From assembly GCA_964428895.1 (NCBI GenBank), contig CAYRZU010000007.1:688-64687 (forward strand): DNA of 64,000 nucleotides, read 5' to 3'. The translations under genes were made by a program, and so were the position numbers. Below the pieces are notes generated by a model. That model searched no databases. It was given only the letters and a program-made list of their open reading frames with translations, and had not been told where the DNA came from. The stretch comes from an uncultured Planctomycetaceae bacterium (GTDB lineage: Bacteria > Planctomycetota > Phycisphaerae > SM23-33). Within the stretch, counting starts at the first letter, position 1. Every line of letters begins with the position of its first letter. Below, one piece after another: positions 1 through 64,000 of this stretch.

Positions 1-319
1 TCGGGTCGACCTCGGGGTCCTCGGCCTTGACGGGGCTCTCGCCACGATTCAGCAGCGGGATCTTCCAATAGCTGCGCGTACTCGGCCGTTGACAGCCGAT
101 CACGAACTTGCTGGGCTTGCCCTTCTCGTCGACGGTGTCGGCCACGATGGCGGCCATGACGGCCCCCACGAAACCCACCCCCATGACCACCACAATCTCC
201 TGACCATCCTTGCGCGCCGCGTCGACCAGGCCCTCCAGCCTCGTCATCTCAGCGGCAAACTCCTCCTTGCCGGGGATCTCGAACTTCTCCCCAGCGGGGC
301 TTACGGAATACTCAGCCAT
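1..319 (-). CDS. Nucleotide-sugar dehydrogenase (UDP-glucose/GDP-mannose dehydrogenase family), N-terminal ~106 aa only; the gene runs off the window start
   Basis: Minus-strand translation from the ATG at 317-319 gives MAEYSVSPAGEKFEIPGKEEFAAEMTRLEGLVDAARKDGQEIVVVMGVGFVGAVMAAIVAD... This has a Rossmann GxGxxG motif and an ...NRGESPVKAEDPEV segment typical of UDP-sugar dehydrogenases. No stop codon is reached before position 1. The plus-strand track ORF 89..322 is read as its shadow. Confidence 0.55.
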   Translation of the reverse strand, partial: MAEYSVSPAGEKFEIPGKEEFAAEMTRLEGLVDAARKDGQEIVVVMGVGFVGAVMAAIVADTVDEKGKPSKFVIGCQRPSTRSYWKIPLLNRGESPVKAEDPEVDP

Positions 320-513
320 TGACTTGTCCTTTCAGTGCGGGACCTCATGTGAATCGGGGAATCCCGAATGATACAGCAGGAATGGGGGATTTGCGATTTT
401 CGATTTCTGATTTTCGATTGAACGACAAGGTGCCGCTCACCGCCAATCGCACGTCGGAAATGGGGCCGCTCTCACAGCCGATTCGCGACAGGCCCCTCGA
501 AGCCAACTAACGC

Positions 514-2040
514 CTATACGTCCACCGTCACGACCTTGGTGTCGGCCGCGGCGACGTAGGTGCCGTCGCGTTTGGCTTGCTCGCGTTCGGCTTTGCGTTC
601 CTGGATGATCTTACGGAAGACCTCAATCTCCACGCGCCAGCCCTTCATGGCTCGGCCCGACAATCGGCTGGTCTGCAACATCTCGAGGAGCTTGCTGGTG
701 AAGGACATCTTCCGACTCAGCACGGCCCGGAAGCTCCGGCCGTTCAGGTTGGTCCGGTAGAACCGGCGGTGGGCGTCGAAGAGCACGTCCTGGAAGTTTT
801 CGATGCCCAGGTGGCTGTGATCGTACAGGCAGTGCGTGCCGTCGAAGAAATCCCAGTCGCCCGGGAACTTCCGGAACAGCAGGTGCGGGCGATATTCGTC
901 GAACAGCGGCGTGCCCGGGAACGGCGTCAGGCACGAGAGCTGAATGGAGTTGATCTTGTTGCGCTGGCCGAACTCGAGAATGCCGTCCACGTGGGTCTGC
1001 TTGTGCTGCGGGCCGACCACGAACATGCCGTGAATCCAGATGCCGTTTTCCACGATGAGCTTCGTGTCGGTGGCAAGTCGCTCGGCCAGGGAAACGTCGC
1101 CCTTCTGGTAGCCCTTCTTCCAGCCCTTGGCGGTGGCCTCGTCGATGGTTTCGTAGCCGATGTAGAGGCTCTGGGCGCCGCCGCGGCGCATCAGCCGCAT
1201 CAGGTCCTTATCCAAACGCGTGCGGGAGGCGTCTTCCCACATGAAGTCGATGCGGCTCTGCGTGTTGAACCGCACGTTCATGGGGGCGATGCGGCGGAGG
1301 AGGTTCTTCAGCCACGGGCGGTTTGAGGTAAAATTGTCGTCGTAATAGAACAGCTGATTGAAGCCGCGGCCGGTATAGACCTTCAGGTCGTCGGCCACCT
1401 TTTGGACCGACTGCTGTCGCACGCGACGGCCGAACATGCGCGTCACCGAGCAGTACACGCACCCATAGGGGCAGCCCCGGCTGGTCATGGCGGGCAGTTC
1501 GTACAGTTCGTTGCGGTAGCAATGATCCAGCAGGTCTTCCTGGAAGCGGTGGATCAGGAAATGGTTCAGCGCGGGCAGTTCGTCGAGGTCTTCGACGGGC
1601 TCGCCCTCGTGGATGCCGTCTTCGACTTCCCCGGCCGCGATGGCCTCGATCATCCGCTCGCCTTCGCCGCGGCAAACGATGTCGGCGTGCTGGATCACTT
1701 CTTCGGGGACCATGGTCGCGTGCACGCCGCCCATGGCGATCTTCCCGGTGAAGCCATCCTCCCGCAGCTTGGCGGCGATGTCATAGCCCCGACCGGCGGT
1801 GGACGTCATGATGGTCAGACAGACCACGTCGGCGCTCTTCAGGTCGTCATAGACGACCGGGTCGGAATCGACCAAGCCGGAAATGTTCTCATTGAAAATG
1901 CGGACGTCGTAGCCGCGATTGTCCAGGATCGTCGCCAGCGTGATCGGCCCGACCAACGGCCAACGGGTGATCCAGACGTTCAGGGGGCGCGAGTGGCGCC
2001 CCTGCGGCTCGATAAACCGGATTTTCTTTCGGCTGAGCAT
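514..2040 (-). CDS. B12-binding-domain/radical SAM (class B) enzyme, probable methyltransferase
   Basis: 508 aa. Radical-SAM cluster motif CPYGCVYCSV (CxxxCxxC). An N-terminal cobalamin-binding-like Rossmann segment (DVVCLTIMTSTA...GGVHAT). The size is typical of class-B radical SAM methylases. Confidence 0.8.
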   Translation of the reverse strand: MLSRKKIRFIEPQGRHSRPLNVWITRWPLVGPITLATILDNRGYDVRIFNENISGLVDSDPVVYDDLKSADVVCLTIMTSTAGRGYDIAAKLREDGFTGKIAMGGVHATMVPEEVIQHADIVCRGEGERMIEAIAAGEVEDGIHEGEPVEDLDELPALNHFLIHRFQEDLLDHCYRNELYELPAMTSRGCPYGCVYCSVTRMFGRRVRQQSVQKVADDLKVYTGRGFNQLFYYDDNFTSNRPWLKNLLRRIAPMNVRFNTQSRIDFMWEDASRTRLDKDLMRLMRRGGAQSLYIGYETIDEATAKGWKKGYQKGDVSLAERLATDTKLIVENGIWIHGMFVVGPQHKQTHVDGILEFGQRNKINSIQLSCLTPFPGTPLFDEYRPHLLFRKFPGDWDFFDGTHCLYDHSHLGIENFQDVLFDAHRRFYRTNLNGRSFRAVLSRKMSFTSKLLEMLQTSRLSGRAMKGWRVEIEVFRKIIQERKAEREQAKRDGTYVAAADTKVVTVDV

Positions 2041-2169
2041 GTGGCTTCCGGGCCTAGAGCCCGACCTCGCTGGCTGGTTATGGAAAAACGCCCCGCACGC
2101 GAGCGGGGCAACTCATCGAGCGAACATAATAGCAGACAAAGTCGACAAATGCGAGACGGCGTCGCTGAA

Positions 2170-4290
2170 TTATGGCGAAACGCCGCGCCGCCGCCTCGGC
2201 CGCCAGAAGAGCTTCAGGCAGGCCGGTAGGAGGAGGATGTCGCCGACCGCGGCGGCGGTCATGGTGACGCCTATCAGTTCGGCGAAGCGGCGGGTGGGAA
2301 CGAAACTCGAGCCCAATAGCACGCTCATGCCGCCGACGATGATGATGGTGGTCAGGATGATGGCCCGGCCGGTCGTTCGATAGGTCCGGCCGATCGCCGC
2401 GGTCACGTCGCCGTCGACGGCGATCTCTCGGCGGAAGCGGGCCAGCGCGTGGACGCTGTCGTCGACGGCCATGCCCAGGCCGATCGAGAAGATGATGATG
2501 TTGGAGATGTTCATGTCGTAACCCCGCAGGCCGATGTAGCCCCAGGCGGCCGCCAGCGGCGCGGCGTTGGGGATCACCGCGATCAGCCCCATCCGCACCG
2601 ACCGGAACAACAGCCCGATCAGCGTCAGAATCACCACTGATGTGCCCACGAACGACAGCATGAACTCCCGGACCACCCACCGGATCACCCGGGCGTAGTC
2701 GACCGTCCGCCCCCCCAGCCGGGCCCGAACGTCCAGCCCGGCGAAGGCCGTGTTCAGGCCCGCCGTCAGGCGATCCGCCAACGCGCACATGCGGCGCGAG
2801 CCTTCGTAGTTGACGTTCAACGTCAGCGCGTGTCGGCTGGCTCGGCCAGTCGTGGGTTCGACTACGGCCCGGCCGGCGTCCCCGTTGGTGGGCTGCACCG
2901 CCAACACGCGGTCGGTCGCTTCGGCGAGCTCGGCGAACCGAGCGACCGCGGCATCCGTCTGGGGCGATTGCAGCGATTCGGCGTCGCCGGCCTCCAGCAC
3001 CACCCCCACTTCCGAAAAGCCGCCGAAATGGTTCTCGACAATATCGATGGCTTGGAGGATCGGATGATCGTCGTCATAAACCGCCGCCACGGAGGCGTTG
3101 ATTTTCGACCGCTGGCCCAGCCCCACGCACGCGGCCAACACCACCACGCCGATCAGCAACACCCACTTGGGCCGCCGCGAGGCCACCGACGACATGGCCA
3201 CCGCCGCCCGAGCTAACCAATCGTCGCCCGTGGCCCGAACCGGGGCCGGCCGCCGCGCCATCGGCAGCAGGCCGATCATCAGCCACAGCAACGCCAGATA
3301 TAGCAGCCCCAGCCCCACCACCGCCTGGCGGGCAAACGTGTGCAGCATCTCGGCCTGGGCCCCGCGCAGCGTGGCAAACCCAATCGCCGTGGTGGCCACC
3401 GTCAGCAAGCACGGCAAGGCCATCTGCCACAGCGTCCGCAGCGCCGCCCGGCGCGGCGAGAGCATGGTCAGCTCGCCCGTCTCGATATGCCGCGTCAGCA
3501 CGTGCACGCAGTTGGCCGTACCGATCGTGAACAGCACCGCCGGCAGAATGCTGCTGAGCAGGCCGAAGCTCTGACCGGTAACGGCCATGAAAACCATGAA
3601 CCACGCCATGGCCGCGGTGATCGTCACCAACGGCAAGGCCACGTCGATGGGTCTGCGAAACGCCACCACCAGCAGGATCGCAATCACCACCCCGGCCAGC
3701 GGCATCAGGCGGTGCTGGTCGGCCCGCAGGTCCTTCATAATCACCGCATGCACCGCGGGCCAACCGGCCTGATAGACCCGCCACCCCGCCGGGGGCGCTG
3801 ATCCCTTCAGCAACCGATCGACCTCACGCGATACGGATTGAGCGGCTGTCGGCTCGAGCCCATCCGGTTGAATCGCAATGCTCGCATATCGCCGATCGGC
3901 ACTAACGAGCTTGCCTTCCAGCCGAGCCAGCACCGCTGGCGACCTAGCCCCCGGGACCTCTGTCAACGCCCAGACGGTCTTGACCCGCGGCAACAACTTG
4001 ACCGCCTTGACGAACTCCCCCTGCCAGGCCAGGCCCTCCTCGCTTATCGCCGTCTCGCCACCCGGCGCCTCGGCCAACACAAACAACATCTCACTATCAT
4101 CGGACTTGACCAACGAACCGGCGTCCGAAAGCCGATGCTCGTATCCATCGAGAATGGCCCATGGCGAAAAATCGAATGCGATCTGCGGCGTCAGCGCCAC
4201 CCCCGCCAAGGCCACCAGCGCCGCCGCGGCCGTCAGCCACCAGCGACGCCGATACAAGAAGATGGACACCCGCCACCGCTTGATCGCCAC
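2170..4290 (-). CDS. MMPL/RND-superfamily membrane transporter (exporter)
   Basis: 706 aa with two blocks of about 5-6 hydrophobic helices, each preceded by a large soluble loop. This is MMPL-type topology. It has a GTG start with a GGAAGGGAAG Shine-Dalgarno upstream. It is tandem with the radical SAM gene. Confidence 0.7.
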   Translation of the reverse strand: MAIKRWRVSIFLYRRRWWLTAAAALVALAGVALTPQIAFDFSPWAILDGYEHRLSDAGSLVKSDDSEMLFVLAEAPGGETAISEEGLAWQGEFVKAVKLLPRVKTVWALTEVPGARSPAVLARLEGKLVSADRRYASIAIQPDGLEPTAAQSVSREVDRLLKGSAPPAGWRVYQAGWPAVHAVIMKDLRADQHRLMPLAGVVIAILLVVAFRRPIDVALPLVTITAAMAWFMVFMAVTGQSFGLLSSILPAVLFTIGTANCVHVLTRHIETGELTMLSPRRAALRTLWQMALPCLLTVATTAIGFATLRGAQAEMLHTFARQAVVGLGLLYLALLWLMIGLLPMARRPAPVRATGDDWLARAAVAMSSVASRRPKWVLLIGVVVLAACVGLGQRSKINASVAAVYDDDHPILQAIDIVENHFGGFSEVGVVLEAGDAESLQSPQTDAAVARFAELAEATDRVLAVQPTNGDAGRAVVEPTTGRASRHALTLNVNYEGSRRMCALADRLTAGLNTAFAGLDVRARLGGRTVDYARVIRWVVREFMLSFVGTSVVILTLIGLLFRSVRMGLIAVIPNAAPLAAAWGYIGLRGYDMNISNIIIFSIGLGMAVDDSVHALARFRREIAVDGDVTAAIGRTYRTTGRAIILTTIIIVGGMSVLLGSSFVPTRRFAELIGVTMTAAAVGDILLLPACLKLFWRPRRRRGVSP

Positions 4291-4292
4291 GG

Positions 4293-5045
4293 CTACTTCC
4301 CTTCCGCCAGTCCCTTGCTGGTCAGGAAATCATAGCTCTCGGCCAGAGCGTCGAACATATCGCCTTCAACCACGTCGAGTTCAACCACGGCCCATCGCAA
4401 CACATTGGGGTCCGTCCGCTCCAGGCAGCCGACGATGTCCATCTTGCCCTGGCCCAGCGGCGCCGAGGGGAACTTCGGCTCGATGGGCCCGTCCCGCAAG
4501 TGGATCACGGGCATGCGGCCGGCGTATTGCTCGATGACGGTTAGGTAGTCGGCCCCGGCGCAAGCGGCCCAGTACGGGTCGAATTCGGTCTGTAGCTTCG
4601 GACACAATTCGAACAACACCTCAAAGCCCACGCGTCCATTGACGCGCAACGCGAACTCGCCGTCATGGTTGTGCATGAACATGCCCATGCCAATCGATTC
4701 GAGTGTCTCGATGCCGGCGTTGATCTGCTCAGCTTCGGCTCTCAGGTCGTCGAAGGAGGCATCCTCAGGCAGGCCGCTGTGGCACATCATTGCCAGCCCC
4801 ATCGTCTGATAGGCTCCGATGCAGGTGTCGAAGCTCTCCCACTCCACGCCCGGATCCATCGACGAGCACAACTCCATGCCGACGTCCTCGACCATCGTGC
4901 GCCAGTCACGGGGCGAAAGCCCCAACAGCCCAACGGGCTCGACCGCCCGAAAGCCGATGTCGGCCACTCGCTTCAATGTGCCCGCGACGTCAGCTTGAAT
5001 CGTCTCCCGTAGCGTCCACAGATTCACACCAATCGGAGGAGCCAT
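4293..5045 (-). CDS. Sugar phosphate isomerase/epimerase (xylose isomerase-like TIM barrel) family protein
   Basis: 250 aa starting MAPPIGVNLWTLRE... The fold motifs match xylose-isomerase-like TIM barrels. It is paralogous to the next gene. Confidence 0.8.
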   Translation of the reverse strand: MAPPIGVNLWTLRETIQADVAGTLKRVADIGFRAVEPVGLLGLSPRDWRTMVEDVGMELCSSMDPGVEWESFDTCIGAYQTMGLAMMCHSGLPEDASFDDLRAEAEQINAGIETLESIGMGMFMHNHDGEFALRVNGRVGFEVLFELCPKLQTEFDPYWAACAGADYLTVIEQYAGRMPVIHLRDGPIEPKFPSAPLGQGKMDIVGCLERTDPNVLRWAVVELDVVEGDMFDALAESYDFLTSKGLAEGK

Positions 5046-5123
5046 GATCGATCTCCCAAAATGAAGCGCGGCGAGCCGCCCTGGCCCGCCGCGCTATTCA
5101 ATTCAAGCTTCTGAGACCTGGGC

Positions 5124-5870
5124 CTACTTGCCCGTACCCAAACCGTTGCTGGTCAGGAAGTCGATGCTCTGGGCAACCGCCTCCAGCATGTCGCCTTCGG
5201 CTTCGTCGAGCTCGACCACCGCCCACTTCAGGGCGCCGCCTTCAGCCGCCTTGAGGCAGCCGGCGATGTCGACCTTGCCCTGCCCGACGGCGGTCATGGG
5301 GCTGGCCGGTGAAATCGGGCCGTCCTTGACGTGCATCAGCGGCATGCGCGACCTGTAGCGGCTGATCACGTCCACCGGATCGGCCCCGCCGACCTGCACC
5401 CAATAGATGTCGGTTTCGGTCTGCAGCTTGGGGCACATCTCGAATAGCGTGTCGAACAGGCATTTGCCGTCGAACATCGCCTCGAACTCGCCGTTGTGGT
5501 TGTGCATGAACATGCTCATGCCCAGCGCGTCGAGCTTCTCGCACACCGCGTTGATGTCAGCCGCGGCCGCGGTGAGCTCGTCCAGCGTCGTGCCGCCGCC
5601 GAAGCCCATGTGGCTGACCATGTCCAGCCCTAAATCCTTGGCCGACTGAACGGCGCCGTCGAAATCGCTCATCACGTCCGGGCCGTGCGAACTGCTGACC
5701 TGCATGCCGAGGTCTTCGACCGCCTTGCGGACATCAGCGGCCGACATGTCGCCGAAACCGGCCGGCTCGACACCGGCATAGCCCATGTCGGCAATCTTCT
5801 TCAGCGTGCCCAGCATGTCCTGGGCGGTCTCTTCGCGAACGGAGTACAGTTGTACCGAAATAGGCGGCAT
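5124..5870 (-). CDS. Sugar phosphate isomerase/epimerase (xylose isomerase-like TIM barrel) family protein, tandem paralog
   Basis: Start chosen at the internal ATG (5868-5870, MPPISVQLYSVRE...), which has a GGAAGGA Shine-Dalgarno 9 nt upstream. The track ORF extends further 5' but has no SD. The protein aligns along its length with 4293..5045. Confidence 0.75.
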   Translation of the reverse strand: MPPISVQLYSVREETAQDMLGTLKKIADMGYAGVEPAGFGDMSAADVRKAVEDLGMQVSSSHGPDVMSDFDGAVQSAKDLGLDMVSHMGFGGGTTLDELTAAAADINAVCEKLDALGMSMFMHNHNGEFEAMFDGKCLFDTLFEMCPKLQTETDIYWVQVGGADPVDVISRYRSRMPLMHVKDGPISPASPMTAVGQGKVDIAGCLKAAEGGALKWAVVELDEAEGDMLEAVAQSIDFLTSNGLGTGK

Positions 5871-6476
5871 GGCTGGTGATCCTTCCATTTCTTGTGTTGT
5901 GTTGCCAAGTGTCCTATCGCCCGCGCGACGCGTCACCCACGGCCCAAAAGCCGAGAAACACGCCCCACGCGAACGCTGGAAGGTAGCCCCGCGACCGGCA
6001 CCTGTCAATCCGAACCGAACGTGTCATGACGAAAACGCCACCCCACCGTCAGCGCCACCCTCCAAGCCCATCGACTGCGTCGATGGGATCGCACCCGCAA
6101 ACCCAATGCGCGCAAAAAACGACAGACAGGCCCTATGGAGGCGATGGCCTGTCCGTCGCGACTCAAACCTTAGGTCCAGAGCCCTCACTTACCCTTACGG
6201 ACCCTCGGCGAATCAAAGAGCTACGTATGTTTGCCTGAACATCCTTGCGGCGACTTCTAGAAGTGTGCGTCTCGAATCGGTTGTCAGATATGCAACTCAA
6301 TTGATTATACGCGCGCCCTACAGGGACGACCTGAAAACCAATTACCACGGGTGAATTTTCTGCGCAAGTGAAGGCTGAATCGGCAAGAACACCTTTGTCA
6401 GACTTTGCGGCCGCATCTACAATGATCCCGAAACGCTCTGGGCGCCCCGGGCGGACAAGTCTATCAGATATCAGGG

Positions 6477-7583
6477 ATGACCATGTCAGACGCCTTGCTC
6501 GACACTCAGCCGGCCGAACTGCTCGTCAACTCGCATAATGAATGGGACCCGCTCGAAGAGGTCATTGTCGGGCGCGTCGCCGGCAGCGCCATGCCCCCCT
6601 GGCACGTCACGCTGAAGTCCACCGTCCCCCAGCGCGCCTGGGAAGTGCTGCAGGCGCTGTCAGGCAAGCCGGCGCCGCCGCCGTTCGTGACGGCCGCCCA
6701 GAAAGAGCTCGACACCTTCATTGACATCCTCGAGGCCGAAGGTGTGACCGTCCGCCGGCCGGACCTGATCCCCCAGGCCCGCCCGTTCGCCACGCCGGAT
6801 TGGGACTGCGAGGGCGGCTACAACATCGCCAACCCGCGCGACCTGCTGCTGGTGATCGGTGATGAGATCATCGAGACCGCCCCGGCCTGGCGGTCGCGCT
6901 ACTTCGAGGTCAATGCGTATCGGTCGTTGCTGATGGAATACTTCCGCGCCGGCGCCAAGTGGTCGGCCGCCCCCCGGCCGCGGTTGACCGATGATTTCTA
7001 CAATGACGATTACGAGGTCCCCGCCAAGAGCCAACCCCAACGGTACGCCATCAACGAGACGGAAGTCACCTTCGACGCCGCCGATTTCTGCCGATGCGGA
7101 CGGGACCTGTTCGTTACGCGAAGCAACGTCACCAACGATCTCGGCATCAAGTGGCTCGCCCGTCATCTCGGCGACGGCTATCGCATTCACACAATCGAAA
7201 CCAAGTCACGCCAGCCGATGCACATCGATACCACCTTCGTGCCGCTGGCGCCCGGCAAGGCGTTGATTAACCCCGAATACGTTGATACCGATCGGCTGCC
7301 GAGCGTGCTGGCCGAATGGGAGCTCCGCTACGCCCCCCTGCCGGTGGTCAACCCGGGTATGACCATCGATATGAGCAGCACCTGGCTGACCATGAACGTG
7401 CTGATGCTCGACCCCAAGCGCGTGATGGTCGAGGCCGCCCAGGAGCCGCTCATGCAGATGCTTCGGGACTGGGGCTTCGAGCCCGTCCCCTGCCCCTACC
7501 AGAACTACTACTACTTCGGCGGCGGCTTCCACTGCTCCACGCTCGATGTCCGCCGCCGCGGCGAACTGCAGTCCTACTTCTAG
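6477..7583 (+). CDS. L-arginine:glycine amidinotransferase (AGAT/StrB1) family amidinotransferase
   Basis: 368 aa with SHNEWDPLEEV near the N-terminus. The C-terminus GGGFHCSTLDVRRRGELQSYF contains the catalytic Cys and the VRRRG.LQSY signature of true amidinotransferases (AGAT-like). This distinguishes it from hydrolases of the same superfamily. Confidence 0.85.
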   Translation: MTMSDALLDTQPAELLVNSHNEWDPLEEVIVGRVAGSAMPPWHVTLKSTVPQRAWEVLQALSGKPAPPPFVTAAQKELDTFIDILEAEGVTVRRPDLIPQARPFATPDWDCEGGYNIANPRDLLLVIGDEIIETAPAWRSRYFEVNAYRSLLMEYFRAGAKWSAAPRPRLTDDFYNDDYEVPAKSQPQRYAINETEVTFDAADFCRCGRDLFVTRSNVTNDLGIKWLARHLGDGYRIHTIETKSRQPMHIDTTFVPLAPGKALINPEYVDTDRLPSVLAEWELRYAPLPVVNPGMTIDMSSTWLTMNVLMLDPKRVMVEAAQEPLMQMLRDWGFEPVPCPYQNYYYFGGGFHCSTLDVRRRGELQSYF

Positions 7584-7605
7584 TCGAGGCTGCGGGAGTC
7601 CGCCC

Positions 7606-10179
7606 ATGAAGTTCGCGTTTCTCATCCATCCCCTCAACGCCTACACCAAGCTATTGCTGCATCTGGGGGCGGGGGGCTTCTTCGCCAAGGATCGTCAGGA
7701 ACTCGACCTGTTCGACTTCTACGCCGACCTGCACAATACCGTCCAAACGCAAGGCCGCACCGTTCAGGACGCCGCCAGCGATGACGTACGCGTGGTCGAT
7801 GAGATGGCCGAACTGGTCAGCCACAACGGCTGCCGCGCCGCCGGTCGCATCTATGAAGTCCCCATGCAGGCCACCGAGATCATCGACAACCCCCAGCAAG
7901 CCGTCGGCTACATGGAAAAGGCCGTCGACCAGGCCGCCGACTGGGGCGCCGAACTGGTGGGACTGGGCTCGATGACGGGCGTGGTCGGCAGCCAGGGCGT
8001 GTACCTGGCCAACCGCGGCACCACCGCCATCACCACCGGGAACTGCCTGACCGCCTACGCCACGCTCGAGAATCTCCGCAGCCTTAGCGAGGACGCCGGC
8101 ATCGATCTGGCCGACGAGATCGTTACCGTGGTGGGCTGCCCGGGCAGCATCGCCATGGCGCTGGCCCACGCGCTGGTCGGAAAGTGTCGCGAGCTTCACC
8201 TGGTGGCCCGGCGGTTGTCGGCCCGGTCGCAGAGCCTGGCCGAACAACTCGGCGCCAAACTCCTGCTGGATATCCCCGAGGCCCTGTCGCAATCCCGCGT
8301 GGTCCTGTCGGCCACGTCCTCGGGCGACTGCATCGACCAGGCGTGGCTGCAGCCGGGCAGCGTGGTGCTCGACGTGGCGATCCCCTCCGACGTGGTCTGG
8401 CAGCCCGAGCCGCGCCCGGACGTGCTGGTGATCTCGGCGGGCCTGGCCACCGTGCCGCAGCAGATGATCGGCGATTCCATGCTGCTGGGGTTCTACGGCG
8501 GGCTCGTGCCCTCTTGCCTGGGCGAGACCATCATCCTGGCCCTGGAGAACCGCCCGGAGAACTACTCCGTCGGCCGCGACCTGGACCCCAAGCACATCCA
8601 GGAGATCGGCCAGCTCGCCCACAAGCACGGATTCGACTTCACGCGGCTGACCAGTTTCGGTCTGCCCATCGCCGAGAACGAGTTCACGCGGTTCCGCAAA
8701 ATCGTCACCCAACACGGCGCCCGCCCCCAACGCAAGATCCCCGCTGGAACCGACGGCGCCCCTCCTGCCAACGTCTTGCCCGACATCCCCTCCCTGGCCC
8801 AGCGCGCCCGCCAACGCTACCAGCGCTACGTCAACCCGGTCTGGGCCGCCCTGGGCGGTGAGTCCGGGCTGGTCAAGACATTCGTCCGCGCCGAAGGCGC
8901 GTTCCTCTACGACGCCGCCGACCGACGCTTCCTCGACTTCGTCGCCGGCTACGGCTCGATGAATCTCGGCCACAACCATCCGGCTGTTGTCGAAGCCGTC
9001 AGCTCGGCGCTTACCCAAAAAGCGCCCGGCTTCGCCCAGACGGCCGTCAACCCCCTGACGGCTGCCCTGGCTGAGAAGCTCATCTCCATCACACCCGGCA
9101 GCCTCGAACTGGCGTTCTTCACCAACAGCGGGGCCGAATCCGTCGAAGCCGCTCTCAAGCTCGCCCGCGCCGCGACTGGCCGAACGGGCCTGCTCAGTTG
9201 TGAAGGCGGCTACCACGGCAAGACGTTCGGCGCCCTGTCCGTTACCGCCAGCCCGCATTACCAAAGGCCGTTCTCGCCGCTGCTGGCCGATACCGCGGTC
9301 GTGCCCTTTGGCGACCTGGAAACGCTCGAGCGCGCCCTGAGCACACGGCGATTCGCCGCCTTTATCGTTGAGCCCATCCAGGGCGAAGGCGGTATGAACG
9401 TCCCGCCGGCCGGATACCTGGCCGAAGCACGAAAGCTCTGCCACGACGTCGGCACGTTGCTGATCGTCGATGAAGTCCAAACCGGCCTCGGGCGAACCGG
9501 CGAGCTGTTCGCCGTCAACCACGACGGGGTCGAGCCCGACATCATGACGCTGGCCAAGAGCCTCGGCGGCGGCCTCGTCCCGCTCGGCGCCATGCTCGCC
9601 CGCCGCGACCTATGGACCAAAGCCTACGGCACGCTCGACAGCTTCGCCCTGCACACCTCCACCTTCAGCGGGGGCAGTCTGGCCTGCGCGGCCGGCCTGG
9701 CCACACTGGACGTCCTCTGCAACGACGGGCTCGCCGACAGCGCCCGCCAGCACGGCCGGCAGCTCATGGCCACCCTCACCGAACTGTGTCGGCAATCCAC
9801 CATCCTCCAGGCCGTCCGCGGACGGGGCCTCATGATTGGTCTGGAGTTCCAGCCTATCTCCAAGGCGATCGCCCATCAGTTCGAACGCATGGCCCTGGCT
9901 GCCAACGCCGAGTTTATGGTCCGAGGCCTCGACGACCTGATCCAGACGATCCCCGTTACCTACGTGATGGCCACGCTGCTCCACGAGCACGGCATCTACA
10001 CCCAATTCACGCGATCCAACCCCAACGTGCTCCGCGTTCAGCCGCCGCTGATTGTCACCGAACGCCAGGCCGATCACTTCTGCGAGGCCGTCGAGCAGGC
10101 CTGTTCCGAGTGCTTCTACGTCAGCGGCCTGGCCGAGTCCGTCCTCAGCAAATCCATCGGCGACCACCGCAACCAGTAG
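7606..10179 (+). CDS. Bifunctional fusion: N-terminal NAD(P)-binding dehydrogenase-like domain (shikimate/amino-acid dehydrogenase-like Rossmann) joined to a C-terminal class-III PLP-dependent aminotransferase
   Basis: Start at ATG 7606 (MKFAFLIHPLNAY...), with a GGGAG Shine-Dalgarno 9 nt upstream. The N-terminal half has the Rossmann motif TVVGCPGSIAMALAHAL around residue 190. The C-terminal half (from about residue 420) has class-III aminotransferase motifs: GSMNLGHNHP, the DEVQTGLGRTG box, and the PLP-lysine context MTLAKSLGGG. Total length is 857 aa. Confidence 0.75.
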   Translation: MKFAFLIHPLNAYTKLLLHLGAGGFFAKDRQELDLFDFYADLHNTVQTQGRTVQDAASDDVRVVDEMAELVSHNGCRAAGRIYEVPMQATEIIDNPQQAVGYMEKAVDQAADWGAELVGLGSMTGVVGSQGVYLANRGTTAITTGNCLTAYATLENLRSLSEDAGIDLADEIVTVVGCPGSIAMALAHALVGKCRELHLVARRLSARSQSLAEQLGAKLLLDIPEALSQSRVVLSATSSGDCIDQAWLQPGSVVLDVAIPSDVVWQPEPRPDVLVISAGLATVPQQMIGDSMLLGFYGGLVPSCLGETIILALENRPENYSVGRDLDPKHIQEIGQLAHKHGFDFTRLTSFGLPIAENEFTRFRKIVTQHGARPQRKIPAGTDGAPPANVLPDIPSLAQRARQRYQRYVNPVWAALGGESGLVKTFVRAEGAFLYDAADRRFLDFVAGYGSMNLGHNHPAVVEAVSSALTQKAPGFAQTAVNPLTAALAEKLISITPGSLELAFFTNSGAESVEAALKLARAATGRTGLLSCEGGYHGKTFGALSVTASPHYQRPFSPLLADTAVVPFGDLETLERALSTRRFAAFIVEPIQGEGGMNVPPAGYLAEARKLCHDVGTLLIVDEVQTGLGRTGELFAVNHDGVEPDIMTLAKSLGGGLVPLGAMLARRDLWTKAYGTLDSFALHTSTFSGGSLACAAGLATLDVLCNDGLADSARQHGRQLMATLTELCRQSTILQAVRGRGLMIGLEFQPISKAIAHQFERMALAANAEFMVRGLDDLIQTIPVTYVMATLLHEHGIYTQFTRSNPNVLRVQPPLIVTERQADHFCEAVEQACSECFYVSGLAESVLSKSIGDHRNQ

Positions 10180-10257
10180 TTCCCCGCCTCGCTCCCACCG
10201 TTGAAATCCCCATCCGCGCCCCGTATCATCGCCCTTTCTCTCGCAAAAGGAGCATCG

Positions 10258-11229
10258 ATGCCGTCATTCAAAGTCCTCATCACCGATTACGTCTTTGAGC
10301 ACTTCGACGCCGAAACCGAAGTCCTCTCGGCCGTCGACGCCGAACTCGACATCCACCAGGCCAAGTCCGCCGATGAACTTGTCCCGCATCTGGGCGGCGT
10401 CAACGCCATCCTCAACACCTACCTGCCCGGCATGGACGACGCGATCTTCTCGGCCGCCCCGGACCTGAAGGTCATCGTCCGATACGGCATCGGCGTCGAC
10501 ACCATCGACGTCGCCGCCGCGACCGCCCGCGGCATCATGGTCGCCAACGTGCCCGACTACTGCATCGACGAAGTCTCCGACCACGCCCTGGCCCACTTCC
10601 TGTCGCTGGCCCGGAAGATTCCCTTTTCCGATCGCAAGGTCAAGGGCGGCGAATGGTCATTGGCCTACCTCAAACCCATGAAGGGCATCACCAACATGAC
10701 CTGCGGCGTGATCGGCTTCGGCCGCATCGGCCGGGCCATCGCCGCCCGCCTCAAAGCGTTCGGACCGGACATCATCTTCGCCGACCCGTTCGGCGACGGC
10801 GACGTGGACGGCTGCCGCCGCGTGTCGCTGGATGAACTGTTCGCCGAATCCGACGCAATCTTCGTGCAGTGCCCCTCCAGCGCCGAGACCTACCACCTGA
10901 TCGACCGGGCCGCCATTGAGAAGATGGCTAAGCAGCCCTTCATCATCAACTGCGCCCGCGGCGACGTTATCGATACCGACGCGATCGTCTGGGGCCTCGA
11001 AAACGACAAGATCGCCGGGGTCGGCCTCGACCTGCTCGACGATGAAGACGCCGTCGTCAAAGCAGACCATCCGCTCAAGGGGTTCGACAACGCCATCCTC
11101 ACCCCGCACAGCGCGTGGTATTCGGCCGACGCCCTCGACAAGTTGCAGCGAATGGCGGCCGAGGAAGTCGCCCGCGTGCTCCGTGGCGAAAAGCCCAAAT
11201 CGCTCATCAACCCCGACGTACTCAAGTAG
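10258..11229 (+). CDS. D-isomer-specific 2-hydroxyacid dehydrogenase family (PGDH/hydroxypyruvate reductase-like), NAD-binding
   Basis: Start at ATG 10258 with an AAAGGAG Shine-Dalgarno. It has the GVIGFGRIGRAIAARL Rossmann motif and a catalytic-domain layout typical of D-2-hydroxyacid dehydrogenases. Confidence 0.85.
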   Translation: MPSFKVLITDYVFEHFDAETEVLSAVDAELDIHQAKSADELVPHLGGVNAILNTYLPGMDDAIFSAAPDLKVIVRYGIGVDTIDVAAATARGIMVANVPDYCIDEVSDHALAHFLSLARKIPFSDRKVKGGEWSLAYLKPMKGITNMTCGVIGFGRIGRAIAARLKAFGPDIIFADPFGDGDVDGCRRVSLDELFAESDAIFVQCPSSAETYHLIDRAAIEKMAKQPFIINCARGDVIDTDAIVWGLENDKIAGVGLDLLDDEDAVVKADHPLKGFDNAILTPHSAWYSADALDKLQRMAAEEVARVLRGEKPKSLINPDVLK

Positions 11230-11238
11230 GAGTTCCCC

Positions 11239-12024
11239 ATGAAGCTCGCGAAAATCGACGCTAACGGCCACGTAGCCTACGCCCAGGTCGACGGCGACAC
11301 CTGCCGACTGATCGACGGCTGCATCTTCGGCGAATTCACCGTCACGGATAAGACCGTGGCCCTGGCCGACGTTAAGCTCCTGGCCCCCGTTCAGCCGCGC
11401 CAGCTCGTGGCGATCGGCCTGAACTATCGGGCCCACGCCGAAGAATCCGGCATGGCCATTCCCGAACGCCCGCTGATCTTCATCAAGACGCCCAACTGCG
11501 TGGTCGGGCCGGGCGAGCCCATCCTGCTGCCTAAGATGGCGCCCGACGAGGTCGACTACGAGTGCGAACTCGTGATCGTCATCGGCAAAGAGGCCAAGAG
11601 CGTCTCCGTGGCCGACGCCCCGGGCTACGTCCTGGGCTACACCTGCGGCAACGACGTCAGCGCCCGCGACTGCCAGCTCAAGCAGGACAAGCAATGGGCT
11701 CGCGGCAAGAGCTTCGACACCTTCGCCCCGCTCGGCCCGTGGATCGAAACCGAGCTCGACGCCGACAACGTCGGCATCAAGCTATCCGTCAACGGCCAAG
11801 AGCGCCAGAACTCCACCACCTCCGACCTGATCTTCCCCTGCATGGAACTGGTCAGCTACGTCTCCCAGTGCATGACGCTGTACCCGGGCAGCATCATCAT
11901 GACCGGCACGCCGTCGGGCATCGCCTTTGCGATGGACCCGCCGCCGTTCCTGCGCGACGGCGACACCGTTACCGTCGACATCGACGGCATCGGGGCGCTG
12001 ACCAACCCCGTGAAAAAGGAGTAG
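11239..12024 (+). CDS. Fumarylacetoacetate hydrolase (FAH) family protein (2-keto-4-pentenoate hydratase/oxaloacetate decarboxylase-like)
   Basis: 261 aa with an AGGAG Shine-Dalgarno 7 nt upstream. The FAH-fold signature segments are present (…GLNYRAHAEE…, …ECELVIVIGK…, …IMTGTPSG…). Confidence 0.8.
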   Translation: MKLAKIDANGHVAYAQVDGDTCRLIDGCIFGEFTVTDKTVALADVKLLAPVQPRQLVAIGLNYRAHAEESGMAIPERPLIFIKTPNCVVGPGEPILLPKMAPDEVDYECELVIVIGKEAKSVSVADAPGYVLGYTCGNDVSARDCQLKQDKQWARGKSFDTFAPLGPWIETELDADNVGIKLSVNGQERQNSTTSDLIFPCMELVSYVSQCMTLYPGSIIMTGTPSGIAFAMDPPPFLRDGDTVTVDIDGIGALTNPVKKE

Positions 12025-12028
12025 CAAC

Positions 12029-13501
12029 ATGGATATCCGAAACCAACTCTTCATCGGCGGCGCCTGGTGCGATTCATCCGATGGCAAGACGTTCGAGGTG
12101 ACCAACCCCGCCACGAATGCATCCATCACGGCCGTCCAGTCGGCCTCCGAAGCCGACTTGAACCGCGCGATCGATAACTCCAAGCAGACCTTTGACGCGG
12201 TCTGGAGTAAGACCACCCCGTTCGAGCGGAGCGCGTTCCTGCACAAGCTGGCCGAGGCCGTCGAGAACAATGCCGACTTCCTGGCGGCTGTCGAAACCGA
12301 CGACGTCGGTAAGCCCATCTTCGAAAGCGCCAACATCGACGTCGCCAGCGCCGGCGCCACGCTCCACTACTTCGCCGACATCTGCGTGGAGGTCCTCGGC
12401 GGCGTCAAGGCCAGCCCCTACAACGAGGTCTTCGACTACACCCTCCGCGAGCCGCTGGGCGTGGTCGGGGCTATCACCCCGTGGAACTTCCCGTTCCTGA
12501 TCGCCGCCCGCAAGATCGGCTCGGCCCTGGCCGCGGGCAACACCATGGTCCTGAAGCCCGCCTCCTGGGCGCCGCTGAGCACGATCCTATTCGGCGAACT
12601 CGCCAACGAGGCCGGCCTGCCCGCCGGCGTGCTGAACATCGTCCCCGGCGCCGGGGCGACGGTCGGCAAGGTCTTCACCGAAAACCCCGACCTCGAAGAG
12701 ATATCCTTCACCGGCTCGACGGAAGTCGGCATGGGCCTGTACGGCCAGTGCAACACCGGGCTGAAGGGTTGCACGCTGGAACTGGGCGGCAAAGGCGCCG
12801 GGCTGGTCATGCCCGACTGCGCCATGGACGAAACAGTCGCCGGCACGCTGTTCGGCGTGTTCCTCAACCAGGGCGAATGCTGCTGCGCCCTGACGCGGCT
12901 GATTGTGCATGAAGACGTCTACGACGAGTTCGTCGACAAGTTCGTCGCCGGCGCCCAGGCCATCCCCGTCGGCGTGCCGACGGCTGAGGACACCCGCCTC
13001 GGGCCGTTGGTCCACCCCGACCATCTCCAGACCGTGCTCGATTACGTCGAAGCCGGCAAGGCCGAAGGCGCCACGCTCGCTTGCGGCGGCGAGCGTCTGA
13101 CCGACGGCGAGATGGCCAAAGGCAACTACATGGCCCCGACTGTCTTCACCGACGTAAGCCCCCAGATGCGAATCTGGAAGGAAGAAATCTTCGGCCCGGT
13201 GGTGACGGTGACGAAGGCCTCCAGCGTCGACGAGATGGTGGCGTTGTGCAACGACACCGAGTACGGCCTCGCCTCGAGCGTCTGGACCAACGACCTGCGG
13301 CTGGCCCACACCATCGTCCCGCGGATGAAGACGGGCACGGTGTGGTTCAACCTGCACAACTTCGTGTTCCCCAGCGCCCCGTACCCCACCTGCGGATCGT
13401 CCGGCGTGGGCTTCGAGCTGGGCAAAGAAGGCGTCCTGGCGCTGACCCGCATCAAGAACGTCATGGTCAGCCTGTTTCCCGACGGCTTCGCTTGGTACTA
13501 G
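12029..13501 (+). CDS. NAD(P)+-dependent aldehyde dehydrogenase
   Basis: 490 aa with an AAGGAG Shine-Dalgarno. The ALDH glutamate box is ELGGKGAGLVMPD and the catalytic Cys region is NQGECCCALTRLIV. Confidence 0.9.
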   Translation: MDIRNQLFIGGAWCDSSDGKTFEVTNPATNASITAVQSASEADLNRAIDNSKQTFDAVWSKTTPFERSAFLHKLAEAVENNADFLAAVETDDVGKPIFESANIDVASAGATLHYFADICVEVLGGVKASPYNEVFDYTLREPLGVVGAITPWNFPFLIAARKIGSALAAGNTMVLKPASWAPLSTILFGELANEAGLPAGVLNIVPGAGATVGKVFTENPDLEEISFTGSTEVGMGLYGQCNTGLKGCTLELGGKGAGLVMPDCAMDETVAGTLFGVFLNQGECCCALTRLIVHEDVYDEFVDKFVAGAQAIPVGVPTAEDTRLGPLVHPDHLQTVLDYVEAGKAEGATLACGGERLTDGEMAKGNYMAPTVFTDVSPQMRIWKEEIFGPVVTVTKASSVDEMVALCNDTEYGLASSVWTNDLRLAHTIVPRMKTGTVWFNLHNFVFPSAPYPTCGSSGVGFELGKEGVLALTRIKNVMVSLFPDGFAWY

Positions 13502-13596
13502 GTCGCGCCGCTTGCATTGACCTGGCCGCGCCCCGTATGATCAGCGTCTCGCCGGTGTAGACACATGTGCCTTGGGGTCGAGGCGGAGGTCGATCA

Positions 13597-15162
13597 GTGA
13601 TTTCGCGCGTTCATAGCAGCATTCTGCAGGGCATTGACGCGGTCGCCTGTGAGGTCGAAGCCGACGTCGCTATCGGCGGCATGGGAGAGATCAAGTTGGT
13701 CGGCCTGGCCGAAGCGGCCGTCAAGGAATCGGTCAGCCGCATCCAGGCGGCGCTTCGCAATAGCGGTTACCGCTGGCCCGGGCCCAAGGTGACCATCAAC
13801 CTCGCGCCGGCCGACGTGAAGAAGGACTCCGCCGCGTTCGACCTGCCCATCGCCATCGCCGTCTGCGTGGCCGGCGGGCTGTTCGCCTCCGAAAAGCTCA
13901 CCGACTACGTGCTGATCGGCGAACTCGCCCTCGACGCCCGCGTCCGCCCGGCCAAGGGAGTATTGGCGACGGCCATGATGGCCGCCGCTGAAGGGCGCCG
14001 GGGTGTGATCGTGCCCACCGAGAACGCCGCCGAGGCGGCCGTGGTCGACGGGCTCGACGTGATCGCCGTCAGCCATCTCGCCCAGGCCGTCGGCTTCCTG
14101 ACCGATGAATTGCTGATCGAACCGGTCGACCTCGACCTGGACGACATCTTCGCCATCGCCAGCCAATACGACGAGGACTTCGCCGACGTTCGCGGCCAGG
14201 AATCGGCCAAGCGGGCGCTGATGGTGGCCGCCGCCGGCCATCACAACATTCTCATGATCGGCCCTCCGGGGTCCGGCAAGACCATGCTGGCCAAGCGAAT
14301 CCCCACCGTCCTGCCGCCGCTCTCGTTGGATGAATCGCTGGAGACCACCCGCATCTACTCCTCGCGCGGCCTGCTTACGCCCGGCGAATCGCTGATGGCC
14401 ACACGGCCCGTCCGAACCCCCCACCACTCCAGCTCGTCAGCCGCCCTGATCGGCGGCGGGGCCATCCCCCAGCCGGGCGAGGTCTCGCTCGCCCATCACG
14501 GCGTATTGTTCCTCGATGAGTTCCCCGAGTTCGCACGGCCGACGCTGGAGATGATCCGTCAGCCGTTGGAGGATCGGTGCGTCACCATCCCCCGCGTGCA
14601 CAGCACGCTGAAGTTCCCGGCCTCGATCATGCTCGTCGCGGCCATGAACCCCTGCCCGTGCGGTTACTTCACCGACCCCAAACGCCCCTGCAAATGCACC
14701 CCCAACGCCATCGAGCGTTACCTGGGAAGAGTCTCCGGCCCACTCATCGACCGCATCGACATCCACGTAGAAGTCCCCCCCGTCCCCTGGCGGGAACTCC
14801 GCGGAGAACCCAACGGCCTATCCAGCCAACAAATCCGCACCCAAGTTAGCGCCGCCCGCCAAATCCAACGCGACCGCTTCGCCAACGGCTCCCCCACTCC
14901 GCATTCCGAGCTCCGCACTCCGCACTCAACCACCACCAACGCGACCATGTCGTCGAAAGAGCTACGGACCCACTGCCCCCTGGACGACGCATGCGAAGCA
15001 TTACTAAAGCAGGCCATGCTAGAACTAGGCCTATCCGCCCGCGCTCACGACAAAGTCCTAAGAATCGCCAGAACCATCGCCGACCTAGAAGCCACAGAAG
15101 CCATCCACCCCCACCACCTCGCCGAAGCCATCCAATACCGGCGGCTGGATAGAAAGCTGTAA
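13597..15162 (+). CDS. YifB/ComM family Mg-chelatase-like AAA+ ATPase
   Basis: GTG start at 13597 with a GGAGG Shine-Dalgarno 7 nt upstream (VISRVHSSILQGIDAV...). Walker A is GPPGSGKT. A C-terminal Mg-chelatase ChlI-like domain is present. Confidence 0.85.
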   Translation: MISRVHSSILQGIDAVACEVEADVAIGGMGEIKLVGLAEAAVKESVSRIQAALRNSGYRWPGPKVTINLAPADVKKDSAAFDLPIAIAVCVAGGLFASEKLTDYVLIGELALDARVRPAKGVLATAMMAAAEGRRGVIVPTENAAEAAVVDGLDVIAVSHLAQAVGFLTDELLIEPVDLDLDDIFAIASQYDEDFADVRGQESAKRALMVAAAGHHNILMIGPPGSGKTMLAKRIPTVLPPLSLDESLETTRIYSSRGLLTPGESLMATRPVRTPHHSSSSAALIGGGAIPQPGEVSLAHHGVLFLDEFPEFARPTLEMIRQPLEDRCVTIPRVHSTLKFPASIMLVAAMNPCPCGYFTDPKRPCKCTPNAIERYLGRVSGPLIDRIDIHVEVPPVPWRELRGEPNGLSSQQIRTQVSAARQIQRDRFANGSPTPHSELRTPHSTTTNATMSSKELRTHCPLDDACEALLKQAMLELGLSARAHDKVLRIARTIADLEATEAIHPHHLAEAIQYRRLDRKL

Positions 15163-15193
15163 GGAGTGTGGCCCAGTTCTTGCGAGAAGCCGA

Positions 15194-15619
15194 ATGCAGA
15201 AGAATAGAAAGAAGCTGGTACTAGCACTGATCCTGGTGGCGTTAGGTGCGCTAGCTGTCGCGGCAGGCCTCTTCGTCTACTGCATCGCCAACATTGAATG
15301 GGGGACCGATATCGACGAAACGGATTTCGACACCGACGCCGAACGGATCGCGTTCATCCAGGAGGTCTTGACGCTCCCGATTCCCCCGAACGTAACTGAC
15401 ATCCGACTGCGCTACGTTGCATGGATGGACTGGTACTTGGAGGCAAGCTTCACACTGCCTCCCGATTCGATAGAGCCCTTCCGTGCCGAATTGGCGAAGT
15501 GCAAAGCGGAAGGGCCAAACCGCTGGTCCGTCGAGCATGTCGACAAGCCCACGCATTGGGAAGCCTACGAACTGGACCCCACGACCGGAATCGTTACAGC
15601 CGAATACGTTGTACCGTGA
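15194..15619 (+). CDS. Hypothetical protein with N-terminal membrane anchor
   Basis: 141 aa with an N-terminal hydrophobic helix (LVLALILVALGALAVAAGLFVY). No motif recognised. Confidence 0.5.
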   Translation: MQKNRKKLVLALILVALGALAVAAGLFVYCIANIEWGTDIDETDFDTDAERIAFIQEVLTLPIPPNVTDIRLRYVAWMDWYLEASFTLPPDSIEPFRAELAKCKAEGPNRWSVEHVDKPTHWEAYELDPTTGIVTAEYVVP

Positions 15620-15743
15620 GGTCAGACCAACACTCAAGGTAGCGACGGCTCCTTGCCCTGGGCTGACGAATATGAGCCCTTTGGGCTCGTTCCCACCTGT
15701 GTTAATCTGCCCTCATCTCTGTTGCGGCGAAAGGTGGTTGGGT

Positions 15744-16124
15744 ATGTTGATGTCCATGTCTACGACCATGCCTGACGGCTCGGGGAGCTTGAGTTTGTTG
15801 TATGGGATGGTGGCCCTAGTAGCCGGGGGGCTGACGATTCTGATCTCCTGGTTCATCGTGCGGAAGGTGGCGATTGTTTTGGCTATTCTGACGCCGGTGG
15901 CGGGGGCGATCGTCGCGGGGGTCGCCGCTGAGCAACTGGCGGCGCAATACCCCGACGGCAATGCGCTGATCATCGCGATCGTCATCGGCATTGCGGTCGG
16001 CATGACGGCGGTTCCGCTGATGGTGCTGGTGCAGGTGGATCGGCTGATGCGGGAGGTCCGGCAGCTTAAGAGCAAGCAATACGCCGCTGCCAAGATGATG
16101 GGGCCTAAGCTCAAGAAGAAGTAG
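15744..16124 (+). CDS. Hypothetical small integral membrane protein
   Basis: Start at ATG 15744 with an AGGTGG Shine-Dalgarno 7 nt upstream. It has 3 predicted transmembrane helices and a Lys-rich C-terminus (KMMGPKLKKK). The longer track ORF upstream (15483..) overlaps the previous gene. Confidence 0.5.
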   Translation: MLMSMSTTMPDGSGSLSLLYGMVALVAGGLTILISWFIVRKVAIVLAILTPVAGAIVAGVAAEQLAAQYPDGNALIIAIVIGIAVGMTAVPLMVLVQVDRLMREVRQLKSKQYAAAKMMGPKLKKK

Positions 16125-16203
16125 GCCGGCCGGAGCGGTTGCGGCTGTTCCGCTGCGATTGGCGGGTTGACTTCGATTGACGCTAGGCCGACATTAGGGG
16201 GTA

Positions 16204-16500
16204 GTGGGACATGTCTTGGGATGGGATTGGCCTATGAAGAAGGACCCCGCCAGGTTCGCGCCGCATCACGCGTTGGTTGGCATGATTCTGGTGTTGTTGG
16301 GGGTGCTGTTTTCGACGATGACGATTCCGTTCGCCTGGGCTGTGGGTGTTGTGTTCGCGCTGATCGCGGCGCTGATGTGCTTACGGGTGCTGCTGATGCG
16401 GCGGGCGCCGGTTGTGGCCAAGGTGATCGCGGTGATCGTCATCCTGCCGGCGGTGGCGCTGATGGGCTTTGTGGCGGCCACCCAGTTGGGATTGCTCTAG
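16204..16500 (+). CDS. Hypothetical small integral membrane protein
   Basis: About 90 aa with 2-3 hydrophobic helices. The start is uncertain (GTG 16204 or ATG 16234). Confidence 0.4.
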   Translation: MGHVLGWDWPMKKDPARFAPHHALVGMILVLLGVLFSTMTIPFAWAVGVVFALIAALMCLRVLLMRRAPVVAKVIAVIVILPAVALMGFVAATQLGLL

Positions 16501-16606
16501 CGAATCGCCTGCGGCAAAGTGGAGGCGATGGCTTTACATCCACCCGGAAGTCGGTATAGAAAGGGCCTCGCTTCTCACTATTTGTGGGACCAAAAGGAAT
16601 CTCGCC

Positions 16607-17173
16607 ATGGAAATGCAAGTAACCCCCTCCGAGCCGCTTCCCGTTACGCCTCAACGCCCAAGGTCGCCCAAGCTGAGCGGGTATGTCATGACGTTTGTGA
16701 TCATAGACCTGTCCTTATCGGGCATTCGCATTATTCTTGGGCTGCTCGGGATCGTCGCCCCCCAGGCTATCGAGCCTGGCAACCCGCTCTATCCGACCGT
16801 TCCCTTTGAGTTGACGGCCAACATCAGCATCGGCGCGTTCGGCATCCTTGCGGGCGTCTTGCTGCTGTGCAAAGAAGCCTCGGGCGTGATCTTCGGCTGG
16901 CTCAAGGTGGTCCTTGCCGTATTCGGGCTGGGCGTAGCCGCTTGGCAGATCGTCCTGATGACCGGCAGCGAGGGCGCCGGACAGGACTCAGCCGAAGCGC
17001 TCGGCGACACCATTTTCGCCGGCGCCTTATTGCTGGTCTGCGCAGCCTTGCTGGTCTGCTACGCCATCGCAGTCAGTAAAGCGGCCAAGGTCATCAAGGC
17101 CCGGAAGGCTTACTACGCGGCCGCCCGGGGCCTCGGGTCGGCTACGGTTCAAGAGTTCCCTGAGCTGGGATAG
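16607..17173 (+). CDS. Hypothetical integral membrane protein
   Basis: Start at ATG 16607 (MEMQVTPSE...) with an AAGGA Shine-Dalgarno 9 nt upstream. About 4 predicted transmembrane helices. Confidence 0.5.
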   Translation: MEMQVTPSEPLPVTPQRPRSPKLSGYVMTFVIIDLSLSGIRIILGLLGIVAPQAIEPGNPLYPTVPFELTANISIGAFGILAGVLLLCKEASGVIFGWLKVVLAVFGLGVAAWQIVLMTGSEGAGQDSAEALGDTIFAGALLLVCAALLVCYAIAVSKAAKVIKARKAYYAAARGLGSATVQEFPELG

Positions 17174-17198
17174 GGCAACGCCCTGCGGCGAAATCCTG

Positions 17199-17990
17199 AT
17201 GAACCTATCGATCACGAGCGACTACACCACCGGCGCGGGCGATCCGTCGCCTTACCTCAAGCACATCGCCGAGGCCGGTTTCACCCACGTCCATTGGTGC
17301 CACCACTGGCACACGGACTTCATCTACACCGAGCCGGAACTGGCGGCCATCGAAGGCTGGCTGAGTGAGTTCGGCCTGAAGCTGCTGGACCTGCACGGAT
17401 CCAGCGGGGCCGAGAAGGACTGGACAAGTGAGGTCGAGTATCAACGGCAAGCCGGCGTGGAGTTGGTCCGCAACCGCATCGCCATGGCCAGCCGCCTCGG
17501 TAGCGACGTGGTCATCATGCACATCCGGTTCGAGCCGGACTGGGAGCCGCTTAAGCGCAGCCTGGACGAGCTCCGGACATTCGCCATGGAACGCGGCGTT
17601 CGCATCGCGATCGAAAACGGCAAGCTGCCGGCCGTCCAGAGCGTGTTCGATCAGTACGAACCGGAGTACGTGGGCCTCTGCTACGATTCCGGCCACGGCA
17701 ACCTGGGCTTTATGGACCTGGACTCGCTGGAGACGCACAAAGACCGGCTGTTGTCGATCCACCTGCACGACAACGACGGCGCCGCCGACATGCACTGGCT
17801 ACCGTTTACCGGCACGGTGGATTGGGAGCGCCTGACGCGCATTCTGGCGACGTCGGCTTATGACAAGTGCATCAGCATGGAATCCGGCCGCGGTGAAGAT
17901 GACGATGAGCAAGCCTTCCTCCAGGGCGCCTACGAAGCCGGGCAACGCCTGACCGAGATGGTCCAGGCCGCCAAGCAGGCGTCGGCCTAG
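17199..17990 (+). CDS. Sugar phosphate isomerase/epimerase (xylose isomerase-like TIM barrel) family protein
   Basis: 263 aa. The motifs are those of the TIM-barrel AP-endonuclease-2/xylose-isomerase-like family (HVHWCHHW..., IENGKLP, HLHDNDG). Confidence 0.75.
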   Translation: MNLSITSDYTTGAGDPSPYLKHIAEAGFTHVHWCHHWHTDFIYTEPELAAIEGWLSEFGLKLLDLHGSSGAEKDWTSEVEYQRQAGVELVRNRIAMASRLGSDVVIMHIRFEPDWEPLKRSLDELRTFAMERGVRIAIENGKLPAVQSVFDQYEPEYVGLCYDSGHGNLGFMDLDSLETHKDRLLSIHLHDNDGAADMHWLPFTGTVDWERLTRILATSAYDKCISMESGRGEDDDEQAFLQGAYEAGQRLTEMVQAAKQASA

Positions 17991-18010
17991 CGGCCCAAGC
18001 AGAAACAACA

Positions 18011-18047
18011 GAAGCGCCGGGAGGCCCGTAAGCCGCCGCGGCGCTTC
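18011..18047. terminator. Bidirectional rho-independent terminator hairpin between convergent genes
   Basis: A 9-bp GC-rich stem GAAGCGCCG/CGGCGCTTC (18011-18019 with 18039-18047). On the minus strand it is followed by UGUUGUUUCU, downstream of the RRM gene. On the plus strand it lies just after the TIM-barrel gene stop. Confidence 0.55.
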
Positions 18048-18077
18048 TATCAGTTTCAGGTGCAAATGGGGCTGGGT

Positions 18078-18389
18078 TTACCAGCGATCGCGCCGGCCAC
18101 CGCCGCCACCACCGCCGCCGCCACGCCGGCCACCGCCACCGCGATCTTCACGGGGCTGGGCTTCGTTGACCTTGAGGGTCCGGCCGTCCAGTTCGACGCC
18201 GTTGAGGCCCTCGATAGCGGCCTTGCCGTCTTCATCGCTCGACATGGTCACGAACGCGAAGCCGCGCGGGCGGCCCGTTTCCCGATCAGACGGCATGAAG
18301 ACTTCGTCGACGGACCCAAACCGAGAGAACTCGGCCTGGAGGGCGTCGGAATTCGTGTCAAAGTTCAAGTTACCTACATAGATCCGCAT
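18078..18389 (-). CDS. RNA-binding protein with a single RRM domain and a glycine/arginine-rich C-terminal tail
   Basis: RNP-2 motif IYVGNL and RNP-1 motif RGFAFVTM. The C-terminus is [21 protein letters not shown]. It has a 145-nt 5' leader. Confidence 0.9.
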
Positions 18390-18535
18390 GGAACGCTCCT
18401 ACTGCATGGTGAGCCACGAGTTCCACAAGACCCACGTGGGCATCACAAGTCCAGAACACGGCCGGCCCCATGGCCGACACAAGCTGAGTATCATACCCGC
18501 AACAGGGGTAGCGTGGGAAGCGTAATCCCCCATCC

Positions 18536-19153
18536 TCAGGCCAACGGCCACAGGATGAAGACCGCCACGTCCCACGCTGCGTGGGAGATCATCACCGGCC
18601 ACAGGCGATTGGTCTGCTTGAACAGCCACCCCCAGAAGACCCCGCAGACACCCGCGGCGACGATGAGCATGAAATTACCCGACCACGCGTGCACCCCCGC
18701 GTAAACGGCGGCGCCGACCAGGTAGCCAGGCCAGGGCCCGATCGCGTCCGCCAGACGTTTCTGAACCAGCCCCCGCCAGAATATCTCCTCGGCCGGGCCG
18801 ATCCAGCAGACCAACAGCGCCGCGATTAACCACGCAGGTACGCCCGCTCGAAGGTCGTAGACACCGCGGATATCGGCCTGGGCGAAGTCGAATAGCTCGA
18901 ACGCGGCCATACGTCCCAGCCAAAACACGCCGTAGAGCGCAGTTGCGGACGCAATGCCCACCGGCACGTAGATCCACCGAAAGCGGAACAACGTCCGCAG
19001 TTGCCGGCGTTGCAGCCACAACGCCAGGGCCGCCAGCAGCCCCGTGGCCGCGACCATGGCTGGCCAGAACGGCGCCATCCCCTGCGTCCATGGCGAGAAC
19101 AGGATCAGCCACAGCCCGCAAGCAATCACCAACGCGACGACAACCGGCTTCAC
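18536..19153 (-). CDS. CPBP-family (CAAX/Abi) intramembrane metalloprotease
   Basis: Motif EEIFWRGLVQ (EExxxR) plus the FxxxH-like and HxxxD-like motifs (YAGVHAWSGN, ISHAAWD). A multi-pass membrane protein. Its GTG start overlaps the upstream gene's stop (GTGA). Confidence 0.8.
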   Translation of the reverse strand: MKPVVVALVIACGLWLILFSPWTQGMAPFWPAMVAATGLLAALALWLQRRQLRTLFRFRWIYVPVGIASATALYGVFWLGRMAAFELFDFAQADIRGVYDLRAGVPAWLIAALLVCWIGPAEEIFWRGLVQKRLADAIGPWPGYLVGAAVYAGVHAWSGNFMLIVAAGVCGVFWGWLFKQTNRLWPVMISHAAWDVAVFILWPLA

Positions 19154-20076
19154 GTCAGCGCTCCGATGGCCAGACCCGCCGCCAGCAGCACGCAGAACGT
19201 CAGGTGCAGTTGGGCGGTCTCAACATCCAACGTGGCGATGGAGGCCGAATTGTCCGCTTGCGCGCGAATGATCTTGCGAACGTTCTTGATCGCCAGGGGC
19301 AGGCTCAGGGCCGTCAGCAAACACCACACCGGAACCGCCCCCGCCACGACCAGGCCCACAACCACGCCATAAGCGCCCGCCACCAGCAGGACGTACTCGA
19401 CCTTCGCCCCGGTCAAGCCCAGCAGGTTGGCCAGCGTACGGGATCGGGCGGCCAGGTCGTCGCGAATATCGCGGGTGTTGTTGGCGTGCAGGATCGCGGT
19501 GACCAAGCACCCCACCGGCAGCGACACCATCAGGGGCAACCACGCCAGGCGCCCGGTCAGAACGAAATGAGCGCCGCAGACGATCAGCGGGCCCATCAGG
19601 ATGAACACCGCCGCATCGCCCAGAGCGAGGTACTTGTAGCCGAGCCGCTTGCTGCCGTAGAAGAACGCCCCCGCCACGCCCGCCAGGCCGAACCACAACA
19701 CCTCCAGGCCGCACAGATAGACCAGCGCCAGCCCGATCAGCGACCCCAATGTCAGCGCCGCCATGCCTCCCCAAAACACCTGGCGAACCGTCATCAGCCC
19801 CTCCACCAACACGCCGCTGCCGCCGTGGGTACCCGGACGGTCCACGCCGCGATCAAAATCGGCAACGTCACTAAGCAAGTTCGTGGCCGCCTGCAGCCCG
19901 ACGGCCCCGACCAATACCAACGGCAATAGCGGCCAGGCAATCTCGCCGCCACCGGCCAGCGCCAGCGCCGCGCCCACCACCACGGGCATGGCTGACGCCG
20001 TAAACGAAAACGGCCGAACCGCTCGAATCCACAACGCAAGCGATGACGGAGTCTGCGGCATGGCGATATCGTTCAT
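19150..20076 (-). CDS. UbiA-superfamily polyprenyltransferase, MenA-like (1,4-dihydroxy-2-naphthoate prenyltransferase family)
   Basis: Motif 1 is NLLSDVADFDRGVD and motif 2 is ANNTRDIRDDLAARSRTLANLLG, the MenA signature. About 8 predicted transmembrane helices. Confidence 0.8.
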   Translation of the reverse strand: MNDIAMPQTPSSLALWIRAVRPFSFTASAMPVVVGAALALAGGGEIAWPLLPLVLVGAVGLQAATNLLSDVADFDRGVDRPGTHGGSGVLVEGLMTVRQVFWGGMAALTLGSLIGLALVYLCGLEVLWFGLAGVAGAFFYGSKRLGYKYLALGDAAVFILMGPLIVCGAHFVLTGRLAWLPLMVSLPVGCLVTAILHANNTRDIRDDLAARSRTLANLLGLTGAKVEYVLLVAGAYGVVVGLVVAGAVPVWCLLTALSLPLAIKNVRKIIRAQADNSASIATLDVETAQLHLTFCVLLAAGLAIGALT

Positions 20077-20160
20077 TCATGAATCCTTTTCGAACGCTGA
20101 GTTGGCCGAACATGATAGGGCTGTGACCCGGGAAGAGAAAGGGGCCCGGGCCCTTTTCTC

Positions 20161-21015
20161 TCAGTGAACACAGCGCAAGCCGACTGACGCGGCGTAGGTT
20201 CGTAGATCAGCCAACTCGGTCGGATCGACGGCGCCCATGAGCTCGGGGAACTGGTCGGCGTAGAAGCACGGGCGGTATTGGCCCATGACGTTGATGACGC
20301 AGCCGGGGGCCACGCGGGCGACGGTGTCGATCACGGCTCGGCTGTGGGCCAGGTCATTGGGCATGACTAGATGGCGGACCAATACGCCACGGACGGCGAC
20401 ATTGCGCTCATCGGTCGCAAGCGGCCCGACCTGGCGGAACATCTCGGCCAGGGCCGCTCCAGCCACCTGCGGGTACTCCGGCACACCCGAGTAGGCCCGG
20501 CCCGCATCGGCGTCGGCCCATTTGAAGTCGGGCATGTAGATGTCGATCAGGCCGTCCAGGCAACGGAGCGTTTCGACGGACTCGTAGCCGCCGCAGTTGT
20601 AGACGATCGGCACGGTCAACCCCGCGTCCCGAGCAATCTCGACCGCCTCGGATACGGCGTGGGCCACGTGCGTGGGCGTCACGACGTTGACGTTCACGCA
20701 GCCATCACGCTGCAGACCCAGCATCAACTGCGCCAGTTCGGCCGGCGTGGTTGCGCGACCACGGTCGCCGTGGCTGATGTCATGGTTCTGGCAGAATACA
20801 CAGTCGAGGTTGCAGCCGACGAAGAAGATCGTCCCGCTGCCGCCAGGACCAACCAGGACGGGCTCTTCCCCGAAATGCGCCCCCACCGACGCCACCAGCG
20901 CCTCAGCCCCAATCCGACAGGCGCCAATTTCGCCGGCCCCACGGTCCACACCACACCGACGCGGACAGAGCGTGCACTGGCGAATCATGTCACGCAATGT
21001 GGCGGCGCCGCTCAT
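20161..21015 (-). CDS. Radical SAM protein of the PflX-like (COG1313, pyruvate-formate-lyase-activase-related) family
   Basis: 284 aa. An N-terminal auxiliary Cys cluster CTLCPRRC...GAC is followed by the radical-SAM motif CNLDCVFCQN. Its ATG overlaps the stop of the DUF502 gene (ATGA). Confidence 0.7.
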   Translation of the reverse strand: MSGAATLRDMIRQCTLCPRRCGVDRGAGEIGACRIGAEALVASVGAHFGEEPVLVGPGGSGTIFFVGCNLDCVFCQNHDISHGDRGRATTPAELAQLMLGLQRDGCVNVNVVTPTHVAHAVSEAVEIARDAGLTVPIVYNCGGYESVETLRCLDGLIDIYMPDFKWADADAGRAYSGVPEYPQVAGAALAEMFRQVGPLATDERNVAVRGVLVRHLVMPNDLAHSRAVIDTVARVAPGCVINVMGQYRPCFYADQFPELMGAVDPTELADLRTYAASVGLRCVH

Positions 21016-21707
21016 GGCGCTTCGGCCGGTTTGTCGTAGGCCATCCGCTCGGGGGCAACGGCACCGCCGGACACGATGAAGGTCATCGCCTCATCGACGG
21101 TCCAATCGGTCTCGGTAATATTCTCGACGGGCACGATCTCCAGATAGCCGCTGGTGGGGTTGGGGGTGGTGGGCACATAGACGGCCGCCAGCTTTCGGCC
21201 GGTGGTGGCGTCGTCAAAAGTGCGCGTCACCAGGCCGACCGTCTTCATTTCCGGGGAGGGAAAATCGATCAGCACCACATTCTGAACGTCGCCCGATTGC
21301 TTCTGGAAGGTGGCCAGGAGCTTCTTGGTCGAACCGTAGATGGTCTTGACCAGGGGAATGCGATCCATCACCCAGTCAAACAGCATGATCGCCCATCGAC
21401 CGATGACTTTCGTGGCGATCCATCCCAACAGCACCAGCACCGCCACCACCAACACCACGGCCACGATGGTTCGAACATATTCGTTCTCGGGGACGTCATC
21501 CAGCATATTGGCCAGCCAGTCCACGCGCCCGCGACAGGCCTTTTCCAGCCAGGCCACTAGCGGCAGGCCTACACCCGCCAGGATGCCGGCGACGAACCTC
21601 ACGATGAAGACCGTCACCGCGATTGGGATCGCCGTCAGGATGCCAGCTACCAGGTTCCGGCGAAACGCGGCCCCGATCGAACGCTGCTTCTTGGTTGTTT
21701 CACCCAT
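21012..21707 (-). CDS. DUF502-family membrane protein
   Basis: Start at ATG 21705-21707 (MGETTKK...) with a GGGAGA Shine-Dalgarno. It has two N-terminal transmembrane helices and the conserved C-terminal segment PNPTSGYLEIVPVEN...DEAMTFIVSGG typical of DUF502. Confidence 0.7.
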   Translation of the reverse strand: MGETTKKQRSIGAAFRRNLVAGILTAIPIAVTVFIVRFVAGILAGVGLPLVAWLEKACRGRVDWLANMLDDVPENEYVRTIVAVVLVVAVLVLLGWIATKVIGRWAIMLFDWVMDRIPLVKTIYGSTKKLLATFQKQSGDVQNVVLIDFPSPEMKTVGLVTRTFDDATTGRKLAAVYVPTTPNPTSGYLEIVPVENITETDWTVDEAMTFIVSGGAVAPERMAYDKPAEAP

Positions 21708-21847
21708 CGTCACAATCTCCCGCCACAGCCGACGGTTCGACCGCCGGCCATTTTCGGCTTTTAGTTTCATCCGGCGGGCGATATCTTCTCTGCCCGCTCA
21801 AGCGACATAAGTCTGACGCGAACGGGCCCCACATACAAGGAGTGGCC

Positions 21848-22591
21848 ATGGCCGGCAAGCTCGACATCCCCGTCATCTTCACGACCAAGCGCGTGCCCTT
21901 CCGCCTGTGGGGTTCGATCACGCTGATCGTGTTGATCGTGGTCGGCTACTTCGCGTTCATGAACAACTGGTACGATCTGTTCTGGCCGAAGCAATGGGGC
22001 GCGGTCGAAGCCGGCCACGTCTACCGTTGCAACAAGATCTACCCCCACCTGACGCGGAAGGTGCTGAAGTCCAAGGGCGTTCAGGTGGTCGTCAACATGG
22101 AAGGCCTCGATCCGGATGATAAGTTCCAACGGGCCGAAATCAAGACCTGCGACGAGCTCGGCATTGAACTCGAACGCTTCCCCATGAAGGGCAACGGCAT
22201 CCCCGGCAACACGGACCTATCGGCCGCTCTGGACCGGTACGCCGCCGCGCTGGCCGCTGTGGTTGAGGCCCGGCGAAGCGGCAAGGTGGTGCTGATCCAA
22301 TGCGGGGCCGGCCGACACCGCACCGGTGGCATGACGGCCATGTACCAGATGCTGTTCCTGGGCGCGTCCGGACCGGACGCCTACGGCGAGCTTCGCCGGT
22401 ACGGCTGGAAAGCCCGAAAGCACCAGATTCTGCCCGACTGGCTCAACGCCAACATGGCCGAAATCGTCCGGCGACTGGTTGAGCGGGGCCTCATGGAAGG
22501 CGCCCCGGACCCCCTGCCATATCTGGCTCCCGAAGGGGCCGAGGTCGTCCGGAAAGACCCCGCCGCCGTTCACGCCGAAGCGATTCGCTAG
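21848..22591 (+). CDS. Membrane-anchored protein-tyrosine/dual-specificity phosphatase (CX5R active site)
   Basis: Start at ATG 21848 with an AAGGAG Shine-Dalgarno. A transmembrane segment (ITLIVLIVVGYFAF) is followed by the phosphatase P-loop VLIQCGAGRHRTGG. Confidence 0.75.
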   Translation: MAGKLDIPVIFTTKRVPFRLWGSITLIVLIVVGYFAFMNNWYDLFWPKQWGAVEAGHVYRCNKIYPHLTRKVLKSKGVQVVVNMEGLDPDDKFQRAEIKTCDELGIELERFPMKGNGIPGNTDLSAALDRYAAALAAVVEARRSGKVVLIQCGAGRHRTGGMTAMYQMLFLGASGPDAYGELRRYGWKARKHQILPDWLNANMAEIVRRLVERGLMEGAPDPLPYLAPEGAEVVRKDPAAVHAEAIR

Positions 22592-24264
22592 TTCCGCTTC
22601 TGCCGGGGGATCAGCTCCAGCAACCGGTAGTCGCGGCTGGAGGACTTCTTGAGGCTGGCGAGCATTCGCGGCCTGAGGGCCTTGAACTGTCCGGCCCTGC
22701 GCATCTCCTCCTGCACGACCCCCGAGACGATCAGGTACTCCGCCCCATGTTCGGGCAGCGTGCCCAGATCGACATAGTGGATCTCATGGGCCACATAGAA
22801 CAAGAAGGAGGGGTGCTCGCCGCGTTTGAAGTAGATGGGTTTGCCGGGCGGCACGGTCTGGTCCACCTGGGCCGCCGCCGGGCGACGGCGTTCGAAAGAG
22901 GGTGTCAGTTTCGGGCCGAACACGGCCAGGTGACCGACGACGATAATCATCAGCACCGCCTGGACCACGGACTGACGCATCGTGCCCTGGAAGGTATAGA
23001 GCTTTGGCCCGGCCGCCAGTGTGGCCGCCAAACTGAAGGCCGTTAGCACGCTCCCCCAGAGCCAGCACTCCATCACGATCGTCGCGGCGGCGGCTACGGC
23101 CGTGGCGGCGATCAGCAACGTCATCAGCACGTGCCGCCACAGCAGGTCTTCGTACCATTTCAGGCGGTATTGGCTGAGCGTCCAGCCCACCAGGAGCGCC
23201 GCCAGCGGGAACACCGGAATCGCATACCGCGCCCGAGCCCCCGGAATCAGGCTCACCATGGCCACGGTCGCCACCAACAGCGCCAATCGGGCGCCCTTGA
23301 ATGTCCGCCAATGATCGGTACTGCGAATCCGCTCCATGATGCTGCGTTTCCACAGGGCGATCAGGAAGATGGTCCACGGCAGGAAGTAGATTAGCAGTCG
23401 TCCGCCGCTGCCGAAGGAGTTCCGCAACCACAGCAGCGCGAAGGACCCCTGCTTCGGCCGGCTGGCGCGCTTGGCGGTCTCGGAGAACCAGGTCGACGTC
23501 ATCAGCTCGCGCTCGGCGGCGGTGGCCTGCTCGAACGCCATCGCCACCCACCCGCCGGTAATGCCCACCATCAGCAGCACGCACGCCAGATGACGGAGGC
23601 TGAGCAGGTCCTTGAGGCGCCGTTCATAGGCCAGAACGGAGATCACCGTGACATAGAACACCACCAGGTGCATCGGAGGTTTGGTGATCATGCCCAAACC
23701 CAGCAGCACGCCCGCGCCCAGCCACATCGACCAGCCGGCCCGGTTTCGACTCCAGCCGCTCAGCCACCACAGCACCGCCATGCCGGTCAGGCACACGTAG
23801 GGGCCCTCAATCTCGGCGAGGCGCCCTTTTTCGATGATGCTGATGCACGTCATGAACACCATCGCCGTGATGAACCGCCCCTTGGCCGTCAGCCACGCGC
23901 AGCGCGTCAGCAGTACATGAAGCGCGAAGATCAGCACGAACAACGACCCCACCACCCGGGCCGTCGCCTCGGTGCGTTCGCCCGTAATCGCGAACGACGC
24001 CGCAATGCACCAGTTGATCAGCGGCGGCTTATTGAAGTAAGGCGCATCGGCGATGTGCGGCAAGGCCCATTGGCCATGGTCGAGCATGTGCATAGCCGGC
24101 CAGATGCGGGTGGACTCCTCCCCCTTCAGCTCGATCACGCCGAGCCCGGGCAGGTACAGGCCGGCCCAGACCGCCGCCACCACCAGTACCGAGATCATCA
24201 CAATGCGGCGAGGCGGGCGGTTTTGGTCCCACGGGCTAGGATTGTTCAAGGCGTCCGTCATCAT
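22588..24264 (-). CDS. Glycosyltransferase family 39/83 (ArnT/PMT-like) membrane glycosyltransferase
   Basis: 558 aa, polytopic. The N-terminal loop has YFNKPPLINW, a GT-C/ArnT-PMT-type motif. There are about 11-13 transmembrane helices. Confidence 0.65.
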   Translation of the reverse strand: MMTDALNNPSPWDQNRPPRRIVMISVLVVAAVWAGLYLPGLGVIELKGEESTRIWPAMHMLDHGQWALPHIADAPYFNKPPLINWCIAASFAITGERTEATARVVGSLFVLIFALHVLLTRCAWLTAKGRFITAMVFMTCISIIEKGRLAEIEGPYVCLTGMAVLWWLSGWSRNRAGWSMWLGAGVLLGLGMITKPPMHLVVFYVTVISVLAYERRLKDLLSLRHLACVLLMVGITGGWVAMAFEQATAAERELMTSTWFSETAKRASRPKQGSFALLWLRNSFGSGGRLLIYFLPWTIFLIALWKRSIMERIRSTDHWRTFKGARLALLVATVAMVSLIPGARARYAIPVFPLAALLVGWTLSQYRLKWYEDLLWRHVLMTLLIAATAVAAAATIVMECWLWGSVLTAFSLAATLAAGPKLYTFQGTMRQSVVQAVLMIIVVGHLAVFGPKLTPSFERRRPAAAQVDQTVPPGKPIYFKRGEHPSFLFYVAHEIHYVDLGTLPEHGAEYLIVSGVVQEEMRRAGQFKALRPRMLASLKKSSSRDYRLLELIPRQKRN

Positions 24265-24387
24265 TGGGGGCCACCATCATAGAGACGCCCCACTTACATA
24301 CAAGCCGCTTTTGAGGCCAGGCCCATGGACACCAAGCCCGACCGGCGGTAGATTTAGGGTAGCACTTCACCAACAAGGAGCGTGGCC

Positions 24388-24954
24388 ATGGAACGCACAC
24401 TTGCCATCTTCGCTCTGGGGTCTGTTGTGATACTGACCGCAGTGGGCTGTCAGTCGGGCTCGGCCCAGCAGACCGCCCCCTCCGGCCGAATGGTCTTGAC
24501 GAGTACGGCTTTCGCTAACGGCCAGGCCATTCCGGCCAAATACACCGGCGACGGCGAAGACATCTCTCCCCCGCTGATGTGGACAGGCTTGCCCGAAGGG
24601 ACCCAACAACTCGCCCTGATCTGCGACGATCCGGACGCTCCCGGGCAGGTCTGGGTGCACTGGCTCATCTACGGCTTCGGCCCGACCGCAACCGGGCTGC
24701 CCGAAGCCATCCCCCGCCGCGCAAATGTCCCGGTTCCCGTCGGGGCCATGCCAGGCCTGAATTCCTGGCGGACCGTCGGCTACCGCGGGCCCAAACCACC
24801 CGCCGGCGGCGGTGTGCACCACTATCATTTCAAGTTGTACGCCCTCAACGCGATCCTGCCTCTGCCGCCGATGGCCACCAAGGCCGATCTGCTCAAGGCG
24901 ATGGAGGGTCACATTCTGGATGAGGCCCTGTTGATCGGCACCTACAGCCGCTAG
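24388..24954 (+). CDS. YbhB/YbcL-family phosphatidylethanolamine-binding (PEBP/Raf-kinase-inhibitor-like) lipoprotein
   Basis: Start at ATG 24388 with an AAGGAG Shine-Dalgarno 8 nt upstream. Lipobox LTAVGC. PEBP motifs are DDPDAP...HWL and GGVHHYHFKLYAL. Confidence 0.8.
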   Translation: MERTLAIFALGSVVILTAVGCQSGSAQQTAPSGRMVLTSTAFANGQAIPAKYTGDGEDISPPLMWTGLPEGTQQLALICDDPDAPGQVWVHWLIYGFGPTATGLPEAIPRRANVPVPVGAMPGLNSWRTVGYRGPKPPAGGGVHHYHFKLYALNAILPLPPMATKADLLKAMEGHILDEALLIGTYSR

Positions 24955-24976
24955 GCGTATCTGCTAGAATGGTCGG

Positions 24977-25741
24977 ATGCGTGTGGCGAGCCTCCAATCC
25001 GGCAGCAACGGTAACTGCTACTACGTCGAGGGCGGGGGCGTGCGTTTGCTGATCGACGCCGGCATCAGCGGCAAACAGGCCCGCCTGCGACTGGCCGACC
25101 TCGGCGCCGACCCCACCGACGCCCACGCGCTATTGCTGACCCACGACCATCGGGACCACGCCGGCTGTGCCGGCATCTACCACCGCCTGTTCGGCCTCGA
25201 TATCCACGCCACTGCCGGCACGATGCGACGGGCCCGGGAGCGCATCGGGCTGGGCCGAACGGCCGACCCGCAGGTGTTCCGCGGCGGCGGCGCGATGCAG
25301 TTCGGCGATTTGCGGGTCGAGGCCATCCGCACCCCGCACGACGGGGCCGAGCCGGTCTCCTTCGTATTCGATGACGGGCGTCGGCGGCTGGGCATCCTGA
25401 CCGACCTGGGGCACGTCTTTGACGCGCTGGCAGAGACCATCGCCTCCCTCGACGCCGTGATCATCGAAAGCAATTACGACGAGCATATGCTGGCCACGGG
25501 CCCGTACCCGGTGTTTCTCAAGCGCCGCATCGCCGGCGACGGCGGGCACATCTCCAACCGCCAGTCGGCCGAGCTGGTCCGCCAGGCCGGCCACAAGCTC
25601 AAATGGGCGTGCCTGGGACACCTTTCCGAAGACAACAACACCCCGGACTTGGCCGTCCGCACCTTTCGCAAGATCGTCAGCCGGCGACTGCCCGTCCGCG
25701 TCGCCGGCCGCTACAAACCGACCGACCTGATGGAGGTCTAA
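24977..25741 (+). CDS. MBL-fold metallo-hydrolase (beta-lactamase-like; PhnP/YycJ-like)
   Basis: HxHxDH motif LLLTHDHRDHAG plus downstream metal-ligand His/Asp residues. Confidence 0.7.
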   Translation: MRVASLQSGSNGNCYYVEGGGVRLLIDAGISGKQARLRLADLGADPTDAHALLLTHDHRDHAGCAGIYHRLFGLDIHATAGTMRRARERIGLGRTADPQVFRGGGAMQFGDLRVEAIRTPHDGAEPVSFVFDDGRRRLGILTDLGHVFDALAETIASLDAVIIESNYDEHMLATGPYPVFLKRRIAGDGGHISNRQSAELVRQAGHKLKWACLGHLSEDNNTPDLAVRTFRKIVSRRLPVRVAGRYKPTDLMEV

Positions 25742-25744
25742 CGC

Positions 25745-27514
25745 ATGAGCGCTCTGTGGATCGTAGTGGTCACGTTTGTCGGCTATATCGTGGTCTATCA
25801 CACCTACGGGCGGTTCCTGGCCCGTAAGGTGTTCGGTCTGCGCCGCGACGCACCGGTGCCGTCCATGGCGTTCCAGGACGGCGTGGACTTCGTCCCCACA
25901 CACAAGAGCGTACTGTTTGGCCACCATTACACCTCCATCGCCGGAACGGGGCCCATCGTGGGCCCGGCCATCGGCATCATCTGGGGGTGGGTGCCGGCCC
26001 TGATCTGGGTGTTTGTCGGCTCGATCGTGATGGGTGCGGTCCACGACCTCGGGGCGTTGGTGGTCTCGCTCCGCAACGAAGGCAAGTCCGTTGCGGAGAT
26101 CGCCGCCCGTTACGTCAACCGCCGCGTGCGAATCATCTTCTTCCTGATCGTCTTCCTGGCGCTGCTGATCGTGATCGCCATCTTCGGCGTCGTGGTCGCG
26201 GCGGTATTCGACATTGCCAAGACGTCCGTCATCCCCATCTGGTGCCAAATCCCCATCGCACTGCTCCTGGGTCTGGCCGTCTACCGCTGGCGGGCCAACC
26301 TGGTGCTGGCCACGGCCGTGGCGGTAGCGGTGATGTACGGCACGATCTACCTGGGAAGCCGCATCGGCGATGTCGCCATGCCGGACTTGGTGATCGGGAG
26401 TTTCTCCCTACCGAGCATGGGCGTGTGGGTGCTGATCCTGCTGGGCTACGTGTTCGTGGCCTCCACGCTGCCGGTAACGGTGCTGCTGCAGCCGCGAGAT
26501 TACATCAACGCATGGCAACTGTTCATCGCGATGGGCCTGCTGGTCACCGGTGTGGTCGCGGCGACCGTCACCGGGGACGGCCTGCCGGTGGTGGCGCCGG
26601 CGTTTCGCGCCGCCCCGCCGGGGGCGCCGCCGATTTGGCCGTTCCTGTTTGTGACCATCGCCTGCGGGGCGATTTCGGGCTTTCACTGCCTGGTGGCCTC
26701 CGGCACGTCGGTCAAACAACTCAAATGTGAGACGGACGCCCAGTTCGTCGGCTACGGGTCGATGCTACTGGAAGGCGCGCTGGCGGTGTTGGTGATCGTG
26801 GCGGTCTCGGCCGGGCTGGGTCTGGGGTACACCCACGACGGGCAAACCCTAACCGGCGCCGCCGCCTGGAACGCTCACTACGCCGAATGGCTCGGCCACG
26901 CGGGCCTGGAAGAGAAGCTCGAGGCCTTCATGATCGGCTCGGCCAACATGCTGGGTAGCTTCGGCATTCCGACGGGCGTGGCCATGGTGCTGATGGGCGT
27001 GTTTGTGGCAAGCTTCGCCGGCACGACGCTGGACACCTCCACCCGAATTCAGCGGCACGTGATCAGCGAACTGGCCACCAACTTGAAGATTCCGTTCCTG
27101 GCCAATCGTTACTGGGCGACGGCCATCGCGGTCGGCACGGCCGCGGCGCTGGCCTTTGTGACCGGGGCTTCCGGCACCGGCGCCCTGACGCTGTGGCCGA
27201 TGTTCGGCGCAGTCAACCAACTGCTGGCAGCGCTGGCGCTATTGGTGGTGACGCTCTACCTGCGACGGCGCGGTGGAGCGTGGTACCTGCTGACACTTCT
27301 GCCATGCCTGTTCATGCTGGTCATAACTGCCTGGGCCATGATCGTCAACGAAGTAACTTTTGTTGCCGCCGAGGTCACCGCGAAGATGCCGCCCTACAAG
27401 AAGTGGACGCTGGTGGTGGTCAACGCCGCGACGCTGCTACTAGCGGCGGCGATGGCGTTTGAGGCGCTGGTTACGCTGCTCCGTCGTCCGGGATCGGCGG
27501 CGGCGACAGACTGA
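25745..27514 (+). CDS. cstA: Carbon starvation protein A (CstA) family transporter
   Basis: 589 aa with a GGAGG Shine-Dalgarno. The N-terminal region matches the CstA signature (HHYTSIAGTGPIVGPAIGIIWGWVPALIWV) and there are many transmembrane helices. Confidence 0.85.
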   Translation: MSALWIVVVTFVGYIVVYHTYGRFLARKVFGLRRDAPVPSMAFQDGVDFVPTHKSVLFGHHYTSIAGTGPIVGPAIGIIWGWVPALIWVFVGSIVMGAVHDLGALVVSLRNEGKSVAEIAARYVNRRVRIIFFLIVFLALLIVIAIFGVVVAAVFDIAKTSVIPIWCQIPIALLLGLAVYRWRANLVLATAVAVAVMYGTIYLGSRIGDVAMPDLVIGSFSLPSMGVWVLILLGYVFVASTLPVTVLLQPRDYINAWQLFIAMGLLVTGVVAATVTGDGLPVVAPAFRAAPPGAPPIWPFLFVTIACGAISGFHCLVASGTSVKQLKCETDAQFVGYGSMLLEGALAVLVIVAVSAGLGLGYTHDGQTLTGAAAWNAHYAEWLGHAGLEEKLEAFMIGSANMLGSFGIPTGVAMVLMGVFVASFAGTTLDTSTRIQRHVISELATNLKIPFLANRYWATAIAVGTAAALAFVTGASGTGALTLWPMFGAVNQLLAALALLVVTLYLRRRGGAWYLLTLLPCLFMLVITAWAMIVNEVTFVAAEVTAKMPPYKKWTLVVVNAATLLLAAAMAFEALVTLLRRPGSAAATD

Positions 27515-28097
27515 CGGCCGGCGGCTCTCGCACGGCGGCGGATTCGACCTCGAAGAAATCCTCCCGCGTGAAACCGAACATCCCGGCGACCAGGTTCGAC
27601 GGGACCGTCGCCACCTTGGTGTTCATCTCCCGGACGTTGGCGTTGTAGAACCGCCGGGCTGCCTGGATGCGGTCTTCGGTGTTGGCCAACTCCTTCTGCA
27701 GATGCAGGAAGTTGTCGCTGGCTTTGAGCTGGGGGTAGTTTTCCGAGACCGCAAACAGGTGTCGCAACGCACCGACCAGCATGTTCTCATCCCGGGCCTG
27801 ACTGGCCGGCGACCCGGTCGACGCCACCGCCTGTGTTCGGGCGGCGACCACGGCTTCCAGCGTCTCTCGTTCGTGGGTGGCGTAGGCTTTGACGGTGTCG
27901 ACCAAGTTGGGGACCAGGTCGTAACGGCGGCGCAGCTCGGCGTCCACGTCCGACCAGCTCTCGCGACACCGCACCCGCAGGCGCACCAGGCCGTTGTAGG
28001 TCCCCACGAACCAGACCAGCACAATCAGAACCGGAATGAGCAAGACAAGTGCGGCCGAGCCGGGCACATGCTGGGCAAGGCTTTCCCAGGGAAACAT
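27471..28097 (-). CDS. lemA: LemA family protein
   Basis: 208 aa with an N-terminal transmembrane helix, followed by the LemA signature NGLVRLR...SWSDVD...RRYDLVPNLV...ENYPQLKASDNF. Its 3' end overlaps the cstA 3' end by 44 nt (convergent). Confidence 0.85.
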   Translation of the reverse strand: MFPWESLAQHVPGSAALVLLIPVLIVLVWFVGTYNGLVRLRVRCRESWSDVDAELRRRYDLVPNLVDTVKAYATHERETLEAVVAARTQAVASTGSPASQARDENMLVGALRHLFAVSENYPQLKASDNFLHLQKELANTEDRIQAARRFYNANVREMNTKVATVPSNLVAGMFGFTREDFFEVESAAVREPPAVSLSPPPIPDDGAA

Positions 28098-28100
28098 GGC

Positions 28101-28769
28101 CTAGGCCTCCTGCGCCTGTTGGGCGACAAGGTAATCTGGAAAGGACTGGAATAGATCGCGCACCAATCGGATGGCGTCATCAAAATCGGCCGGCTGAAGG
28201 CAACGATCGTGCCAGACGATCGCCGTCGTCGTGTGGAACTCGACAGCGTACCGGGGACCCGCCATCAGGAGTTCCATCGCCCGCGGATGCAGCACGTCGT
28301 AGGCCCAGCGGCGGTCATTGGCTTTGACAAAGAACTGACGGCTGAAGTCCTCCGACTCGAAATCGATGTCGTCGAACCCCACCATCGACGCCAGCTTATC
28401 AAAGAAGCCCTCCGGGCGGATGACCAAGCCCTTCAACGGGAAGGGCGAATCCAGAATGACGGCTGAGAAGGTGTAGGTGTGTTGGTCCTTGCCCGAGCCG
28501 GTGGTGTAGCGGTAGTCGAAGGCGATCAGCCTCTCGCCGCCGGCGTTGCCGTCGACAATATTGTAGGCGTGGCGGCTGTGACCGCGTTGAAGGCAACTGA
28601 AGGGGTGACACTCGTCGAAGTCGCCATCCTTGCCCGCCCGCATTCGCCACCCGTTGGCGGCGGCCCACTGGCGGAGGAGTTCGGCCCGACGATGGGCGGC
28701 CCGCAGCGCGATCACGATAATGACAACGACAACGGCCACCACGAAGATGAAGACAGGGAAACCGGCCAC
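28101..28769 (-). CDS. Hypothetical membrane-anchored protein, LemA-associated (possibly DUF3137-like)
   Basis: GTG start with a GGGGGAGG Shine-Dalgarno. It has an N-terminal transmembrane helix (FPVFIFVVAVVVVIIVIAL). It ends 3 nt before the lemA start. The family assignment is a guess. Confidence 0.45.
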   Translation of the reverse strand: MAGFPVFIFVVAVVVVIIVIALRAAHRRAELLRQWAAANGWRMRAGKDGDFDECHPFSCLQRGHSRHAYNIVDGNAGGERLIAFDYRYTTGSGKDQHTYTFSAVILDSPFPLKGLVIRPEGFFDKLASMVGFDDIDFESEDFSRQFFVKANDRRWAYDVLHPRAMELLMAGPRYAVEFHTTTAIVWHDRCLQPADFDDAIRLVRDLFQSFPDYLVAQQAQEA

Positions 28770-28792
28770 AGCCCATGCCTCCCCCGGGCCGC

Positions 28793-29209
28793 CTACAACC
28801 CTTGCAGCACGCGGCGGGCGGCGCCGGATTCAGTTTTGCAATCGAACGCCACGTACGCGATGAAGTGCCGGCCTGCCGACGTGGTGCTCATACCGGCGAT
28901 GTTAACACCCGCGTCGGCCAGGCTCTGAGTGATCAGCGATCCGACGCCGGGCTTATCCATGCCTTCCACCCGCAGCACACACACGTCCGCGTCCTGGACG
29001 AAGCCCGCCCGCTTGGCCGCCTGGATCTGCTTGCTGCCCTTCAGCGGCGCCACGTAGACCTGCCCGGCGTGCGCGGTGGTGCGACGGCACAGAAGGAAGT
29101 CCAGGTTCGCGCCGGCATCGGTGAGCTGTTCCAACTTCGTCGCCAACGCGCCGGGCTTGTCCTGGAGTTTCGAGGACCAAACGGTTACGGGCGTAATCTC
29201 AAGCTTCAT
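28793..29209 (-). CDS. ACT-domain-containing protein
   Basis: Start at ATG 29207-29209 (MKLEITPVTVWSSKLQDKPGALA...) with a GGAGA Shine-Dalgarno 8 nt upstream. It has two ACT-like beta-alpha-beta-beta-alpha-beta units, with G-rich loops DKPGALA and DKPGVGS. The long track ORF extends 5' into Gly-rich nonsense. Confidence 0.6.
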   Translation of the reverse strand: MKLEITPVTVWSSKLQDKPGALATKLEQLTDAGANLDFLLCRRTTAHAGQVYVAPLKGSKQIQAAKRAGFVQDADVCVLRVEGMDKPGVGSLITQSLADAGVNIAGMSTTSAGRHFIAYVAFDCKTESGAARRVLQGL

Positions 29210-29353
29210 CGTGCGTGTCTCCGGTACGGCCAGTTGCGCCGTCGAGGTGACCGGGAGTATACCACCGCCCTCCCCTTGCGTCACGCCGACAAACGACGAC
29301 CATATGGGTACAATGAACTGGGCCCCGATTCCGCCTGACCAAGGAGACCGACC

Positions 29354-29761
29354 ATGCGAATCGTCCTGCTTGCCGTTGCCGCCAGCCTCGCCTTGTTCGC
29401 CGCGTCCTGCGACAATCAGCAGTTCGAGCAGGACGGCATCCTCACCCTCACCGCCGCCGACACCGACCAGACCAAGGCCCTCACCGTTGGCGAGGCCGTC
29501 CAGATCGAACTGGCCGGAAACGCCACCACCGGGTATCGCTGGGAAGTCCAGGCGATCGAGGGCACGGCCGTCCGACACGAGGAGACACTCTACGAGCCGG
29601 AGCAAACCGACCGCGTCGGCTCGGGCGGCCTATTCGTGGTGAAGTTCACCGCCGTCGAGGCCGGGGCCGCCACGGTGCAACTGGCCTATCGCCGACCGTG
29701 GGAGACCGATGCCGAGCCGGCCGAGACCTTCACCGCCACCTTCAACGTCAAGGCGGAATAG
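29354..29761 (+). CDS. Chagasin-family peptidase inhibitor I42 lipoprotein
   Basis: AAGGAG Shine-Dalgarno. Lipobox LALFAASC. The chagasin signature NATTGYRWEV (NxTTGYxW) is present. About 135 aa, consistent with the Ig-like fold. Confidence 0.8.
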   Translation: MRIVLLAVAASLALFAASCDNQQFEQDGILTLTAADTDQTKALTVGEAVQIELAGNATTGYRWEVQAIEGTAVRHEETLYEPEQTDRVGSGGLFVVKFTAVEAGAATVQLAYRRPWETDAEPAETFTATFNVKAE

Positions 29762-29775
29762 TCACGCTGCCGGGC

Positions 29776-31203
29776 CTAGATGGTGTGAACCACCACGGTG
29801 TTGATCGTTCCGCTCTTGCCCAGCGGGCGGCCGGAAACGACCAGGACTTTCTCGCCCGCCTTGGCCCAGCGGAGGCGGCGGATTTCCTTGCCGGCGATGG
29901 CCAGCACTTCCCGCGTGTGCTCACACGCCGGCGCCAGGCGACCCAGCACACCATAGAGCAGGCACATCTGCTGGGCGACGCGCTGCGACCGCGTCAGACC
30001 CAGAATCGGAACGGGCAGTTGCATCTTCGACAGCGCCACCGCCGTGCCGCCGGAGATTGTCAGCACGGCCACGGCCTTGACCGCGTCGTGGGCCACCAGC
30101 GACCGGACAGCCTCGGCAATCGCCAACAGATTACCAGCGTCGGAGTCGGCGTGGAGCCTCGGCCCGTACTGACGCTGGTCGCAGACCTCGGCCTGGAACG
30201 CGTCGGCCTTAGCGACCACGCGCTCCATCATCTGCACCGCTCGGGCCGGGTACTTGCCGATGGCGGTCTCCCCCGAAAGCATCACCGCATCGGCCCCATC
30301 CAATGCAGCGTTGGCCACGTCGGAGACCTCCGCGCGGGTCGGGCTGGGATGCTCGGTCATGCTCTCCAGCATCTGGGTCGCCACAATGCACACCTTGCCC
30401 GCCCGGGAGGCATGGTGGACGAGCCGTTTCTGGGCGATGGGCACTTCCGGAAGGCTCATCTCCACCCCCAAATCGCCGCGCGCAACCATAATGCCGTCGG
30501 CGGCGTCGAGGATGGCGTGGATATTCCGTAGGGCCTGGGGCTTTTCGATCTTGGCGATGATCTTGGCGTCGCTGCCGCCGGCGCGGAGGATCTTCCGAAG
30601 CTGCTTGACGTCCGCGGCGCGGCTGACGAAAGATAGCGCCACGTAGTCAACGTCCTGCTTGGCCAGCCAGCGGGCGTCGGATCGGTCCTTTTCCGTCAGG
30701 GCCGACAGCTTCAGGTTGGTCTTGGGCACATTTACGCCCTTGCCGCTAGCGAGGATGCCGCCGACCACCACCTGACACTGCAGGTTCTTGCCGGCCTCGC
30801 GGTCGACCACCTTCAACTCGATCTTGCCGTCGTCCAGCCGGATGCGATGGCCGATCCGGGCCGCATCGATCAGTTCCGGCAAGGTAGTGCTGATCTTTCG
30901 GGCCGTGCCGACAATCGCCTTTCGCTGAATCGTCAGCTCCGCGCCTTCAGCCAGCAGAGCGCTGCCGCCGGTGATCTTGCCCACGCGGATTTTCGGCCCG
31001 CATAGGTCGGCCATCACGCCCAGCGGCTCGCCGACTTCCTTGGAGACGTTTCGGACGCATTTAAGCATTCGTGCATGGTCGTCCCGGTGGCCGTGGGAGA
31101 AGTTCAGCCGAAAGACATCCGCCCCGGCCCGGACCAGCCGCCGCAACATCGGCAGTTCGCCACTGGCCGGACCCAGCGTTGAAACGATCTTCGTCCTGAT
31201 CAT
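29776..31203 (-). CDS. pyk: Pyruvate kinase
   Basis: Start at ATG 31201-31203 (MIRTKIVSTLGPAS...) with an AAGGGAG Shine-Dalgarno. Motifs present are RLNFSHG and the MVARGDLGVE region. Confidence 0.9.
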   Translation of the reverse strand: MIRTKIVSTLGPASGELPMLRRLVRAGADVFRLNFSHGHRDDHARMLKCVRNVSKEVGEPLGVMADLCGPKIRVGKITGGSALLAEGAELTIQRKAIVGTARKISTTLPELIDAARIGHRIRLDDGKIELKVVDREAGKNLQCQVVVGGILASGKGVNVPKTNLKLSALTEKDRSDARWLAKQDVDYVALSFVSRAADVKQLRKILRAGGSDAKIIAKIEKPQALRNIHAILDAADGIMVARGDLGVEMSLPEVPIAQKRLVHHASRAGKVCIVATQMLESMTEHPSPTRAEVSDVANAALDGADAVMLSGETAIGKYPARAVQMMERVVAKADAFQAEVCDQRQYGPRLHADSDAGNLLAIAEAVRSLVAHDAVKAVAVLTISGGTAVALSKMQLPVPILGLTRSQRVAQQMCLLYGVLGRLAPACEHTREVLAIAGKEIRRLRWAKAGEKVLVVSGRPLGKSGTINTVVVHTI

Positions 31204-31343
31204 CAGAGCGTGGCTCCCTTGACGGCCCGTCCGTCGGTTAGGCTTCGAAGATAGCCCCTGACGGGCAAGGGGGCAAGGCTTGCCCGTTGCAGCCGGGCGG
31301 CGGAGTCCGTATACTGACGATCTTTGCTGGGAAGGAAAAGACG

Positions 31344-31481
31344 ATGGGACGTAGACGCGACCGTAAAGATCAGCGACTGGAAAACCAGATAGCGACTCGC
31401 CGCAAGAACGCGAAGCGCAAGGAACGTGAACGCGCCCGCAAGGCGGCCAAAGCCGCCGCTGCCGCCGAAGCCGCCGCCTGA
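31344..31481 (+). CDS. Hypothetical small highly basic protein (45 aa, Arg/Lys/Ala-rich)
   Basis: ATG at 31344 is preceded by GGAAGGAAAAG. The product is MGRRRDRKDQRLENQIATRRKNAKRKERERARKAAKAAAAAEAAA. No family recognised. Confidence 0.4.
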   Translation: MGRRRDRKDQRLENQIATRRKNAKRKERERARKAAKAAAAAEAAA

Positions 31482-31561
31482 GGTCGTTCTGAATCGCCAC
31501 CAGGCCGTTGCAGCCCGCTATGGCCTGCGCTTGGTCTCGCGCGCCCATCGATAGCGGTTCT

Positions 31562-34500
31562 ATGAGGGGCTTGAAGACATCCGTCGCCGTTGCGCTGGTG
31601 TTGTCGGTCCTGGCTCTGGCGCCGACGGCGTCCGCGGCCGGCCCGGCCACTGCCGCCGATCTGGCCGACCAGCGCCAGGCGATCTGGTCGGCCGAACTCC
31701 TGGCCGCCTACGCCGCCGCCGAATCCGACCCCCCAGAGCCGTGGGACGCCGACGCCCGAGCTTTCCTGGCCAACATCGCCCGGTGGCTGGCCGCCGATGC
31801 CGATCTGCCCCGAGCTGTCCCCGCCGCCACGCTCGAAGCCGCCGGCCGGACGCTGCTCGCCAACGGCTGTGACAATCCGGCAATCTGGGGCGCCTACGGC
31901 CTGGTCCTCGCCAAGCAAGGCCTGTACGGCGAGGCCGCGGCGATTTTGGCCGAGGCCATTGCCGCGACCGACGACCTCGCCGCCGCCGACCTGCTGCGCG
32001 GCCTTCTGGCCGGGGCCCAGTCCGAAGCAATGAAGCGGCTGGGTGAGCCCGACCTGGCCACCCACTACATCCGGCAGGCCTCCAGCCATTTCGCCCGAGC
32101 GCTCGGCCAGACCTACGCCCGCGACGACCACCAACGCGCCGTGCTGCAGCTGATCCGCCGCCATTGGTTCGACGCCTTGCCGGTCGACGGAAAATGGATA
32201 TTCCTCCAGCGTTGTGAGGATCGGAACGATACGCCGGTGTGGACGTTTCGAATGTTAGGCGGGCTCTACCTAGCGGCCAACGCCGACGTCGTCATCGACC
32301 AGAGCCTTGCCCCCGCCGGCGGGGGGGAGGTCGCCGCCCAGCCCGGGTGGCAAGCCATGAGCGTCTTCGCAGCCGCCTTGGACGACCGGGCCGACCGACC
32401 CGAGGCCGCCGCCGAAATCCTCCGCCTGGTGGCCCATCGGCTGGTCCTGAGCTCCGTTGATCCGGGAGCGATCTTCACACGAGGCGCCGCAGCCCAACGG
32501 GATTACCGGCCGATCTATGCCAATTTCGCCGCCGCCCGTGAGAGCCTATCCCTCTGGCGCGACTACGACAAGACTGCCGATGCCCTGAGCATCTTCGCCG
32601 CCTATTGCCTCCGGTCCGGCTACAATTCCGCGGCTCCCACGCTGACCTACCCGCTCATTCTCCAAGCGGGACAGTTGCGGGGTCGCGGCGCCCGCGCCAG
32701 TCTGAACCAACCGGCCAACCAGGACAGCATGGACCGACTTACAGCCGGCTACGCCGCCGAGGACCTCGACGCCCCCGTGGCGGCCCGGGTGCGGCTGATC
32801 GCCGCCGCCGCTGCCTTCGCCCGGGGGCAGTGGCCCCAAGCTCGCGCCCAGTTGGACGCGATACCCCATCTGACCGACCACTCGGAGATGATCGACCAGA
32901 TCCTCGGCGTCTTCAACATGCCGGCCGCGGCTGTGGTGGGCCGTATCTATGCCGAGACCTCCGATCACGCCGACGCCCTGGCCGACGCCCGGCGACAGGT
33001 CCGCGCCGAGGAGTATGACCAGGCTGTGGCTTCGCTTCACGCGATCGCCGCCCAGAACCACGACAACGGCTGGGTGATGGCCTATCTGCGGCATGCCGTT
33101 CGCCATGTCCTGATTACCCGGGATCTCAAGGCCGGCGGCTGGGTCTCCATCGCCCCCTTCCCCGATCAGCGGTACTGGCGGACCGACCGCGGACGAGCCT
33201 GGGTCGATTCGACCGGTGATTGGGTCGCCGATCCCAAGGCCGGGCCCACCGCCGCCGTTTGCACCACGCCGTTCGGTCCGCGCGTGGAGTTGCGAGCGGA
33301 TGTGGACTTGGGTCCCGATCATGCCGGCGCCACCGCACTTCTGTTCGGATACGAGGGCTGGTTGAGTCGCTGGCACGCCGTGGTGCTCGACGGCAAGACG
33401 CAATCCCTCGACGTTCGCCGATGTTGGCCGGCCCCCAGGCCCAACACACTCACCGCCGGGCTCGAGGCTGTCAGCCGAGTCAACCTTCTTCTCGATCGGG
33501 GGGAGATTACCCTCTACGTCAACGACAAGGCCGTCGTGTCCGGCTGGCGACCGGGCCCCTGGCGGACCGACCTGCTTGCACTCATGGGCTTGGCCGTCGG
33601 ATCGGCAGGAGCCGACCAACCACTCGCCCGGGCCCGCAACGTCCAAGTCCGTCGATTGCCCGATGACGCCACCGGTGACAATCGCGACGCCACCAGTGAC
33701 CCCGTCGCCCCCATCGACCCGACCTTTGCCGGCTACGACGACCTGCCGACCACCGACCAGCAGAACCGGACCGTCGTGGCCGGCGCAGCCGACGGCGATG
33801 AGGCCAGCGATCACTGCCCCGGGCCCGGTTGGCTGGCTGGGTTGCGAATCGCCATCACGTCCGATTCCACCGGCCCGGGGGTTGAAGCCGTTGAACCGGT
33901 CTACCAAACGCCCATCGGCCTACGCAACGGGCGACGGTTCGGGCAAGGCCGAGCCCCTCTCGTCGACGTGCTCGCCCGAGACGGCTTCGCGCTCGGCGGG
34001 CTGGTGGTTCACGGCCACGACGGCGTGACCGGCCTGCAGGCAATCTTCCTGCGAATCAACGCCGACGGGACATTGGATGCCGGGACCCGCTACCACAGCC
34101 AGCTATACGGCCGCCCGTCCGATGCACCCCAGCAACTGGGCGTTGACGGCCGGGCCGTCATGGGCATCGTCGGCCGCGTCGGCCCAGACCTGCGAGCGAT
34201 CGGACTGATCACCACCGACGCGCCCAACATCGCCGGGCAGACCATCCGCCCGCCGCTGGGCCTCGGGCTAGTGGCGCCGGCCAAGCCGAATCTGGTCCCC
34301 ATCGGTGACACCGTGACGGAGCTCAACGGCCTCTACTATCGCCATGTCGACCTGCCCGTCAGCTTGGCCGAGGCCCAGCGACGATGTGAAGCGCTCGGCG
34401 GGCGACTGGCCATCGCCGACAGTCGCGCCCTCAGCAACTTCCTGTTCGGCCTGGCCGACGGCCAGCCCTGCTGGGTGGGCGTAACCCGAACGGCTGCCGG

Positions 34501-35575
34501 CGCCTGGCAAGGTGTGGACGGCCGACCTGTCGCCCTGGACTACTGGGTCGGCGACCCGCCCGCCGAGCCGGCCCCCGGCGCCGCAGCCGCGATTGGCTTC
34601 GATGGCGAGGCCGCCTGGGCCCTCACCAGCCCTCACGCGCGGCGGAGCTTCGTCTGCCAATGGGATGCCGATCCGCGCGTCGACCCCGAGCCCGTACCGG
34701 CCGGGCCGGTCGTCGAAATGGTCGGCCATGACGTTATCTACGACGGCCATCGATATCGCGCGTTCGATCAACCAACCACCTGGCCGGAAGCCATGGCCAT
34801 ATGTCGCCAACTCGGCGGCGACCTAGTTACCATCGACAGCGAGGCCGAGAACCAAGCGGTCACCTTGCTGGTCGGCGACCGTCGCTATTTCATCGGCGCG
34901 ACCGACGAAGCCGAGGAAGGCTACTGGCAGTGGGTGGACGGCCGACCGGTCGAATACGCCGCCTGGGCCGACGGCGAGCCCAACAACATGGGCGGACAGC
35001 AGCACGTGGCCCTGATCGGTCACGTCGCGCCCCACGCCTGGGACGATCTCAATCCCGCCGAGCCGATCGGCTTTATCTGCGAATGGTCGGACGCGTCCGC
35101 CCAGCCCCCGGATGCACCCGGCCCGCTGCCCGTCGACACCACGGGTGCTTTCAAATTCGGCGAACACTGGTACAAGGTTTTCTACGAGGCCGTCACCTGG
35201 AACGAAGCTCGCGCCGCCTGCGATCGCCTGGGCGGGCGGTTGACCCGTGTCGAAGACGAACCCACGCGCGAATTGGTCCGGATGCTGGCGCGGCCAGACC
35301 GACCCTTGTGGATCGGCGCGTCTCGACCCGACAAGGTCCTCCCCTGGGTCTGGACCGATGGCACCGTGATCGAAAGCTGGGAGACGCCCAATGGGACCGA
35401 CGAGCTCATCGCCGCCGTCGTCGGTTTGGCCAGAGACGGCCGTTGGCAGATCGTCGTCGGGTCCAAGAGGCACGGCTCCGTCTGCCAGTGGAACACCGAC
35501 CCCAGCGCAACCACCCGGCCCGACCCGGCCCCGGAGAGCACCCATGACCCCGCCGAACAGCCCCCAACAGATTGA
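31562..35575 (+). CDS. Large secreted protein with three tandem C-terminal C-type lectin-like domains
   Basis: Signal peptide MRGLKTSVAVALVLSVLALAPTASAAG. The three C-type lectin-like domains contain CEALGGRLA...WVGV...CQW, CRQLGGDLV...EPNNMGGQQHVALI...WDD...CEW, and CDRLGGRLT...CQW. The central domain has the EPN/WDD Ca-mannose-type motifs. The N-terminal 900 aa is Ala/Leu-rich and unassigned. Confidence 0.75.
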   Translation: MRGLKTSVAVALVLSVLALAPTASAAGPATAADLADQRQAIWSAELLAAYAAAESDPPEPWDADARAFLANIARWLAADADLPRAVPAATLEAAGRTLLANGCDNPAIWGAYGLVLAKQGLYGEAAAILAEAIAATDDLAAADLLRGLLAGAQSEAMKRLGEPDLATHYIRQASSHFARALGQTYARDDHQRAVLQLIRRHWFDALPVDGKWIFLQRCEDRNDTPVWTFRMLGGLYLAANADVVIDQSLAPAGGGEVAAQPGWQAMSVFAAALDDRADRPEAAAEILRLVAHRLVLSSVDPGAIFTRGAAAQRDYRPIYANFAAARESLSLWRDYDKTADALSIFAAYCLRSGYNSAAPTLTYPLILQAGQLRGRGARASLNQPANQDSMDRLTAGYAAEDLDAPVAARVRLIAAAAAFARGQWPQARAQLDAIPHLTDHSEMIDQILGVFNMPAAAVVGRIYAETSDHADALADARRQVRAEEYDQAVASLHAIAAQNHDNGWVMAYLRHAVRHVLITRDLKAGGWVSIAPFPDQRYWRTDRGRAWVDSTGDWVADPKAGPTAAVCTTPFGPRVELRADVDLGPDHAGATALLFGYEGWLSRWHAVVLDGKTQSLDVRRCWPAPRPNTLTAGLEAVSRVNLLLDRGEITLYVNDKAVVSGWRPGPWRTDLLALMGLAVGSAGADQPLARARNVQVRRLPDDATGDNRDATSDPVAPIDPTFAGYDDLPTTDQQNRTVVAGAADGDEASDHCPGPGWLAGLRIAITSDSTGPGVEAVEPVYQTPIGLRNGRRFGQGRAPLVDVLARDGFALGGLVVHGHDGVTGLQAIFLRINADGTLDAGTRYHSQLYGRPSDAPQQLGVDGRAVMGIVGRVGPDLRAIGLITTDAPNIAGQTIRPPLGLGLVAPAKPNLVPIGDTVTELNGLYYRHVDLPVSLAEAQRRCEALGGRLAIADSRALSNFLFGLADGQPCWVGVTRTAAGAWQGVDGRPVALDYWVGDPPAEPAPGAAAAIGFDGEAAWALTSPHARRSFVCQWDADPRVDPEPVPAGPVVEMVGHDVIYDGHRYRAFDQPTTWPEAMAICRQLGGDLVTIDSEAENQAVTLLVGDRRYFIGATDEAEEGYWQWVDGRPVEYAAWADGEPNNMGGQQHVALIGHVAPHAWDDLNPAEPIGFICEWSDASAQPPDAPGPLPVDTTGAFKFGEHWYKVFYEAVTWNEARAACDRLGGRLTRVEDEPTRELVRMLARPDRPLWIGASRPDKVLPWVWTDGTVIESWETPNGTDELIAAVVGLARDGRWQIVVGSKRHGSVCQWNTDPSATTRPDPAPESTHDPAEQPPTD

Positions 35576-35726
35576 CATCGATACCGACCTGACGGTCTGC
35601 CCCGAATGCGACTACACCAACGGCTTTCACGTCACCTTCCTCCGTAATGATGACGGCAAGCTGAAGATCATCCTGGTCTGCCCAAGTTGCTCGGCCAAGT
35701 TTGACATAGGCTGGACGACAACATGA
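35544..35726 (+). CDS. Small zinc-ribbon protein (CxxC...CxxC), 60 aa
   Basis: ATG 35544 with a GGAGAG Shine-Dalgarno. Cys pairs are CPEC and CPSC. It overlaps the 3' end of the lectin gene and its stop overlaps the xthA start (ATGA). Confidence 0.5.
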   Translation: MTPPNSPQQIDIDTDLTVCPECDYTNGFHVTFLRNDDGKLKIILVCPSCSAKFDIGWTTT

Positions 35727-36487
35727 AGATCGTCACCTGGAACGTCAACTCCGTTCGCTCGCGACTGGAACGACTGCTGGCGTTGCTGGCCCGTGACCAG
35801 CCGGATGTGGTCTGCCTGCAAGAACTCAAGTGCGTTGAGGATGACTTCCCCGCCGACGCCATCGCCGCGGCCGGCTACTCTTCGGCCGTCTACGGGCAGA
35901 AGACTTACAACGGCGTGGCCATCCTGTCGCGCAAGAAGCTCATCGGCGTTACGCGGGGCTTTGGCGATGACGATCCCCAGGCCCGCTTCATTGCCGGCAA
36001 GCTGGGCAAGCTTCACATCGCCAGCGCCTATGTCCCCAACGGCCGAGAGGTCGGATGCGAACATTGGGCCTACAAGCTGCACTGGCTCACCAGGCTGCGT
36101 GAATGGTTGGACGAAGTCGCCGGGCCCGCCGCGCCCGTCGTCGTCTGCGGCGATTTCAACGTAGCCCGAGACGATCTCGATGCCGCCAATCCCGACAAAT
36201 GGCAGGACACCGTTCTCTGTCACGCCGACGGCCGAGCCGCTTTGCGGGCGCTGCTCGACTGGCCCTTGGTGGATGTCTTCCGAGACCACCACCCCGACGG
36301 TGGCGTATTCACCTGGTGGGACTACCGACGCTTGGCCTTTCCCAAGAACAACGGCCTGCGGATCGACTACGTCCTGGCCACGCCTACGCTGGCCAAGCTC
36401 TGCACCGATGCCCAGGTCGATCGCAACGAGCGCAAGGGTGAGAAGCCCTCCGACCACGCCCCGGTCATCGCGACCTTTGACCTCTAG
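35723..36487 (+). CDS. xthA: Exodeoxyribonuclease III
   Basis: MKIVTWNVNS...QELK...NGREV...GDFN...DHAPV. These are the AP-endonuclease family 1 motifs. Confidence 0.9.
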   Translation: MKIVTWNVNSVRSRLERLLALLARDQPDVVCLQELKCVEDDFPADAIAAAGYSSAVYGQKTYNGVAILSRKKLIGVTRGFGDDDPQARFIAGKLGKLHIASAYVPNGREVGCEHWAYKLHWLTRLREWLDEVAGPAAPVVVCGDFNVARDDLDAANPDKWQDTVLCHADGRAALRALLDWPLVDVFRDHHPDGGVFTWWDYRRLAFPKNNGLRIDYVLATPTLAKLCTDAQVDRNERKGEKPSDHAPVIATFDL

Positions 36488-36525
36488 GCGGGCCGGCGTT
36501 AAGCTCTCGGCCCCGAGGGCATCCG

Positions 36526-37482
36526 ATGCGGGCGAAACGCCAAATGCAATTCTATCCGTGGGTGTGGGTGGGCCTGTCACTGTGGCTGGCCGCCGGCTGC
36601 ACGCGCCCGGCCCCCTACGGCCGGCCGAAACTGATCGGCGAACTGGCCGACCAGCGCATTCACGAAAGCTCCGGCTTGGCCGCCAGCCGCCGCACGCCCG
36701 GCGTGCTGTGGACCCACAACGACTCCGGCAATCCACCCCAGCTATTCGCCATCGATACCCAAGGCCAGGCCCTGGCCACCGTCGCCATCACCGGCGAGAG
36801 GGTCAAGAACGTCGACTGGGAGGACATCTGCTCCTACCAACTCGACGGCCAGCCCTTCCTGCTGATCGCCGACATCGGTGACAACACCGCCCAACGCAAG
36901 CGCTGCCAGCTCTACATTATCCCCGAGCCGCAGATCGACCCGACCCAACTCGGCCAGACGCTCTCGGCGGAGGTCCAGGCAACCGTTGTCATTCGCTTCC
37001 CTGACGGCCCGCGCAACTGTGAAGCCGTCGCCGTAGACGCCTCTGCTCGGAAGAGACAAGGAATCTACCTGGCCAGCAAGAGCGTCATCGGCCTTTCCAA
37101 CGTCTACCGAGTCGTTCTCCCAGCCAGCGACTACCGGGGAGAATTGGCCGCTGTCGTGGGCGGGAGCATGACGCGGATGCCGGGCTCGACCTTTGCGCCC
37201 AGCCGCATCGCTGCCCCCTGGGTCCCCATGGTCACCGCCATGGACATCTCCCCGGACGGCCGACGCGCCGTGCTGGCCACCTACGACCGCGCTTACGAGT
37301 ACACCCGCAACGACGACGAAACCTGGGGTGACGCATTTTCTCGGAGCGGCCGACCGATTACACTGCCCCCACGTCGCCAGGGAGAAGCGATCTGCTACAG
37401 CCACGACGGCCGACGCCTGTACCTGACCAGCGAGCACTTACCGGCCCCGCTATGGATGCTGCCGGTGATTGAAGATGAGTGA
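36526..37482 (+). CDS. Lipoprotein with predicted beta-propeller (SdiA-regulated/YjiK- or phytase-like family)
   Basis: Lipobox LAAGC. Repeated motifs HESSGLA, WTHNDSG, LFAID and DIGDN. The family call is tentative. Confidence 0.4.
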   Translation: MRAKRQMQFYPWVWVGLSLWLAAGCTRPAPYGRPKLIGELADQRIHESSGLAASRRTPGVLWTHNDSGNPPQLFAIDTQGQALATVAITGERVKNVDWEDICSYQLDGQPFLLIADIGDNTAQRKRCQLYIIPEPQIDPTQLGQTLSAEVQATVVIRFPDGPRNCEAVAVDASARKRQGIYLASKSVIGLSNVYRVVLPASDYRGELAAVVGGSMTRMPGSTFAPSRIAAPWVPMVTAMDISPDGRRAVLATYDRAYEYTRNDDETWGDAFSRSGRPITLPPRRQGEAICYSHDGRRLYLTSEHLPAPLWMLPVIEDE

Positions 37483-37494
37483 ACGGAGTCTGCC

Positions 37495-38682
37495 ATGAAG
37501 TATGTCATCGTCATTCCGGACGGCTTGGCCGACCAGCGCCTGGATGAGCTGGGCAAGATGACGCCGCTCGAGGCGGCCGAAACGCCCAACATCGACTGGC
37601 TCGGCGCGAACGGCCGACTTGGCACGGTCGCCTACAGCGACAAGCGTCACCCGGTCGGCCGGGCCCAGGCCCTGCTAACGCTGCTGGGCTATGACATGCG
37701 GCGCACGCCCATCGGCAGCGCCGCCCTGGAGGCCCTGGGCGCCGGCCTCGACGACGCCGCCACCGACCATTTCTACCACTGCAACCTGGTAACCGTCACC
37801 GACCGCGTCCTGATCGACGCCGCCGCCGGGAGAATCTCCGACTCCGAAGCCCAAGCCGTCGTCGCCTTGCTCAACGAACACCTCGCGCCCGGGCGTCTAA
37901 CGTTCCACTACGGTCGGCAGCATCGCCACCTGATGAACACGCCGGAGGCGCTGGATGTCCAGACCACCTGCCCGTATGAGGTTCAAGGCAAGTCCATCCG
38001 CCGTGGCCGCGTCAGGGGCACAGACGCCGAGCGACTCCAGGAGATTATGGACCTCGCCGCGGCGGCCCTGGCCGACCACGAGATCAACGCCATCCGCCGT
38101 GAACTGGGCGAAAGCCCCATCACCGGCGTGTGGCTATGGGGAGAAGGGCCGTTAACGCCCCTGCCTAGCTTCGCCGACCGAACCGGCCTGAGCGGCGCGA
38201 TGGTCAGCCTCGATCCGTTGGCGGTCGGCGTCGCCCGCCATATCGGTTGGGATGTGGTCGACATCGACGCTCAAGATCACTACACTGACGCGGCTATGGC
38301 GGCCCTGGCGGGAAGCGCCGTTGAGGCCGTCGACACCTACGACGTGGTGTGCATTCACACGGCCTGGCCGGATGCGGCGGCCCTGGCCGGAGACCTTCGC
38401 GGCAAGTTGGAGGCCACGGAATCACTCGATCGACACGTGATCGGCGACCTGCTGAGGCGCCTGCGGAAAGTCGAGCCGAGCTGGCGATTGCTGATCGCCC
38501 CGGCCCAGACCACTGGGGCGGTCTCCCGGCAGCGGACGGCAGCGCCCGCCCCGTTCGTGCTGACCGGCCAAGGCGTGGAGAGCGTGCTTCACAAGCCGTT
38601 CTATGAAGCAACGGCCCAGGCGGCCGACCTGCAGATCAAGCGGGCCTGGGAACTGATGGAGTTTGTTCTAACGGTGAGATAG
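37495..38682 (+). CDS. apgM: Cofactor-independent phosphoglycerate mutase, archaeal-type (ApgM, alkaline-phosphatase superfamily)
   Basis: MKYVIVIPDGLADQRLDELG... matches the ApgM N-terminus. About 395 aa with metal-binding Asp/His residues throughout. Confidence 0.75.
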   Translation: MKYVIVIPDGLADQRLDELGKMTPLEAAETPNIDWLGANGRLGTVAYSDKRHPVGRAQALLTLLGYDMRRTPIGSAALEALGAGLDDAATDHFYHCNLVTVTDRVLIDAAAGRISDSEAQAVVALLNEHLAPGRLTFHYGRQHRHLMNTPEALDVQTTCPYEVQGKSIRRGRVRGTDAERLQEIMDLAAAALADHEINAIRRELGESPITGVWLWGEGPLTPLPSFADRTGLSGAMVSLDPLAVGVARHIGWDVVDIDAQDHYTDAAMAALAGSAVEAVDTYDVVCIHTAWPDAAALAGDLRGKLEATESLDRHVIGDLLRRLRKVEPSWRLLIAPAQTTGAVSRQRTAAPAPFVLTGQGVESVLHKPFYEATAQAADLQIKRAWELMEFVLTVR

Positions 38683-38684
38683 TC

Positions 38685-39989
38685 ATGAGCGTTGTGGTAA
38701 TGAAATTCGGCGGCACGAGCGTGGCCGACGCCGACAAGATTCGCCACGCTGCGGATCGCGCCATTCAGTTCCACCGCAAAGGCGACCAGGTCGTGATGGT
38801 GGTCTCGGCGATGGGCAAGAGCACCGACGGGCTGATCGACCTGGCCCGCCAGATCACCGCCAACCCGCCGCGGCGGGAAATGGACCAACTGCTGTCGACC
38901 GGCGAGCAGGTCACCATCGCCCTGATGGCTATGGCCTTGCAGGCCAAGGGCGTCGATGCGGTGAGCATGACCGGCGCCCAGGTCCGGCTGATTACCGACG
39001 AGGTCCACACCCGCGCCCGCGTCAAGAGCATCGACGCCGAGAAGATCCGAACCCACCTACGGGCCAAGCGCATTGTGGTGGTCGCGGGGTTCCAGGGCAT
39101 CACGCCGGACGGGCAGACCACCACGCTCGGCCGCGGCGGCTCCAACGTCTCCATGGTCGCGTTGGCGGCGGCCTTGGGCGGCTCGTGCGAGAACTTCACG
39201 GATGTCGACGGCATCTTCACCTCCGACCCGCGTGTGGTGCCCAACGCCCGCAAGATCAACCGCATCAGCTATGAAGAAATGCTGCAGATGGCCCAACTGG
39301 GCGCAGCGGTCCTGCAGGACCGCGCGGTCGAACTGGCCATGCACTACAACGTCCCCATTCACGTGCGTAACAGCAATCACAACCGCAAAGGAACCATGAT
39401 CGTGCCTGCCAACGAAGCCATGGAACGCATCGTCGTCGTCGGGGCGGCCCTCAAAGAGAAGCTCGGCCGCGTCACCCTCTTCCGCACGCCCAACAAGCCC
39501 GGCATCGTCGCCAAGATCTTCCAGGTCGTCGCCGACCACAACATCATCGTCGACGACATCATCCAAACCAGCGTCGACGCCAAGACCGCCACGGTCTCCT
39601 TCACCATCGACCTGACCGACCTGCCCGACACCAAGAAGGTCGTCAACGAACTGTCCCGCACGCTCAAATGCAAGGCCGTCTACGAGGATCACCTCGCCAA
39701 GGTCTCCATCATCGGCGGCGGCATGCGCACCCACGCGGGCGTGGCCTTTAAGATGTTCACCGCCCTGGGCGCCGCCAAGATCAACATCGAGAACATCACC
39801 ACCAGTGAGATCAAGGTCTCCTGCATGATCGACAGTCGGGACGGCAAGAAGGCCCTGCGCACCGTCCACGACGCGTTCGGGCTCGGCCGCGGCCAATACA
39901 TCCACGAGCCGCGCGTCTCCGCCAAAGCCGCCAAGAAGAAGGCAAAGAAGAAGACGGCTAAGAAGAAGACCACCAAGCGGAAGAAATAG
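38685..39989 (+). CDS. lysC: Aspartate kinase with two C-terminal ACT domains and an appended lysine-rich tail
   Basis: MSVVVMKFGGTSV...VVSAMGKSTD... The ACT region runs from about residue 270. The last 25 aa are AKAAKKKAKKKTAKKKTTKRKK. Confidence 0.9.
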   Translation: MSVVVMKFGGTSVADADKIRHAADRAIQFHRKGDQVVMVVSAMGKSTDGLIDLARQITANPPRREMDQLLSTGEQVTIALMAMALQAKGVDAVSMTGAQVRLITDEVHTRARVKSIDAEKIRTHLRAKRIVVVAGFQGITPDGQTTTLGRGGSNVSMVALAAALGGSCENFTDVDGIFTSDPRVVPNARKINRISYEEMLQMAQLGAAVLQDRAVELAMHYNVPIHVRNSNHNRKGTMIVPANEAMERIVVVGAALKEKLGRVTLFRTPNKPGIVAKIFQVVADHNIIVDDIIQTSVDAKTATVSFTIDLTDLPDTKKVVNELSRTLKCKAVYEDHLAKVSIIGGGMRTHAGVAFKMFTALGAAKINIENITTSEIKVSCMIDSRDGKKALRTVHDAFGLGRGQYIHEPRVSAKAAKKKAKKKTAKKKTTKRKK

Positions 39990-40006
39990 GTTCGGTCTAC
40001 GAACGA

Positions 40007-40068
40007 CCCCCCAAGCCCCGACGGCGCGTCTTGTCCCGGACAAGTCGCACCGTTGGGGCTCTTTCATT
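40007..40068 (+). terminator. Probable rho-independent terminator after aspartate kinase
   Basis: A nested GC-rich hairpin (CCCCAA...CTTGTC-ccg-GACAAG...TTGGGG) followed by CTCTTTCATTG. Confidence 0.45.
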
Positions 40069-40104
40069 GTCAATGCGCGGGGTCCTGCCTTACCCTAACC
40101 GGTC

Positions 40105-40740
40105 ATGCCTCGCCAACACCCCAAGCTCACAGACACGCAGCGCCGCCGGCGCTACTTGATCCGCCGGCTGACGAGGCTGCTCCTGATCGTCGCCGCCGTC
40201 GCGGCGGTGGCGGTCGCGGATCGCTGCGGCGTTTTCGGCCGACAGCCCACCGCCGACCGGGCTGCCTACGACGGCCGTACGGTCACGTGTGTGAAGGTCG
40301 TTGACGGCGACACGCTCGACGTGGACCTCCCCAACGGCCGCCACGCAACCACCCGCATTCGCCTCTGGGGGGTGGACACGCCCGAGACCGTCAAGGAGGA
40401 CACCCCCGTCCAACACTTCGGCCCGGAGGCAACGGCCCTGACCAAGCAACTCGTCCTGGACAAGCCCGTCACGCTTCGCCTCGAGCCCAACGGCAACACA
40501 CGCGGCAAGCACGGGCGACTGCTCGCCTACGTGATCCTTCCTGACGGGCGAATGCTCAACCGCGTGTTGCTCGAGACCGGCCACGCCTACGCCGACCCCC
40601 GCTACGACCACCACCTCCGCGGCGAATTCCTCGACCTTCAAAATCGCGCCCGCAAGAAGCGGCTAGGCCTCTGGGCCTCCGTCACGCCAGCCGACCTCCC
40701 CTACTACTGGCGCGACAAGCTAGAGTTGCCCGACCGGTGA
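40105..40740 (+). CDS. Thermonuclease (staphylococcal-nuclease/SNase-like) family protein, membrane-anchored
   Basis: N-terminal transmembrane helix. SNase motifs VDGDTLDV, IRLWGVDTPE and HGRLLAYV. Confidence 0.8.
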   Translation: MPRQHPKLTDTQRRRRYLIRRLTRLLLIVAAVAAVAVADRCGVFGRQPTADRAAYDGRTVTCVKVVDGDTLDVDLPNGRHATTRIRLWGVDTPETVKEDTPVQHFGPEATALTKQLVLDKPVTLRLEPNGNTRGKHGRLLAYVILPDGRMLNRVLLETGHAYADPRYDHHLRGEFLDLQNRARKKRLGLWASVTPADLPYYWRDKLELPDR

Positions 40741-40747
40741 CGGCCCT

Positions 40748-41224
40748 ATGCCCTACCTGATTGATGGGAACAACTTGATTCATGCGTTGATGGAGGTCGG
40801 CCCGGCCGTCGAGCGTGTGGGGCTGTGTGCGGTGTTGGCCAAGGCCTTGCCGGCGGGGGAGGATGTTTGCGTGGTCTTCGACGGGCCGCACCCGGAGATG
40901 GGCTTCCCGGCCGAATTGGCCGAGCGGGTGGAGGCGATTTTCACGCCCGGTCACCCGGCCGACGAGACGATCATCGCCCGCATTGCCGCCAACAGCGCCC
41001 CGCGCCGCCTAACGGTCGTCAGCAGCGATCGCGAAATCCGCCGGGCCGCCACCCGCCGCCGTTGCCAGTCCGTCTCAAGCGAGGACTTCGCCCAGACCCT
41101 CTGCCACTTACTCGACAAGGCCGACACCCCCGGGCGGCCCGGCCCCGAGCCCAAAGAGAAGCGCCACGGCCTGTCCGAGGAGCAAACCGACGACTGGCTG
41201 CGCTACTTCGGCCTGAAGGACTGA
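40748..41224 (+). CDS. NYN-domain (YacP/Rae1-like) putative ribonuclease
   Basis: MPYLIDGNNLIH... then VVFDG and a VVSSDREI segment. This is the typical YacP-like NYN architecture. It begins 7 nt after the SNase gene. Confidence 0.65.
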   Translation: MPYLIDGNNLIHALMEVGPAVERVGLCAVLAKALPAGEDVCVVFDGPHPEMGFPAELAERVEAIFTPGHPADETIIARIAANSAPRRLTVVSSDREIRRAATRRRCQSVSSEDFAQTLCHLLDKADTPGRPGPEPKEKRHGLSEEQTDDWLRYFGLKD

Positions 41225-41336
41225 CCGCCAGCCCTTAGTTCCGGGGGACTTACGGCCTCTGCCGGCGTTTTCACATCAATTTCGGCCTCTCTGACAGCGA
41301 TTACCTACTGGACGAAACAGGTAGTCACCGTCTGTC

Positions 41337-42449
41337 ATGAGATCGACACGCACATTCTCTGGGTGTCTCACGGCCGGGCTGATGCTCGCGCTGACGGCCG
41401 CGGCCGCCGCCGAGCCCATCGACGCTTGGACGGCCGGCCCGCTCTACGCGTCGCCGACGCCGGACCTGCGCCGCCGACTGCTGCTAGGCCCGGTGCAGTT
41501 GACGTGGCTGCGGCCGCGCAAATCGATGCGACCGGTCTTCGCGCCTCCGGAGCTGAGAGGCCCGCTGCTGGTCCGGTCGACCTATGCGGCTCCTAAATCG
41601 CTCAATCCGGCGCCGCCGGCGCCTCGGATCGATCTGGCCGGGCCGCCGCCGCCGACCGTTACGCTTCACACCTCGACCGACGTGGTGCCCTTCGAGACCT
41701 TGGCCGTTCATTTGCCGTTGCTTCGGCCCGCCCTGGAGGCCACACGCCCCGTGGCCGGCGCGCCGAACACGCTGGGGGCTGAGAGAATCGGCCCGGGCGA
41801 GCATAGCCCGACCGACCAGCCGCTTCAGTTAGCCGATGATCGCGGCGACCTGATCATCGCGCCGCCGCTGGAGGCGGACGTGCGCTATGTGCTGCTCAAA
41901 GGCGGCCAAGTTAAGGGCCAGGCCCTGACCGTCCGCCAGCCCGGGACCAAACTGGAACTGGACAACGTGCTGCTGACGGTCCAGGGCGCTGCGACGGTCA
42001 AACAGAACGCCGAAGTGGTCACGCACATCCGCCGGCGGTCGGCCGGGCTGGATCTGACCGGTCAGACCGAGTTGGACCTGACCGGCGGACGATTGATCGT
42101 CCTGTTCCACGATCATCCGGAGGGCACGGGCCTGCACTGGGGCCTGCGGGCAGCCGGCGACCGGAGAGATTCCCTCCGCGACCAAATCGAAGCCGGCGAA
42201 CTCATCGTGGCCGCCGTCCGAAACGGCGGTGCCGTCGACGCCGAGCCGCTGCTGATCTTTGACGGACAGTTCACCTATCTGACCATCGATAAACCCGTCT
42301 ACGACGACCCCATATGCTCTTTTGGGTACGTCAAGACCCCCGTGCCCGAGCCTGGCCTTGTGGGGCTGCTAGCCACCGGGGGGCTGGCCCTGTTGCGACG
42401 ACGTCGACGATCCGATCCTACCGGCCCGTCCCGCCGGACCCATGGTTAG
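41337..42449 (+). CDS. PEP-CTERM-anchored secreted protein
   Basis: N-terminal signal peptide. The C-terminus is VPEPGLVGLLATGGLALLRRRRRS, a VPEP motif followed by a transmembrane helix and an Arg cluster. This is the PEP-CTERM/exosortase sorting signal. Confidence 0.75.
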   Translation: MRSTRTFSGCLTAGLMLALTAAAAAEPIDAWTAGPLYASPTPDLRRRLLLGPVQLTWLRPRKSMRPVFAPPELRGPLLVRSTYAAPKSLNPAPPAPRIDLAGPPPPTVTLHTSTDVVPFETLAVHLPLLRPALEATRPVAGAPNTLGAERIGPGEHSPTDQPLQLADDRGDLIIAPPLEADVRYVLLKGGQVKGQALTVRQPGTKLELDNVLLTVQGAATVKQNAEVVTHIRRRSAGLDLTGQTELDLTGGRLIVLFHDHPEGTGLHWGLRAAGDRRDSLRDQIEAGELIVAAVRNGGAVDAEPLLIFDGQFTYLTIDKPVYDDPICSFGYVKTPVPEPGLVGLLATGGLALLRRRRRSDPTGPSRRTHG

Positions 42450-42880
42450 GGCTCCGAAGGCGCATCGGCGACGTCGTCGGCAGCCGAGCCCGGCTGAGTC
42501 GACGCCGCCTGAGTCGCGGGCCTCTCAAAAGTCAGCTTCTCCCCCGGCCGAAGCATGGTGACCGACCGCCCCCATTCACGTTTGAACGGCACGGTGGTGG
42601 TGTTGTAGCCGTCCTTGACGATAGCGATCAGCTTCGGCGTGGAAAAGTAGTACCACAGCGTGACCATGTTGCCATCGAGGCCGCTGATCGCCGCGGTCGA
42701 GCCCAGTTCCTTCCAGTCGGGATCGCCGGGGATTTCGGTGGTCTTCAGCAGGACCCCCTTGGCGCCGACAATGGGTTTGCCGCTACTGTCCTTGACGGAG
42801 ATGAAGGTGCAACCGGCGGCGGCCAGCAACCCCGCCAGCAGCGTGGCCAACATCATCGGCATGAATCGACGTCGCATCAT
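42446..42880 (-). CDS. Hypothetical lipoprotein
   Basis: MMRRRFMPMMLATLLAGLLAAAGCTF has a lipobox. 144 aa, no recognised domain. Convergent with the PEP-CTERM gene, with a 4-nt 3' overlap. Confidence 0.5.
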   Translation of the reverse strand: MMRRRFMPMMLATLLAGLLAAAGCTFISVKDSSGKPIVGAKGVLLKTTEIPGDPDWKELGSTAAISGLDGNMVTLWYYFSTPKLIAIVKDGYNTTTVPFKREWGRSVTMLRPGEKLTFERPATQAASTQPGSAADDVADAPSEP

Positions 42881-42902
42881 ATCCGGTCACTCGCCGAAAA
42901 CG

Positions 42903-43418
42903 TCAGATTCCCATGTCCGTCTTGGTCAGAATGGCCTCGAAGACAAATCCCGCGGCCTCCACATTCTCTCGCGCGCCTTGCTCGCGGTCGATGGCGAACA
43001 CCATTCGCTTGATGTTGGCGCCGGCGGCTTTGAGCGTTTCGGCCGCTTCCAGGGCGGCCCCGGCGGTGGTGCCGATATCCTCGACCAGCAGGACGTCCTT
43101 GCCCGCCACGGGTGTGCCCTCGATGAGCTTTTCCGTGCCGTAGTCCTTCTTGGCCTTTCGAACGATGGTGAAGGGCTTGCCGCAGGCCATGGCCGTCGCC
43201 GCCGCCAGCGCCACGGCGCCCAGTTCCGGCCCGGCGATGACGTCGACGTCACCGGCGTAGTCAGCAAAGCATCGTCCCATCTCGGCCAGCACGTCCGGTT
43301 GGGTCTCGAACAGGTACTTGTCCAGGTAGTATTTGCTCCGCTGCCCGGAGCGTAGAACGAAGTCCCCCTCCAGATAGGCGATTTCCCGAACGCGGGCGGC
43401 AAGTTGGGCTCTGTCCAT
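42903..43418 (-). CDS. pyrE: Orotate phosphoribosyltransferase
   Basis: Start chosen at MDRAQLAARV... (ATG 43416-43418, GGAGA upstream). Motifs present are GDFVLRSGQRSKYYLD and the PRPP-binding site VLLVEDIGTTAGA. Confidence 0.85.
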   Translation of the reverse strand: MDRAQLAARVREIAYLEGDFVLRSGQRSKYYLDKYLFETQPDVLAEMGRCFADYAGDVDVIAGPELGAVALAAATAMACGKPFTIVRKAKKDYGTEKLIEGTPVAGKDVLLVEDIGTTAGAALEAAETLKAAGANIKRMVFAIDREQGARENVEAAGFVFEAILTKTDMGI

Positions 43419-43567
43419 CGACACGTATCTCCGTTGGTGGATCGGCAAGGGTCAACTCTAGCGGGCCGGGCCCGGCCGGTCAAGGGAACGGCCTTGGCTC
43501 GCGAAAGACCGATTTTTGTCCTGCGGCCTTGGCTGTTGGGAGCGTAGAAGCTAAGGTGGTTCCTTCT

Positions 43568-45319
43568 ATGGCAGATGTTTCCGACACCCCCGGCGTACCG
43601 CGTCGCGGCTGGCAGGCCGAAGTGGCCGCCATTCGCCACACGGTCGAGAGCATCGGCGTCGCCATCGTGTTGGCCTTCGTGCTGCGCGCTTTCCTGATCG
43701 AGGCGTTCGTGATCCCGACCGGCTCGATGGCGCCGAACCTGATGGGCCAGCACCGCGAATTGCTGTGCCCGCACTGCGGATGGGCGTTCGATTTCGGCTA
43801 TGTGGCCCAAGAGGAAGCTCGCCGCCAGGAACAAGCAAAGTTCCGCAGGAGCGGCTCGACGCAGACCTTGGCGATATGCCCCAATTGCCTGCGCCCCTAT
43901 CCTCGTTCGCAGACTCATTGGACCGTCCCTCGAAGCGGGGACCGGGTGCTGGTGGTCAAGTACCTCTATAACTTCGTCGATCCCGAACCGTGGGACGTAG
44001 TGGTCTTCCGCAACCCCCAGAATAACCGGGAGAACTTCATTAAGCGGCTGGTGGGCCTGCCCGGGGAGACCATCGAGATCCTTCGCGGCGATCTCTGGTT
44101 CAAGGCGCCCGAATCGGGCCAGTGGGACATTCGCCGAAAGCCCCCCGACGTCCAGGAGGCCATGTGGGACGTCGTCTTCGACAACGACTATCCCCCCAAG
44201 TCCAATAGCGATTATCGCCCCGTGCGCAAGTATCCGGCGCGGGGGTGGTTCGCGGCCGTCGGAGACGAAACCAGTTGGGACCTCCAAGGCGACCAGGGCC
44301 GACGCTTCCGGTTCAACGGTCACGGTGACGCCGCGTCGCTGGCTTTCGAGCCCGGGAATGGCAACTTTTTCCCCTTCTTCGCCTACAATTACAACCCTCA
44401 AGACCGGTCCCGGGTCAGCCACGACTACAATGCCGGGATCTGCTCGGACCTGAAGCTCTCGGTCGTCTTCATGCCCCAGGCCGACGACAGCCGTCTCTTG
44501 CTCCGGCTGGAGGCCCTGGATCACGCCTTCGTCGCCGAGGTGGCCGCTGACGGGGCCGTTCGGCTCTGGCAGAGAGATCGAGACGGTCTGCCGGCCAATC
44601 AGCCCTCCTCCGATCGGCCCACGAAAGATACCTGGCAGCTGTGGGGACAGACATCCGTATCTCCCATCCGGCCCGGGACAGGACGCCAGATTGCCCTGGT
44701 CAACGCCGACTACCAGGCCCAGGTCTGGGTGGACGGGAAGGTGGTTCTGGAATCGACCGACGAGCAATACCCGGCCGACCGTGACGCCCTCCTGAAGCGT
44801 CTGACCGGCGAGGCCCTGCAGGCCAATCCTCTGCGGCCGACCTGGGTGTCCTTAGCGGCCGAGGGCGGCCCCAGCGACCTGCTCCACCTCCGGCTGGACC
44901 GTGACGTCTACTACACCTATCATGGACTGCTCCCCCCGGAACATCCCACCAACATCTACGCCAAGGCGCATCCGATTTACGGCGGTCGGAGGAATTGGAA
45001 GGGCCAGCCGGGCTGGGGGGTTGCCGGCAACCCAATAACTATCCCCGAAGACAGTTTTTACGTCCTTGGCGACAACAGCCCCGCCAGCTTCGATTCGCGA
45101 GGCTGGACGCAAGTAGCCCCCACGGTTACGCCCGCGGCCTCGGATCCCGAAGCCTACAAGCTCGATCCATCGGCTTGGACCTACAAGTTGGGAACCGTCC
45201 CGCGACGAAACATGATCGGCAAGGCCGTGTTCGTGTACTGGCCGGCGGGCTTCTCCGCGCCGCTTCTGCCCAACTTGCCGCTGGTGCCCAATGTGGGTAG
45301 AATGCGGCTGATTCGCTAG
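43568..45319 (+). CDS. lepB: Signal peptidase I (LepB), unusually long, with a Cys4 insertion
   Basis: ATG 43568 with an AAGGTGG Shine-Dalgarno. Box B is IPTGSMAPNL and box E is YVLGDNSPASFDSRGW. A CPHCGW...CPNC insertion sits between the boxes. Total 583 aa. Confidence 0.8.
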   Translation: MADVSDTPGVPRRGWQAEVAAIRHTVESIGVAIVLAFVLRAFLIEAFVIPTGSMAPNLMGQHRELLCPHCGWAFDFGYVAQEEARRQEQAKFRRSGSTQTLAICPNCLRPYPRSQTHWTVPRSGDRVLVVKYLYNFVDPEPWDVVVFRNPQNNRENFIKRLVGLPGETIEILRGDLWFKAPESGQWDIRRKPPDVQEAMWDVVFDNDYPPKSNSDYRPVRKYPARGWFAAVGDETSWDLQGDQGRRFRFNGHGDAASLAFEPGNGNFFPFFAYNYNPQDRSRVSHDYNAGICSDLKLSVVFMPQADDSRLLLRLEALDHAFVAEVAADGAVRLWQRDRDGLPANQPSSDRPTKDTWQLWGQTSVSPIRPGTGRQIALVNADYQAQVWVDGKVVLESTDEQYPADRDALLKRLTGEALQANPLRPTWVSLAAEGGPSDLLHLRLDRDVYYTYHGLLPPEHPTNIYAKAHPIYGGRRNWKGQPGWGVAGNPITIPEDSFYVLGDNSPASFDSRGWTQVAPTVTPAASDPEAYKLDPSAWTYKLGTVPRRNMIGKAVFVYWPAGFSAPLLPNLPLVPNVGRMRLIR

Positions 45320-45681
45320 ATATGGCTGGAACTGGCCTGGTAGGACGACCGTCAGACCGACCCAGCAATCTGAAAGGTTATGCACAAGCGACTTTTCCGG
45401 ACTCAAAGGGCCGACCTTCAGTGAATTCCGTAGCCAACCATCGGTCCTGAACGGGCCCGACGGATGGAAACGAGAAACGCACAAATCGGCAAATCTAGGC
45501 AACCCAATATATTCCAATGGATTATATGCTCAACAGGCCTGTGCACATTCCGGGAGCCAACAACCTGTGCGGCCCGGTTTGCCCTGGGATGTCCCCGCTC
45601 TTGCGGGCGTGCCGGGCAGCTCATGTGAGTTGTACACAGGTTTTCCACAGGGCCGATAGGTCGTAATCTGGGCGAGAAATT

Positions 45682-46416
45682 ATGATTCTTTTGCAGGCCA
45701 AAGGCTTGGTGAAGCGGTACAGCGGACGAACGGTCGTCGACAATGTGTCTCTGACGGTCAATCAGGGCGAAATCGTCGGTTTGCTCGGCCGAAATGGCGC
45801 CGGCAAGACAACCAGTTTCCGGATGGTCATCGGCATGGTCACCCCCAACGCCGGCCGCGTCACCTTTGACGGCGTCGACGTGACCGGCATGCCCATGTAC
45901 AAGCGGGCCCGTCGGGGAATCGGCTATCTGTCCCAGGAGCCCAGCATCTTCCAGCGGCTGACCGTGCGGGACAACATCATGGCCATTCTGGAACTGATGC
46001 CGCTGCCCAAGGCCGCCCGAAACGAACGCTGCGACCATCTGCTCGAGCAGTTCAGCCTCTCCCACGTATCTCGCCAACTGGCCCGGACGCTCTCCGGCGG
46101 CGAGCGGCGGAAGCTGGAAATCGCCCGCGCCCTGGTGACCAATCCTACCATGATCCTGCTGGATGAGCCCTTCTCCGGCGTGGACCCCATTGCCGTCGGC
46201 GATCTTCAGCATGAGATTCGGGCTCTGCGGGACAGGGGAATCAGCATTCTGCTGACCGACCACAATGTCCGCGAGACCCTCACCGTCACTGACCGTACCT
46301 ACATCATCGATAACGGCCAGGTGCTCCGGGAAGGCCCGCCCCAGGAGTTGATCAACGACGATTTGGTCCGGCGGACCTATCTGGGAGCGACGTTCCGCGG
46401 AGACGAATTCGATTAA
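45682..46416 (+). CDS. lptB: LPS export ABC transporter ATP-binding protein LptB
   Basis: Walker A GRNGAGKTT. The YLSQEPSIFQ motif is typical of LptB. Signature motif LSGGERRKLEIARAL. 244 aa. Confidence 0.85.
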   Translation: MILLQAKGLVKRYSGRTVVDNVSLTVNQGEIVGLLGRNGAGKTTSFRMVIGMVTPNAGRVTFDGVDVTGMPMYKRARRGIGYLSQEPSIFQRLTVRDNIMAILELMPLPKAARNERCDHLLEQFSLSHVSRQLARTLSGGERRKLEIARALVTNPTMILLDEPFSGVDPIAVGDLQHEIRALRDRGISILLTDHNVRETLTVTDRTYIIDNGQVLREGPPQELINDDLVRRTYLGATFRGDEFD

Positions 46417-47510
46417 TCCGCCGGCGGCTGGGGGATCGGCAGCGACAGGATCACGCGCGCGCCCTGGCCCGGCTCGGACTCGACCGTCAGCGATCCGGCC
46501 ATATCACTGATGATGCCGTGGACCACCGACAGGCCCAAGCCGATGTGGCTGTCGCTGGACCCGCCCGCCAAGACCCCCTTGGTCGTCACGAACGGCTCGG
46601 TCACGTGCGGCAGGATGTCCGCGTTGATCCCGCACCCAGTGTCCGAAATCGTCACCACCACGTGCCCCTCGACGCACTCGGCGGTGATGTCGATGGAGCC
46701 GCCGTCGGCAATCGCTTCTTCGGCGTTGGCCAACAGCCGCCGGAGCACATGATACATCCGAGCGGAACTAACGGGCATGACCGGAATCCGATCGACGTCC
46801 ATTCTCAATTCGATGCCGCGTTCGGCCAACGTCCGTTCGCTCATATGACCGAACGTCAGCAGGACTTCGGTCAGGTCGGACAGGTCTCCCTGGCCGTCGT
46901 CCTGCTCGGCGAAACTCAACAACCCGCTGGTCAGTTTGGTCGCGCGGGAGACGGCCTCGTTGGTCATCTGCAGGGCCCGGCGCATGACCGTCGGATCGTC
47001 GCTGGTCAGCGCGAAATCGACGAACGTCGCCACCCCGCCCAGGATATTGTTGAAGTGATGCGCCACCCCACCGGCCAAAGTCCCCAACGACGCCAGCCGC
47101 TTACTCTTGGCGCGACGCTCCGCCAACTGCCGGGGCTTGCTCTGATCGACAATCCACGCCACCAGGCCGAGGGTCTCGCCGGCGTCGTCCCGCAACGGGG
47201 CGACCGTTACCAGCAGCGGCGTCCGCGAACGTTGCACCGTCCAGGCCAGCAACTCGAACTGCTGAGTGTGCCCGTCAGCCAGGATCGCATCCAGTTGGGT
47301 CTGGAACTCATCCTGTAACGGCGGGGACACGATCGACGCCAACGGGCTCCCCAGGGCCTCGCCGACATCCGCACCAAACAACTGACCCGCCGCCTGCGAC
47401 CAGAAGATGATCCGCCCCTCGCGGTCCGCCGCAATCAACGCCGCCGCCGTCTGACAAATCAGACGGTATATCTCCGGCGACAACTGCGGATGTGATGGGT
47501 CATCGCTCAC
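46413..47510 (-). CDS. PAS-domain sensor histidine kinase (cytoplasmic)
   Basis: An N-terminal PAS domain, an H-box (HHFNNILGGV) and HATPase_c G-boxes (DTGCGI, GLGLSVVHGI). GTG start with an AAGGAA Shine-Dalgarno. Confidence 0.8.
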   Translation of the reverse strand: MSDDPSHPQLSPEIYRLICQTAAALIAADREGRIIFWSQAAGQLFGADVGEALGSPLASIVSPPLQDEFQTQLDAILADGHTQQFELLAWTVQRSRTPLLVTVAPLRDDAGETLGLVAWIVDQSKPRQLAERRAKSKRLASLGTLAGGVAHHFNNILGGVATFVDFALTSDDPTVMRRALQMTNEAVSRATKLTSGLLSFAEQDDGQGDLSDLTEVLLTFGHMSERTLAERGIELRMDVDRIPVMPVSSARMYHVLRRLLANAEEAIADGGSIDITAECVEGHVVVTISDTGCGINADILPHVTEPFVTTKGVLAGGSSDSHIGLGLSVVHGIISDMAGSLTVESEPGQGARVILSLPIPQPPAD

Positions 47511-47565
47511 GTGAAGCGGTTCCTTGCCTTGAAATGTCGCGCAGCCGCGTGGTGGGCTGCGCCGG

Positions 47566-48384
47566 TCACATCTTAACGACTTCCGGAAACAGAACCAGCA
47601 GCGTTGCCACTGGCATGCCGCCTTTGTCCTTGATAAAGAACCGATGACCGATGCTCGTCGCCCGCTCGGCCCGATGGCCCGGGCCCACCAGCAGGAATTG
47701 ACCTTGGGCCATTCGCGTTTGGAACGTCATCATGTCCAATCCCACCACCCGGTATTGATTGCTCAGTAAGGCGCCGTCGCCTGGGGCGCCGGTCCCCACC
47801 TGCCGTCGTCTGCCTCGCACCTGAGGCTGACAGGCCAGATGCATCTCGCTGGGGTCGTCCGGATCGAAGGCGCACATCAACGCCAACAGGTACTCTCCCG
47901 CCGGAAAGTCGAGCCCGCTGATCGTCTGGTCGGCATGAACGGCGAACACCGTGGCCGCCGGCTGCCGCTCCTTGACCGCCAGCGTAATGGGTTGGTTAGC
48001 GTTGTTGATGGCCAGGGCCTCGGTGATCTGTCGACCCGCCAGCCGCTTCAGCTCGGCCGCCACCTCCGGCCAGCTCTCTGCCGTGCCCAGCCCCGCCCGC
48101 ATGCCGTTGGCTGATAAGGAGCCCGATTCCTTCGCCGTCAGTAATGATTCGTCCACCATCCCCCACACATTCTCGACCGCCCGATTGCTGAACGGAAGCT
48201 CCACCACCATCACGCGGATCTGAACGAAATGCACCCCGGCCAGGGCCTCCTTCCGCTCGGCCGAACGGGCCGCCATCCAATCCCGCTCGGGGTCGTCTTC
48301 CACGGTGGGCCCACAGCCCGCCACCACCCACGCCGCGAGCAAGACCCACGCGATCCACCGGCGTTGTGCCCAGCGTCCGATCAT
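47566..48384 (-). CDS. Hypothetical lipoprotein
   Basis: Signal peptide plus lipobox (LLAAWVVAGCG). 272 aa, no recognised domain. Confidence 0.55.
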   Translation of the reverse strand: MIGRWAQRRWIAWVLLAAWVVAGCGPTVEDDPERDWMAARSAERKEALAGVHFVQIRVMVVELPFSNRAVENVWGMVDESLLTAKESGSLSANGMRAGLGTAESWPEVAAELKRLAGRQITEALAINNANQPITLAVKERQPAATVFAVHADQTISGLDFPAGEYLLALMCAFDPDDPSEMHLACQPQVRGRRRQVGTGAPGDGALLSNQYRVVGLDMMTFQTRMAQGQFLLVGPGHRAERATSIGHRFFIKDKGGMPVATLLVLFPEVVKM

Positions 48385-48393
48385 CGGTCGCCC

Positions 48394-49092
48394 TTACTCC
48401 TCCGACGGCGTCGGCAAGACCACCGTGGAAACCTGCTGTTTCAGCGGGCGATAGCCGCGAGCGAACTTCGCCCCCACCACCAGCGCGATCAGCAGCGCCA
48501 CCACCGGATAAGCCAGGAATCGCGCGAAGTAGTACACACAGGCACGCAGCGGCGCTTCCTCGACCTGCCAAGACGGTTTGAGTTGGACCAGTTGGTCCAG
48601 GTTGAACGTCGCCCCGCACACCACGGCCGAACTGAGAATCTGCTGCCACGGAATCAGCGCCACGAACAACAGCAGCGACCAGTAGAACGCGCTGATGAAC
48701 CCCGCCGGGCCGCCCACGCGGCCGACCAGCGACAGCTTCACGCTGAACATCACCGTTAACACCAACAGTAGGCTCGACACTAGGGCAATGAACTTCGTTG
48801 TCGGCAGGGCCCAGTGGAGCGATTCGTACCATAGCTCGGAGGTCTCGTCGCCGGCGGCAACTTGCGTGGTCGGCTGCGTGGTCGGCTCGGCCGGCGACAG
48901 CGCCTCGGCGCGCTTGGCCTTGAGTTCCGCCACGCGATCGGTCTTGTCCAATACGCCGACGAAGTCCACCAGCACGAACGCCGCCAGCTGCACCAGCAAA
49001 CACACCACGATGAACAGGAGCAACCAACACTTGGCGGATCGAAGCGACCGCAGGGCCTCGGGAAACTCGATTGGATTGATGGGCTGGGTCAT
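48394..49092 (-). CDS. Hypothetical integral membrane protein
   Basis: Start at ATG 49090-49092 (MTQPINPIEF...) with an AAAGGAA Shine-Dalgarno. About 4 transmembrane helices. Confidence 0.55.
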   Translation of the reverse strand: MTQPINPIEFPEALRSLRSAKCWLLLFIVVCLLVQLAAFVLVDFVGVLDKTDRVAELKAKRAEALSPAEPTTQPTTQVAAGDETSELWYESLHWALPTTKFIALVSSLLLVLTVMFSVKLSLVGRVGGPAGFISAFYWSLLLFVALIPWQQILSSAVVCGATFNLDQLVQLKPSWQVEEAPLRACVYYFARFLAYPVVALLIALVVGAKFARGYRPLKQQVSTVVLPTPSEE

Positions 49093-49191
49093 CGTGTGTT
49101 CCTTTCGGCGCCGCCGGCCTCGCGCCGCGGCGCGGCTATCCTCAACGTCACCTTTATCGGCAACAACCACACGCTGTGTCTATGATTTCGC

Positions 49192-51981
49192 TCACTTGAC
49201 CACCAGGTTGACCAGACGACCGGGCACCACGATGCGCTTGACGATCTCTTTGCCCTCGACCGCCGCGGCGACCTTCGAATCCTTCAACGCCAGCTCCACC
49301 GTGGCGGTCTCATCGGCGCCGGCCGGCATGGTCACCCGGGACTTCATCTTGCCGTTGACCTGAACCGCCATGTCCACAGTTTCTTCGGCCAACAGGGCCT
49401 CATCAAACTCGGGCCACGGTTCGTAGGCGACCGTCTCGTCATGCCCGAGCCGCTGCCACAGCTCCTCACCGATATGCGGGGCCAGCGGCGACAGCACCAG
49501 CACAAACCGCTCCGCTTGGTCGGGCGTCAGTCGCCCGACTTTGGTGGCGGTATTGACGAACTCCATCATCGCCGCGATGGCGGTGTTGAACTTCATCGCT
49601 TCCATGTCTTCGCCGACCTTCTTGATCAGCTTGTGCAACGCCTGCTCGACGTCGGCGTCCGGGTCCCCCTCGGCCAGGATCGCCGCGACGTTGTCATCCC
49701 CGGCCACCATTCGCCACACGCGTTGCAGGAACCGAAACACGCCGGGCACATCCTGGGTGTTCCACGGCTTGGAGACTTCCAATGGGCCCATGAACATCTC
49801 GTACAACCGGAACGTGTCGGCCCCGTATTCGGCGATGACCTCATCCGGGTTAACCACGTTCTTGAGGCTCTTGGACATCTTCTCCACGGACTCGGTCAAT
49901 TCCTCGCCCGTGGTCTTGTGACGCAACGTCTCGCCGGAGCGGTCTACGTCCTCCGGACTGATGTAGACGCCCCGCTGATCGCGGTAGGCGAAGCTGCGAA
50001 TCATGCCCTGGTTGAACAGCCGCCCAAACGGCTCGGCCGTGGCGACGTGCCCCAGATCGAACAACACCTTGTGCCAGAACCGCGCGTACAGCAGGTGCAG
50101 CACCGCGTGTTCGGCCCCGCCCACGTAGAGATCGATCCCGCCGGCCGGGTTGGCCTCGCTGGCGGCCATCCAGTAGTCCTGAATAGCCGGATCGCACAGC
50201 AATTGGTCGTTCTTGGGATCGCAGAATCGCAGGTAATACCAGCAACTGCCCGCCCATTGCGGCATGGCGTTCAGTTCGCGCCTGGCCGGGGCGCCGCAGG
50301 CCGGGCAGGTCGTGTCGACCCAGTCGGTCGCCTTCCCGAGCGGCGGCTGGGGCGGCGCGTCGGGGTCGTCGCTGCTGGCGGGCGTGAAATCGTCCATCTC
50401 CGGAAGGACCAACGGAAGCTGGTCTTCCGGAACGCCCACGATGCCGCAGGAGTCGCAATGAATGATCGGGAACGGTTCACCCCAGTATCGCTGACGGCTG
50501 AACAGCCAGTCCCGAAGCTTGTAGTTGACCGCGAACTCACCCAGTTCGTGTTCTTCCAGCCACGCGGTGATCTGCTGCTTGAACTCGGCCGTCGACAGCC
50601 CGTCGAATCGCCCGGAGTTAATCGCCACGCCGTCGCCCACGTACCCGCGCCAATCCTCGCCAGCCGGCGGCCCGACCACCTGCACGATCGGCAGCTCGAA
50701 CTTGGTCGCGAACTCGAAGTCGCGCGTGTCGTGGGCGGGCACGGCCATGATGGCGCCCGTGCCGTAGCCCATCATTACGTAGTCGGCCACCCAGATCGGA
50801 ATCTTCTCATCGTTGACCGGGTTGATCGCGTAGGCGCCGGTCCATTGACCGGACTTGTCCTTACTGTCGGCGGTGCGCTCCAGTTCGCTCTTGTGGGCAG
50901 CCACGTCGACATAGGCCCTGACCGCTTCTCGACGGTCATCGGTCGTGATCGTCGCCACCAGCGGATGCTCCGGCGCCAACACCATGTAGGTCGCCCCGAA
51001 CAGCGTGTCCGGCCGCGTGGTAAACACACCAATGATCTCGTCGGACCCGTCGATGGCGAAATCCACCTCCGCCCCCTCGGACCGGCCGATCCAATTCCGC
51101 TGCATGATCTTGATCGGCTCGGGCCAGTTGACGGTCTCGATGTCTTCCAGCAGCCGGTCGGCGTAGGCCGTAATCCGAAGCATCCACTGTCGCATCGCCC
51201 GTCGATACACCGGGTGGTCGCCGCGGTCGCTACGACCGTCGTTGGTCACTTCCTCATTGGCCAGCACCGTCCCCAGCTTGGGACACCAATTGACGGGTAC
51301 TTCATCCATGTAGGCCAGGCGCTGACCATCGATGACGGCCCGTTGCTGCTCGAGATTGAGTTCGCCGAAGGTGCTGGTCCCGTCGGCCGAGCCGACCAGG
51401 CTCGATATCCGTTCTGCTTGAGAGGTCGTGACCAGTTCGCCAAACAGATCGACCCGAATCATTCCGGACTGAAGCTCTTGGATGAGTTCCTCGATCGGGC
51501 GGGCCGCTTTGGCCTTGGGATCGTACCAACTGTTGAACAACTGCAGGAAGATCCACTGCGTCCAGCGGTAGTAGTCCGGGTCGGTGGTGGCCAACCGCCG
51601 CGACCAATCGTAGCTGAACCCGAACATCTTGATCTGCCGCTCGATGTTGGCAATGTTTGTGGCCGTGGTCTCTCGCGGGTGCACGCCGTGCTCCACCGCG
51701 TATTGCTCTGCCGGCAGGCCGAACGAATCGTAGCCCATTGGGTGCAGAACGTTAAACCCCTTCATCCGCGAGTAGCGGCAGACGATGTCCGTGGCGGTGT
51801 AGCCTTCCGGGTGCCCCACGTGCAGGCCCGCGCCCGACGGATAAGGGAACATGTCCAGCACGTACCGTTTGGGCCGATCCACGAAGCCGGCCTCGCCCGG
51901 GTTGGGCTGGCGGAAGGTCTCGTTGGCGGCCCAATACTCCTGCCACTTGCTCTCGATCGCGGTAAAATCGTACCCAGCCAT
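49192..51981 (-). CDS. leuS: Leucine--tRNA ligase
   Basis: 929 aa. The HIGH motif is PYPSGAGLHVGH and the KMSKS motif is present. It has the LeuS-specific editing-domain architecture. Confidence 0.95.
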   Translation of the reverse strand: MAGYDFTAIESKWQEYWAANETFRQPNPGEAGFVDRPKRYVLDMFPYPSGAGLHVGHPEGYTATDIVCRYSRMKGFNVLHPMGYDSFGLPAEQYAVEHGVHPRETTATNIANIERQIKMFGFSYDWSRRLATTDPDYYRWTQWIFLQLFNSWYDPKAKAARPIEELIQELQSGMIRVDLFGELVTTSQAERISSLVGSADGTSTFGELNLEQQRAVIDGQRLAYMDEVPVNWCPKLGTVLANEEVTNDGRSDRGDHPVYRRAMRQWMLRITAYADRLLEDIETVNWPEPIKIMQRNWIGRSEGAEVDFAIDGSDEIIGVFTTRPDTLFGATYMVLAPEHPLVATITTDDRREAVRAYVDVAAHKSELERTADSKDKSGQWTGAYAINPVNDEKIPIWVADYVMMGYGTGAIMAVPAHDTRDFEFATKFELPIVQVVGPPAGEDWRGYVGDGVAINSGRFDGLSTAEFKQQITAWLEEHELGEFAVNYKLRDWLFSRQRYWGEPFPIIHCDSCGIVGVPEDQLPLVLPEMDDFTPASSDDPDAPPQPPLGKATDWVDTTCPACGAPARRELNAMPQWAGSCWYYLRFCDPKNDQLLCDPAIQDYWMAASEANPAGGIDLYVGGAEHAVLHLLYARFWHKVLFDLGHVATAEPFGRLFNQGMIRSFAYRDQRGVYISPEDVDRSGETLRHKTTGEELTESVEKMSKSLKNVVNPDEVIAEYGADTFRLYEMFMGPLEVSKPWNTQDVPGVFRFLQRVWRMVAGDDNVAAILAEGDPDADVEQALHKLIKKVGEDMEAMKFNTAIAAMMEFVNTATKVGRLTPDQAERFVLVLSPLAPHIGEELWQRLGHDETVAYEPWPEFDEALLAEETVDMAVQVNGKMKSRVTMPAGADETATVELALKDSKVAAAVEGKEIVKRIVVPGRLVNLVVK

Positions 51982-52208
51982 CCCTGCGCCTCGATGCGTC
52001 TACCCAAACGTCGTCTGCCCGCGCTCCGGCGCACGGACCTCGATTGTCCATGGTACACATTGGCGCACCGCCGACCAGACCAAAGATTCCGCATTGCCCG
52101 AACCCCCCCGGCCTCGCGGGCGTAACACATTCGGCAATCGGCCATGGGGCCGGAATCATCTCTGTCGCTCCTCATCCCGCGCGGCGAGGCGACAGACGGA
52201 GTCAACAC

Positions 52209-53192
52209 GTGCTTGCCAACTACTTCCTCGGATTGCTCGATTATCAGGCGCTGGTCTTGATGGGCGTTGCCGTCTTCGTCATGGCCGCCGGATGCGCCGC
52301 CACCGTGGTCTTGGCGCGCCGGGCCTACCTGGCCGTCCGCCGCACGCCCGCCCGCCTCAGTCACCGTTGGCTGCGGTGGACCGAGCGCGCCATCATTGCC
52401 GTTGCCGCGCTCGGCCTGGTCTGCGCCGCTTACGGATGGCTGATCGAGCCCTATTGGCTCGACGTGACCGAAACCACCGTAACAACCCCTAAGCTCCCGG
52501 CCGGAGCCGAACCCATCCGCATCGTCCACATCAGTGACTTGCACTGCGACCCCAAGAAACGATTGGAGGATGAGGTGGTCGAAGCGGTTCGCCGGCTTCG
52601 CCCGGACGTCATCTGCTTCACCGGCGACGCCCTCAATAGCTCCGGCGGCATCGAGAATTTTCGGGCCTGCATGACCAGCGTGGCCCAGATCGCCCCGACC
52701 TATGCCGTCCACGGCAACTGGGAGAGTCACGAGCGCCTCCGCTATCTCGACCTTTATGGCGGCACGGGCGTCCGTGTCCTCAATGACCGACCGACGCGTC
52801 TGAGGGTGCGTGGCCAGCCGTTGAACGTTGTCGGCATCCGCCATCAATCGCGCTTGCAGGCGGGGTTGGTCAAGGCCATGACCGGCGTCGACACGAGTGT
52901 GCCTACTATCCTCCTCTGCCACGTCCCCAGTGTGGCCCTCAATCTGCCCGGGACCGGCATCGACCTGGCCCTGTCCGGCCACACCCATGGCGGACAGATT
53001 GCCCTACCGTTCTACGGCGCCCTGGTCACCCTGACCTCCACCGGCAAGCGTTTCGAGCGCGGCCTCTACAATCACCAAGACACCCATCTCTACGTCAGCC
53101 GCGGCATCGGTATGGAAGGCGGCCCGGCCCCACGCGTGCGCTTCTTTGCGCGGCCGGAGGTCACGCTGATCGAACTCTCGCCGGCCCCTTAG
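52209..53192 (+). CDS. Membrane-anchored metallophosphoesterase (calcineurin-like)
   Basis: Motifs VHISDLHCD, GDALN, HGNWE and GHTHGGQ. Two N-terminal transmembrane helices. The start is uncertain: GTG 52209 has a GACGGAG Shine-Dalgarno, while the track ORF begins at 52044. Confidence 0.7.
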   Translation: MLANYFLGLLDYQALVLMGVAVFVMAAGCAATVVLARRAYLAVRRTPARLSHRWLRWTERAIIAVAALGLVCAAYGWLIEPYWLDVTETTVTTPKLPAGAEPIRIVHISDLHCDPKKRLEDEVVEAVRRLRPDVICFTGDALNSSGGIENFRACMTSVAQIAPTYAVHGNWESHERLRYLDLYGGTGVRVLNDRPTRLRVRGQPLNVVGIRHQSRLQAGLVKAMTGVDTSVPTILLCHVPSVALNLPGTGIDLALSGHTHGGQIALPFYGALVTLTSTGKRFERGLYNHQDTHLYVSRGIGMEGGPAPRVRFFARPEVTLIELSPAP

Positions 53193-54418
53193 CGCCGCGT
53201 CTTCTTGGCCTTCTTGACCGTCTTCTTCTTGCCGGCGGCCAGCAGTTTCTTCAGGTCGGCGTTGGCCGCTTTGCGCATGCCTTGGCCCTTGCCGGTCGAG
53301 AGGCGCCGCTCCAGCGAGCCCATCAGGCTCTCCATCTCGGCGGCGTTGACGGGCAAGGAAATGGTCTTGGTCTTGTAACCGGCCAGGTGCATCGCGTTGG
53401 ACAGCTCCAGCTCGTTGAGCGCCTGGTCGCCGTCGGCAAAGTCGAACGGCTTCTTACCGGTCAGCACCCACTGAACGAACCCGCGCGTAACCTCCAGATG
53501 CCCGCCCGAACGGCCCTTCGGCTTGACCGGCTTCCACGTGATCCCTTGCTCGGCGCCGCCAGCCATGCCGTCCCTGGAAGCGAAAATGTGCTTGCTGACG
53601 GGCGTCTTGAGTTTGCCCAGCTTGATGCCCTCGTCGCCGATTACGATCGTGCCCTTGTCGCCGCAGATCATGAACTCCTCGTAGCCGGGCTCTTCGGCCG
53701 TGGTCGCGTAGATGTAGCCGACCTTGCCGCTGCCGTAATCCAGCAGGAAGTTCGCGCAATCCTCCACCTCGATGTCGTGGCAGCGCGTCGACAGCAGCCC
53801 CAGCACCTTCTTGGGCATGCCCGCGATCCATTGATATAGATCCAGGTGGTGCGGGGCCTGGTTGATCAGCACGCCGCCTCCCTCACCGTCCCACGTGCCC
53901 CGCCAGGCGCCGGAATCGTAGTAGGCCTGCGTGCGGAACCAATTGGAGCAGATCAGTTGGGCCCGAAAAACTTCGCCGATGGCGCCGGAATCAATCAAGC
54001 CTTTAACCGTCTGCATGTCCGCCCGGGCCCGGTGGTGGAGCATGACTCCCAGCTTGACCTTGCGCTTCTTGCACTCCTTGATCATCGCACGGGCGTGGCC
54101 GACCGTGCTGGATAGCGGCTTCTCGCACATCACGTGCAGACCGGCCCGGGCGGCGCGGATCGTCAGCGGCGCGTGCCAGTAGTGCGGCGTGGCCACGATG
54201 ACGGCATCGCACAGGCCGGAGTCGATCATCTCCTCACCGGTAGCGAACCAAGGCACGCTGTATTTCTGGCCGAACTGCTTGGCTTTCTTGGCGTCGATGT
54301 CGGCCAACGCCGTGAGGCTCAGTCGCCGGTCGGTGGTTGTGGAGATCATCTCCACGTGGCCGCTGCCCATCATGCCCACGCCGATAACGCCGAAACGAAT
54401 GTGCTTGAGCTTCGCCAT
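53189..54418 (-). CDS. Gfo/Idh/MocA-family NAD(P)-dependent oxidoreductase with a lysine-rich C-terminal tail
   Basis: N-terminal RFGVIGVGMMGSGH Rossmann motif. The C-terminal 35 aa are MRKAANADLKKLLAAGKKKTVKKAKKTRR. Confidence 0.8.
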   Translation of the reverse strand: MAKLKHIRFGVIGVGMMGSGHVEMISTTTDRRLSLTALADIDAKKAKQFGQKYSVPWFATGEEMIDSGLCDAVIVATPHYWHAPLTIRAARAGLHVMCEKPLSSTVGHARAMIKECKKRKVKLGVMLHHRARADMQTVKGLIDSGAIGEVFRAQLICSNWFRTQAYYDSGAWRGTWDGEGGGVLINQAPHHLDLYQWIAGMPKKVLGLLSTRCHDIEVEDCANFLLDYGSGKVGYIYATTAEEPGYEEFMICGDKGTIVIGDEGIKLGKLKTPVSKHIFASRDGMAGGAEQGITWKPVKPKGRSGGHLEVTRGFVQWVLTGKKPFDFADGDQALNELELSNAMHLAGYKTKTISLPVNAAEMESLMGSLERRLSTGKGQGMRKAANADLKKLLAAGKKKTVKKAKKTRR

Positions 54419-54532
54419 GAGTCGCTCCTGTGTCGGAAGGTTGCTTCCGATTGGGTTTCGATTAGGCGGGTCAGTCTAGGTCGGCCCTGTGGCGATTGCA
54501 AGGTGAGCGGGCCGGTCGTAAGATGCCTGACC

Positions 54533-55717
54533 ATGGAACACATTTGGGTCAAGATCGAGGGGCTGACCAGGCCGGCCGACGCCGTCAAGGTCGCGGATCT
54601 CGGCGCCGACGCGATCGGCCTAGTCTTCGCCGACTCACCGCGACAGGTCACGATCCCGCAAGCCAAGGCCATCGTCGACGCCCTGCCGATGTTCATGCAA
54701 AGCGTGGCCCTGTTCGTCAACAGCGAGGTCGCCGAGATCAATCGCGTGGTCGAAGCCGTCCGACCCACCCACGTGCAACTGCACGGCGACGAGCCGCCCG
54801 AGATCATCCGCTGGATCGACGCCCGCTGCATGAAGGCCTTCCGCATCCGGTCGACCAACTGGGTCGACGAGGTCCAGGCCTGGCTAGATGGCCTGCTGGA
54901 CATCAACGACGTCGCGGCCATCGTCCTCGATGCCTACGACTCGGAGAAGCCCGGCGGCACGGGCAAACGGTTCAACTGGCAGTGGGTGGTCGACGCCCGC
55001 AAGGCCGGCAAGCTCGAAGGCTGGCCCCCCATCATCCTGGCCGGCGGCCTGACCGCCGACTGCGTAGCCGGCGCCATCGACGCCGTTCGCCCCTGGGGCG
55101 TAGATGTCTCCAGCGGGGTGGAACGGTTCCCGGCCGTCAAAGACTTCCGCAAGATCCACGCCTTCATCGACGCCGCCGGCAGCACGCAATTCTCAAACGG
55201 CGCCACCTCCCTGTGTCGCTGGATCCGCAACGGCCGACGGGCCAAGCTGCTGAACTTCCTGGCCGCCCACCCGGATATGAAGGCCGAGCGTCCCTGGGGG
55301 CCGTCCGCGCTGGACCTGGCCGTGCGGTCCAAGCGACGCTACACGCTCGTGCCGACCTTGCTAACCGCCGGTGTCTGCATCAACCAGCGCGACGACGGCG
55401 AGATGACCGCCCTGATGAGCGCCGCCGCCGACAGCGACGCCCGCATGGTCGAGTTGCTGCTCGCCCACGGCGCCGACGTCAACGCCTGCAACGACATGTC
55501 CGAGACCGCCTTCAGCTACGCCGCCGCCAACAACGCCCTCGACGCCGCTAAGCTCCTTCAGGCCCACGGCGCTGAAATCAACCGCCCCGATACCCACGGC
55601 GCCAGCCCCCTCGACTGGGCCAAATACCACGCCTCCGAAGAAATGTACGACTGGATGCGATCCATCCACTGCGTCCACCGAGCCGAAAAGCCCGGCTGGA
55701 TCGGCCGACGTCCCTAA
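54533..55717 (+). CDS. trpF: Phosphoribosylanthranilate isomerase (TrpF) fused to C-terminal ankyrin repeats
   Basis: MEHIWVKIEGLTRPADAVKVADLGADAIGLVF...VQLHGDE...ILAGGL...PWGVDVSSGVE is full-length TrpF (about 210 aa). About 3 ankyrin repeats follow (TALMSAAADSDARMVELLLAHGADVNA..., TAFSYAAANNALDAAKLLQAHGAEIN..., ASPLDWA). Confidence 0.8.
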   Translation: MEHIWVKIEGLTRPADAVKVADLGADAIGLVFADSPRQVTIPQAKAIVDALPMFMQSVALFVNSEVAEINRVVEAVRPTHVQLHGDEPPEIIRWIDARCMKAFRIRSTNWVDEVQAWLDGLLDINDVAAIVLDAYDSEKPGGTGKRFNWQWVVDARKAGKLEGWPPIILAGGLTADCVAGAIDAVRPWGVDVSSGVERFPAVKDFRKIHAFIDAAGSTQFSNGATSLCRWIRNGRRAKLLNFLAAHPDMKAERPWGPSALDLAVRSKRRYTLVPTLLTAGVCINQRDDGEMTALMSAAADSDARMVELLLAHGADVNACNDMSETAFSYAAANNALDAAKLLQAHGAEINRPDTHGASPLDWAKYHASEEMYDWMRSIHCVHRAEKPGWIGRRP

Positions 55718-55755
55718 CACCCCTCTGGCAAGCAAGGCCTTCAACTGTGACTGCA

Positions 55756-57987
55756 ATGACCTTCGATTCGATCGAGCAAGCCCTCGCCCGACCGACCAAC
55801 GACCTGTTCTGGGTGGAGTACGCGAACGGCAAGGCCCTCTGCGGGCATGCCGACAGCTTCTACGCGCCGGAGATCCCCGATAAGTATCTGGTCTACGACG
55901 TGGGCAACAACAAGGTGTTGGCCAACGTCGAACTGAACGGCACGGTTCAGCGGTTCAGCTTCTACCGCGGGTGCTATCCGTCGGATTCGTTGGCGCCCGG
56001 CATCTGGTGGTTTAAGGACCATAGCGAGTTCGGGCCGTTCCGGTTCCATCTGCGGCTGGGCGACGAGACGTTCGATCTGGCTGAAACAGACTGGCCGCTA
56101 CGGACGGACCTGCTGGGCAACATCCTGCCAAGGACAACGCTGACCGGGCCGGGCGTGGCGGTCACGCTGATTTCGTATGCCCCGATCTCGGCCGACGGCG
56201 CCGAACGGCCCCGCGCCCTCATCTACGGCCTGATGCTTCGGAACACGTCGGATGAGCCCATCACCGGGGCCGTCATCCCGCCCAAGAGTCAATCCAGCGA
56301 CGAAGCTGGCGCCCCGGTCCACGAGACCTTCACCGCCGTTCTCGACGGCGTCGCCTGCCACGACGGCGAAGTCCCCTTTGAGCTCATGCCTGGCGAAACG
56401 CTGTGGACGCCGGCTGTCATCACGCCCGTACCGGGCCAGGTCAACGTCGCCGATGTTGCCAAACGTACCGCCCTGGACTGGCTGAACGAAACGCTCGGCT
56501 ACTTCCACAACATGCTGGGCGAGCTGTCCATGCCCGCCGACCCATTCCCGGCGGCGTTCTTCGAACGAAGCATGCTGGAGTGCTTCCTGGCCATCGCCAT
56601 GGACGAGTCCGGCGAAATGGTCGGCGCGAACTGGTCGGGCTTCCCCTCCACCATGCAGATATGGCAGAAGGACCTCTACCATAGCTGCGCCCCTCTGGGG
56701 GTCCACGAACCGGAACTGATGCAGCAGATCATCCTGTGGTTCCTGTACCGGTCGGTCCGCCACAAAGGCGACAAGATCTACGGCGGCTATCATCTGGACG
56801 GCGGCGTGAGCTTTTCGCTGACCAACACGCTGACGCCGGTGGTCCAGGCCGGCGCGTATTACGAAGCCACCGGCAACCGAGCCTTCTTCGAAGCCCATCC
56901 GGAGGTGATGGCCCGAAGCTGTGAGTTGCTGGAGGCGGTGCTGGAAACGCGTGAGGGGGAGCCGGTCCTGTTCCCATCGATGTGGCTATCGGACGGTCCC
57001 AGCCGCGGCGACTACAACACCGGCTCGAACGTCGTGGCGTGGCTAGCCTTCAACTTGACGGCCGTCCTCGTTGATGACATCGCCGGCGACGCGGCGCTGG
57101 CTGCCCGCTATCGCGACATCGCCGACAGGATCCACGCCGACATCGACACATGGTGCATCACCGACGGCCCGCTCGGCCCGCAATACACCGAAGGCGCCTT
57201 CAAAGACGGCACGCACGAAACGCACCACGACGGCGAGGAGACCGACACCACCCTCATGCCCCACTACGGTTACTGCGCCTATGACAACACCGCCCATCAA
57301 AACCACGCTCGCGTGGCGATGACCGAAGACAACACGTGGTACCGCCAATGCAGTCGCGGCATTAAGGACTCCACCTGGCTGGAAGACCCCGACCCGCCAA
57401 TCGAAGCGACCTACCCCGGCTACATGACGGGCCTGGCCGGTGTGGCCAACGCCGAGGAAATGTCCGGCCCCGACGGCGCGATGACCATTATCCGCCAACG
57501 CACGGACGTGGACGGATCGATCTGGTGGTGGCCGTTCTGTGACGGCCACATCAGCCGCGCGTATGAGATTCATGGCGGCGTCGTCGGCAAGAGCGGCTGG
57601 GCCGCCGGCGTCTACGCCTGCCACTTCGTCTCCCAAATCCTGGGCCTAAGCTACCACGGGCCATCGAGGACGCTGCGCTGGCGGCCGTTCAGCCCGACCA
57701 GCAACTTCACCTGGACCGATTGTCGCCTCGGCGCGGGCCGATTCAGCGCCGACTTCACCCGAGACGACACCACCACCCGCTGCAGCATCACCAACCACAA
57801 CGACCACGACGTAACGGCGGAACTGGAGATCATTCTCCCGGACGGCGCCACGGCCGCGTCCATCCAACTCGACGGCCAATCGTTCGACGGCTCGACCGAG
57901 GCCGGCACGTTCTTCGAGGCGACCACCGTCAAGCTGTCCGTGGGCGTCCCGGCCGGCACGGGATGCACCATCGAAGCCATTTGCTGA
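55756..57987 (+). CDS. Hypothetical 743-aa protein, possibly an (alpha/alpha)6-barrel glycoside-hydrolase-like enzyme
   Basis: A large soluble protein with no signal peptide. The central region ([11 protein letters not shown]...[13 protein letters not shown]...) is reminiscent of six-hairpin glycosidases. The fold assignment is low-confidence. Confidence 0.4.
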
Positions 57988-58147
57988 TTGCCCAGCCGCC
58001 GCGGTTGCGGTTGAAATTGGCGGCCAAACGCCCGACAATAGCCGTCCCGGCGGCGGGAAACGGAACTACACGACGGTCGAACGGATTCGACACGAGGGAC
58101 ATCGAGCCGCCGCCGCTAATCGAAACAACCGCCCTCAAGGAATCACC

Positions 58148-59578
58148 ATGACCCCCAATACGGATACTGCCATGGATTATCAGGTCAAGGACATCACGCT
58201 GGCCGACTTCGGCCGCAAGGAAATCGCCATCGCCGAGCACGAGATGCCCGGCCTGATGGCCACACGCGAGAAGTACGGCCCGGACAAGCCCTTGACCGGC
58301 GTGAAGATCATGGGCAGCCTGCACATGACGATCCAGACGGCCGTCCTGATCGAAACCCTCGTCGAACTCGGCGCTGACCTGCGCTGGGCGTCGTGCAATA
58401 TCTTCAGCACGCAAGACCACGCCGCCGCGGCCATCGCCGCAGCCGATGTGCCCGTGTTCGCCTGGAAGGGCGAAACGCTGGAAGAATACTGGCTCTGCAC
58501 GTACCGGGCGCTGACCTGGCCGGACGGGTCCGGCCCGGAGCAGATCGTCGACGACGGCGGCGACGCCACGCTGCTTATCCACCTGGGCCTCAAGGCCGAG
58601 GACGATCCGAGCATTCTCGACAAGCCCGGCGACAGCCGCGAAGAGCAGGTCATCCTCGATTTGCTGAAGCGCATTCAATCCGAACGCCCGGGCCATTGGC
58701 ACGCCGTGGCCCCCAAGGTCGTGGGCGTTTCCGAAGAGACCACCACCGGCGTGCATCGGCTTATCCAGATGCAGGAGCGCGGCGAGCTGCTGTTCCAGGC
58801 GATCAACGTCAACGATTCGGTCACCAAGAGCAAGTTTGACAACGTCTACGGCTGCCGCCACTCGCTGGTGGACGGCATTAAGCGAGCGATGGACGTGCTG
58901 ATCTCCGGCAAGACCGCCATGGTCTGCGGCTACGGCGACGTGGGCAAAGGCTCGGCTGAGTCGCTGGCCAACGAGAAGGCCCGGGTGCTGGTCTCCGAGA
59001 TCGACCCGATCTGCGCCCTCCAAGCCTGCATGGCCGGCTACAAGGTCACCACCGTCGAAGACGCCCTGCCCACCGCCGACCTCTACGTGACCTCCACCGG
59101 CAATAAAGACGTCATCACCGCTGAGCACATGGCCAGGATGAAGGACCAGGCCATCGTCTGCAACATCGGCCACTTCGACAACGAGATCCAGATGGACGCG
59201 TTGGAGAACATCGCGGGCGTCGAAAAGGAAGAGATCAAAGGCAGCGTCTGCCCCGTGCACCGCTACAGGTTCCCGGACGGCCACTGCATCTACATCCTGG
59301 CCGAGGGCCGCCTGGTCAACCTCGGCTGCGCGACCGGCCACCCGAGCTTCGTGATGAGCAACAGCTTCACCAACCAGACGCTGGCGCAAATTGATATTCA
59401 GGCGAATCCGGACCGGGCCATCGACGTCTACCGATTGGACAAACAGCTCGACGAGGAAGTCGCCCGCCTGCATCTGGACAAGCTCGGCGCCACGCTAACG
59501 CAAATGACGCCCGAACAGGCCGACTACATCGGCGTCCCCCTCGAAGGGCCCTACAAGCCGGAGCACTACCGGTACTAA
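58148..59578 (+). CDS. ahcY: Adenosylhomocysteinase
   Basis: AAGGAA Shine-Dalgarno. [30 protein letters not shown]... is classic S-adenosylhomocysteine hydrolase. NAD site is GYGDVGKG. Confidence 0.95.
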
Positions 59579-59618
59579 CGACTTCAGATTTGCGATTTTC
59601 AATTCCCGATTGAAAGAC

Positions 59619-59660
59619 AAACGCCGCGGGTCAGATGACTCCGCGGCGTTTGGTGTTTCA
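59619..59660. terminator. Bidirectional rho-independent terminator between ahcY and the convergent response-regulator gene
   Basis: An 11-bp stem AAACGCCGCGG/CCGCGGCGTTT (59619-59629 with 59641-59651) with an 11-nt loop. GGTGTTTCATT follows on the plus strand, and UUGUCUUUCAAUC on the minus strand. Confidence 0.65.
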
Positions 59661-59695
59661 TTCCGCAATCCGCAATCGGCATTCCGCAATTGCGA

Positions 59696-60700
59696 TCAGT
59701 CGTTTCGCCTGACGGCCAGGGCAGCCGGGTGGGCGGCCATTTCGGCCAGGGCGCAGTCCATGTCGGTGAAAGGCTGTTCGCCTTTGCGGTAGAGAACCAC
59801 CAGGCCGATCAGTTCGCCCGGCTCGGGGATCAGGGGCATGGTCAGAATGGTCAGCCCGGGCAGGTACTTCTGAATGCTGGGGCTGAACTTGCTGGGATCG
59901 GCGCCGGCGTCCAGGAGGAGGCACTCCGGATTCTCGAGCGTTCGCTCGACCATCGGCGCTACCAGCGCCCGGCAGAACGGCAGGCCGTCCGGGCTGGGCA
60001 CGCCGAAGCGGCCGATGATGCGAAGCTGAGCGTCTTCGTCACACACCATGGCGATGCCGTTGACCGGCCCGCTGCGTTTGACGAACAGTTGGAACAGCGA
60101 CCGGAACACGTCGTCGTCGGATTTGGCGGCGACCAGGTCGTTCTGCAGGCCGAGGACGATCTGCTGCAACGCCATCTGTCCGCTGAGCGACTTATAGGCG
60201 GCCGTCAGGTCCGCACAGGTGGTCTCCAGATGCTCATTGGCCATCTTGCGTTCGATGTTCATCTCACGAGCCAGGTCGCGGAGGCGCAGCGTTCGGTGGT
60301 GGCTGCGGGCACGGGCGTGGTGGAGGTCGAGGTTCTTACGAACGGTCTGTTGGAGGCGGGCCATGTCGAGCGGCTTGGTCATGACCTCGACCAGGCCCAC
60401 ACGAGTGGCCAGGGCCATGGCGTCGGCTTCATCGCAGCCGGTAATCAGCACGGCCGGCACGTCGGCGGCGGTCTTGCGGAGTTGGCCGATCACGTCGGTG
60501 CCCAGGCCGTCGGATAAGTACAGGTCGGCCACGACTAAGTCGATGTCCATCTCGGCCGCGACCGACTGGGCCTGGCCGACCGAATCGGTCACGACCAGTT
60601 CCACGTCGTCGGCGGTCAGGGCGTCCGTCAGCAACTCCCGGATGTTGGGATCGTCGTCGACGATCAACACACAGCTTCTGGACGTGTCGGACAAGACCAA
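59696..60700 (-). CDS. Response regulator: N-terminal receiver (REC) domain plus C-terminal GAF-like domain
   Basis: CVLIVDDDPNIRELL...DLVVADLYLSDG is the REC domain with the phospho-Asp context. The C-terminal 180 aa are GAF-like. The start is ambiguous (TTG 60700, TTG 60694 or GTG), with an AGGAGG just upstream. Confidence 0.7.
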   Translation of the reverse strand: MVLSDTSRSCVLIVDDDPNIRELLTDALTADDVELVVTDSVGQAQSVAAEMDIDLVVADLYLSDGLGTDVIGQLRKTAADVPAVLITGCDEADAMALATRVGLVEVMTKPLDMARLQQTVRKNLDLHHARARSHHRTLRLRDLAREMNIERKMANEHLETTCADLTAAYKSLSGQMALQQIVLGLQNDLVAAKSDDDVFRSLFQLFVKRSGPVNGIAMVCDEDAQLRIIGRFGVPSPDGLPFCRALVAPMVERTLENPECLLLDAGADPSKFSPSIQKYLPGLTILTMPLIPEPGELIGLVVLYRKGEQPFTDMDCALAEMAAHPAALAVRRND

Positions 60701-60968
60701 CCCTCCTGAGGGCCCGCGGGCCGTCTGGAAATAATCGATTCATCAACTCCGGAAGCCTCGGCGGTTAAACACCCGCCCCGCCGGTGCTTCGTGACGTGGC
60801 TCTCCGACTAGATATCGGAAGCGAAATCCCACACTTGAGGTGCACTGCCGAACAAATCGTGAAATCTGTGGCTGGGCAAGCGTTGAGGTCGGCGTGCGTT
60901 AGCCATCGGCGCGGGCTCGACGGCCGGGCGGTAAGTCTCGGTAGTACATGCCCGGTCAGACTAAGGCC

Positions 60969-61538
60969 TTACGAGCCGACTAGCCCCACGATCTGCGTGA
61001 GCAGGTCTTTGACATCGAACGGCTTGGGCACAAAGGTGTCGGCCCCGGCATCGAGCAGGAGCTTGACGTCCCCCGGCCCGGCGTGGCCTGAAATAGCGAT
61101 GATCTTGGTTCCCGCCAACTCCGGATGCTTTCGGATGGTGCTGCAGACGACCTCACCGTTGACGTCCGGCAGTTCGTAGTCTAGCAGCAGCACGTCCGGG
61201 CGAACTTGCTGGGTCAGTAGGCCGGCGTCGTAACCGGTGGTGGCGGCGTGGACTTCGAATCGGCCGTCCGCGCCGAGGGCGTCGGTCAGCAACTCGATGA
61301 TGTCCGGGTCGTCGTCAACGACCAGCACACGAATCGCCCCGTCTTCGAGCCCTTCCAACGGGATATTGTTGCTCTTCATGAACTTGATCAGGCTGTCGCG
61401 CGGAATGCGGCGGAACCGGCTGCCCGGGACCCGGAACCCCTCCAACTGGCCGTTATCAAAGCAACGGATGATGGTCTGCTGCGACAGCCGACACATCTGG
61501 GCCGCCTCGCCGGTGGTAAAGACCGCTTTGCGCCGCAT
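60969..61538 (-). CDS. Response regulator with an N-terminal excisionase/MerR-type HTH DNA-binding domain fused to a receiver domain
   Basis: Start at ATG 61536-61538 with an AGGAGA Shine-Dalgarno 7 nt upstream. FTTGEAAQMCRLSQQTIIRCFDNGQLEGFRVPGSRFRRIPRDSL is an excisionase-family HTH. RVLVVDDDPDIIELL...DVLLLDYELPDVNG...PKPFD is the REC domain. Confidence 0.7.
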   Translation of the reverse strand: MRRKAVFTTGEAAQMCRLSQQTIIRCFDNGQLEGFRVPGSRFRRIPRDSLIKFMKSNNIPLEGLEDGAIRVLVVDDDPDIIELLTDALGADGRFEVHAATTGYDAGLLTQQVRPDVLLLDYELPDVNGEVVCSTIRKHPELAGTKIIAISGHAGPGDVKLLLDAGADTFVPKPFDVKDLLTQIVGLVGS

Positions 61539-61724
61539 GAAAGTCTCCTGGTTCGCCTCTGGCCTCACTGGCCGTCCAGAATCACATCGGCCCCGGGGAG
61601 GGGGCAACTTAAGCTCCTCAGACTCCCTATCTTCCCAACTTGCCCCATTTTCACTTCCGCCGCCAATGAAAAAGGGCGCCCGTTGGGGCGCCCTGGGTAA
61701 CGTTCGCATCGTCTATTGGGGAGA

Positions 61725-62048
61725 CTATTCCAGGAAGATCCCGCCGTCGCCCTCTTCGAACAGTTCCCGCAACATGCCTTCGACGGCCTTCTCCATTCGC
61801 TCCGGCGTGTCGTAGGTGCCCTCGGCGATCTGCTTCTTGATCCGCTGGACGAGTTCGGCGCGCACCTCAGGGATCTCCTGAAGCTTCTTGACGAGTTTCT
61901 CAGCCTGGGCCCGCTCCTTGGGAGTGGCCTTGTCGACTCGGCTGCGACGTTTCTTGACCGCCATGGTCTTCTTTCTGGCCGCAAGGGTGCGGCCTTTCTT
62001 CAGCGTCCGACGAGTCTTGCACGCACGATCGTCCAACGAATACGCCAT
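61725..62048 (-). CDS. flgM: Anti-sigma-28 factor FlgM-like protein
   Basis: C-terminal VRAELVQRIKKQIAEGTYDTPERMEKAVEGMLREL matches the FlgM signature (V..IK.AIA.G.Y.VD...A..ML). The N-terminus is basic and disordered. The start is uncertain (ATG 62048 or 61964), and neither has a strong Shine-Dalgarno. Confidence 0.5.
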   Translation of the reverse strand: MAYSLDDRACKTRRTLKKGRTLAARKKTMAVKKRRSRVDKATPKERAQAEKLVKKLQEIPEVRAELVQRIKKQIAEGTYDTPERMEKAVEGMLRELFEEGDGGIFLE

Positions 62049-62421
62049 AGGAACCCACGCCTTTACCAGTGCGCGAACGCGCACAAACACCGGTCCGTGT
62101 GAGAGTGTCGATGGGGCTCCTCCGTGATCCCCAGTGTCGCGCCCGGCCACGCCGGCCCAGGTCGCGTCACTGTGCCGTCGGTCGCTTCCGTTTGCGTCCG
62201 ACGCCCCCGCATCCTTGCCTTAACTGTATCGAGTCTACGGGCCGTTGAACTTAAGCAAAAACTGGTTGGAAAAAGAACGCAAGTCCTTCAGATATATATA
62301 CTTGAATAATCTGAAAAAGTCAAGCCCCGCCAAGAGCTTGACAGAGCGGAGACCCATCCAAGCTCGGGAACTCCCCTTCCATGCCGACAAGCCTATCCCA
62401 TTTCATTTCAAACGGTTGCAG

Positions 62422-64000
62422 TCATTCGCCAGGCCGGGCCGCCTGGGAAGCCAAGTAGACACCTAGGACCGTAATGTCGGCCGGCGTGATGCCGCTGACC
62501 CGCAGGGCTTGGCCAAGGCTGCGAGGCCGAACGTCAGAGAGCTTCTCGATGGCCTCGTGGCGAAGATGGCTGATGGCGGCGTAATCGATCTCGCCGGGGA
62601 TCAGCTTGGCGTCGAGTTGCTGCATGTGCTTCAGCGCGGCGGCCTCCTTTTCCAGATAGCCCGCGTAGCGGAGATCGACCAATCGTGAGTCGACCGCCTT
62701 GGGCTGGGCGGCCCGCAGATCGGTCAAGCGCTGGGCGGTCGGCGAATCGGCCAGGGCGAAGATGCCCTCGGCGGTCGCATCCGGCTGTTGGAAGCGGCCG
62801 GCCAGCGTCTTGCCGTCAACGCGCGTGGCCGCCAGAACGGTCTCGACTTCCGAAGCGGCCGCCCCGCCCCGCTGGAATCGGGCCCATCGTTCGTCATCGA
62901 CCAACCCCACGGCCCGACCGATCTCGGTCAGGCGCCGATCCGCATTGTCGGCCCGCAATCGCAGCCGATGCTCGGCCCGACTGGTGAACATGCGGTACGG
63001 TTCGTTGACGCCCTTGGTGACCAGGTCGTCGATCATCACGCCGATGTAGGCTTGGTCGCGCCGCAGAACGAGTTCGTCGCGGCCGGCCAGTTTCAGGGCC
63101 GCGTTGGCGCCCGCCATCAGCCCCAGCGCTGCGGCCTCCTCGTACCCGGTCGTGCCGTTGATCTGCCCGGCCAGGTATAGGCCCGCCGCCGCCTTGGTCT
63201 CCAGCGCGGAAGTCAGTTGCGTCGGCTGCGCGAAGTCGTATTCGATGGCGTAGCCGTAGCGGAGAATCTCGGCGTTCTCGAGGCCGCGGATGTTATGGAC
63301 GATGATGTCTTGCACATCTTCGGGCAGCGACGTGCTGATCCCGTTGATGTAGGTCCAGTTCGTGTCGCGCCCTTCCGGCTCGATGAAGACCTGATGACTG
63401 GGCCGATCCGGGAAACGGTGGATCTTGGTTTCCAAGGACGGGCAGTACCGCGGCCCGGTCGATTGGATTTGGCCTGTGAACAACGGCGCCCGGTGGAAGT
63501 TGGCGCGGATGACATCGTGGATGGCCTGGTTCGTCGCCGACAGCCAGCACGGAATCTGCTCCACCTGAAGCGACTCGTTCACGAACGAGAACGCCTGCGG
63601 ATCGGGGTCGCCGTCTTGGCGCGTGCAGCGGTCGGTGTCGATCGTCTCAGCCGCCAGGCGCGGACACGTGCCGGTCTTGAGGCGGTCGAGCGTTAGTCCG
63701 CACGCTCGCAGGCTGTCGGAGAGCCCCTCGGCCGCCGGCTCGCCGTAGCGACCGCCGGGAAAGGTTGTTTCGCCCACGTGCATCAGGCCGGCCAGGAACG
63801 TGCCGCACGTAACGATCACAGCCTGACACGTCAGTTCCTGCCCCGTCGCCAGGCGGACACCGGCGGTGCGTCCGTCTTTCGTCAGAACATCCACCACTTC
63901 GCCGGGGACGACGGTGAGATTGGGCGTTCTCGCCAGGGCTGCTTGGATCCATGCGGCGTAGGCGTGCCGGTCGGATTGGCAGCGAGGGCCCCAGACAGCC
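62422..64000 (-). CDS. mnmG: tRNA uridine-5-carboxymethylaminomethyl(34) synthesis enzyme MnmG (GidA), C-terminal ~525 aa; N-terminus lies beyond the window end
   Basis: The reading frame is open to position 64000. Motifs present are ...YAIEYDF..., GLYLAGQINGTTGYEEAAALGLMAGANAA and the C-terminal GidA-associated helical domain. Confidence 0.9.
   Translation of the reverse strand, partial: AVWGPRCQSDRHAYAAWIQAALARTPNLTVVPGEVVDVLTKDGRTAGVRLATGQELTCQAVIVTCGTFLAGLMHVGETTFPGGRYGEPAAEGLSDSLRACGLTLDRLKTGTCPRLAAETIDTDRCTRQDGDPDPQAFSFVNESLQVEQIPCWLSATNQAIHDVIRANFHRAPLFTGQIQSTGPRYCPSLETKIHRFPDRPSHQVFIEPEGRDTNWTYINGISTSLPEDVQDIIVHNIRGLENAEILRYGYAIEYDFAQPTQLTSALETKAAAGLYLAGQINGTTGYEEAAALGLMAGANAALKLAGRDELVLRRDQAYIGVMIDDLVTKGVNEPYRMFTSRAEHRLRLRADNADRRLTEIGRAVGLVDDERWARFQRGGAAASEVETVLAATRVDGKTLAGRFQQPDATAEGIFALADSPTAQRLTDLRAAQPKAVDSRLVDLRYAGYLEKEAAALKHMQQLDAKLIPGEIDYAAISHLRHEAIEKLSDVRPRSLGQALRVSGITPADITVLGVYLASQAARPGE

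Follow-up and report, generated by a model that had tools for sequence, protein, structure and literature searches.

The question raised by this locus is what an uncultured planctomycete might do with a very large protein that ends in three C-type lectin domains and is encoded directly upstream of an exodeoxyribonuclease gene. The window, i.e., the whole stretch of 64,000 nucleotides analyzed here, carries the gene at 31562..35575 on the plus strand, which is also that of its domains, the zinc-ribbon gene, and xthA described below. Its 1338 codons include the stop, so that the product has 1337 amino acids, one fewer than a previous sequence-only reading had counted. The proposal of the same reading that this protein is secreted agrees well with its N-terminus, MRGLKTSVAVALVLSVLALAPTASA|AGP, which by inspection resembles a Sec-type signal peptide (aa 1-25; 31562..31636) with a basic N-terminus, a hydrophobic core, and A-S-A, after which cleavage is predicted. 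Hydrophobic leader sequences also begin the orthologs L084, P0005, P0006, and P0008. Reading the sequence revealed neither a lipobox Cys at the signal peptide nor a C-terminal hydrophobic segment, and no cell-anchoring signal was recognized.

We propose, with a probability of roughly 0.6, that the gene product is an exported, non-catalytic, and multivalent carbohydrate-binding protein of a Phycisphaerae-like planctomycete. The LeuRS encoded in the window is 72% identical to those of Planctomycetaceae/Phycisphaerae MAGs, one ortholog (P0004) carries the label Phycisphaerae bacterium, and a GC3 of 0.81, similar to that of the neighboring genes, indicates that the composition of the lectin gene is native. 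An identical protein (P0001) and a 78% ortholog (P0002) were found in metagenomes. Purifying selection is evident for the gene as a whole (dN/dS 0.27 against the L001 ortholog) and for each domain of the protein (0.15-0.35), and no catalytic family was found in it using Pfam and NCBIfam.

Three C-type lectin domains, one with a sugar-site motif

The C-terminal part of the protein indeed contains three C-type lectin domains (CTLDs) in tandem, as the sequence-only reading had claimed. Pfam Lectin_C (PF00059) matches the whole protein in three stretches (E=1.5e-33, 116 bits), and CTLD1 (aa ~921-1035; 34322..34666), CTLD2 (aa ~1058-1175; 34733..35086), and CTLD3 (aa ~1197-1310; 35150..35491) score 25.3, 65.8, and 39.7 bits, respectively, when each is scanned alone, all above the gathering cutoff of 22.6 bits. 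Neither FGE-sulfatase (PF03781) nor any family besides Lectin_C gave a match at E<=10 in these separate scans, so the lectin assignment stands against the FGE/sulfatase-modifying-factor alternative that had been named beforehand as its refutation. Structure modeling predicts the two helices, two antiparallel sheets, and long loop region of the CTLD fold, and the CTLD secondary-structure pattern is also present in the model of the low-scoring CTLD1. Each domain has a WIGL-type core motif (WVGV971, FIGA1110, and WIGA1250) and one pair of cysteines (C942-C1032, C1081-C1173, and C1220-C1308) that would form the outer C1-C4 disulfide. The cysteines of CTLD2 and CTLD3 are invariant in an alignment of seven sequences, while the pair of CTLD1 is retained in six of them and lost in P0010; an extra cysteine in CTLD1, C970, is not retained by more distant orthologs. 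The paired-cysteine framework described earlier thus holds for the outer pair and fails for the inner C2-C3 pair, which is absent from all three domains and replaced by Val/Ala and Pro/Ala throughout the family. This makes the domains atypical CTLDs that still belong to the superfamily.

CTLD2 is the best conserved of the three in comparison with L084 (56% identity with this 36% ortholog), and its PDB sequence matches include CTLDs of the mannose-receptor family, langerin, SP-D, and MBP-C. Its predicted Ca2+ site segment (34976..35047) comprises EPN (aa 1139-1141; 34976-34984), Gln1147, and WDD (aa 1160-1162; 35039-35047). The mannose-type EPN/WDD site seen by the sequence-only reading is a real and ortholog-conserved motif that is not fully canonical: Of the five Ca-site-2 ligands, CTLD2 has E1139, N1141, and D1162, while Gln1147 and Asp1161 replace Glu and Asn. 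We take these two residues to be the equivalents of E193 and N205 of MBP-A, since the segment can be aligned without gaps to the loops of MBP-A and langerin. The spacing of the EPNN loop is identical to that of MBP-A and langerin. EPNN-x3-Q-[HN]...WDD is invariant in five members of the clade (the window protein, P0002, L084, P0030, and P0061), and a sister clade (P0005, P0006, P0008, and P0010) bears a canonical EPNN-x4-E-N...WND with the same spacing in CTLD3. CTLD1 and CTLD3 of the window protein have no Ca/sugar motif, which in CTLD3 was lost in the window clade. Each family protein retains the motif in a single CTLD, i.e., CTLD2 in the window clade and CTLD3 in the other. This pattern indicates that one sugar site per protein is maintained by selection.

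Animal mannose-type CRDs (MBP-A/C, langerin, DC-SIGN, collectin-11, and SP-D) share with these domains the membership in Lectin_C, the WIG-type core motif, the outer C1-C4 disulfide, and the C-terminal "CxW" strand. Unlike them, the window protein is bacterial, misses the inner C2-C3 disulfide and any collagen or neck region for oligomerization, embeds its CTLDs in a 1337-residue multidomain protein, and has Gln for the Glu ligand and WDD for WND in CTLD2. In CTLD2, the changes from Glu to Gln and from Asn to Asp are reciprocal within the second ligand pair, not unlike the switch from EPN to QPD by which animal C-type lectins pass from mannose to galactose specificity. The unusual combination of EPN with WDD instead of WND is also known from animals, where, according to PMC12842671, scallop MyCLF and Tegillarca TgCTL-1 have EPN/WDD or QPN/WDD and a lectin of the QPN/WDD type is among those listed as Ca-dependent, though these are single-CRD immune lectins. 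Given the Glu-to-Gln and Asn-to-Asp replacements and the lack of the inner, loop-bracing disulfide, binding of Ca2+ and sugar by CTLD2 could nevertheless be lost or altered.

An N-terminal region of three different predicted folds

The sequence-only reading had described the N-terminal 900 residues as helical repeats of unknown function. Helical repeats are confined to aa ~26-530, and the region resolves into a TPR-like alpha-solenoid (aa ~26-525; 31637..33136), a CBM66/DUF1080-like beta-sandwich (aa ~536-700; 33167..33661), and a divergent jacalin-like beta-prism (aa ~750-887; 33809..34222), as predicted by structure models built on shallow alignments of 8 and 27 sequences. The 25-helix solenoid (AF2 model me105b28400dd; pLDDT 83.4, pTM 0.82) matched only generic TPR superhelices such as those of APC/C, OGT, and LGN in Foldseek, and its Pfam TPR matches are sub-threshold, while homologs match TPR families and, in six of 27 cases, DUF4034. 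It is rigidly fused to the sandwich, as judged from the same pTM of 0.82, and the resulting module also stands alone as proteins of ca. 700 residues. The prism domain is predicted to adopt the beta-prism I fold, but Pfam Jacalin (PF01419) has zero matches to this segment at E<=10 and a single, sub-threshold one among ten homologs (P0079, 14.6 bits). Jacalin sugar-binding loops are defined by an N-terminal GG and a C-terminal GxxxD. Many homologs retain GGxGGxxFxD and GxxxD. At these places, the window prism has AADGDEASD and GPDLR. Both the GGxGG of its N-terminus and the sugar loop GxxxD are missing, which also sets it apart from mannose-specific jacalin-related lectins like Heltuba, banana lectin, ZG16, and Parkia lectin. 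The domain is a member of a large unmodeled family of bacteria, whose copies are often arranged as tandem repeats and have Trypsin_2, NfeD, or PA14 domains as fusion partners. With these CBM66/DUF1080-like and jacalin-like folds, the protein would have five lectin- or CBM-type domains and not three.

This architecture bears on whether the CTLDs bind sugars at all. Many animal CTLDs do not, including those of NK receptors, tetranectin, and antifreeze or eggshell proteins. If the CTLDs of the window protein likewise bound proteins or surfaces, EPN/WDD would merely be left over from an earlier sugar site in what is now a TPR-based envelope scaffold, as might be suspected from the two CTLDs without any Ca/sugar motif, the Gln and Asp replacements and missing inner disulfide of CTLD2, and a large solenoid of a kind that typically serves protein interactions. 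We consider this unlikely because EPNN..Q..WDD is invariant among orthologs whose CTLD2 identity is no higher than 36-56%, because the perfect EPN..E..WND in another CTLD of the sister clade would hardly be expected if the Ca/sugar site were not under selection, and because the accompanying CBM66-like and jacalin-like folds similarly point to glycans.

It is a decidedly improbable view that the protein is an enzyme whose sandwich acts like a 3-keto-disaccharide hydrolase (DUF1080) on polysaccharides targeted by the jacalin-like and C-type lectin domains. Phycisphaerae are known to degrade polysaccharides, and 11 of 27 homologs match PF06439. The window sandwich itself, with a predicted concanavalin-like fold, falls below every Pfam threshold and differs from the PF06439 family and CBM66 in its rigid fusion to a 500-residue TPR solenoid. 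Its closest functionally characterized structure is the non-catalytic CBM66, and the only invariant sandwich residues across seven family members are L594, R697, and L699, none of which is an acidic catalytic candidate. Furthermore, the lectin gene is not flanked by CAZyme genes with the exception of a GH4 gene upstream at the P0010 locus.

Linkage to a zinc-ribbon gene and xthA

The lectin gene overlaps by 32 nt with a gene for a 60-residue Cys4 zinc ribbon (CPEC...CPSC; 35544..35726) that in turn overlaps the start of xthA by 4 nt (ATGA, TGA over ATG at 35723), both overlaps having been noted by the sequence-only reading. Its suggestion of co-transcription is plausible given that the overlapping layout recurs among syntenic loci despite lectin identities of 27-38%. 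The zinc-ribbon gene has a dN/dS of 0.22, and its product gave generic zinc-ribbon matches only, all of them sub-threshold. Homologs occupy the corresponding place in L001, L083/L084, L086/L087, and L089/L090, the gene is absent from L088 and the P0010 contig, and a homolog is found in a different gene context in L085. Its neighbor xthA (35723..36487) encodes exodeoxyribonuclease III without a signal peptide (equivalog TIGR00195, 260.1 bits against a cutoff of 182.55; also Pfam Exo_endo_phos). The lectin family was found in metagenomes only, in at least seven lineages, and in all loci found its gene immediately precedes xthA-iPGM-aspartate kinase, in most cases with a stop codon that overlaps the next start codon. 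Identities range from 55-66% for xthA among syntenic loci and from 40-59% for iPGM among seven lineages.

The conservation of this adjacency over such distances, together with SNase and NYN nuclease genes downstream in several loci, could indicate that the lectin, the zinc ribbon, and ExoIII form one system, which would account for the overlap of the genes in all lineages. Such a system might connect the processing of DNA with a signal or substrate from the envelope or from outside the cell, or act as a conflict or defense module. This is very improbable in our view: The lectin has a signal peptide and ExoIII has none, so that they would act in different compartments. The zinc ribbon is missing in two lineages with a homolog elsewhere, and the conserved block also takes in iPGM and aspartate kinase, which looks like housekeeping synteny. 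The linkage therefore looks like conserved operon structure and not shared function, though a role as a lectin leaves the conserved translational coupling to xthA unexplained.

Further upstream, a gene at 22588-24264 that had been read as a GT39 (PMT-like) mannosyltransferase and named as a possible source of mannosylated ligands matches PMT_2 (PF13231, 51 bits) rather than the model of the GT39 PMT family. Unrelated MBL-fold, CstA, ACT, and pyruvate kinase genes separate it from the lectin gene 9 kb away, and no PMT_2-type gene was called in the examined stretches of other lectin loci, which leaves the suggested link to the lectin unsupported.

A conserved family of probable bacterial lectins

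CTLD3 is the fastest-evolving domain of the protein, with 51% identity to P0002 compared to 84-87% for the N-terminal domains and raised dN (0.39) and dS (1.1). That a diversity-generating retroelement (DGR) or frequent recombination has made it a hypervariable domain for ligand binding, as in variable DGR proteins with a CLec fold, is extremely improbable, given that the 64-kb window holds only chance short matches and no template-repeat-like copy of the CTLD-coding sequence, that no reverse-transcriptase match was found among the window genes scanned, that DGR targets have an FGE/Mtd-type CLec fold and not PF00059, and that a dN/dS of 0.35 shows purifying selection.

The best PDB sequence matches of the protein are members of the mannose-receptor family (MRC1, Endo180, DEC-205, PLA2R, and FcRY; E about 1e-40 summed over domains), which also carry tandem CTLDs on one chain with a sugar site in only some of them. 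These have 8-10 CTLDs instead of three as well as a ricin-type CysR domain, FNII, a transmembrane segment, and a cytoplasmic tail that the window protein misses, and nothing in them corresponds to its TPR, CBM66-like, and jacalin-like domains. We rejected membership in this family since Lectin_C was the only part found, with N-terminal domains of other kinds and no C-terminal hydrophobic segment.

As a multivalent carbohydrate-binding protein, the mature form that Sec export would yield is probably tripartite, with a rigid module at the N-terminus that comprises a ca. 500-residue TPR-like solenoid packed on the CBM66/DUF1080-like sandwich, a flexible acidic linker, and a C-terminal string of the jacalin-like prism and three CTLDs with short DPR-type linkers between them. 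For CTLD2, we predict a bound Ca2+ ion that would mediate the binding of sugars of the mannose, GlcNAc, or fucose type, in which the 3- and 4-OH groups are equatorial. CTLD1, CTLD3, and the jacalin-like domain, which have lost canonical sugar-site residues in the window clade, may be spacers or bind other ligands, and the solenoid most likely serves protein-protein contacts such as oligomerization or attachment to an envelope component. Capture of, or adhesion to, polysaccharides or glycoconjugates, either extracellularly or in the periplasm, would be the likely role, with the zinc ribbon and xthA probably inherited as an operon for co-expression and not for any shared biochemical function.

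The window protein thus belongs to a real, conserved bacterial lectin family and is not a new kind of system. A more far-reaching reading, which we regard as possible yet doubtful, is that these proteins would be old, vertically inherited, true Ca2+-dependent C-type lectins of bacteria whose one functional sugar site has shifted from repeat to repeat, being CTLD3 in one clade and CTLD2 in the other. The Glu-to-Gln and Asn-to-Asp exchange may then specify a ligand or sugar orientation undescribed for C-type lectins, and the coupling to ExoIII might be a genuine regulatory or functional tie.

C-type lectin domains and the predicted Ca/sugar site

The gene on the plus strand at window positions 31562 to 35575, with its ATG at 31562 and its stop codon at 35573-35575, encodes a product of 1337 residues that, in the best-supported reading, would be a Sec-exported, non-catalytic and multivalent glycan-binding protein. 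Its N-terminus is a typical Sec leader (MRGLKTSVAVALVLSVLALAPTASA, followed by AGP), in line with the sequence-only reading of a secreted protein, and carries no lipobox cysteine. No anchor signal was recognised in the protein, which may therefore be periplasmic, associated with the cell surface through partners, or released.

The three C-terminal C-type lectin domains proposed from the sequence (CTLD1 to CTLD3; residues ~921-1035, ~1058-1175 and ~1197-1310) were recovered by Pfam, where Lectin_C (PF00059) matches with E=1.5e-33 over three stretches and where the segments, scanned separately, scored 25.3, 65.8 and 39.7 bits, each above the gathering score of 22.6. The alternative named at the outset, an FGE-sulfatase identity, was rejected because Pfam finds nothing but Lectin_C in these segments even at E<=10. 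The paired-cysteine framework ascribed to all three domains is only half present: each has the outer pair (C942/C1032, C1081/C1173 and C1220/C1308), and at the positions of the inner pair, which in canonical CTLDs holds the long loop in place, the whole lectin family has Val/Ala and Pro/Ala. An extra cysteine, C970, is not kept by more distant orthologs. By HMM, fold, core motif and outer disulfide, the domains are members of the CTLD superfamily, atypical relative to canonical CTLDs in lacking the inner disulfide, and their pairwise identity is only 27-35%.

EPN (residues 1139-1141) and WDD (residues 1160-1162) do both lie in the middle domain. The CTLD2 loop GEPNNMGGQQHVA...WDD can be aligned gap-free with EPNN-x4-E-[NH]-C...WND, the reference pattern of MBP-A and langerin, on which our assignment of ligand positions is based. 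Aligned to this pattern, E1139, N1141 and D1162 are canonical ligands, and the second Glu ligand is replaced by Gln1147 and the Asn of WND by Asp1161, so that three of the five ligands of a Ca-dependent mannose-type CRD are canonical and the other two are conservative swaps. The resulting motif, EPNN-x3-Q-[HN]...WDD, is invariant in the window protein, its homologs P0002, P0030 and P0061 and the protein of locus L084, and CTLD2 is the best conserved of the three domains (56% identity to its counterpart in the ortholog that is 36% identical to the window protein). In a sister clade (P0005, P0006, P0008 and P0010) the motif is lost from CTLD2, and CTLD3 instead has a textbook EPN[ND]-x4-E-[ND]...WND. 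That exactly one Ca/sugar site per protein is retained, though in different repeats by clade, argues that the site is functional, and CTLD2 would bind sugars of the Man/GlcNAc/Fuc type in a Ca2+-dependent manner. A scaffold that binds proteins and whose sugar site is vestigial, to which the two swapped ligands and a rigid helical module able to make protein contacts could also be fitted, seems unlikely given this retention. EPN/WDD is known from a scallop lectin, and a clam lectin with QPN/WDD is listed as Ca-dependent (PMC12842671).

N-terminal modules and the jacalin-like family

The 900 residues ahead of the lectin domains had been described as Ala/Leu-rich and helical, which is correct for their first part; instead of a single helical region, they consist of three domains. 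In an AlphaFold model of residues 26-735, resting on 27 homologs (pLDDT 83.4, pTM 0.82), 25 helices precede a beta-sandwich. For the helical part, Foldseek gave generic TPR superhelices only (e.g., APC/C subunits, OGT and LGN), and PF06439 matches 11 of the 27 homologs and DUF4034 six of them, with the window copy below threshold. The third domain is jacalin-like: when a profile built from 30 homologous domains was run against all sequences in the PDB, 15 of 15 matches were jacalin-type lectins (best E=2.6e-5). Counting its three CTLDs, the sandwich and the jacalin-like domain, the window protein thus has a TPR scaffold bearing five folds of lectin/CBM type. A catalytic DUF1080 domain, which would make the protein an enzyme and which the DUF1080/CBM66-like character of the sandwich might suggest, is still less likely; no recognisable catalytic domain was found in the window protein. 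In the glycan-binding reading, the two CTLDs without the motif would, like the CBM66-like sandwich and the degenerate jacalin-like prism, contribute avidity, other specificities or spacing, and the rigid TPR module would serve protein contacts.

The TPR solenoid and the DUF1080/CBM66-like sandwich (window 31637-33661) form an evolutionary module of their own; TPR and sandwich also occur alone in proteins of ~700-750 aa (P0025, P0046, P0063, P0069, P0073 and others), some with a second DUF1080-like domain. The contigs examined for P0025 and P0046 are short. The jacalin-like domain of ~135 aa (window 33809-34222) has relatives in P0012-P0153. At E<=1e-3, an exhaustive HMMER search with residues 28-900 yielded 1035 cluster representatives, and most of the matches listed share the jacalin-like domain only, often in two to four tandem copies and with Trypsin_2 protease, NfeD, PA14/GLEYA or SHD1 domains as fusion partners. 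GGxGGxxFxD and GRxGxxLDAIGLI motifs are preserved in many copies. This large family, which study of the lectin brings to light, has no model in Pfam or NCBIfam.

Gene neighbourhood and selection

As the sequence-only reading had it, a 60-aa CPEC...CPSC zinc-ribbon ORF (35544-35726) shares 32 nt with the lectin gene, and its TGA shares ATGA with the ATG of xthA, an equivalog-level ExoIII gene (TIGR00195, 260 bits versus a cutoff of 182.55). The order lectin, zinc ribbon, xthA and iPGM is common to every lectin locus recovered: that of the window (1337 aa), L001 (P0002, 78% identical), L084 (LAZR01000404.1; 1350 aa, the full-length form of P0004), L083 (Phycisphaerae MAG GCA_011050225.1; P0004, which is the L084 protein cut at the contig 5' end), L086 and L087 (P0005), L089 and L090 (P0006), L088 (P0008) and the P0010 contig. 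The zinc ribbon, 59-63 aa in syntenic loci and overlapping the lectin stop, is missing in L088 and the P0010 contig, where the lectin stop directly overlaps the xthA start. Aspartate kinase follows iPGM where the contig is long enough, with SNase and NYN in several loci, and pyruvate kinase lies upstream on the opposite strand in every contig long enough to include it. The lectin gene appears to be old, vertically inherited and positionally fixed, because this order persists while identities across the syntenic loci are as low as 55-66% for xthA, 40-59% for iPGM and 27-38% for the lectin.

The xthA overlap is the sole feature that the lectin reading leaves unexplained. It might suggest that zinc ribbon, ExoIII and lectin form one true functional unit, which we consider quite improbable; since ExoIII is without a signal peptide, and iPGM and aspartate kinase belong to the conserved block as well, we take the overlap for conserved operon architecture. 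The suggested link with a PMT_2 gene (22588-24264; PF13231, 51 bits) found no support, with unrelated genes in between and no such gene called in the sequenced stretches of other loci. A promoter and terminator scan of 31000-37600 gave nothing above shuffled expectation, one terminator-like site within the lectin gene (35057) being within chance, and Rfam found no RNA families on the whole window.

The lectin's last 10 residues (HDPAEQPPTD; window 35544-35575) are the same in the window protein and P0002 while the adjacent tail diverges, probably because this stretch also encodes the first residues of the zinc-ribbon protein. A homolog of the zinc ribbon (CPVCDYTNGFHVSF...CPNCSS) at 558-749 of L085, a 1.1-kb contig, has no lectin or xthA adjoining, so the small protein exists outside the lectin-xthA operon, too. 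Between pyruvate kinase and lectin genes lies a 45-aa extremely basic ORF (MGRRRDRKDQRLENQIATRRKNAKRKERERARKAAKAAAAAEAAA; 31345-31482, plus strand), and L001 likewise has a 45-aa gene there. Between xthA and iPGM, a 318-aa ORF without Pfam match (36526-37482, plus strand) has counterparts of 312 aa in L082 and 340 aa in L083 and is absent from L086, L088 and L089. Further downstream, an unusually long signal peptidase I homolog (596 aa; 43529-45319, plus strand) contains three Peptidase_S26 stretches and has a 583-aa counterpart in L082.

Against the closest ortholog, dN/dS is 0.15-0.35 by domain and 0.27 overall, and all domains of the protein are under purifying selection. CTLD3 (35150-35491) differs from its L001 counterpart with dN 0.39 and dS 1.1, both ~2x those of the rest of the gene, which hints at recombination with some divergent allele or at a local relaxation of constraint. 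Diversification by a DGR, or any hypervariable receptor, is highly improbable, as no DGR-type template repeat was found within the 64-kb window.

Distribution, origin and meaning

The lectin family was revealed by the exhaustive HMMER search with residues 28-900; word-indexed searches with the whole protein, residues 530-1337 or a 7-sequence alignment had only P0001-P0004 among the matches listed. The same overall build recurs in P0005 (1501 aa), P0006 (1659 aa), P0008 (1391 aa) and P0010 (1442 aa), all ending in two to three Lectin_C domains. A scan of GTDB species representatives found no lectin relative, and LeuRS proteins of MAGs labelled Planctomycetaceae or Phycisphaerae share no more than 72% identity with that of the window. 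With a GC3 of 0.81 (neighbours, 0.81-0.90), the lectin gene is native in composition, and horizontal transfer from animals was rejected on the grounds of this neighbour-like GC3, synteny across deep lineages and the low mutual identity of the CTLDs.

Bacteria rarely have canonical C-type lectin domains of the animal type, which tblastn detected in just 9 of 72,556 plasmid records; to our knowledge, almost none have been tested biochemically, and our literature search on bacterial or planctomycete C-type lectins found no directly relevant paper. The likeness to the mannose-receptor family is limited to tandem CTLDs with few active sites, as its CysR, FNII and TM parts are absent. What is new is the domain architecture and the site variant, not the kind of system. 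The set of TPR, CBM66-like, jacalin-like and three C-type lectin domains is currently annotated merely as hypothetical protein, the source name of all relatives in the lectin family and of those sharing TPR plus sandwich or the jacalin-like domain. The variant ligand set EPN/Q/WDD could inform how C-type specificity is encoded, and the family would offer a natural case of "site migration" between repeats, each molecule having one Ca/sugar site maintained by selection. For planctomycete biology, the lectin is a candidate for glycan capture or adhesion in uncultured Phycisphaerae from sediment and marine settings.

What the first reader, a model, noticed from the sequence alone, without database searches (positions are those of the whole stretch)
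54533..55717. Phosphoribosylanthranilate isomerase (TrpF) fused to ankyrin repeats
A full-length TrpF (with KIEG in place of the usual KICG) is followed, in frame, by about 180 aa containing at least three ankyrin repeats (TALMSAAADSDARMVELLLAHGADVNA / TAFSYAAANNALDAAKLLQAHGAEIN / ASPLDWA). TrpF is usually free-standing or fused to TrpC. An ankyrin protein-interaction module on a tryptophan-pathway enzyme suggests recruitment into a complex or to a cellular location. I do not know of a described TrpF-ANK architecture.
Basis: seen in the sequence. Interest (0 to 1): 0.5.

Follow-up and report, generated by a model that had tools for sequence, protein, structure and literature searches.

The report
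TrpF enzyme fused to ankyrin repeats
A small group of uncultured Phycisphaerae bacteria carries its ordinary tryptophan-pathway enzyme TrpF with a complete five-repeat ankyrin protein fused to its end; the fusion is real and conserved but rare, a close relative lacks it, and its purpose is unknown.

Summary
Window 54533-55717 (+) is one uninterrupted 394-codon ORF. Residues 6-213 match Pfam PRAI (E 3.5e-39) and residues 224-378 form a five-repeat ANK solenoid (Ank_2 E 2.6e-24). The identical protein sits on 14 independently assembled contigs, so a frameshift or chimera is excluded. About ten fused orthologues (52-80% identity) occur in one bootstrap-supported Phycisphaerae clade. All lie at the conserved housekeeping trpF position, divergent from a GFO/IDH/MocA gene. 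Both halves are under purifying selection (dN/dS 0.14-0.32 for TrpF, 0.28-0.50 for ANK). The 'KIEG' Glu-for-Cys change has nothing to do with the fusion: 118 of the 120 nearest TrpFs have it. The ANK module is homologous over its whole length to stand-alone ~165-aa Phycisphaerae ANK proteins. A close relative lacks exactly the ANK-coding segment. AlphaFold2 with a deep alignment gives pLDDT 93 and pTM 0.90, which predicts rigid packing of ANK on the barrel. The canonical ANK ligand positions are the least conserved class. Best reading: an active TrpF with a docked accessory ANK domain. The recruitment idea is untested. One member is already in UniProt (A0A0F9UIP9), but no paper describing the fusion was found. 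This is a new variant of a known kind, of modest interest.

The parts
54419..54532 (.). 114-bp divergent intergenic region between the GFO/IDH/MocA oxidoreductase gene (53189-54418, minus strand) and trpF-ANK; presumed promoter region
   Evidence: ORF map. The same divergent GFO_IDH_MocA | trpF arrangement occurs in fused loci and non-fused loci. No sigma-70-like consensus was found.
54533..55717 (+). Complete trpF-ANK ORF: 394 codons plus a TAA stop
   Evidence: The identical product is on 14 contigs. Fused orthologues are P0001-P0008 and L048.
54548..55171 (+). TrpF (PRAI) (beta/alpha)8-barrel domain, residues 6-213
   Evidence: Pfam PF00697 E 3.5e-39. NCBIfam NF002298 scores 207 bits. Foldseek TM 0.87 to 1nsj. 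It keeps 59 of the 62 residues that are at least 97% conserved in 112 non-fused relatives.
54557..54559 (+). Codon of Glu9, at the position of the general base Cys7 of T. maritima TrpF (KIEG instead of KICG)
   Evidence: Alignment to 1lbm. Motif census: KIEG 118, KIDG 1, KIER 1.
54929..54931 (+). Codon of Asp133, aligned with the general acid Asp126 of T. maritima TrpF
   Evidence: alignment. Invariant in all 121 sequences.
55178..55201 (+). Linker, residues 216-223, between helix alpha8 and the first ANK helix
   Evidence: Least conserved segment (mean pairwise identity 0.25-0.31). pLDDT below 50 in the shallow-alignment model but about 86-93 in the deep-alignment model.
55202..55666 (+). Five-repeat ANK solenoid, residues 224-378 (R1 224-253 N-cap, R2 254-286, R3 287-319, R4 320-352, R5 353-378 C-cap)
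   Evidence: Pfam Ank_2, Ank, Ank_3, Ank_4 and Ank_5. Five helix pairs at pLDDT above 90. TM about 0.84 to DARPins. Homologous end to end with stand-alone 161-165-aa ANK proteins P0126-P0129. dN/dS 0.28-0.50.
55667..55714 (+). Conserved C-terminal tail SIHCVHRAEKPGWIGRRP, residues 379-394
   Evidence: As conserved as the repeats (0.70 in the 7-member subclade). The motif ..IGC.H is shared with the stand-alone relatives. Its role is unknown.

Best explanation
This is the lineage's ordinary housekeeping trpF gene (phosphoribosylanthranilate isomerase, PRA to CdRP). In the ancestor of a small clade of uncultured Phycisphaerae it captured a complete small five-repeat ankyrin protein at its 3' end. 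The TrpF barrel keeps its catalytic equipment, so it most likely still performs the Amadori rearrangement. Glu9 takes the general-base position, as in all Phycisphaerae TrpFs, and Asp133 is the general acid; the phosphate-binding GG and SSG loops are present. The ANK solenoid leaves helix alpha8. From known TIM-barrel topology, alpha8 ends at the non-catalytic back face of the barrel. The solenoid is predicted to be packed rigidly against the barrel. I infer that it acts as a docked accessory domain that stabilises the enzyme or alters its quaternary state or surface, and may offer a secondary binding surface. I do not think it takes part in catalysis or gates the active site. It is an accessory and is not essential, because a close relative has deleted exactly this segment. 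Shown: the fusion, its conservation, its positional orthology, purifying selection, the origin of the module, and the deletion variant. Inferred: retained enzyme activity, docking on the back face, and a structural rather than recruiting role.
For: The ORF is intact and has been assembled 14 times. Domains and folds are confirmed. About ten fused orthologues sit in one clade (49/50 bootstraps; the window's 7-member subclade 50/50). The divergent GFO_IDH_MocA | trpF synteny is shared with non-fused relatives, so the gene is the positional orthologue of housekeeping trpF. No second trpF or ANK lies in the 64-kb window. In the window's protein 59 of 62 clade-invariant TrpF residues are retained (57-60 across the fused set), including E9, D133, G171-G172 and S194-G195. 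dN/dS is 0.14-0.32 for TrpF and 0.28-0.50 for ANK in the closer pairs. The module aligns end to end with stand-alone 161-165-aa Phycisphaerae ANK proteins and shares non-consensus motifs with them. AlphaFold2 with 102 rows gives pLDDT 93.4 and pTM 0.90, all five models exceed 90, and the linker is confident. The linker plus repeats 1-2 carry a net charge of +6 to +13 in all eight fused proteins tested, against -3 to +4 in the first 50 residues of stand-alone relatives, and the barrel is mostly acidic. The window's subclade has four polar-to-hydrophobic changes on the back face, among them R5W, Q94W and R124I, against 0-2 in control clades. The canonical ANK ligand positions are the least conserved class.
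Against: The docking claim rests on one AlphaFold2 run whose coordinates I could not inspect. The first, shallow-alignment run gave pTM 0.52. The ANK half of the alignment has only about 10 rows. The back-face enrichment of clade-specific substitutions (15 of 25, P = 0.003) is not specific, because non-fused control clades show similar enrichment. The linker sequence is poorly conserved. The P0007/L048 subclade lacks the hydrophobic back-face changes. Whether the genomes hold a second trpF or priA could not be checked. Enzyme activity with Glu in place of Cys is inferred, not shown. One fused lineage (P0005) has KIER with Gly10 changed to Arg.
Confidence: 0.45

Rival explanations
1. Recruitment adaptor. 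The ANK module binds another protein, for example the pathway neighbours TrpD or TrpC, or a localisation factor. This would tether TrpF into a complex and help hand over the labile intermediate PRA.
For: ANK repeats are protein-binding modules in general (established knowledge). The module derives from a stand-alone ANK family that presumably binds something. It is under purifying selection. Arg286, at canonical binding position 33 of repeat 2, is invariant in fused and stand-alone proteins. trpF is not clustered with other trp genes here, so any physical coupling would need protein contacts.
Against: The canonical binding positions (2, 3, 5, 13, 14, 33) are the least conserved class among the fused proteins. 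No neighbouring gene is conserved across the fused loci. Stand-alone relatives are not next to trp genes. A close relative deleted the module cleanly. A pTM of 0.90 predicts the module packed on TrpF itself.
Confidence: 0.25
2. Passenger fusion. A small ANK gene was joined to trpF by chance. The two halves work independently: the ANK keeps its ancestral function, unrelated to tryptophan, and the fusion only co-expresses them. It persists because it does no harm.
For: The distribution is very narrow: one family among 1.84 billion cluster representatives, and one of 185,579 GTDB species representatives. The module has been lost secondarily in the closest relatives of P0007. The ANK half is under more relaxed constraint than the TrpF half. 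The linker is variable. The P0007/L048 subclade shows no interface-like changes in TrpF.
Against: The fusion has been retained with an open frame across lineages with dS of about 0.5-1.2. Repeats 1-2 have a fusion-specific basic charge that stand-alone relatives lack. A pTM of 0.90 predicts a defined interface.
Confidence: 0.22
3. Neofunctionalised TrpF. The barrel, with Glu instead of Cys as the base, acts on another aminoaldose substrate or moonlights, as Chlamydia TrpF does in folate synthesis. The ANK domain would serve that new role.
For: TrpF is a known promiscuous scaffold. Chlamydia TrpF, from another PVC-superphylum lineage, converts the GTP cyclohydrolase II product to dihydroneopterin monophosphate while keeping PRA isomerase activity (PMC4161248). 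One fused lineage has KIER. The NCBIfam equivalog score falls just below its cut-off (207 against 215).
Against: KIEG is shared by 118 of the 120 nearest TrpFs irrespective of fusion. The gene occupies the conserved trpF locus. The TrpF half has the lower dN/dS. Deviations from clade-invariant residues are few and mostly conservative.
Confidence: 0.06
4. Artefact. A sequencing frameshift, an assembly chimera or a read-through joins two separate genes.
For: None found. Gene callers do sometimes split the fusion: in L048 only a 124-aa ANK product was called.
Against: The identical ORF is on 14 contigs from different samples and assemblers. Orthologous fused ORFs at 52-80% identity occur in other assemblies. 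The L048 ORF is in fact open across both halves.
Confidence: 0.01

Closest known systems
Monofunctional TrpF (phosphoribosylanthranilate isomerase), e.g. Thermotoga maritima TrpF (PDB 1nsj, 1lbm)
   Same: Same (beta/alpha)8 fold (TM 0.87, 35% identity). Same length of catalytic domain. The general acid Asp and the phosphate-binding loops are conserved.
   Different: Glu replaces the general-base Cys (KIEG against KICG). A 176-residue ANK extension follows alpha8. T. maritima TrpF is a homodimer joined through the N-terminal barrel faces (my own knowledge, Hennig et al. 1997; not checked here), which is the face where the ANK module should emerge.
Non-fused Phycisphaerae/Planctomycetota TrpFs (P0009-P0120, e.g. 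'MAG: phosphoribosylanthranilate isomerase [Phycisphaerae bacterium]')
   Same: 52-61% identity over the TrpF half. Same KIEG motif. Same divergent GFO_IDH_MocA | trpF gene arrangement.
   Different: They end about 5-15 residues after alpha8 and have no ANK module or remnant downstream.
Bifunctional Trp-pathway fusions: TrpC-TrpF (E. coli, PDB 1pii; NF006945) and TrpF-TrpB (NF010376)
   Same: TrpF joined covalently to a second domain. For TrpF-TrpB the partner also follows the C-terminus of TrpF.
   Different: In those fusions the partner is the next pathway enzyme. PMC4921024 lists TrpC/TrpF among fusions of neighbouring pathway genes that share an unstable metabolite, CdRP. Here the partner is a non-enzymatic repeat domain with no similarity to TrpC or TrpB.
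Stand-alone small ANK proteins of Phycisphaerae (P0126-P0129, 161-165 aa; e.g. MGA2501921.1, Tepidisphaeraceae)
   Same: They align over the whole module, N-cap to C-terminal signature, at 38-48% identity in that alignment (49-58% in local BLASTP). They share the non-consensus motifs PDQRD, ETAFSYAC, SPLDWA and ASK.FYDWL..IGC.H.
   Different: They are free-standing, mostly acidic, and not adjacent to trp genes. The fused module has basic repeats 1-2.
Enzyme-ANK combinations elsewhere: eukaryotic kidney-type glutaminase with C-terminal ANK repeats; Pseudomonas aeruginosa AnkB, needed for full KatB catalase activity (my own knowledge, not checked here)
   Same: An ANK module accompanies a metabolic or detoxifying enzyme as a non-catalytic accessory.
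   Different: Different enzymes and lineages with no homology beyond the ANK fold. AnkB is a separate protein, not a fusion.

Membership tests
TrpF / PRAI (PF00697, EC 5.3.1.24) | Match to the family HMM above the curated threshold | tested here: met
   Pfam PRAI scores 135 bits against a cut-off of 22.7 and covers profile positions 1-192 of 193.
TrpF / PRAI (PF00697, EC 5.3.1.24) | NCBIfam equivalog naming cut-off | tested here: inconclusive
   The best model, NF002298, scores 207 bits against a cut-off of 215, just below it, with full-length coverage. This is a naming threshold of one sub-model and not a family-defining trait.
TrpF / PRAI (PF00697, EC 5.3.1.24) | (beta/alpha)8-barrel fold superposable on solved TrpFs | tested here: met
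   Foldseek gives TM 0.87 and rmsd 2.8 A to 1nsj; six other TrpF entries (1dl3, 1lbm, 1v5x, 4aaj, 4wui, 1pii) fill the remaining top-8 ranks. Eight strand-helix units appear in the model.
TrpF / PRAI (PF00697, EC 5.3.1.24) | General acid Asp at the end of beta6 (Asp126 in T. maritima) | tested here: met
   Asp133 aligns with Asp126 and is invariant in 121 of 121 sequences.
TrpF / PRAI (PF00697, EC 5.3.1.24) | Canonical general base Cys at the end of beta1 (KICG; Cys7 in T. maritima) | tested here: not met
   Glu9 occupies this position. The same holds for all 120 nearest homologues (E in 119, D in 1), so it is a clade-wide substitution. A carboxylate can act as a base, as Asp does in the related HisA and PriA (my own knowledge). 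Cys is canonical for the characterised enzymes, but I do not treat it as excluding membership of the family.
TrpF / PRAI (PF00697, EC 5.3.1.24) | Phosphate-binding loops (GG after beta7; S/A-S-G after beta8) | tested here: met
   A170-G171-G172 and V192-S193-S194-G195 are conserved.
TrpF / PRAI (PF00697, EC 5.3.1.24) | PRA isomerase activity; sole trpF of the genome | not testable with these tools
   Only positional orthology and purifying selection support this. Complete genomes could not be searched.
Ankyrin repeat domain (PF12796 / PF00023) | Match to ANK HMMs above the curated threshold | tested here: met
   Ank_2 86 bits (cut-off 27.3), Ank 45.6 (21.1), Ank_5 52.9 (27), Ank_4 41.7 (22.7), Ank_3 33.7 (22.3).
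Ankyrin repeat domain (PF12796 / PF00023) | Stacked ~33-residue helix-turn-helix units forming a solenoid | tested here: met
   Five helix pairs at pLDDT above 90. TM about 0.84 to five-repeat DARPins.
Ankyrin repeat domain (PF12796 / PF00023) | Consensus TPLH tetrapeptide at the start of helix 1 | tested here: inconclusive
   It is degenerate here: SALD (R2), TALM (R3), TAFS (R4), SPLD (R5). Such degeneracy is common in bacterial ANK proteins (my own knowledge).
Ankyrin repeat domain (PF12796 / PF00023) | Binds a protein partner through the concave groove and finger tips | not testable with these tools
   Indirect only. The canonical binding positions are the least conserved class (0.57, against 0.62 for other positions and 0.67 for framework positions). 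Arg286 is invariant.
Bifunctional Trp-pathway fusion proteins (TrpCF, TrpF-TrpB) | The second domain is another tryptophan-pathway enzyme | tested here: not met
   The C-terminal half matches only ANK families. The NF006945 and NF010376 matches cover only the TrpF part.
Anti-phage defence ANK proteins (PADLOC) | Match beyond the ANK region, or defence genes nearby | tested here: not met
   PDC-M72A and 'Ankyrin' match only residues 222-369, which is ANK-to-ANK similarity. The three neighbouring genes tested have no PADLOC hit.

The most novel reading that the evidence does not exclude
The ANK module is a built-in scaffold that assembles a tryptophan metabolon. It would bind TrpD and/or TrpC so that the unstable intermediates PRA and CdRP are passed on directly, a non-covalent counterpart of the TrpC-TrpF fusion. 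The stand-alone ~165-aa ANK relatives in other Phycisphaerae would do the same job in trans. This would be a Rosetta-stone link between a bacterial ankyrin family and amino-acid biosynthesis.
Probability: 0.1. Interest if true: 0.6.

Novelty: new variant of a known kind. Interest (0 to 1): 0.3.

Why it matters
TrpF is one of the best-studied TIM-barrel enzymes and a model for enzyme evolution and gene fusion. The fusions described for it join it to neighbouring pathway enzymes. A conserved fusion to a non-enzymatic repeat domain is an unusual natural experiment in adding a protein-binding or structural module to a core biosynthetic enzyme. This case comes with two useful comparisons: a natural deletion variant and free-standing relatives of the module. 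If the ANK domain turns out to stabilise the barrel or to recruit pathway partners, it would give a rare functional assignment to a bacterial ankyrin protein outside host-pathogen effectors. The clade-wide replacement of the catalytic Cys by Glu bears on the TrpF mechanism independently of the fusion. The phenomenon is limited to a handful of uncultured lineages and appears dispensable, so its general importance is probably modest.

Tried and rejected
1. The GTDB scan with the 9-row ANK alignment failed because no stretch was conserved enough. It was repeated with 5 rows.
2. The Biopython bootstrap timed out. It was redone with a vectorised distance.
3. I asked whether non-fused relatives have an ANK gene or remnant downstream of trpF. 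They do not.
4. I asked whether the stand-alone ANK relatives sit next to trp genes. They do not in the two contexts sampled.
5. The '124-aa ANK protein' P0124 looked like a split version of the fusion. This was rejected: the ORF is open across both halves, so it is a truncated gene call.
6. Back-face enrichment of fused-clade-specific substitutions looked significant (P = 0.003). Non-fused control clades show the same bias, so I do not use it as interface evidence. Only the polar-to-hydrophobic subset is mildly distinctive.
7. A joint alignment with the stand-alone ANKs (A5) misaligned them and was discarded in favour of A6.
8. One script translated L048 out of frame. This was corrected.
9. 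The AFDB (afdb50) architecture census was unavailable. Model coordinates are not exposed, so the predicted interface could not be mapped.
10. The promoter and terminator scan found nothing.
11. PADLOC gave only ANK-to-ANK similarity.
12. Literature searches for TrpF plus ankyrin, for the Cys7 general base, and for ANK in Phycisphaerae found nothing relevant.
13. The ANK-only homologue search listed no protein longer than about 331 aa, so it could not reveal the module on other large proteins.
Full report
OBSERVATION. Window 54533-55717 (+) is a single open reading frame of 394 codons ending in TAA, with no internal stop or frameshift. Pfam places PRAI (PF00697) on residues 6-213 (135 bits, E 3.5e-39). 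It places Ank_2, Ank, Ank_3, Ank_4 and Ank_5 on roughly residues 262-353, all above their gathering scores. NCBIfam's best TrpF equivalog scores 207 bits, just under its naming cut-off of 215. An alignment to T. maritima TrpF (1lbm) puts Glu9 opposite the general base Cys7 and Asp133 opposite the general acid Asp126. AlphaFold2 models show eight strand-helix units followed by five helix-hairpin units (224-245, 259-278, 293-311, 326-344, 359-377) at pLDDT above 90. Foldseek matches the N-terminal half to TrpF structures (TM 0.87 to 1nsj) and the C-terminal half to five-repeat DARPins (TM about 0.84). The exact 394-aa protein is encoded on 14 contigs from several ENA, JGI and Logan samples.

DISTRIBUTION. 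A search of 5.8 billion proteins found eight other fused proteins (P0001-P0008, 52-80% identity). After them come hundreds of ordinary 220-230-aa TrpFs from Phycisphaerae and Planctomycetota MAGs, at about 52-61% identity over the TrpF half. A tenth fused member was hidden in L048 (GCA_054868905.1). There the gene call is a 124-aa 'ankyrin protein', but the ORF 5152-6375 is open across both halves. P0005 is UniProt A0A0F9UIP9 / KKN61111.1 / HDZ44756.1, from the LCGC14 marine-sediment metagenome and Phycisphaerae MAGs, and it recurs in five assemblies. Only one of the 185,579 GTDB species representatives carries the module, the Phycisphaerae bacterium HyVt-337. Among 129 fetched loci, only this lineage has a TrpF domain next to the ANK match. 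I also ran an exhaustive HMMER scan of 1.84 billion cluster representatives with the junction segment (residues 150-300). It found a single representative spanning both parts, P0002, which belongs to the same family. Four other suggestive hits were inspected and are not TrpF-ANK. That scan lists only the best 150 hits, so distant independent fusions cannot be fully excluded. No paper in the searchable library describes the fusion.

THE FUSED GENE IS THE HOUSEKEEPING trpF. In the window the gene order is LeuRS, metallophosphoesterase, GFO/IDH/MocA (minus strand), trpF-ANK (plus strand), a 746-aa unknown, AdoHcyase, RR-GAF, RR-HTH, FlgM, MnmG. The same backbone surrounds the fused genes in L001-L003, L009 and L048. 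The divergent GFO_IDH_MocA | trpF pair, with LeuRS upstream in L004, also surrounds non-fused trpF genes. The window holds no second trpF, no other ANK gene and no other trp gene. The fused TrpF domains keep 57-60 of the 62 positions that are at least 97% conserved in 112 non-fused relatives. The changes in the window's protein are conservative (G59A, V60L, A193S). KIEG is not linked to the fusion: 118 of the 120 nearest homologues have KIEG, one has KIDG, and one (P0005) has KIER.

EVOLUTION. A neighbour-joining tree of the TrpF domain groups the window with P0001-P0006 (50/50 bootstraps). It groups P0007 (fused) with P0012 and P0009 (both non-fused) (50/50), and all ten together (49/50). The ANK halves of the two subclades are homologous and joined at the same point. 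One gain followed by loss is therefore the simplest history. The loss is visible in the DNA. L008 (P0007) and L006 (P0012) are collinear at 83% identity up to the codons for ...AARAA at the end of TrpF. They are collinear again, at 94% identity, from the start of the downstream gene. Between these points L006 has about 20 bp where L008 has the ~530-bp ANK segment. Nei-Gojobori dN/dS in the closer pairs is 0.14-0.32 for TrpF and 0.28-0.50 for ANK. Both halves are under constraint, the ANK half less so. The module aligns from its N-terminal cap helix to its C-terminal signature with free-standing 161-165-aa ANK proteins of Tepidisphaeraceae and other Phycisphaerae (P0126-P0129). They share non-consensus motifs (PDQRD, ETAFSYAC, SPLDWA, ASK.FYDWL..IGC.H). 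Those genes are not next to trp genes in the two contexts sampled. The simplest origin is capture of a whole small ANK gene.

HOW IT MAY WORK. With only nine rows, AlphaFold2 gave pTM 0.52 and a poorly modelled barrel. With 102 rows (fused proteins plus non-fused TrpFs) it gave mean pLDDT 93.4 and pTM 0.90. All five models exceeded 90, and the linker was confident. For a protein of 218 + 176 residues, such a pTM implies a defined inter-domain packing. I could not inspect the coordinates. From TIM-barrel topology (established knowledge), helix alpha8 ends at the N-terminal, non-catalytic face of the barrel. With an eight-residue linker, the ANK repeats 1-2 should therefore sit on that back face and leave the catalytic face free. 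Two weak observations agree with this. First, the linker plus repeats 1-2 carry a net charge of +6 to +13 in all eight fused proteins tested. The first 50 residues of the stand-alone relatives carry -3 to +4, and most TrpF barrels are acidic. Second, the window's subclade has four polar-to-hydrophobic replacements on the back face, among them R5W, Q94W and R124I, at positions well conserved in non-fused TrpFs. I initially found that fused-clade-specific substitutions are enriched on the back face (15 of 25, P = 0.003). Non-fused control clades show similar enrichment, so that statistic is not evidence for an interface. Only the hydrophobic subset (4, against 0-2 in controls) is distinctive. 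The P0007/L048 subclade, in which the ANK has been lost by some members, lacks these changes. The canonical ANK ligand-binding positions (2, 3, 5, 13, 14, 33 of each repeat) are the least conserved class among the fused proteins: 0.57, against 0.62 for other positions and 0.67 for framework positions. No neighbouring gene is conserved across the fused loci. These points argue against a strongly conserved external partner bound in the usual groove. Arg286 (position 33 of repeat 2) is invariant, and the post-ANK tail (379-394) is as conserved as the repeats.

VERDICT ON MECHANISM. I consider it well supported that this is an active, housekeeping TrpF carrying a conserved accessory ANK domain. 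It is moderately supported that the fusion arose once from a stand-alone ANK gene and was later lost in some lineages. My preferred reading of the role (confidence about 0.45) is a docked structural accessory on the non-catalytic face that affects stability, solubility or quaternary state. T. maritima TrpF dimerises through that face (my own knowledge, not checked here). The rivals are a recruitment adaptor (0.25), an independent passenger (0.22) and a repurposed TrpF (0.06). The last is prompted by Chlamydia TrpF, which moonlights in folate synthesis (PMC4161248). An anti-phage role has no support.

COMPARISON AND NOVELTY. The closest known entities are monofunctional TrpF, the TrpC-TrpF and TrpF-TrpB fusions, and the stand-alone Phycisphaerae ANK proteins. 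The protein meets the HMM, fold, acid-residue and phosphate-loop criteria for TrpF. It lacks the canonical Cys base, as does its entire clade. It meets the HMM and fold criteria for ANK. It is not a member of the bifunctional Trp-enzyme fusions, because the second domain is not a pathway enzyme. The architecture is already deposited in public databases, auto-named 'phosphoribosylanthranilate isomerase' or 'hypothetical protein', and appears undescribed. I rate it a new variant of a known kind. Interest is 0.3. It is a tidy natural experiment with built-in controls, namely the deletion variant and the free-standing module. But it is confined to a few uncultured lineages, appears dispensable, and has no demonstrated function.

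Noticed in passing
window 54557-54559 (Glu9); P0001-P0120: The catalytic general-base Cys of TrpF (KICG) is replaced by Glu in 119 of the 120 nearest homologues, and by Asp in one. All named ones are from Phycisphaerae or Planctomycetota MAGs. This is a clade-wide thiol-to-carboxylate swap in a textbook active site, and I found no paper on it.
   Followed up: partly
L001-L003, L010, L050 (P0005 / A0A0F9UIP9), codon 10: One fused lineage has KIER: the otherwise invariant Gly after the catalytic residue is Arg. It also has the most deviations (5) from clade-invariant TrpF residues. The change is seen in five independent assemblies, so it is real. Its effect on activity is unknown.
   Followed up: partly
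L048 5152-6375 (GCA_054868905.1, JBTYBN010000023.1): An intact TrpF-ANK ORF is represented in the gene table only by a 124-aa 'ankyrin repeat domain-containing protein' (P0124), with about 1 kb left uncalled upstream. This is a truncated gene call that hides the fusion. P0121 and P0122 (135 and 124 aa, on contigs shorter than 1 kb) are probably similar fragments.
   Followed up: yes
window 55667-55714 (residues 379-394): The tail after the last ANK helix (SIHCVHRAEKPGWIGRRP) is as conserved as the repeats (0.70 pairwise identity in the subclade). Its ..IGC.H core is shared with the stand-alone ANK relatives. Some members have HC..H....GHC, but the Cys/His pattern is not invariant. Its function is unexplained.
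   Followed up: partly
window 55202-55396 (linker plus ANK repeats 1-2): Net charge is +6 to +13 in all eight fused proteins tested, against -3 to +4 in the first 50 residues of the stand-alone ANK relatives. This is a fusion-specific basic patch next to a mostly acidic TrpF barrel.
   Followed up: partly
window 55747-57987 (+): A 746-aa ORF starts 30 bp after trpF-ANK and has no Pfam, NCBIfam or PADLOC match. An 81%-identical homologue lies downstream in L047, separated there by another gene. It is not a conserved neighbour of the fusion in the other loci.
   Followed up: partly
window 7546-10179 (+): An 877-aa protein in which a class-III aminotransferase domain (446-852) is preceded by about 440 residues carrying only a weak Shikimate_DH-type NAD-binding hit (187-283). 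This is an unusually long N-terminal extension or fusion.
   Followed up: no
window 31508-35575 (+): A 1355-aa protein with two C-type lectin domains (Lectin_C, E 1.6e-33) and no other Pfam match. C-type lectin is a eukaryote-typical domain, here in a bacterial giant protein.
   Followed up: no
window 29779-31650 (-): A pyruvate kinase whose barrel domain starts at residue 152, so about 150 N-terminal residues have no match.
   Followed up: no
P0125 (241 aa, JGI): A relative of the ANK module in which the last two repeats plus the C-terminal signature (…ASPEFREWLVGIGG…) occur twice in tandem.
   Followed up: no
L008 1467-1529 and L006 886-948: In the fused locus L008 the stop codon of trpF-ANK overlaps (ATGAATGA) a start codon that is homologous to the start of the downstream gene in L006. 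After about 60 bp the two loci diverge, and no gene was called there in L008. This points to a local rearrangement beside the ANK indel.
   Followed up: partly
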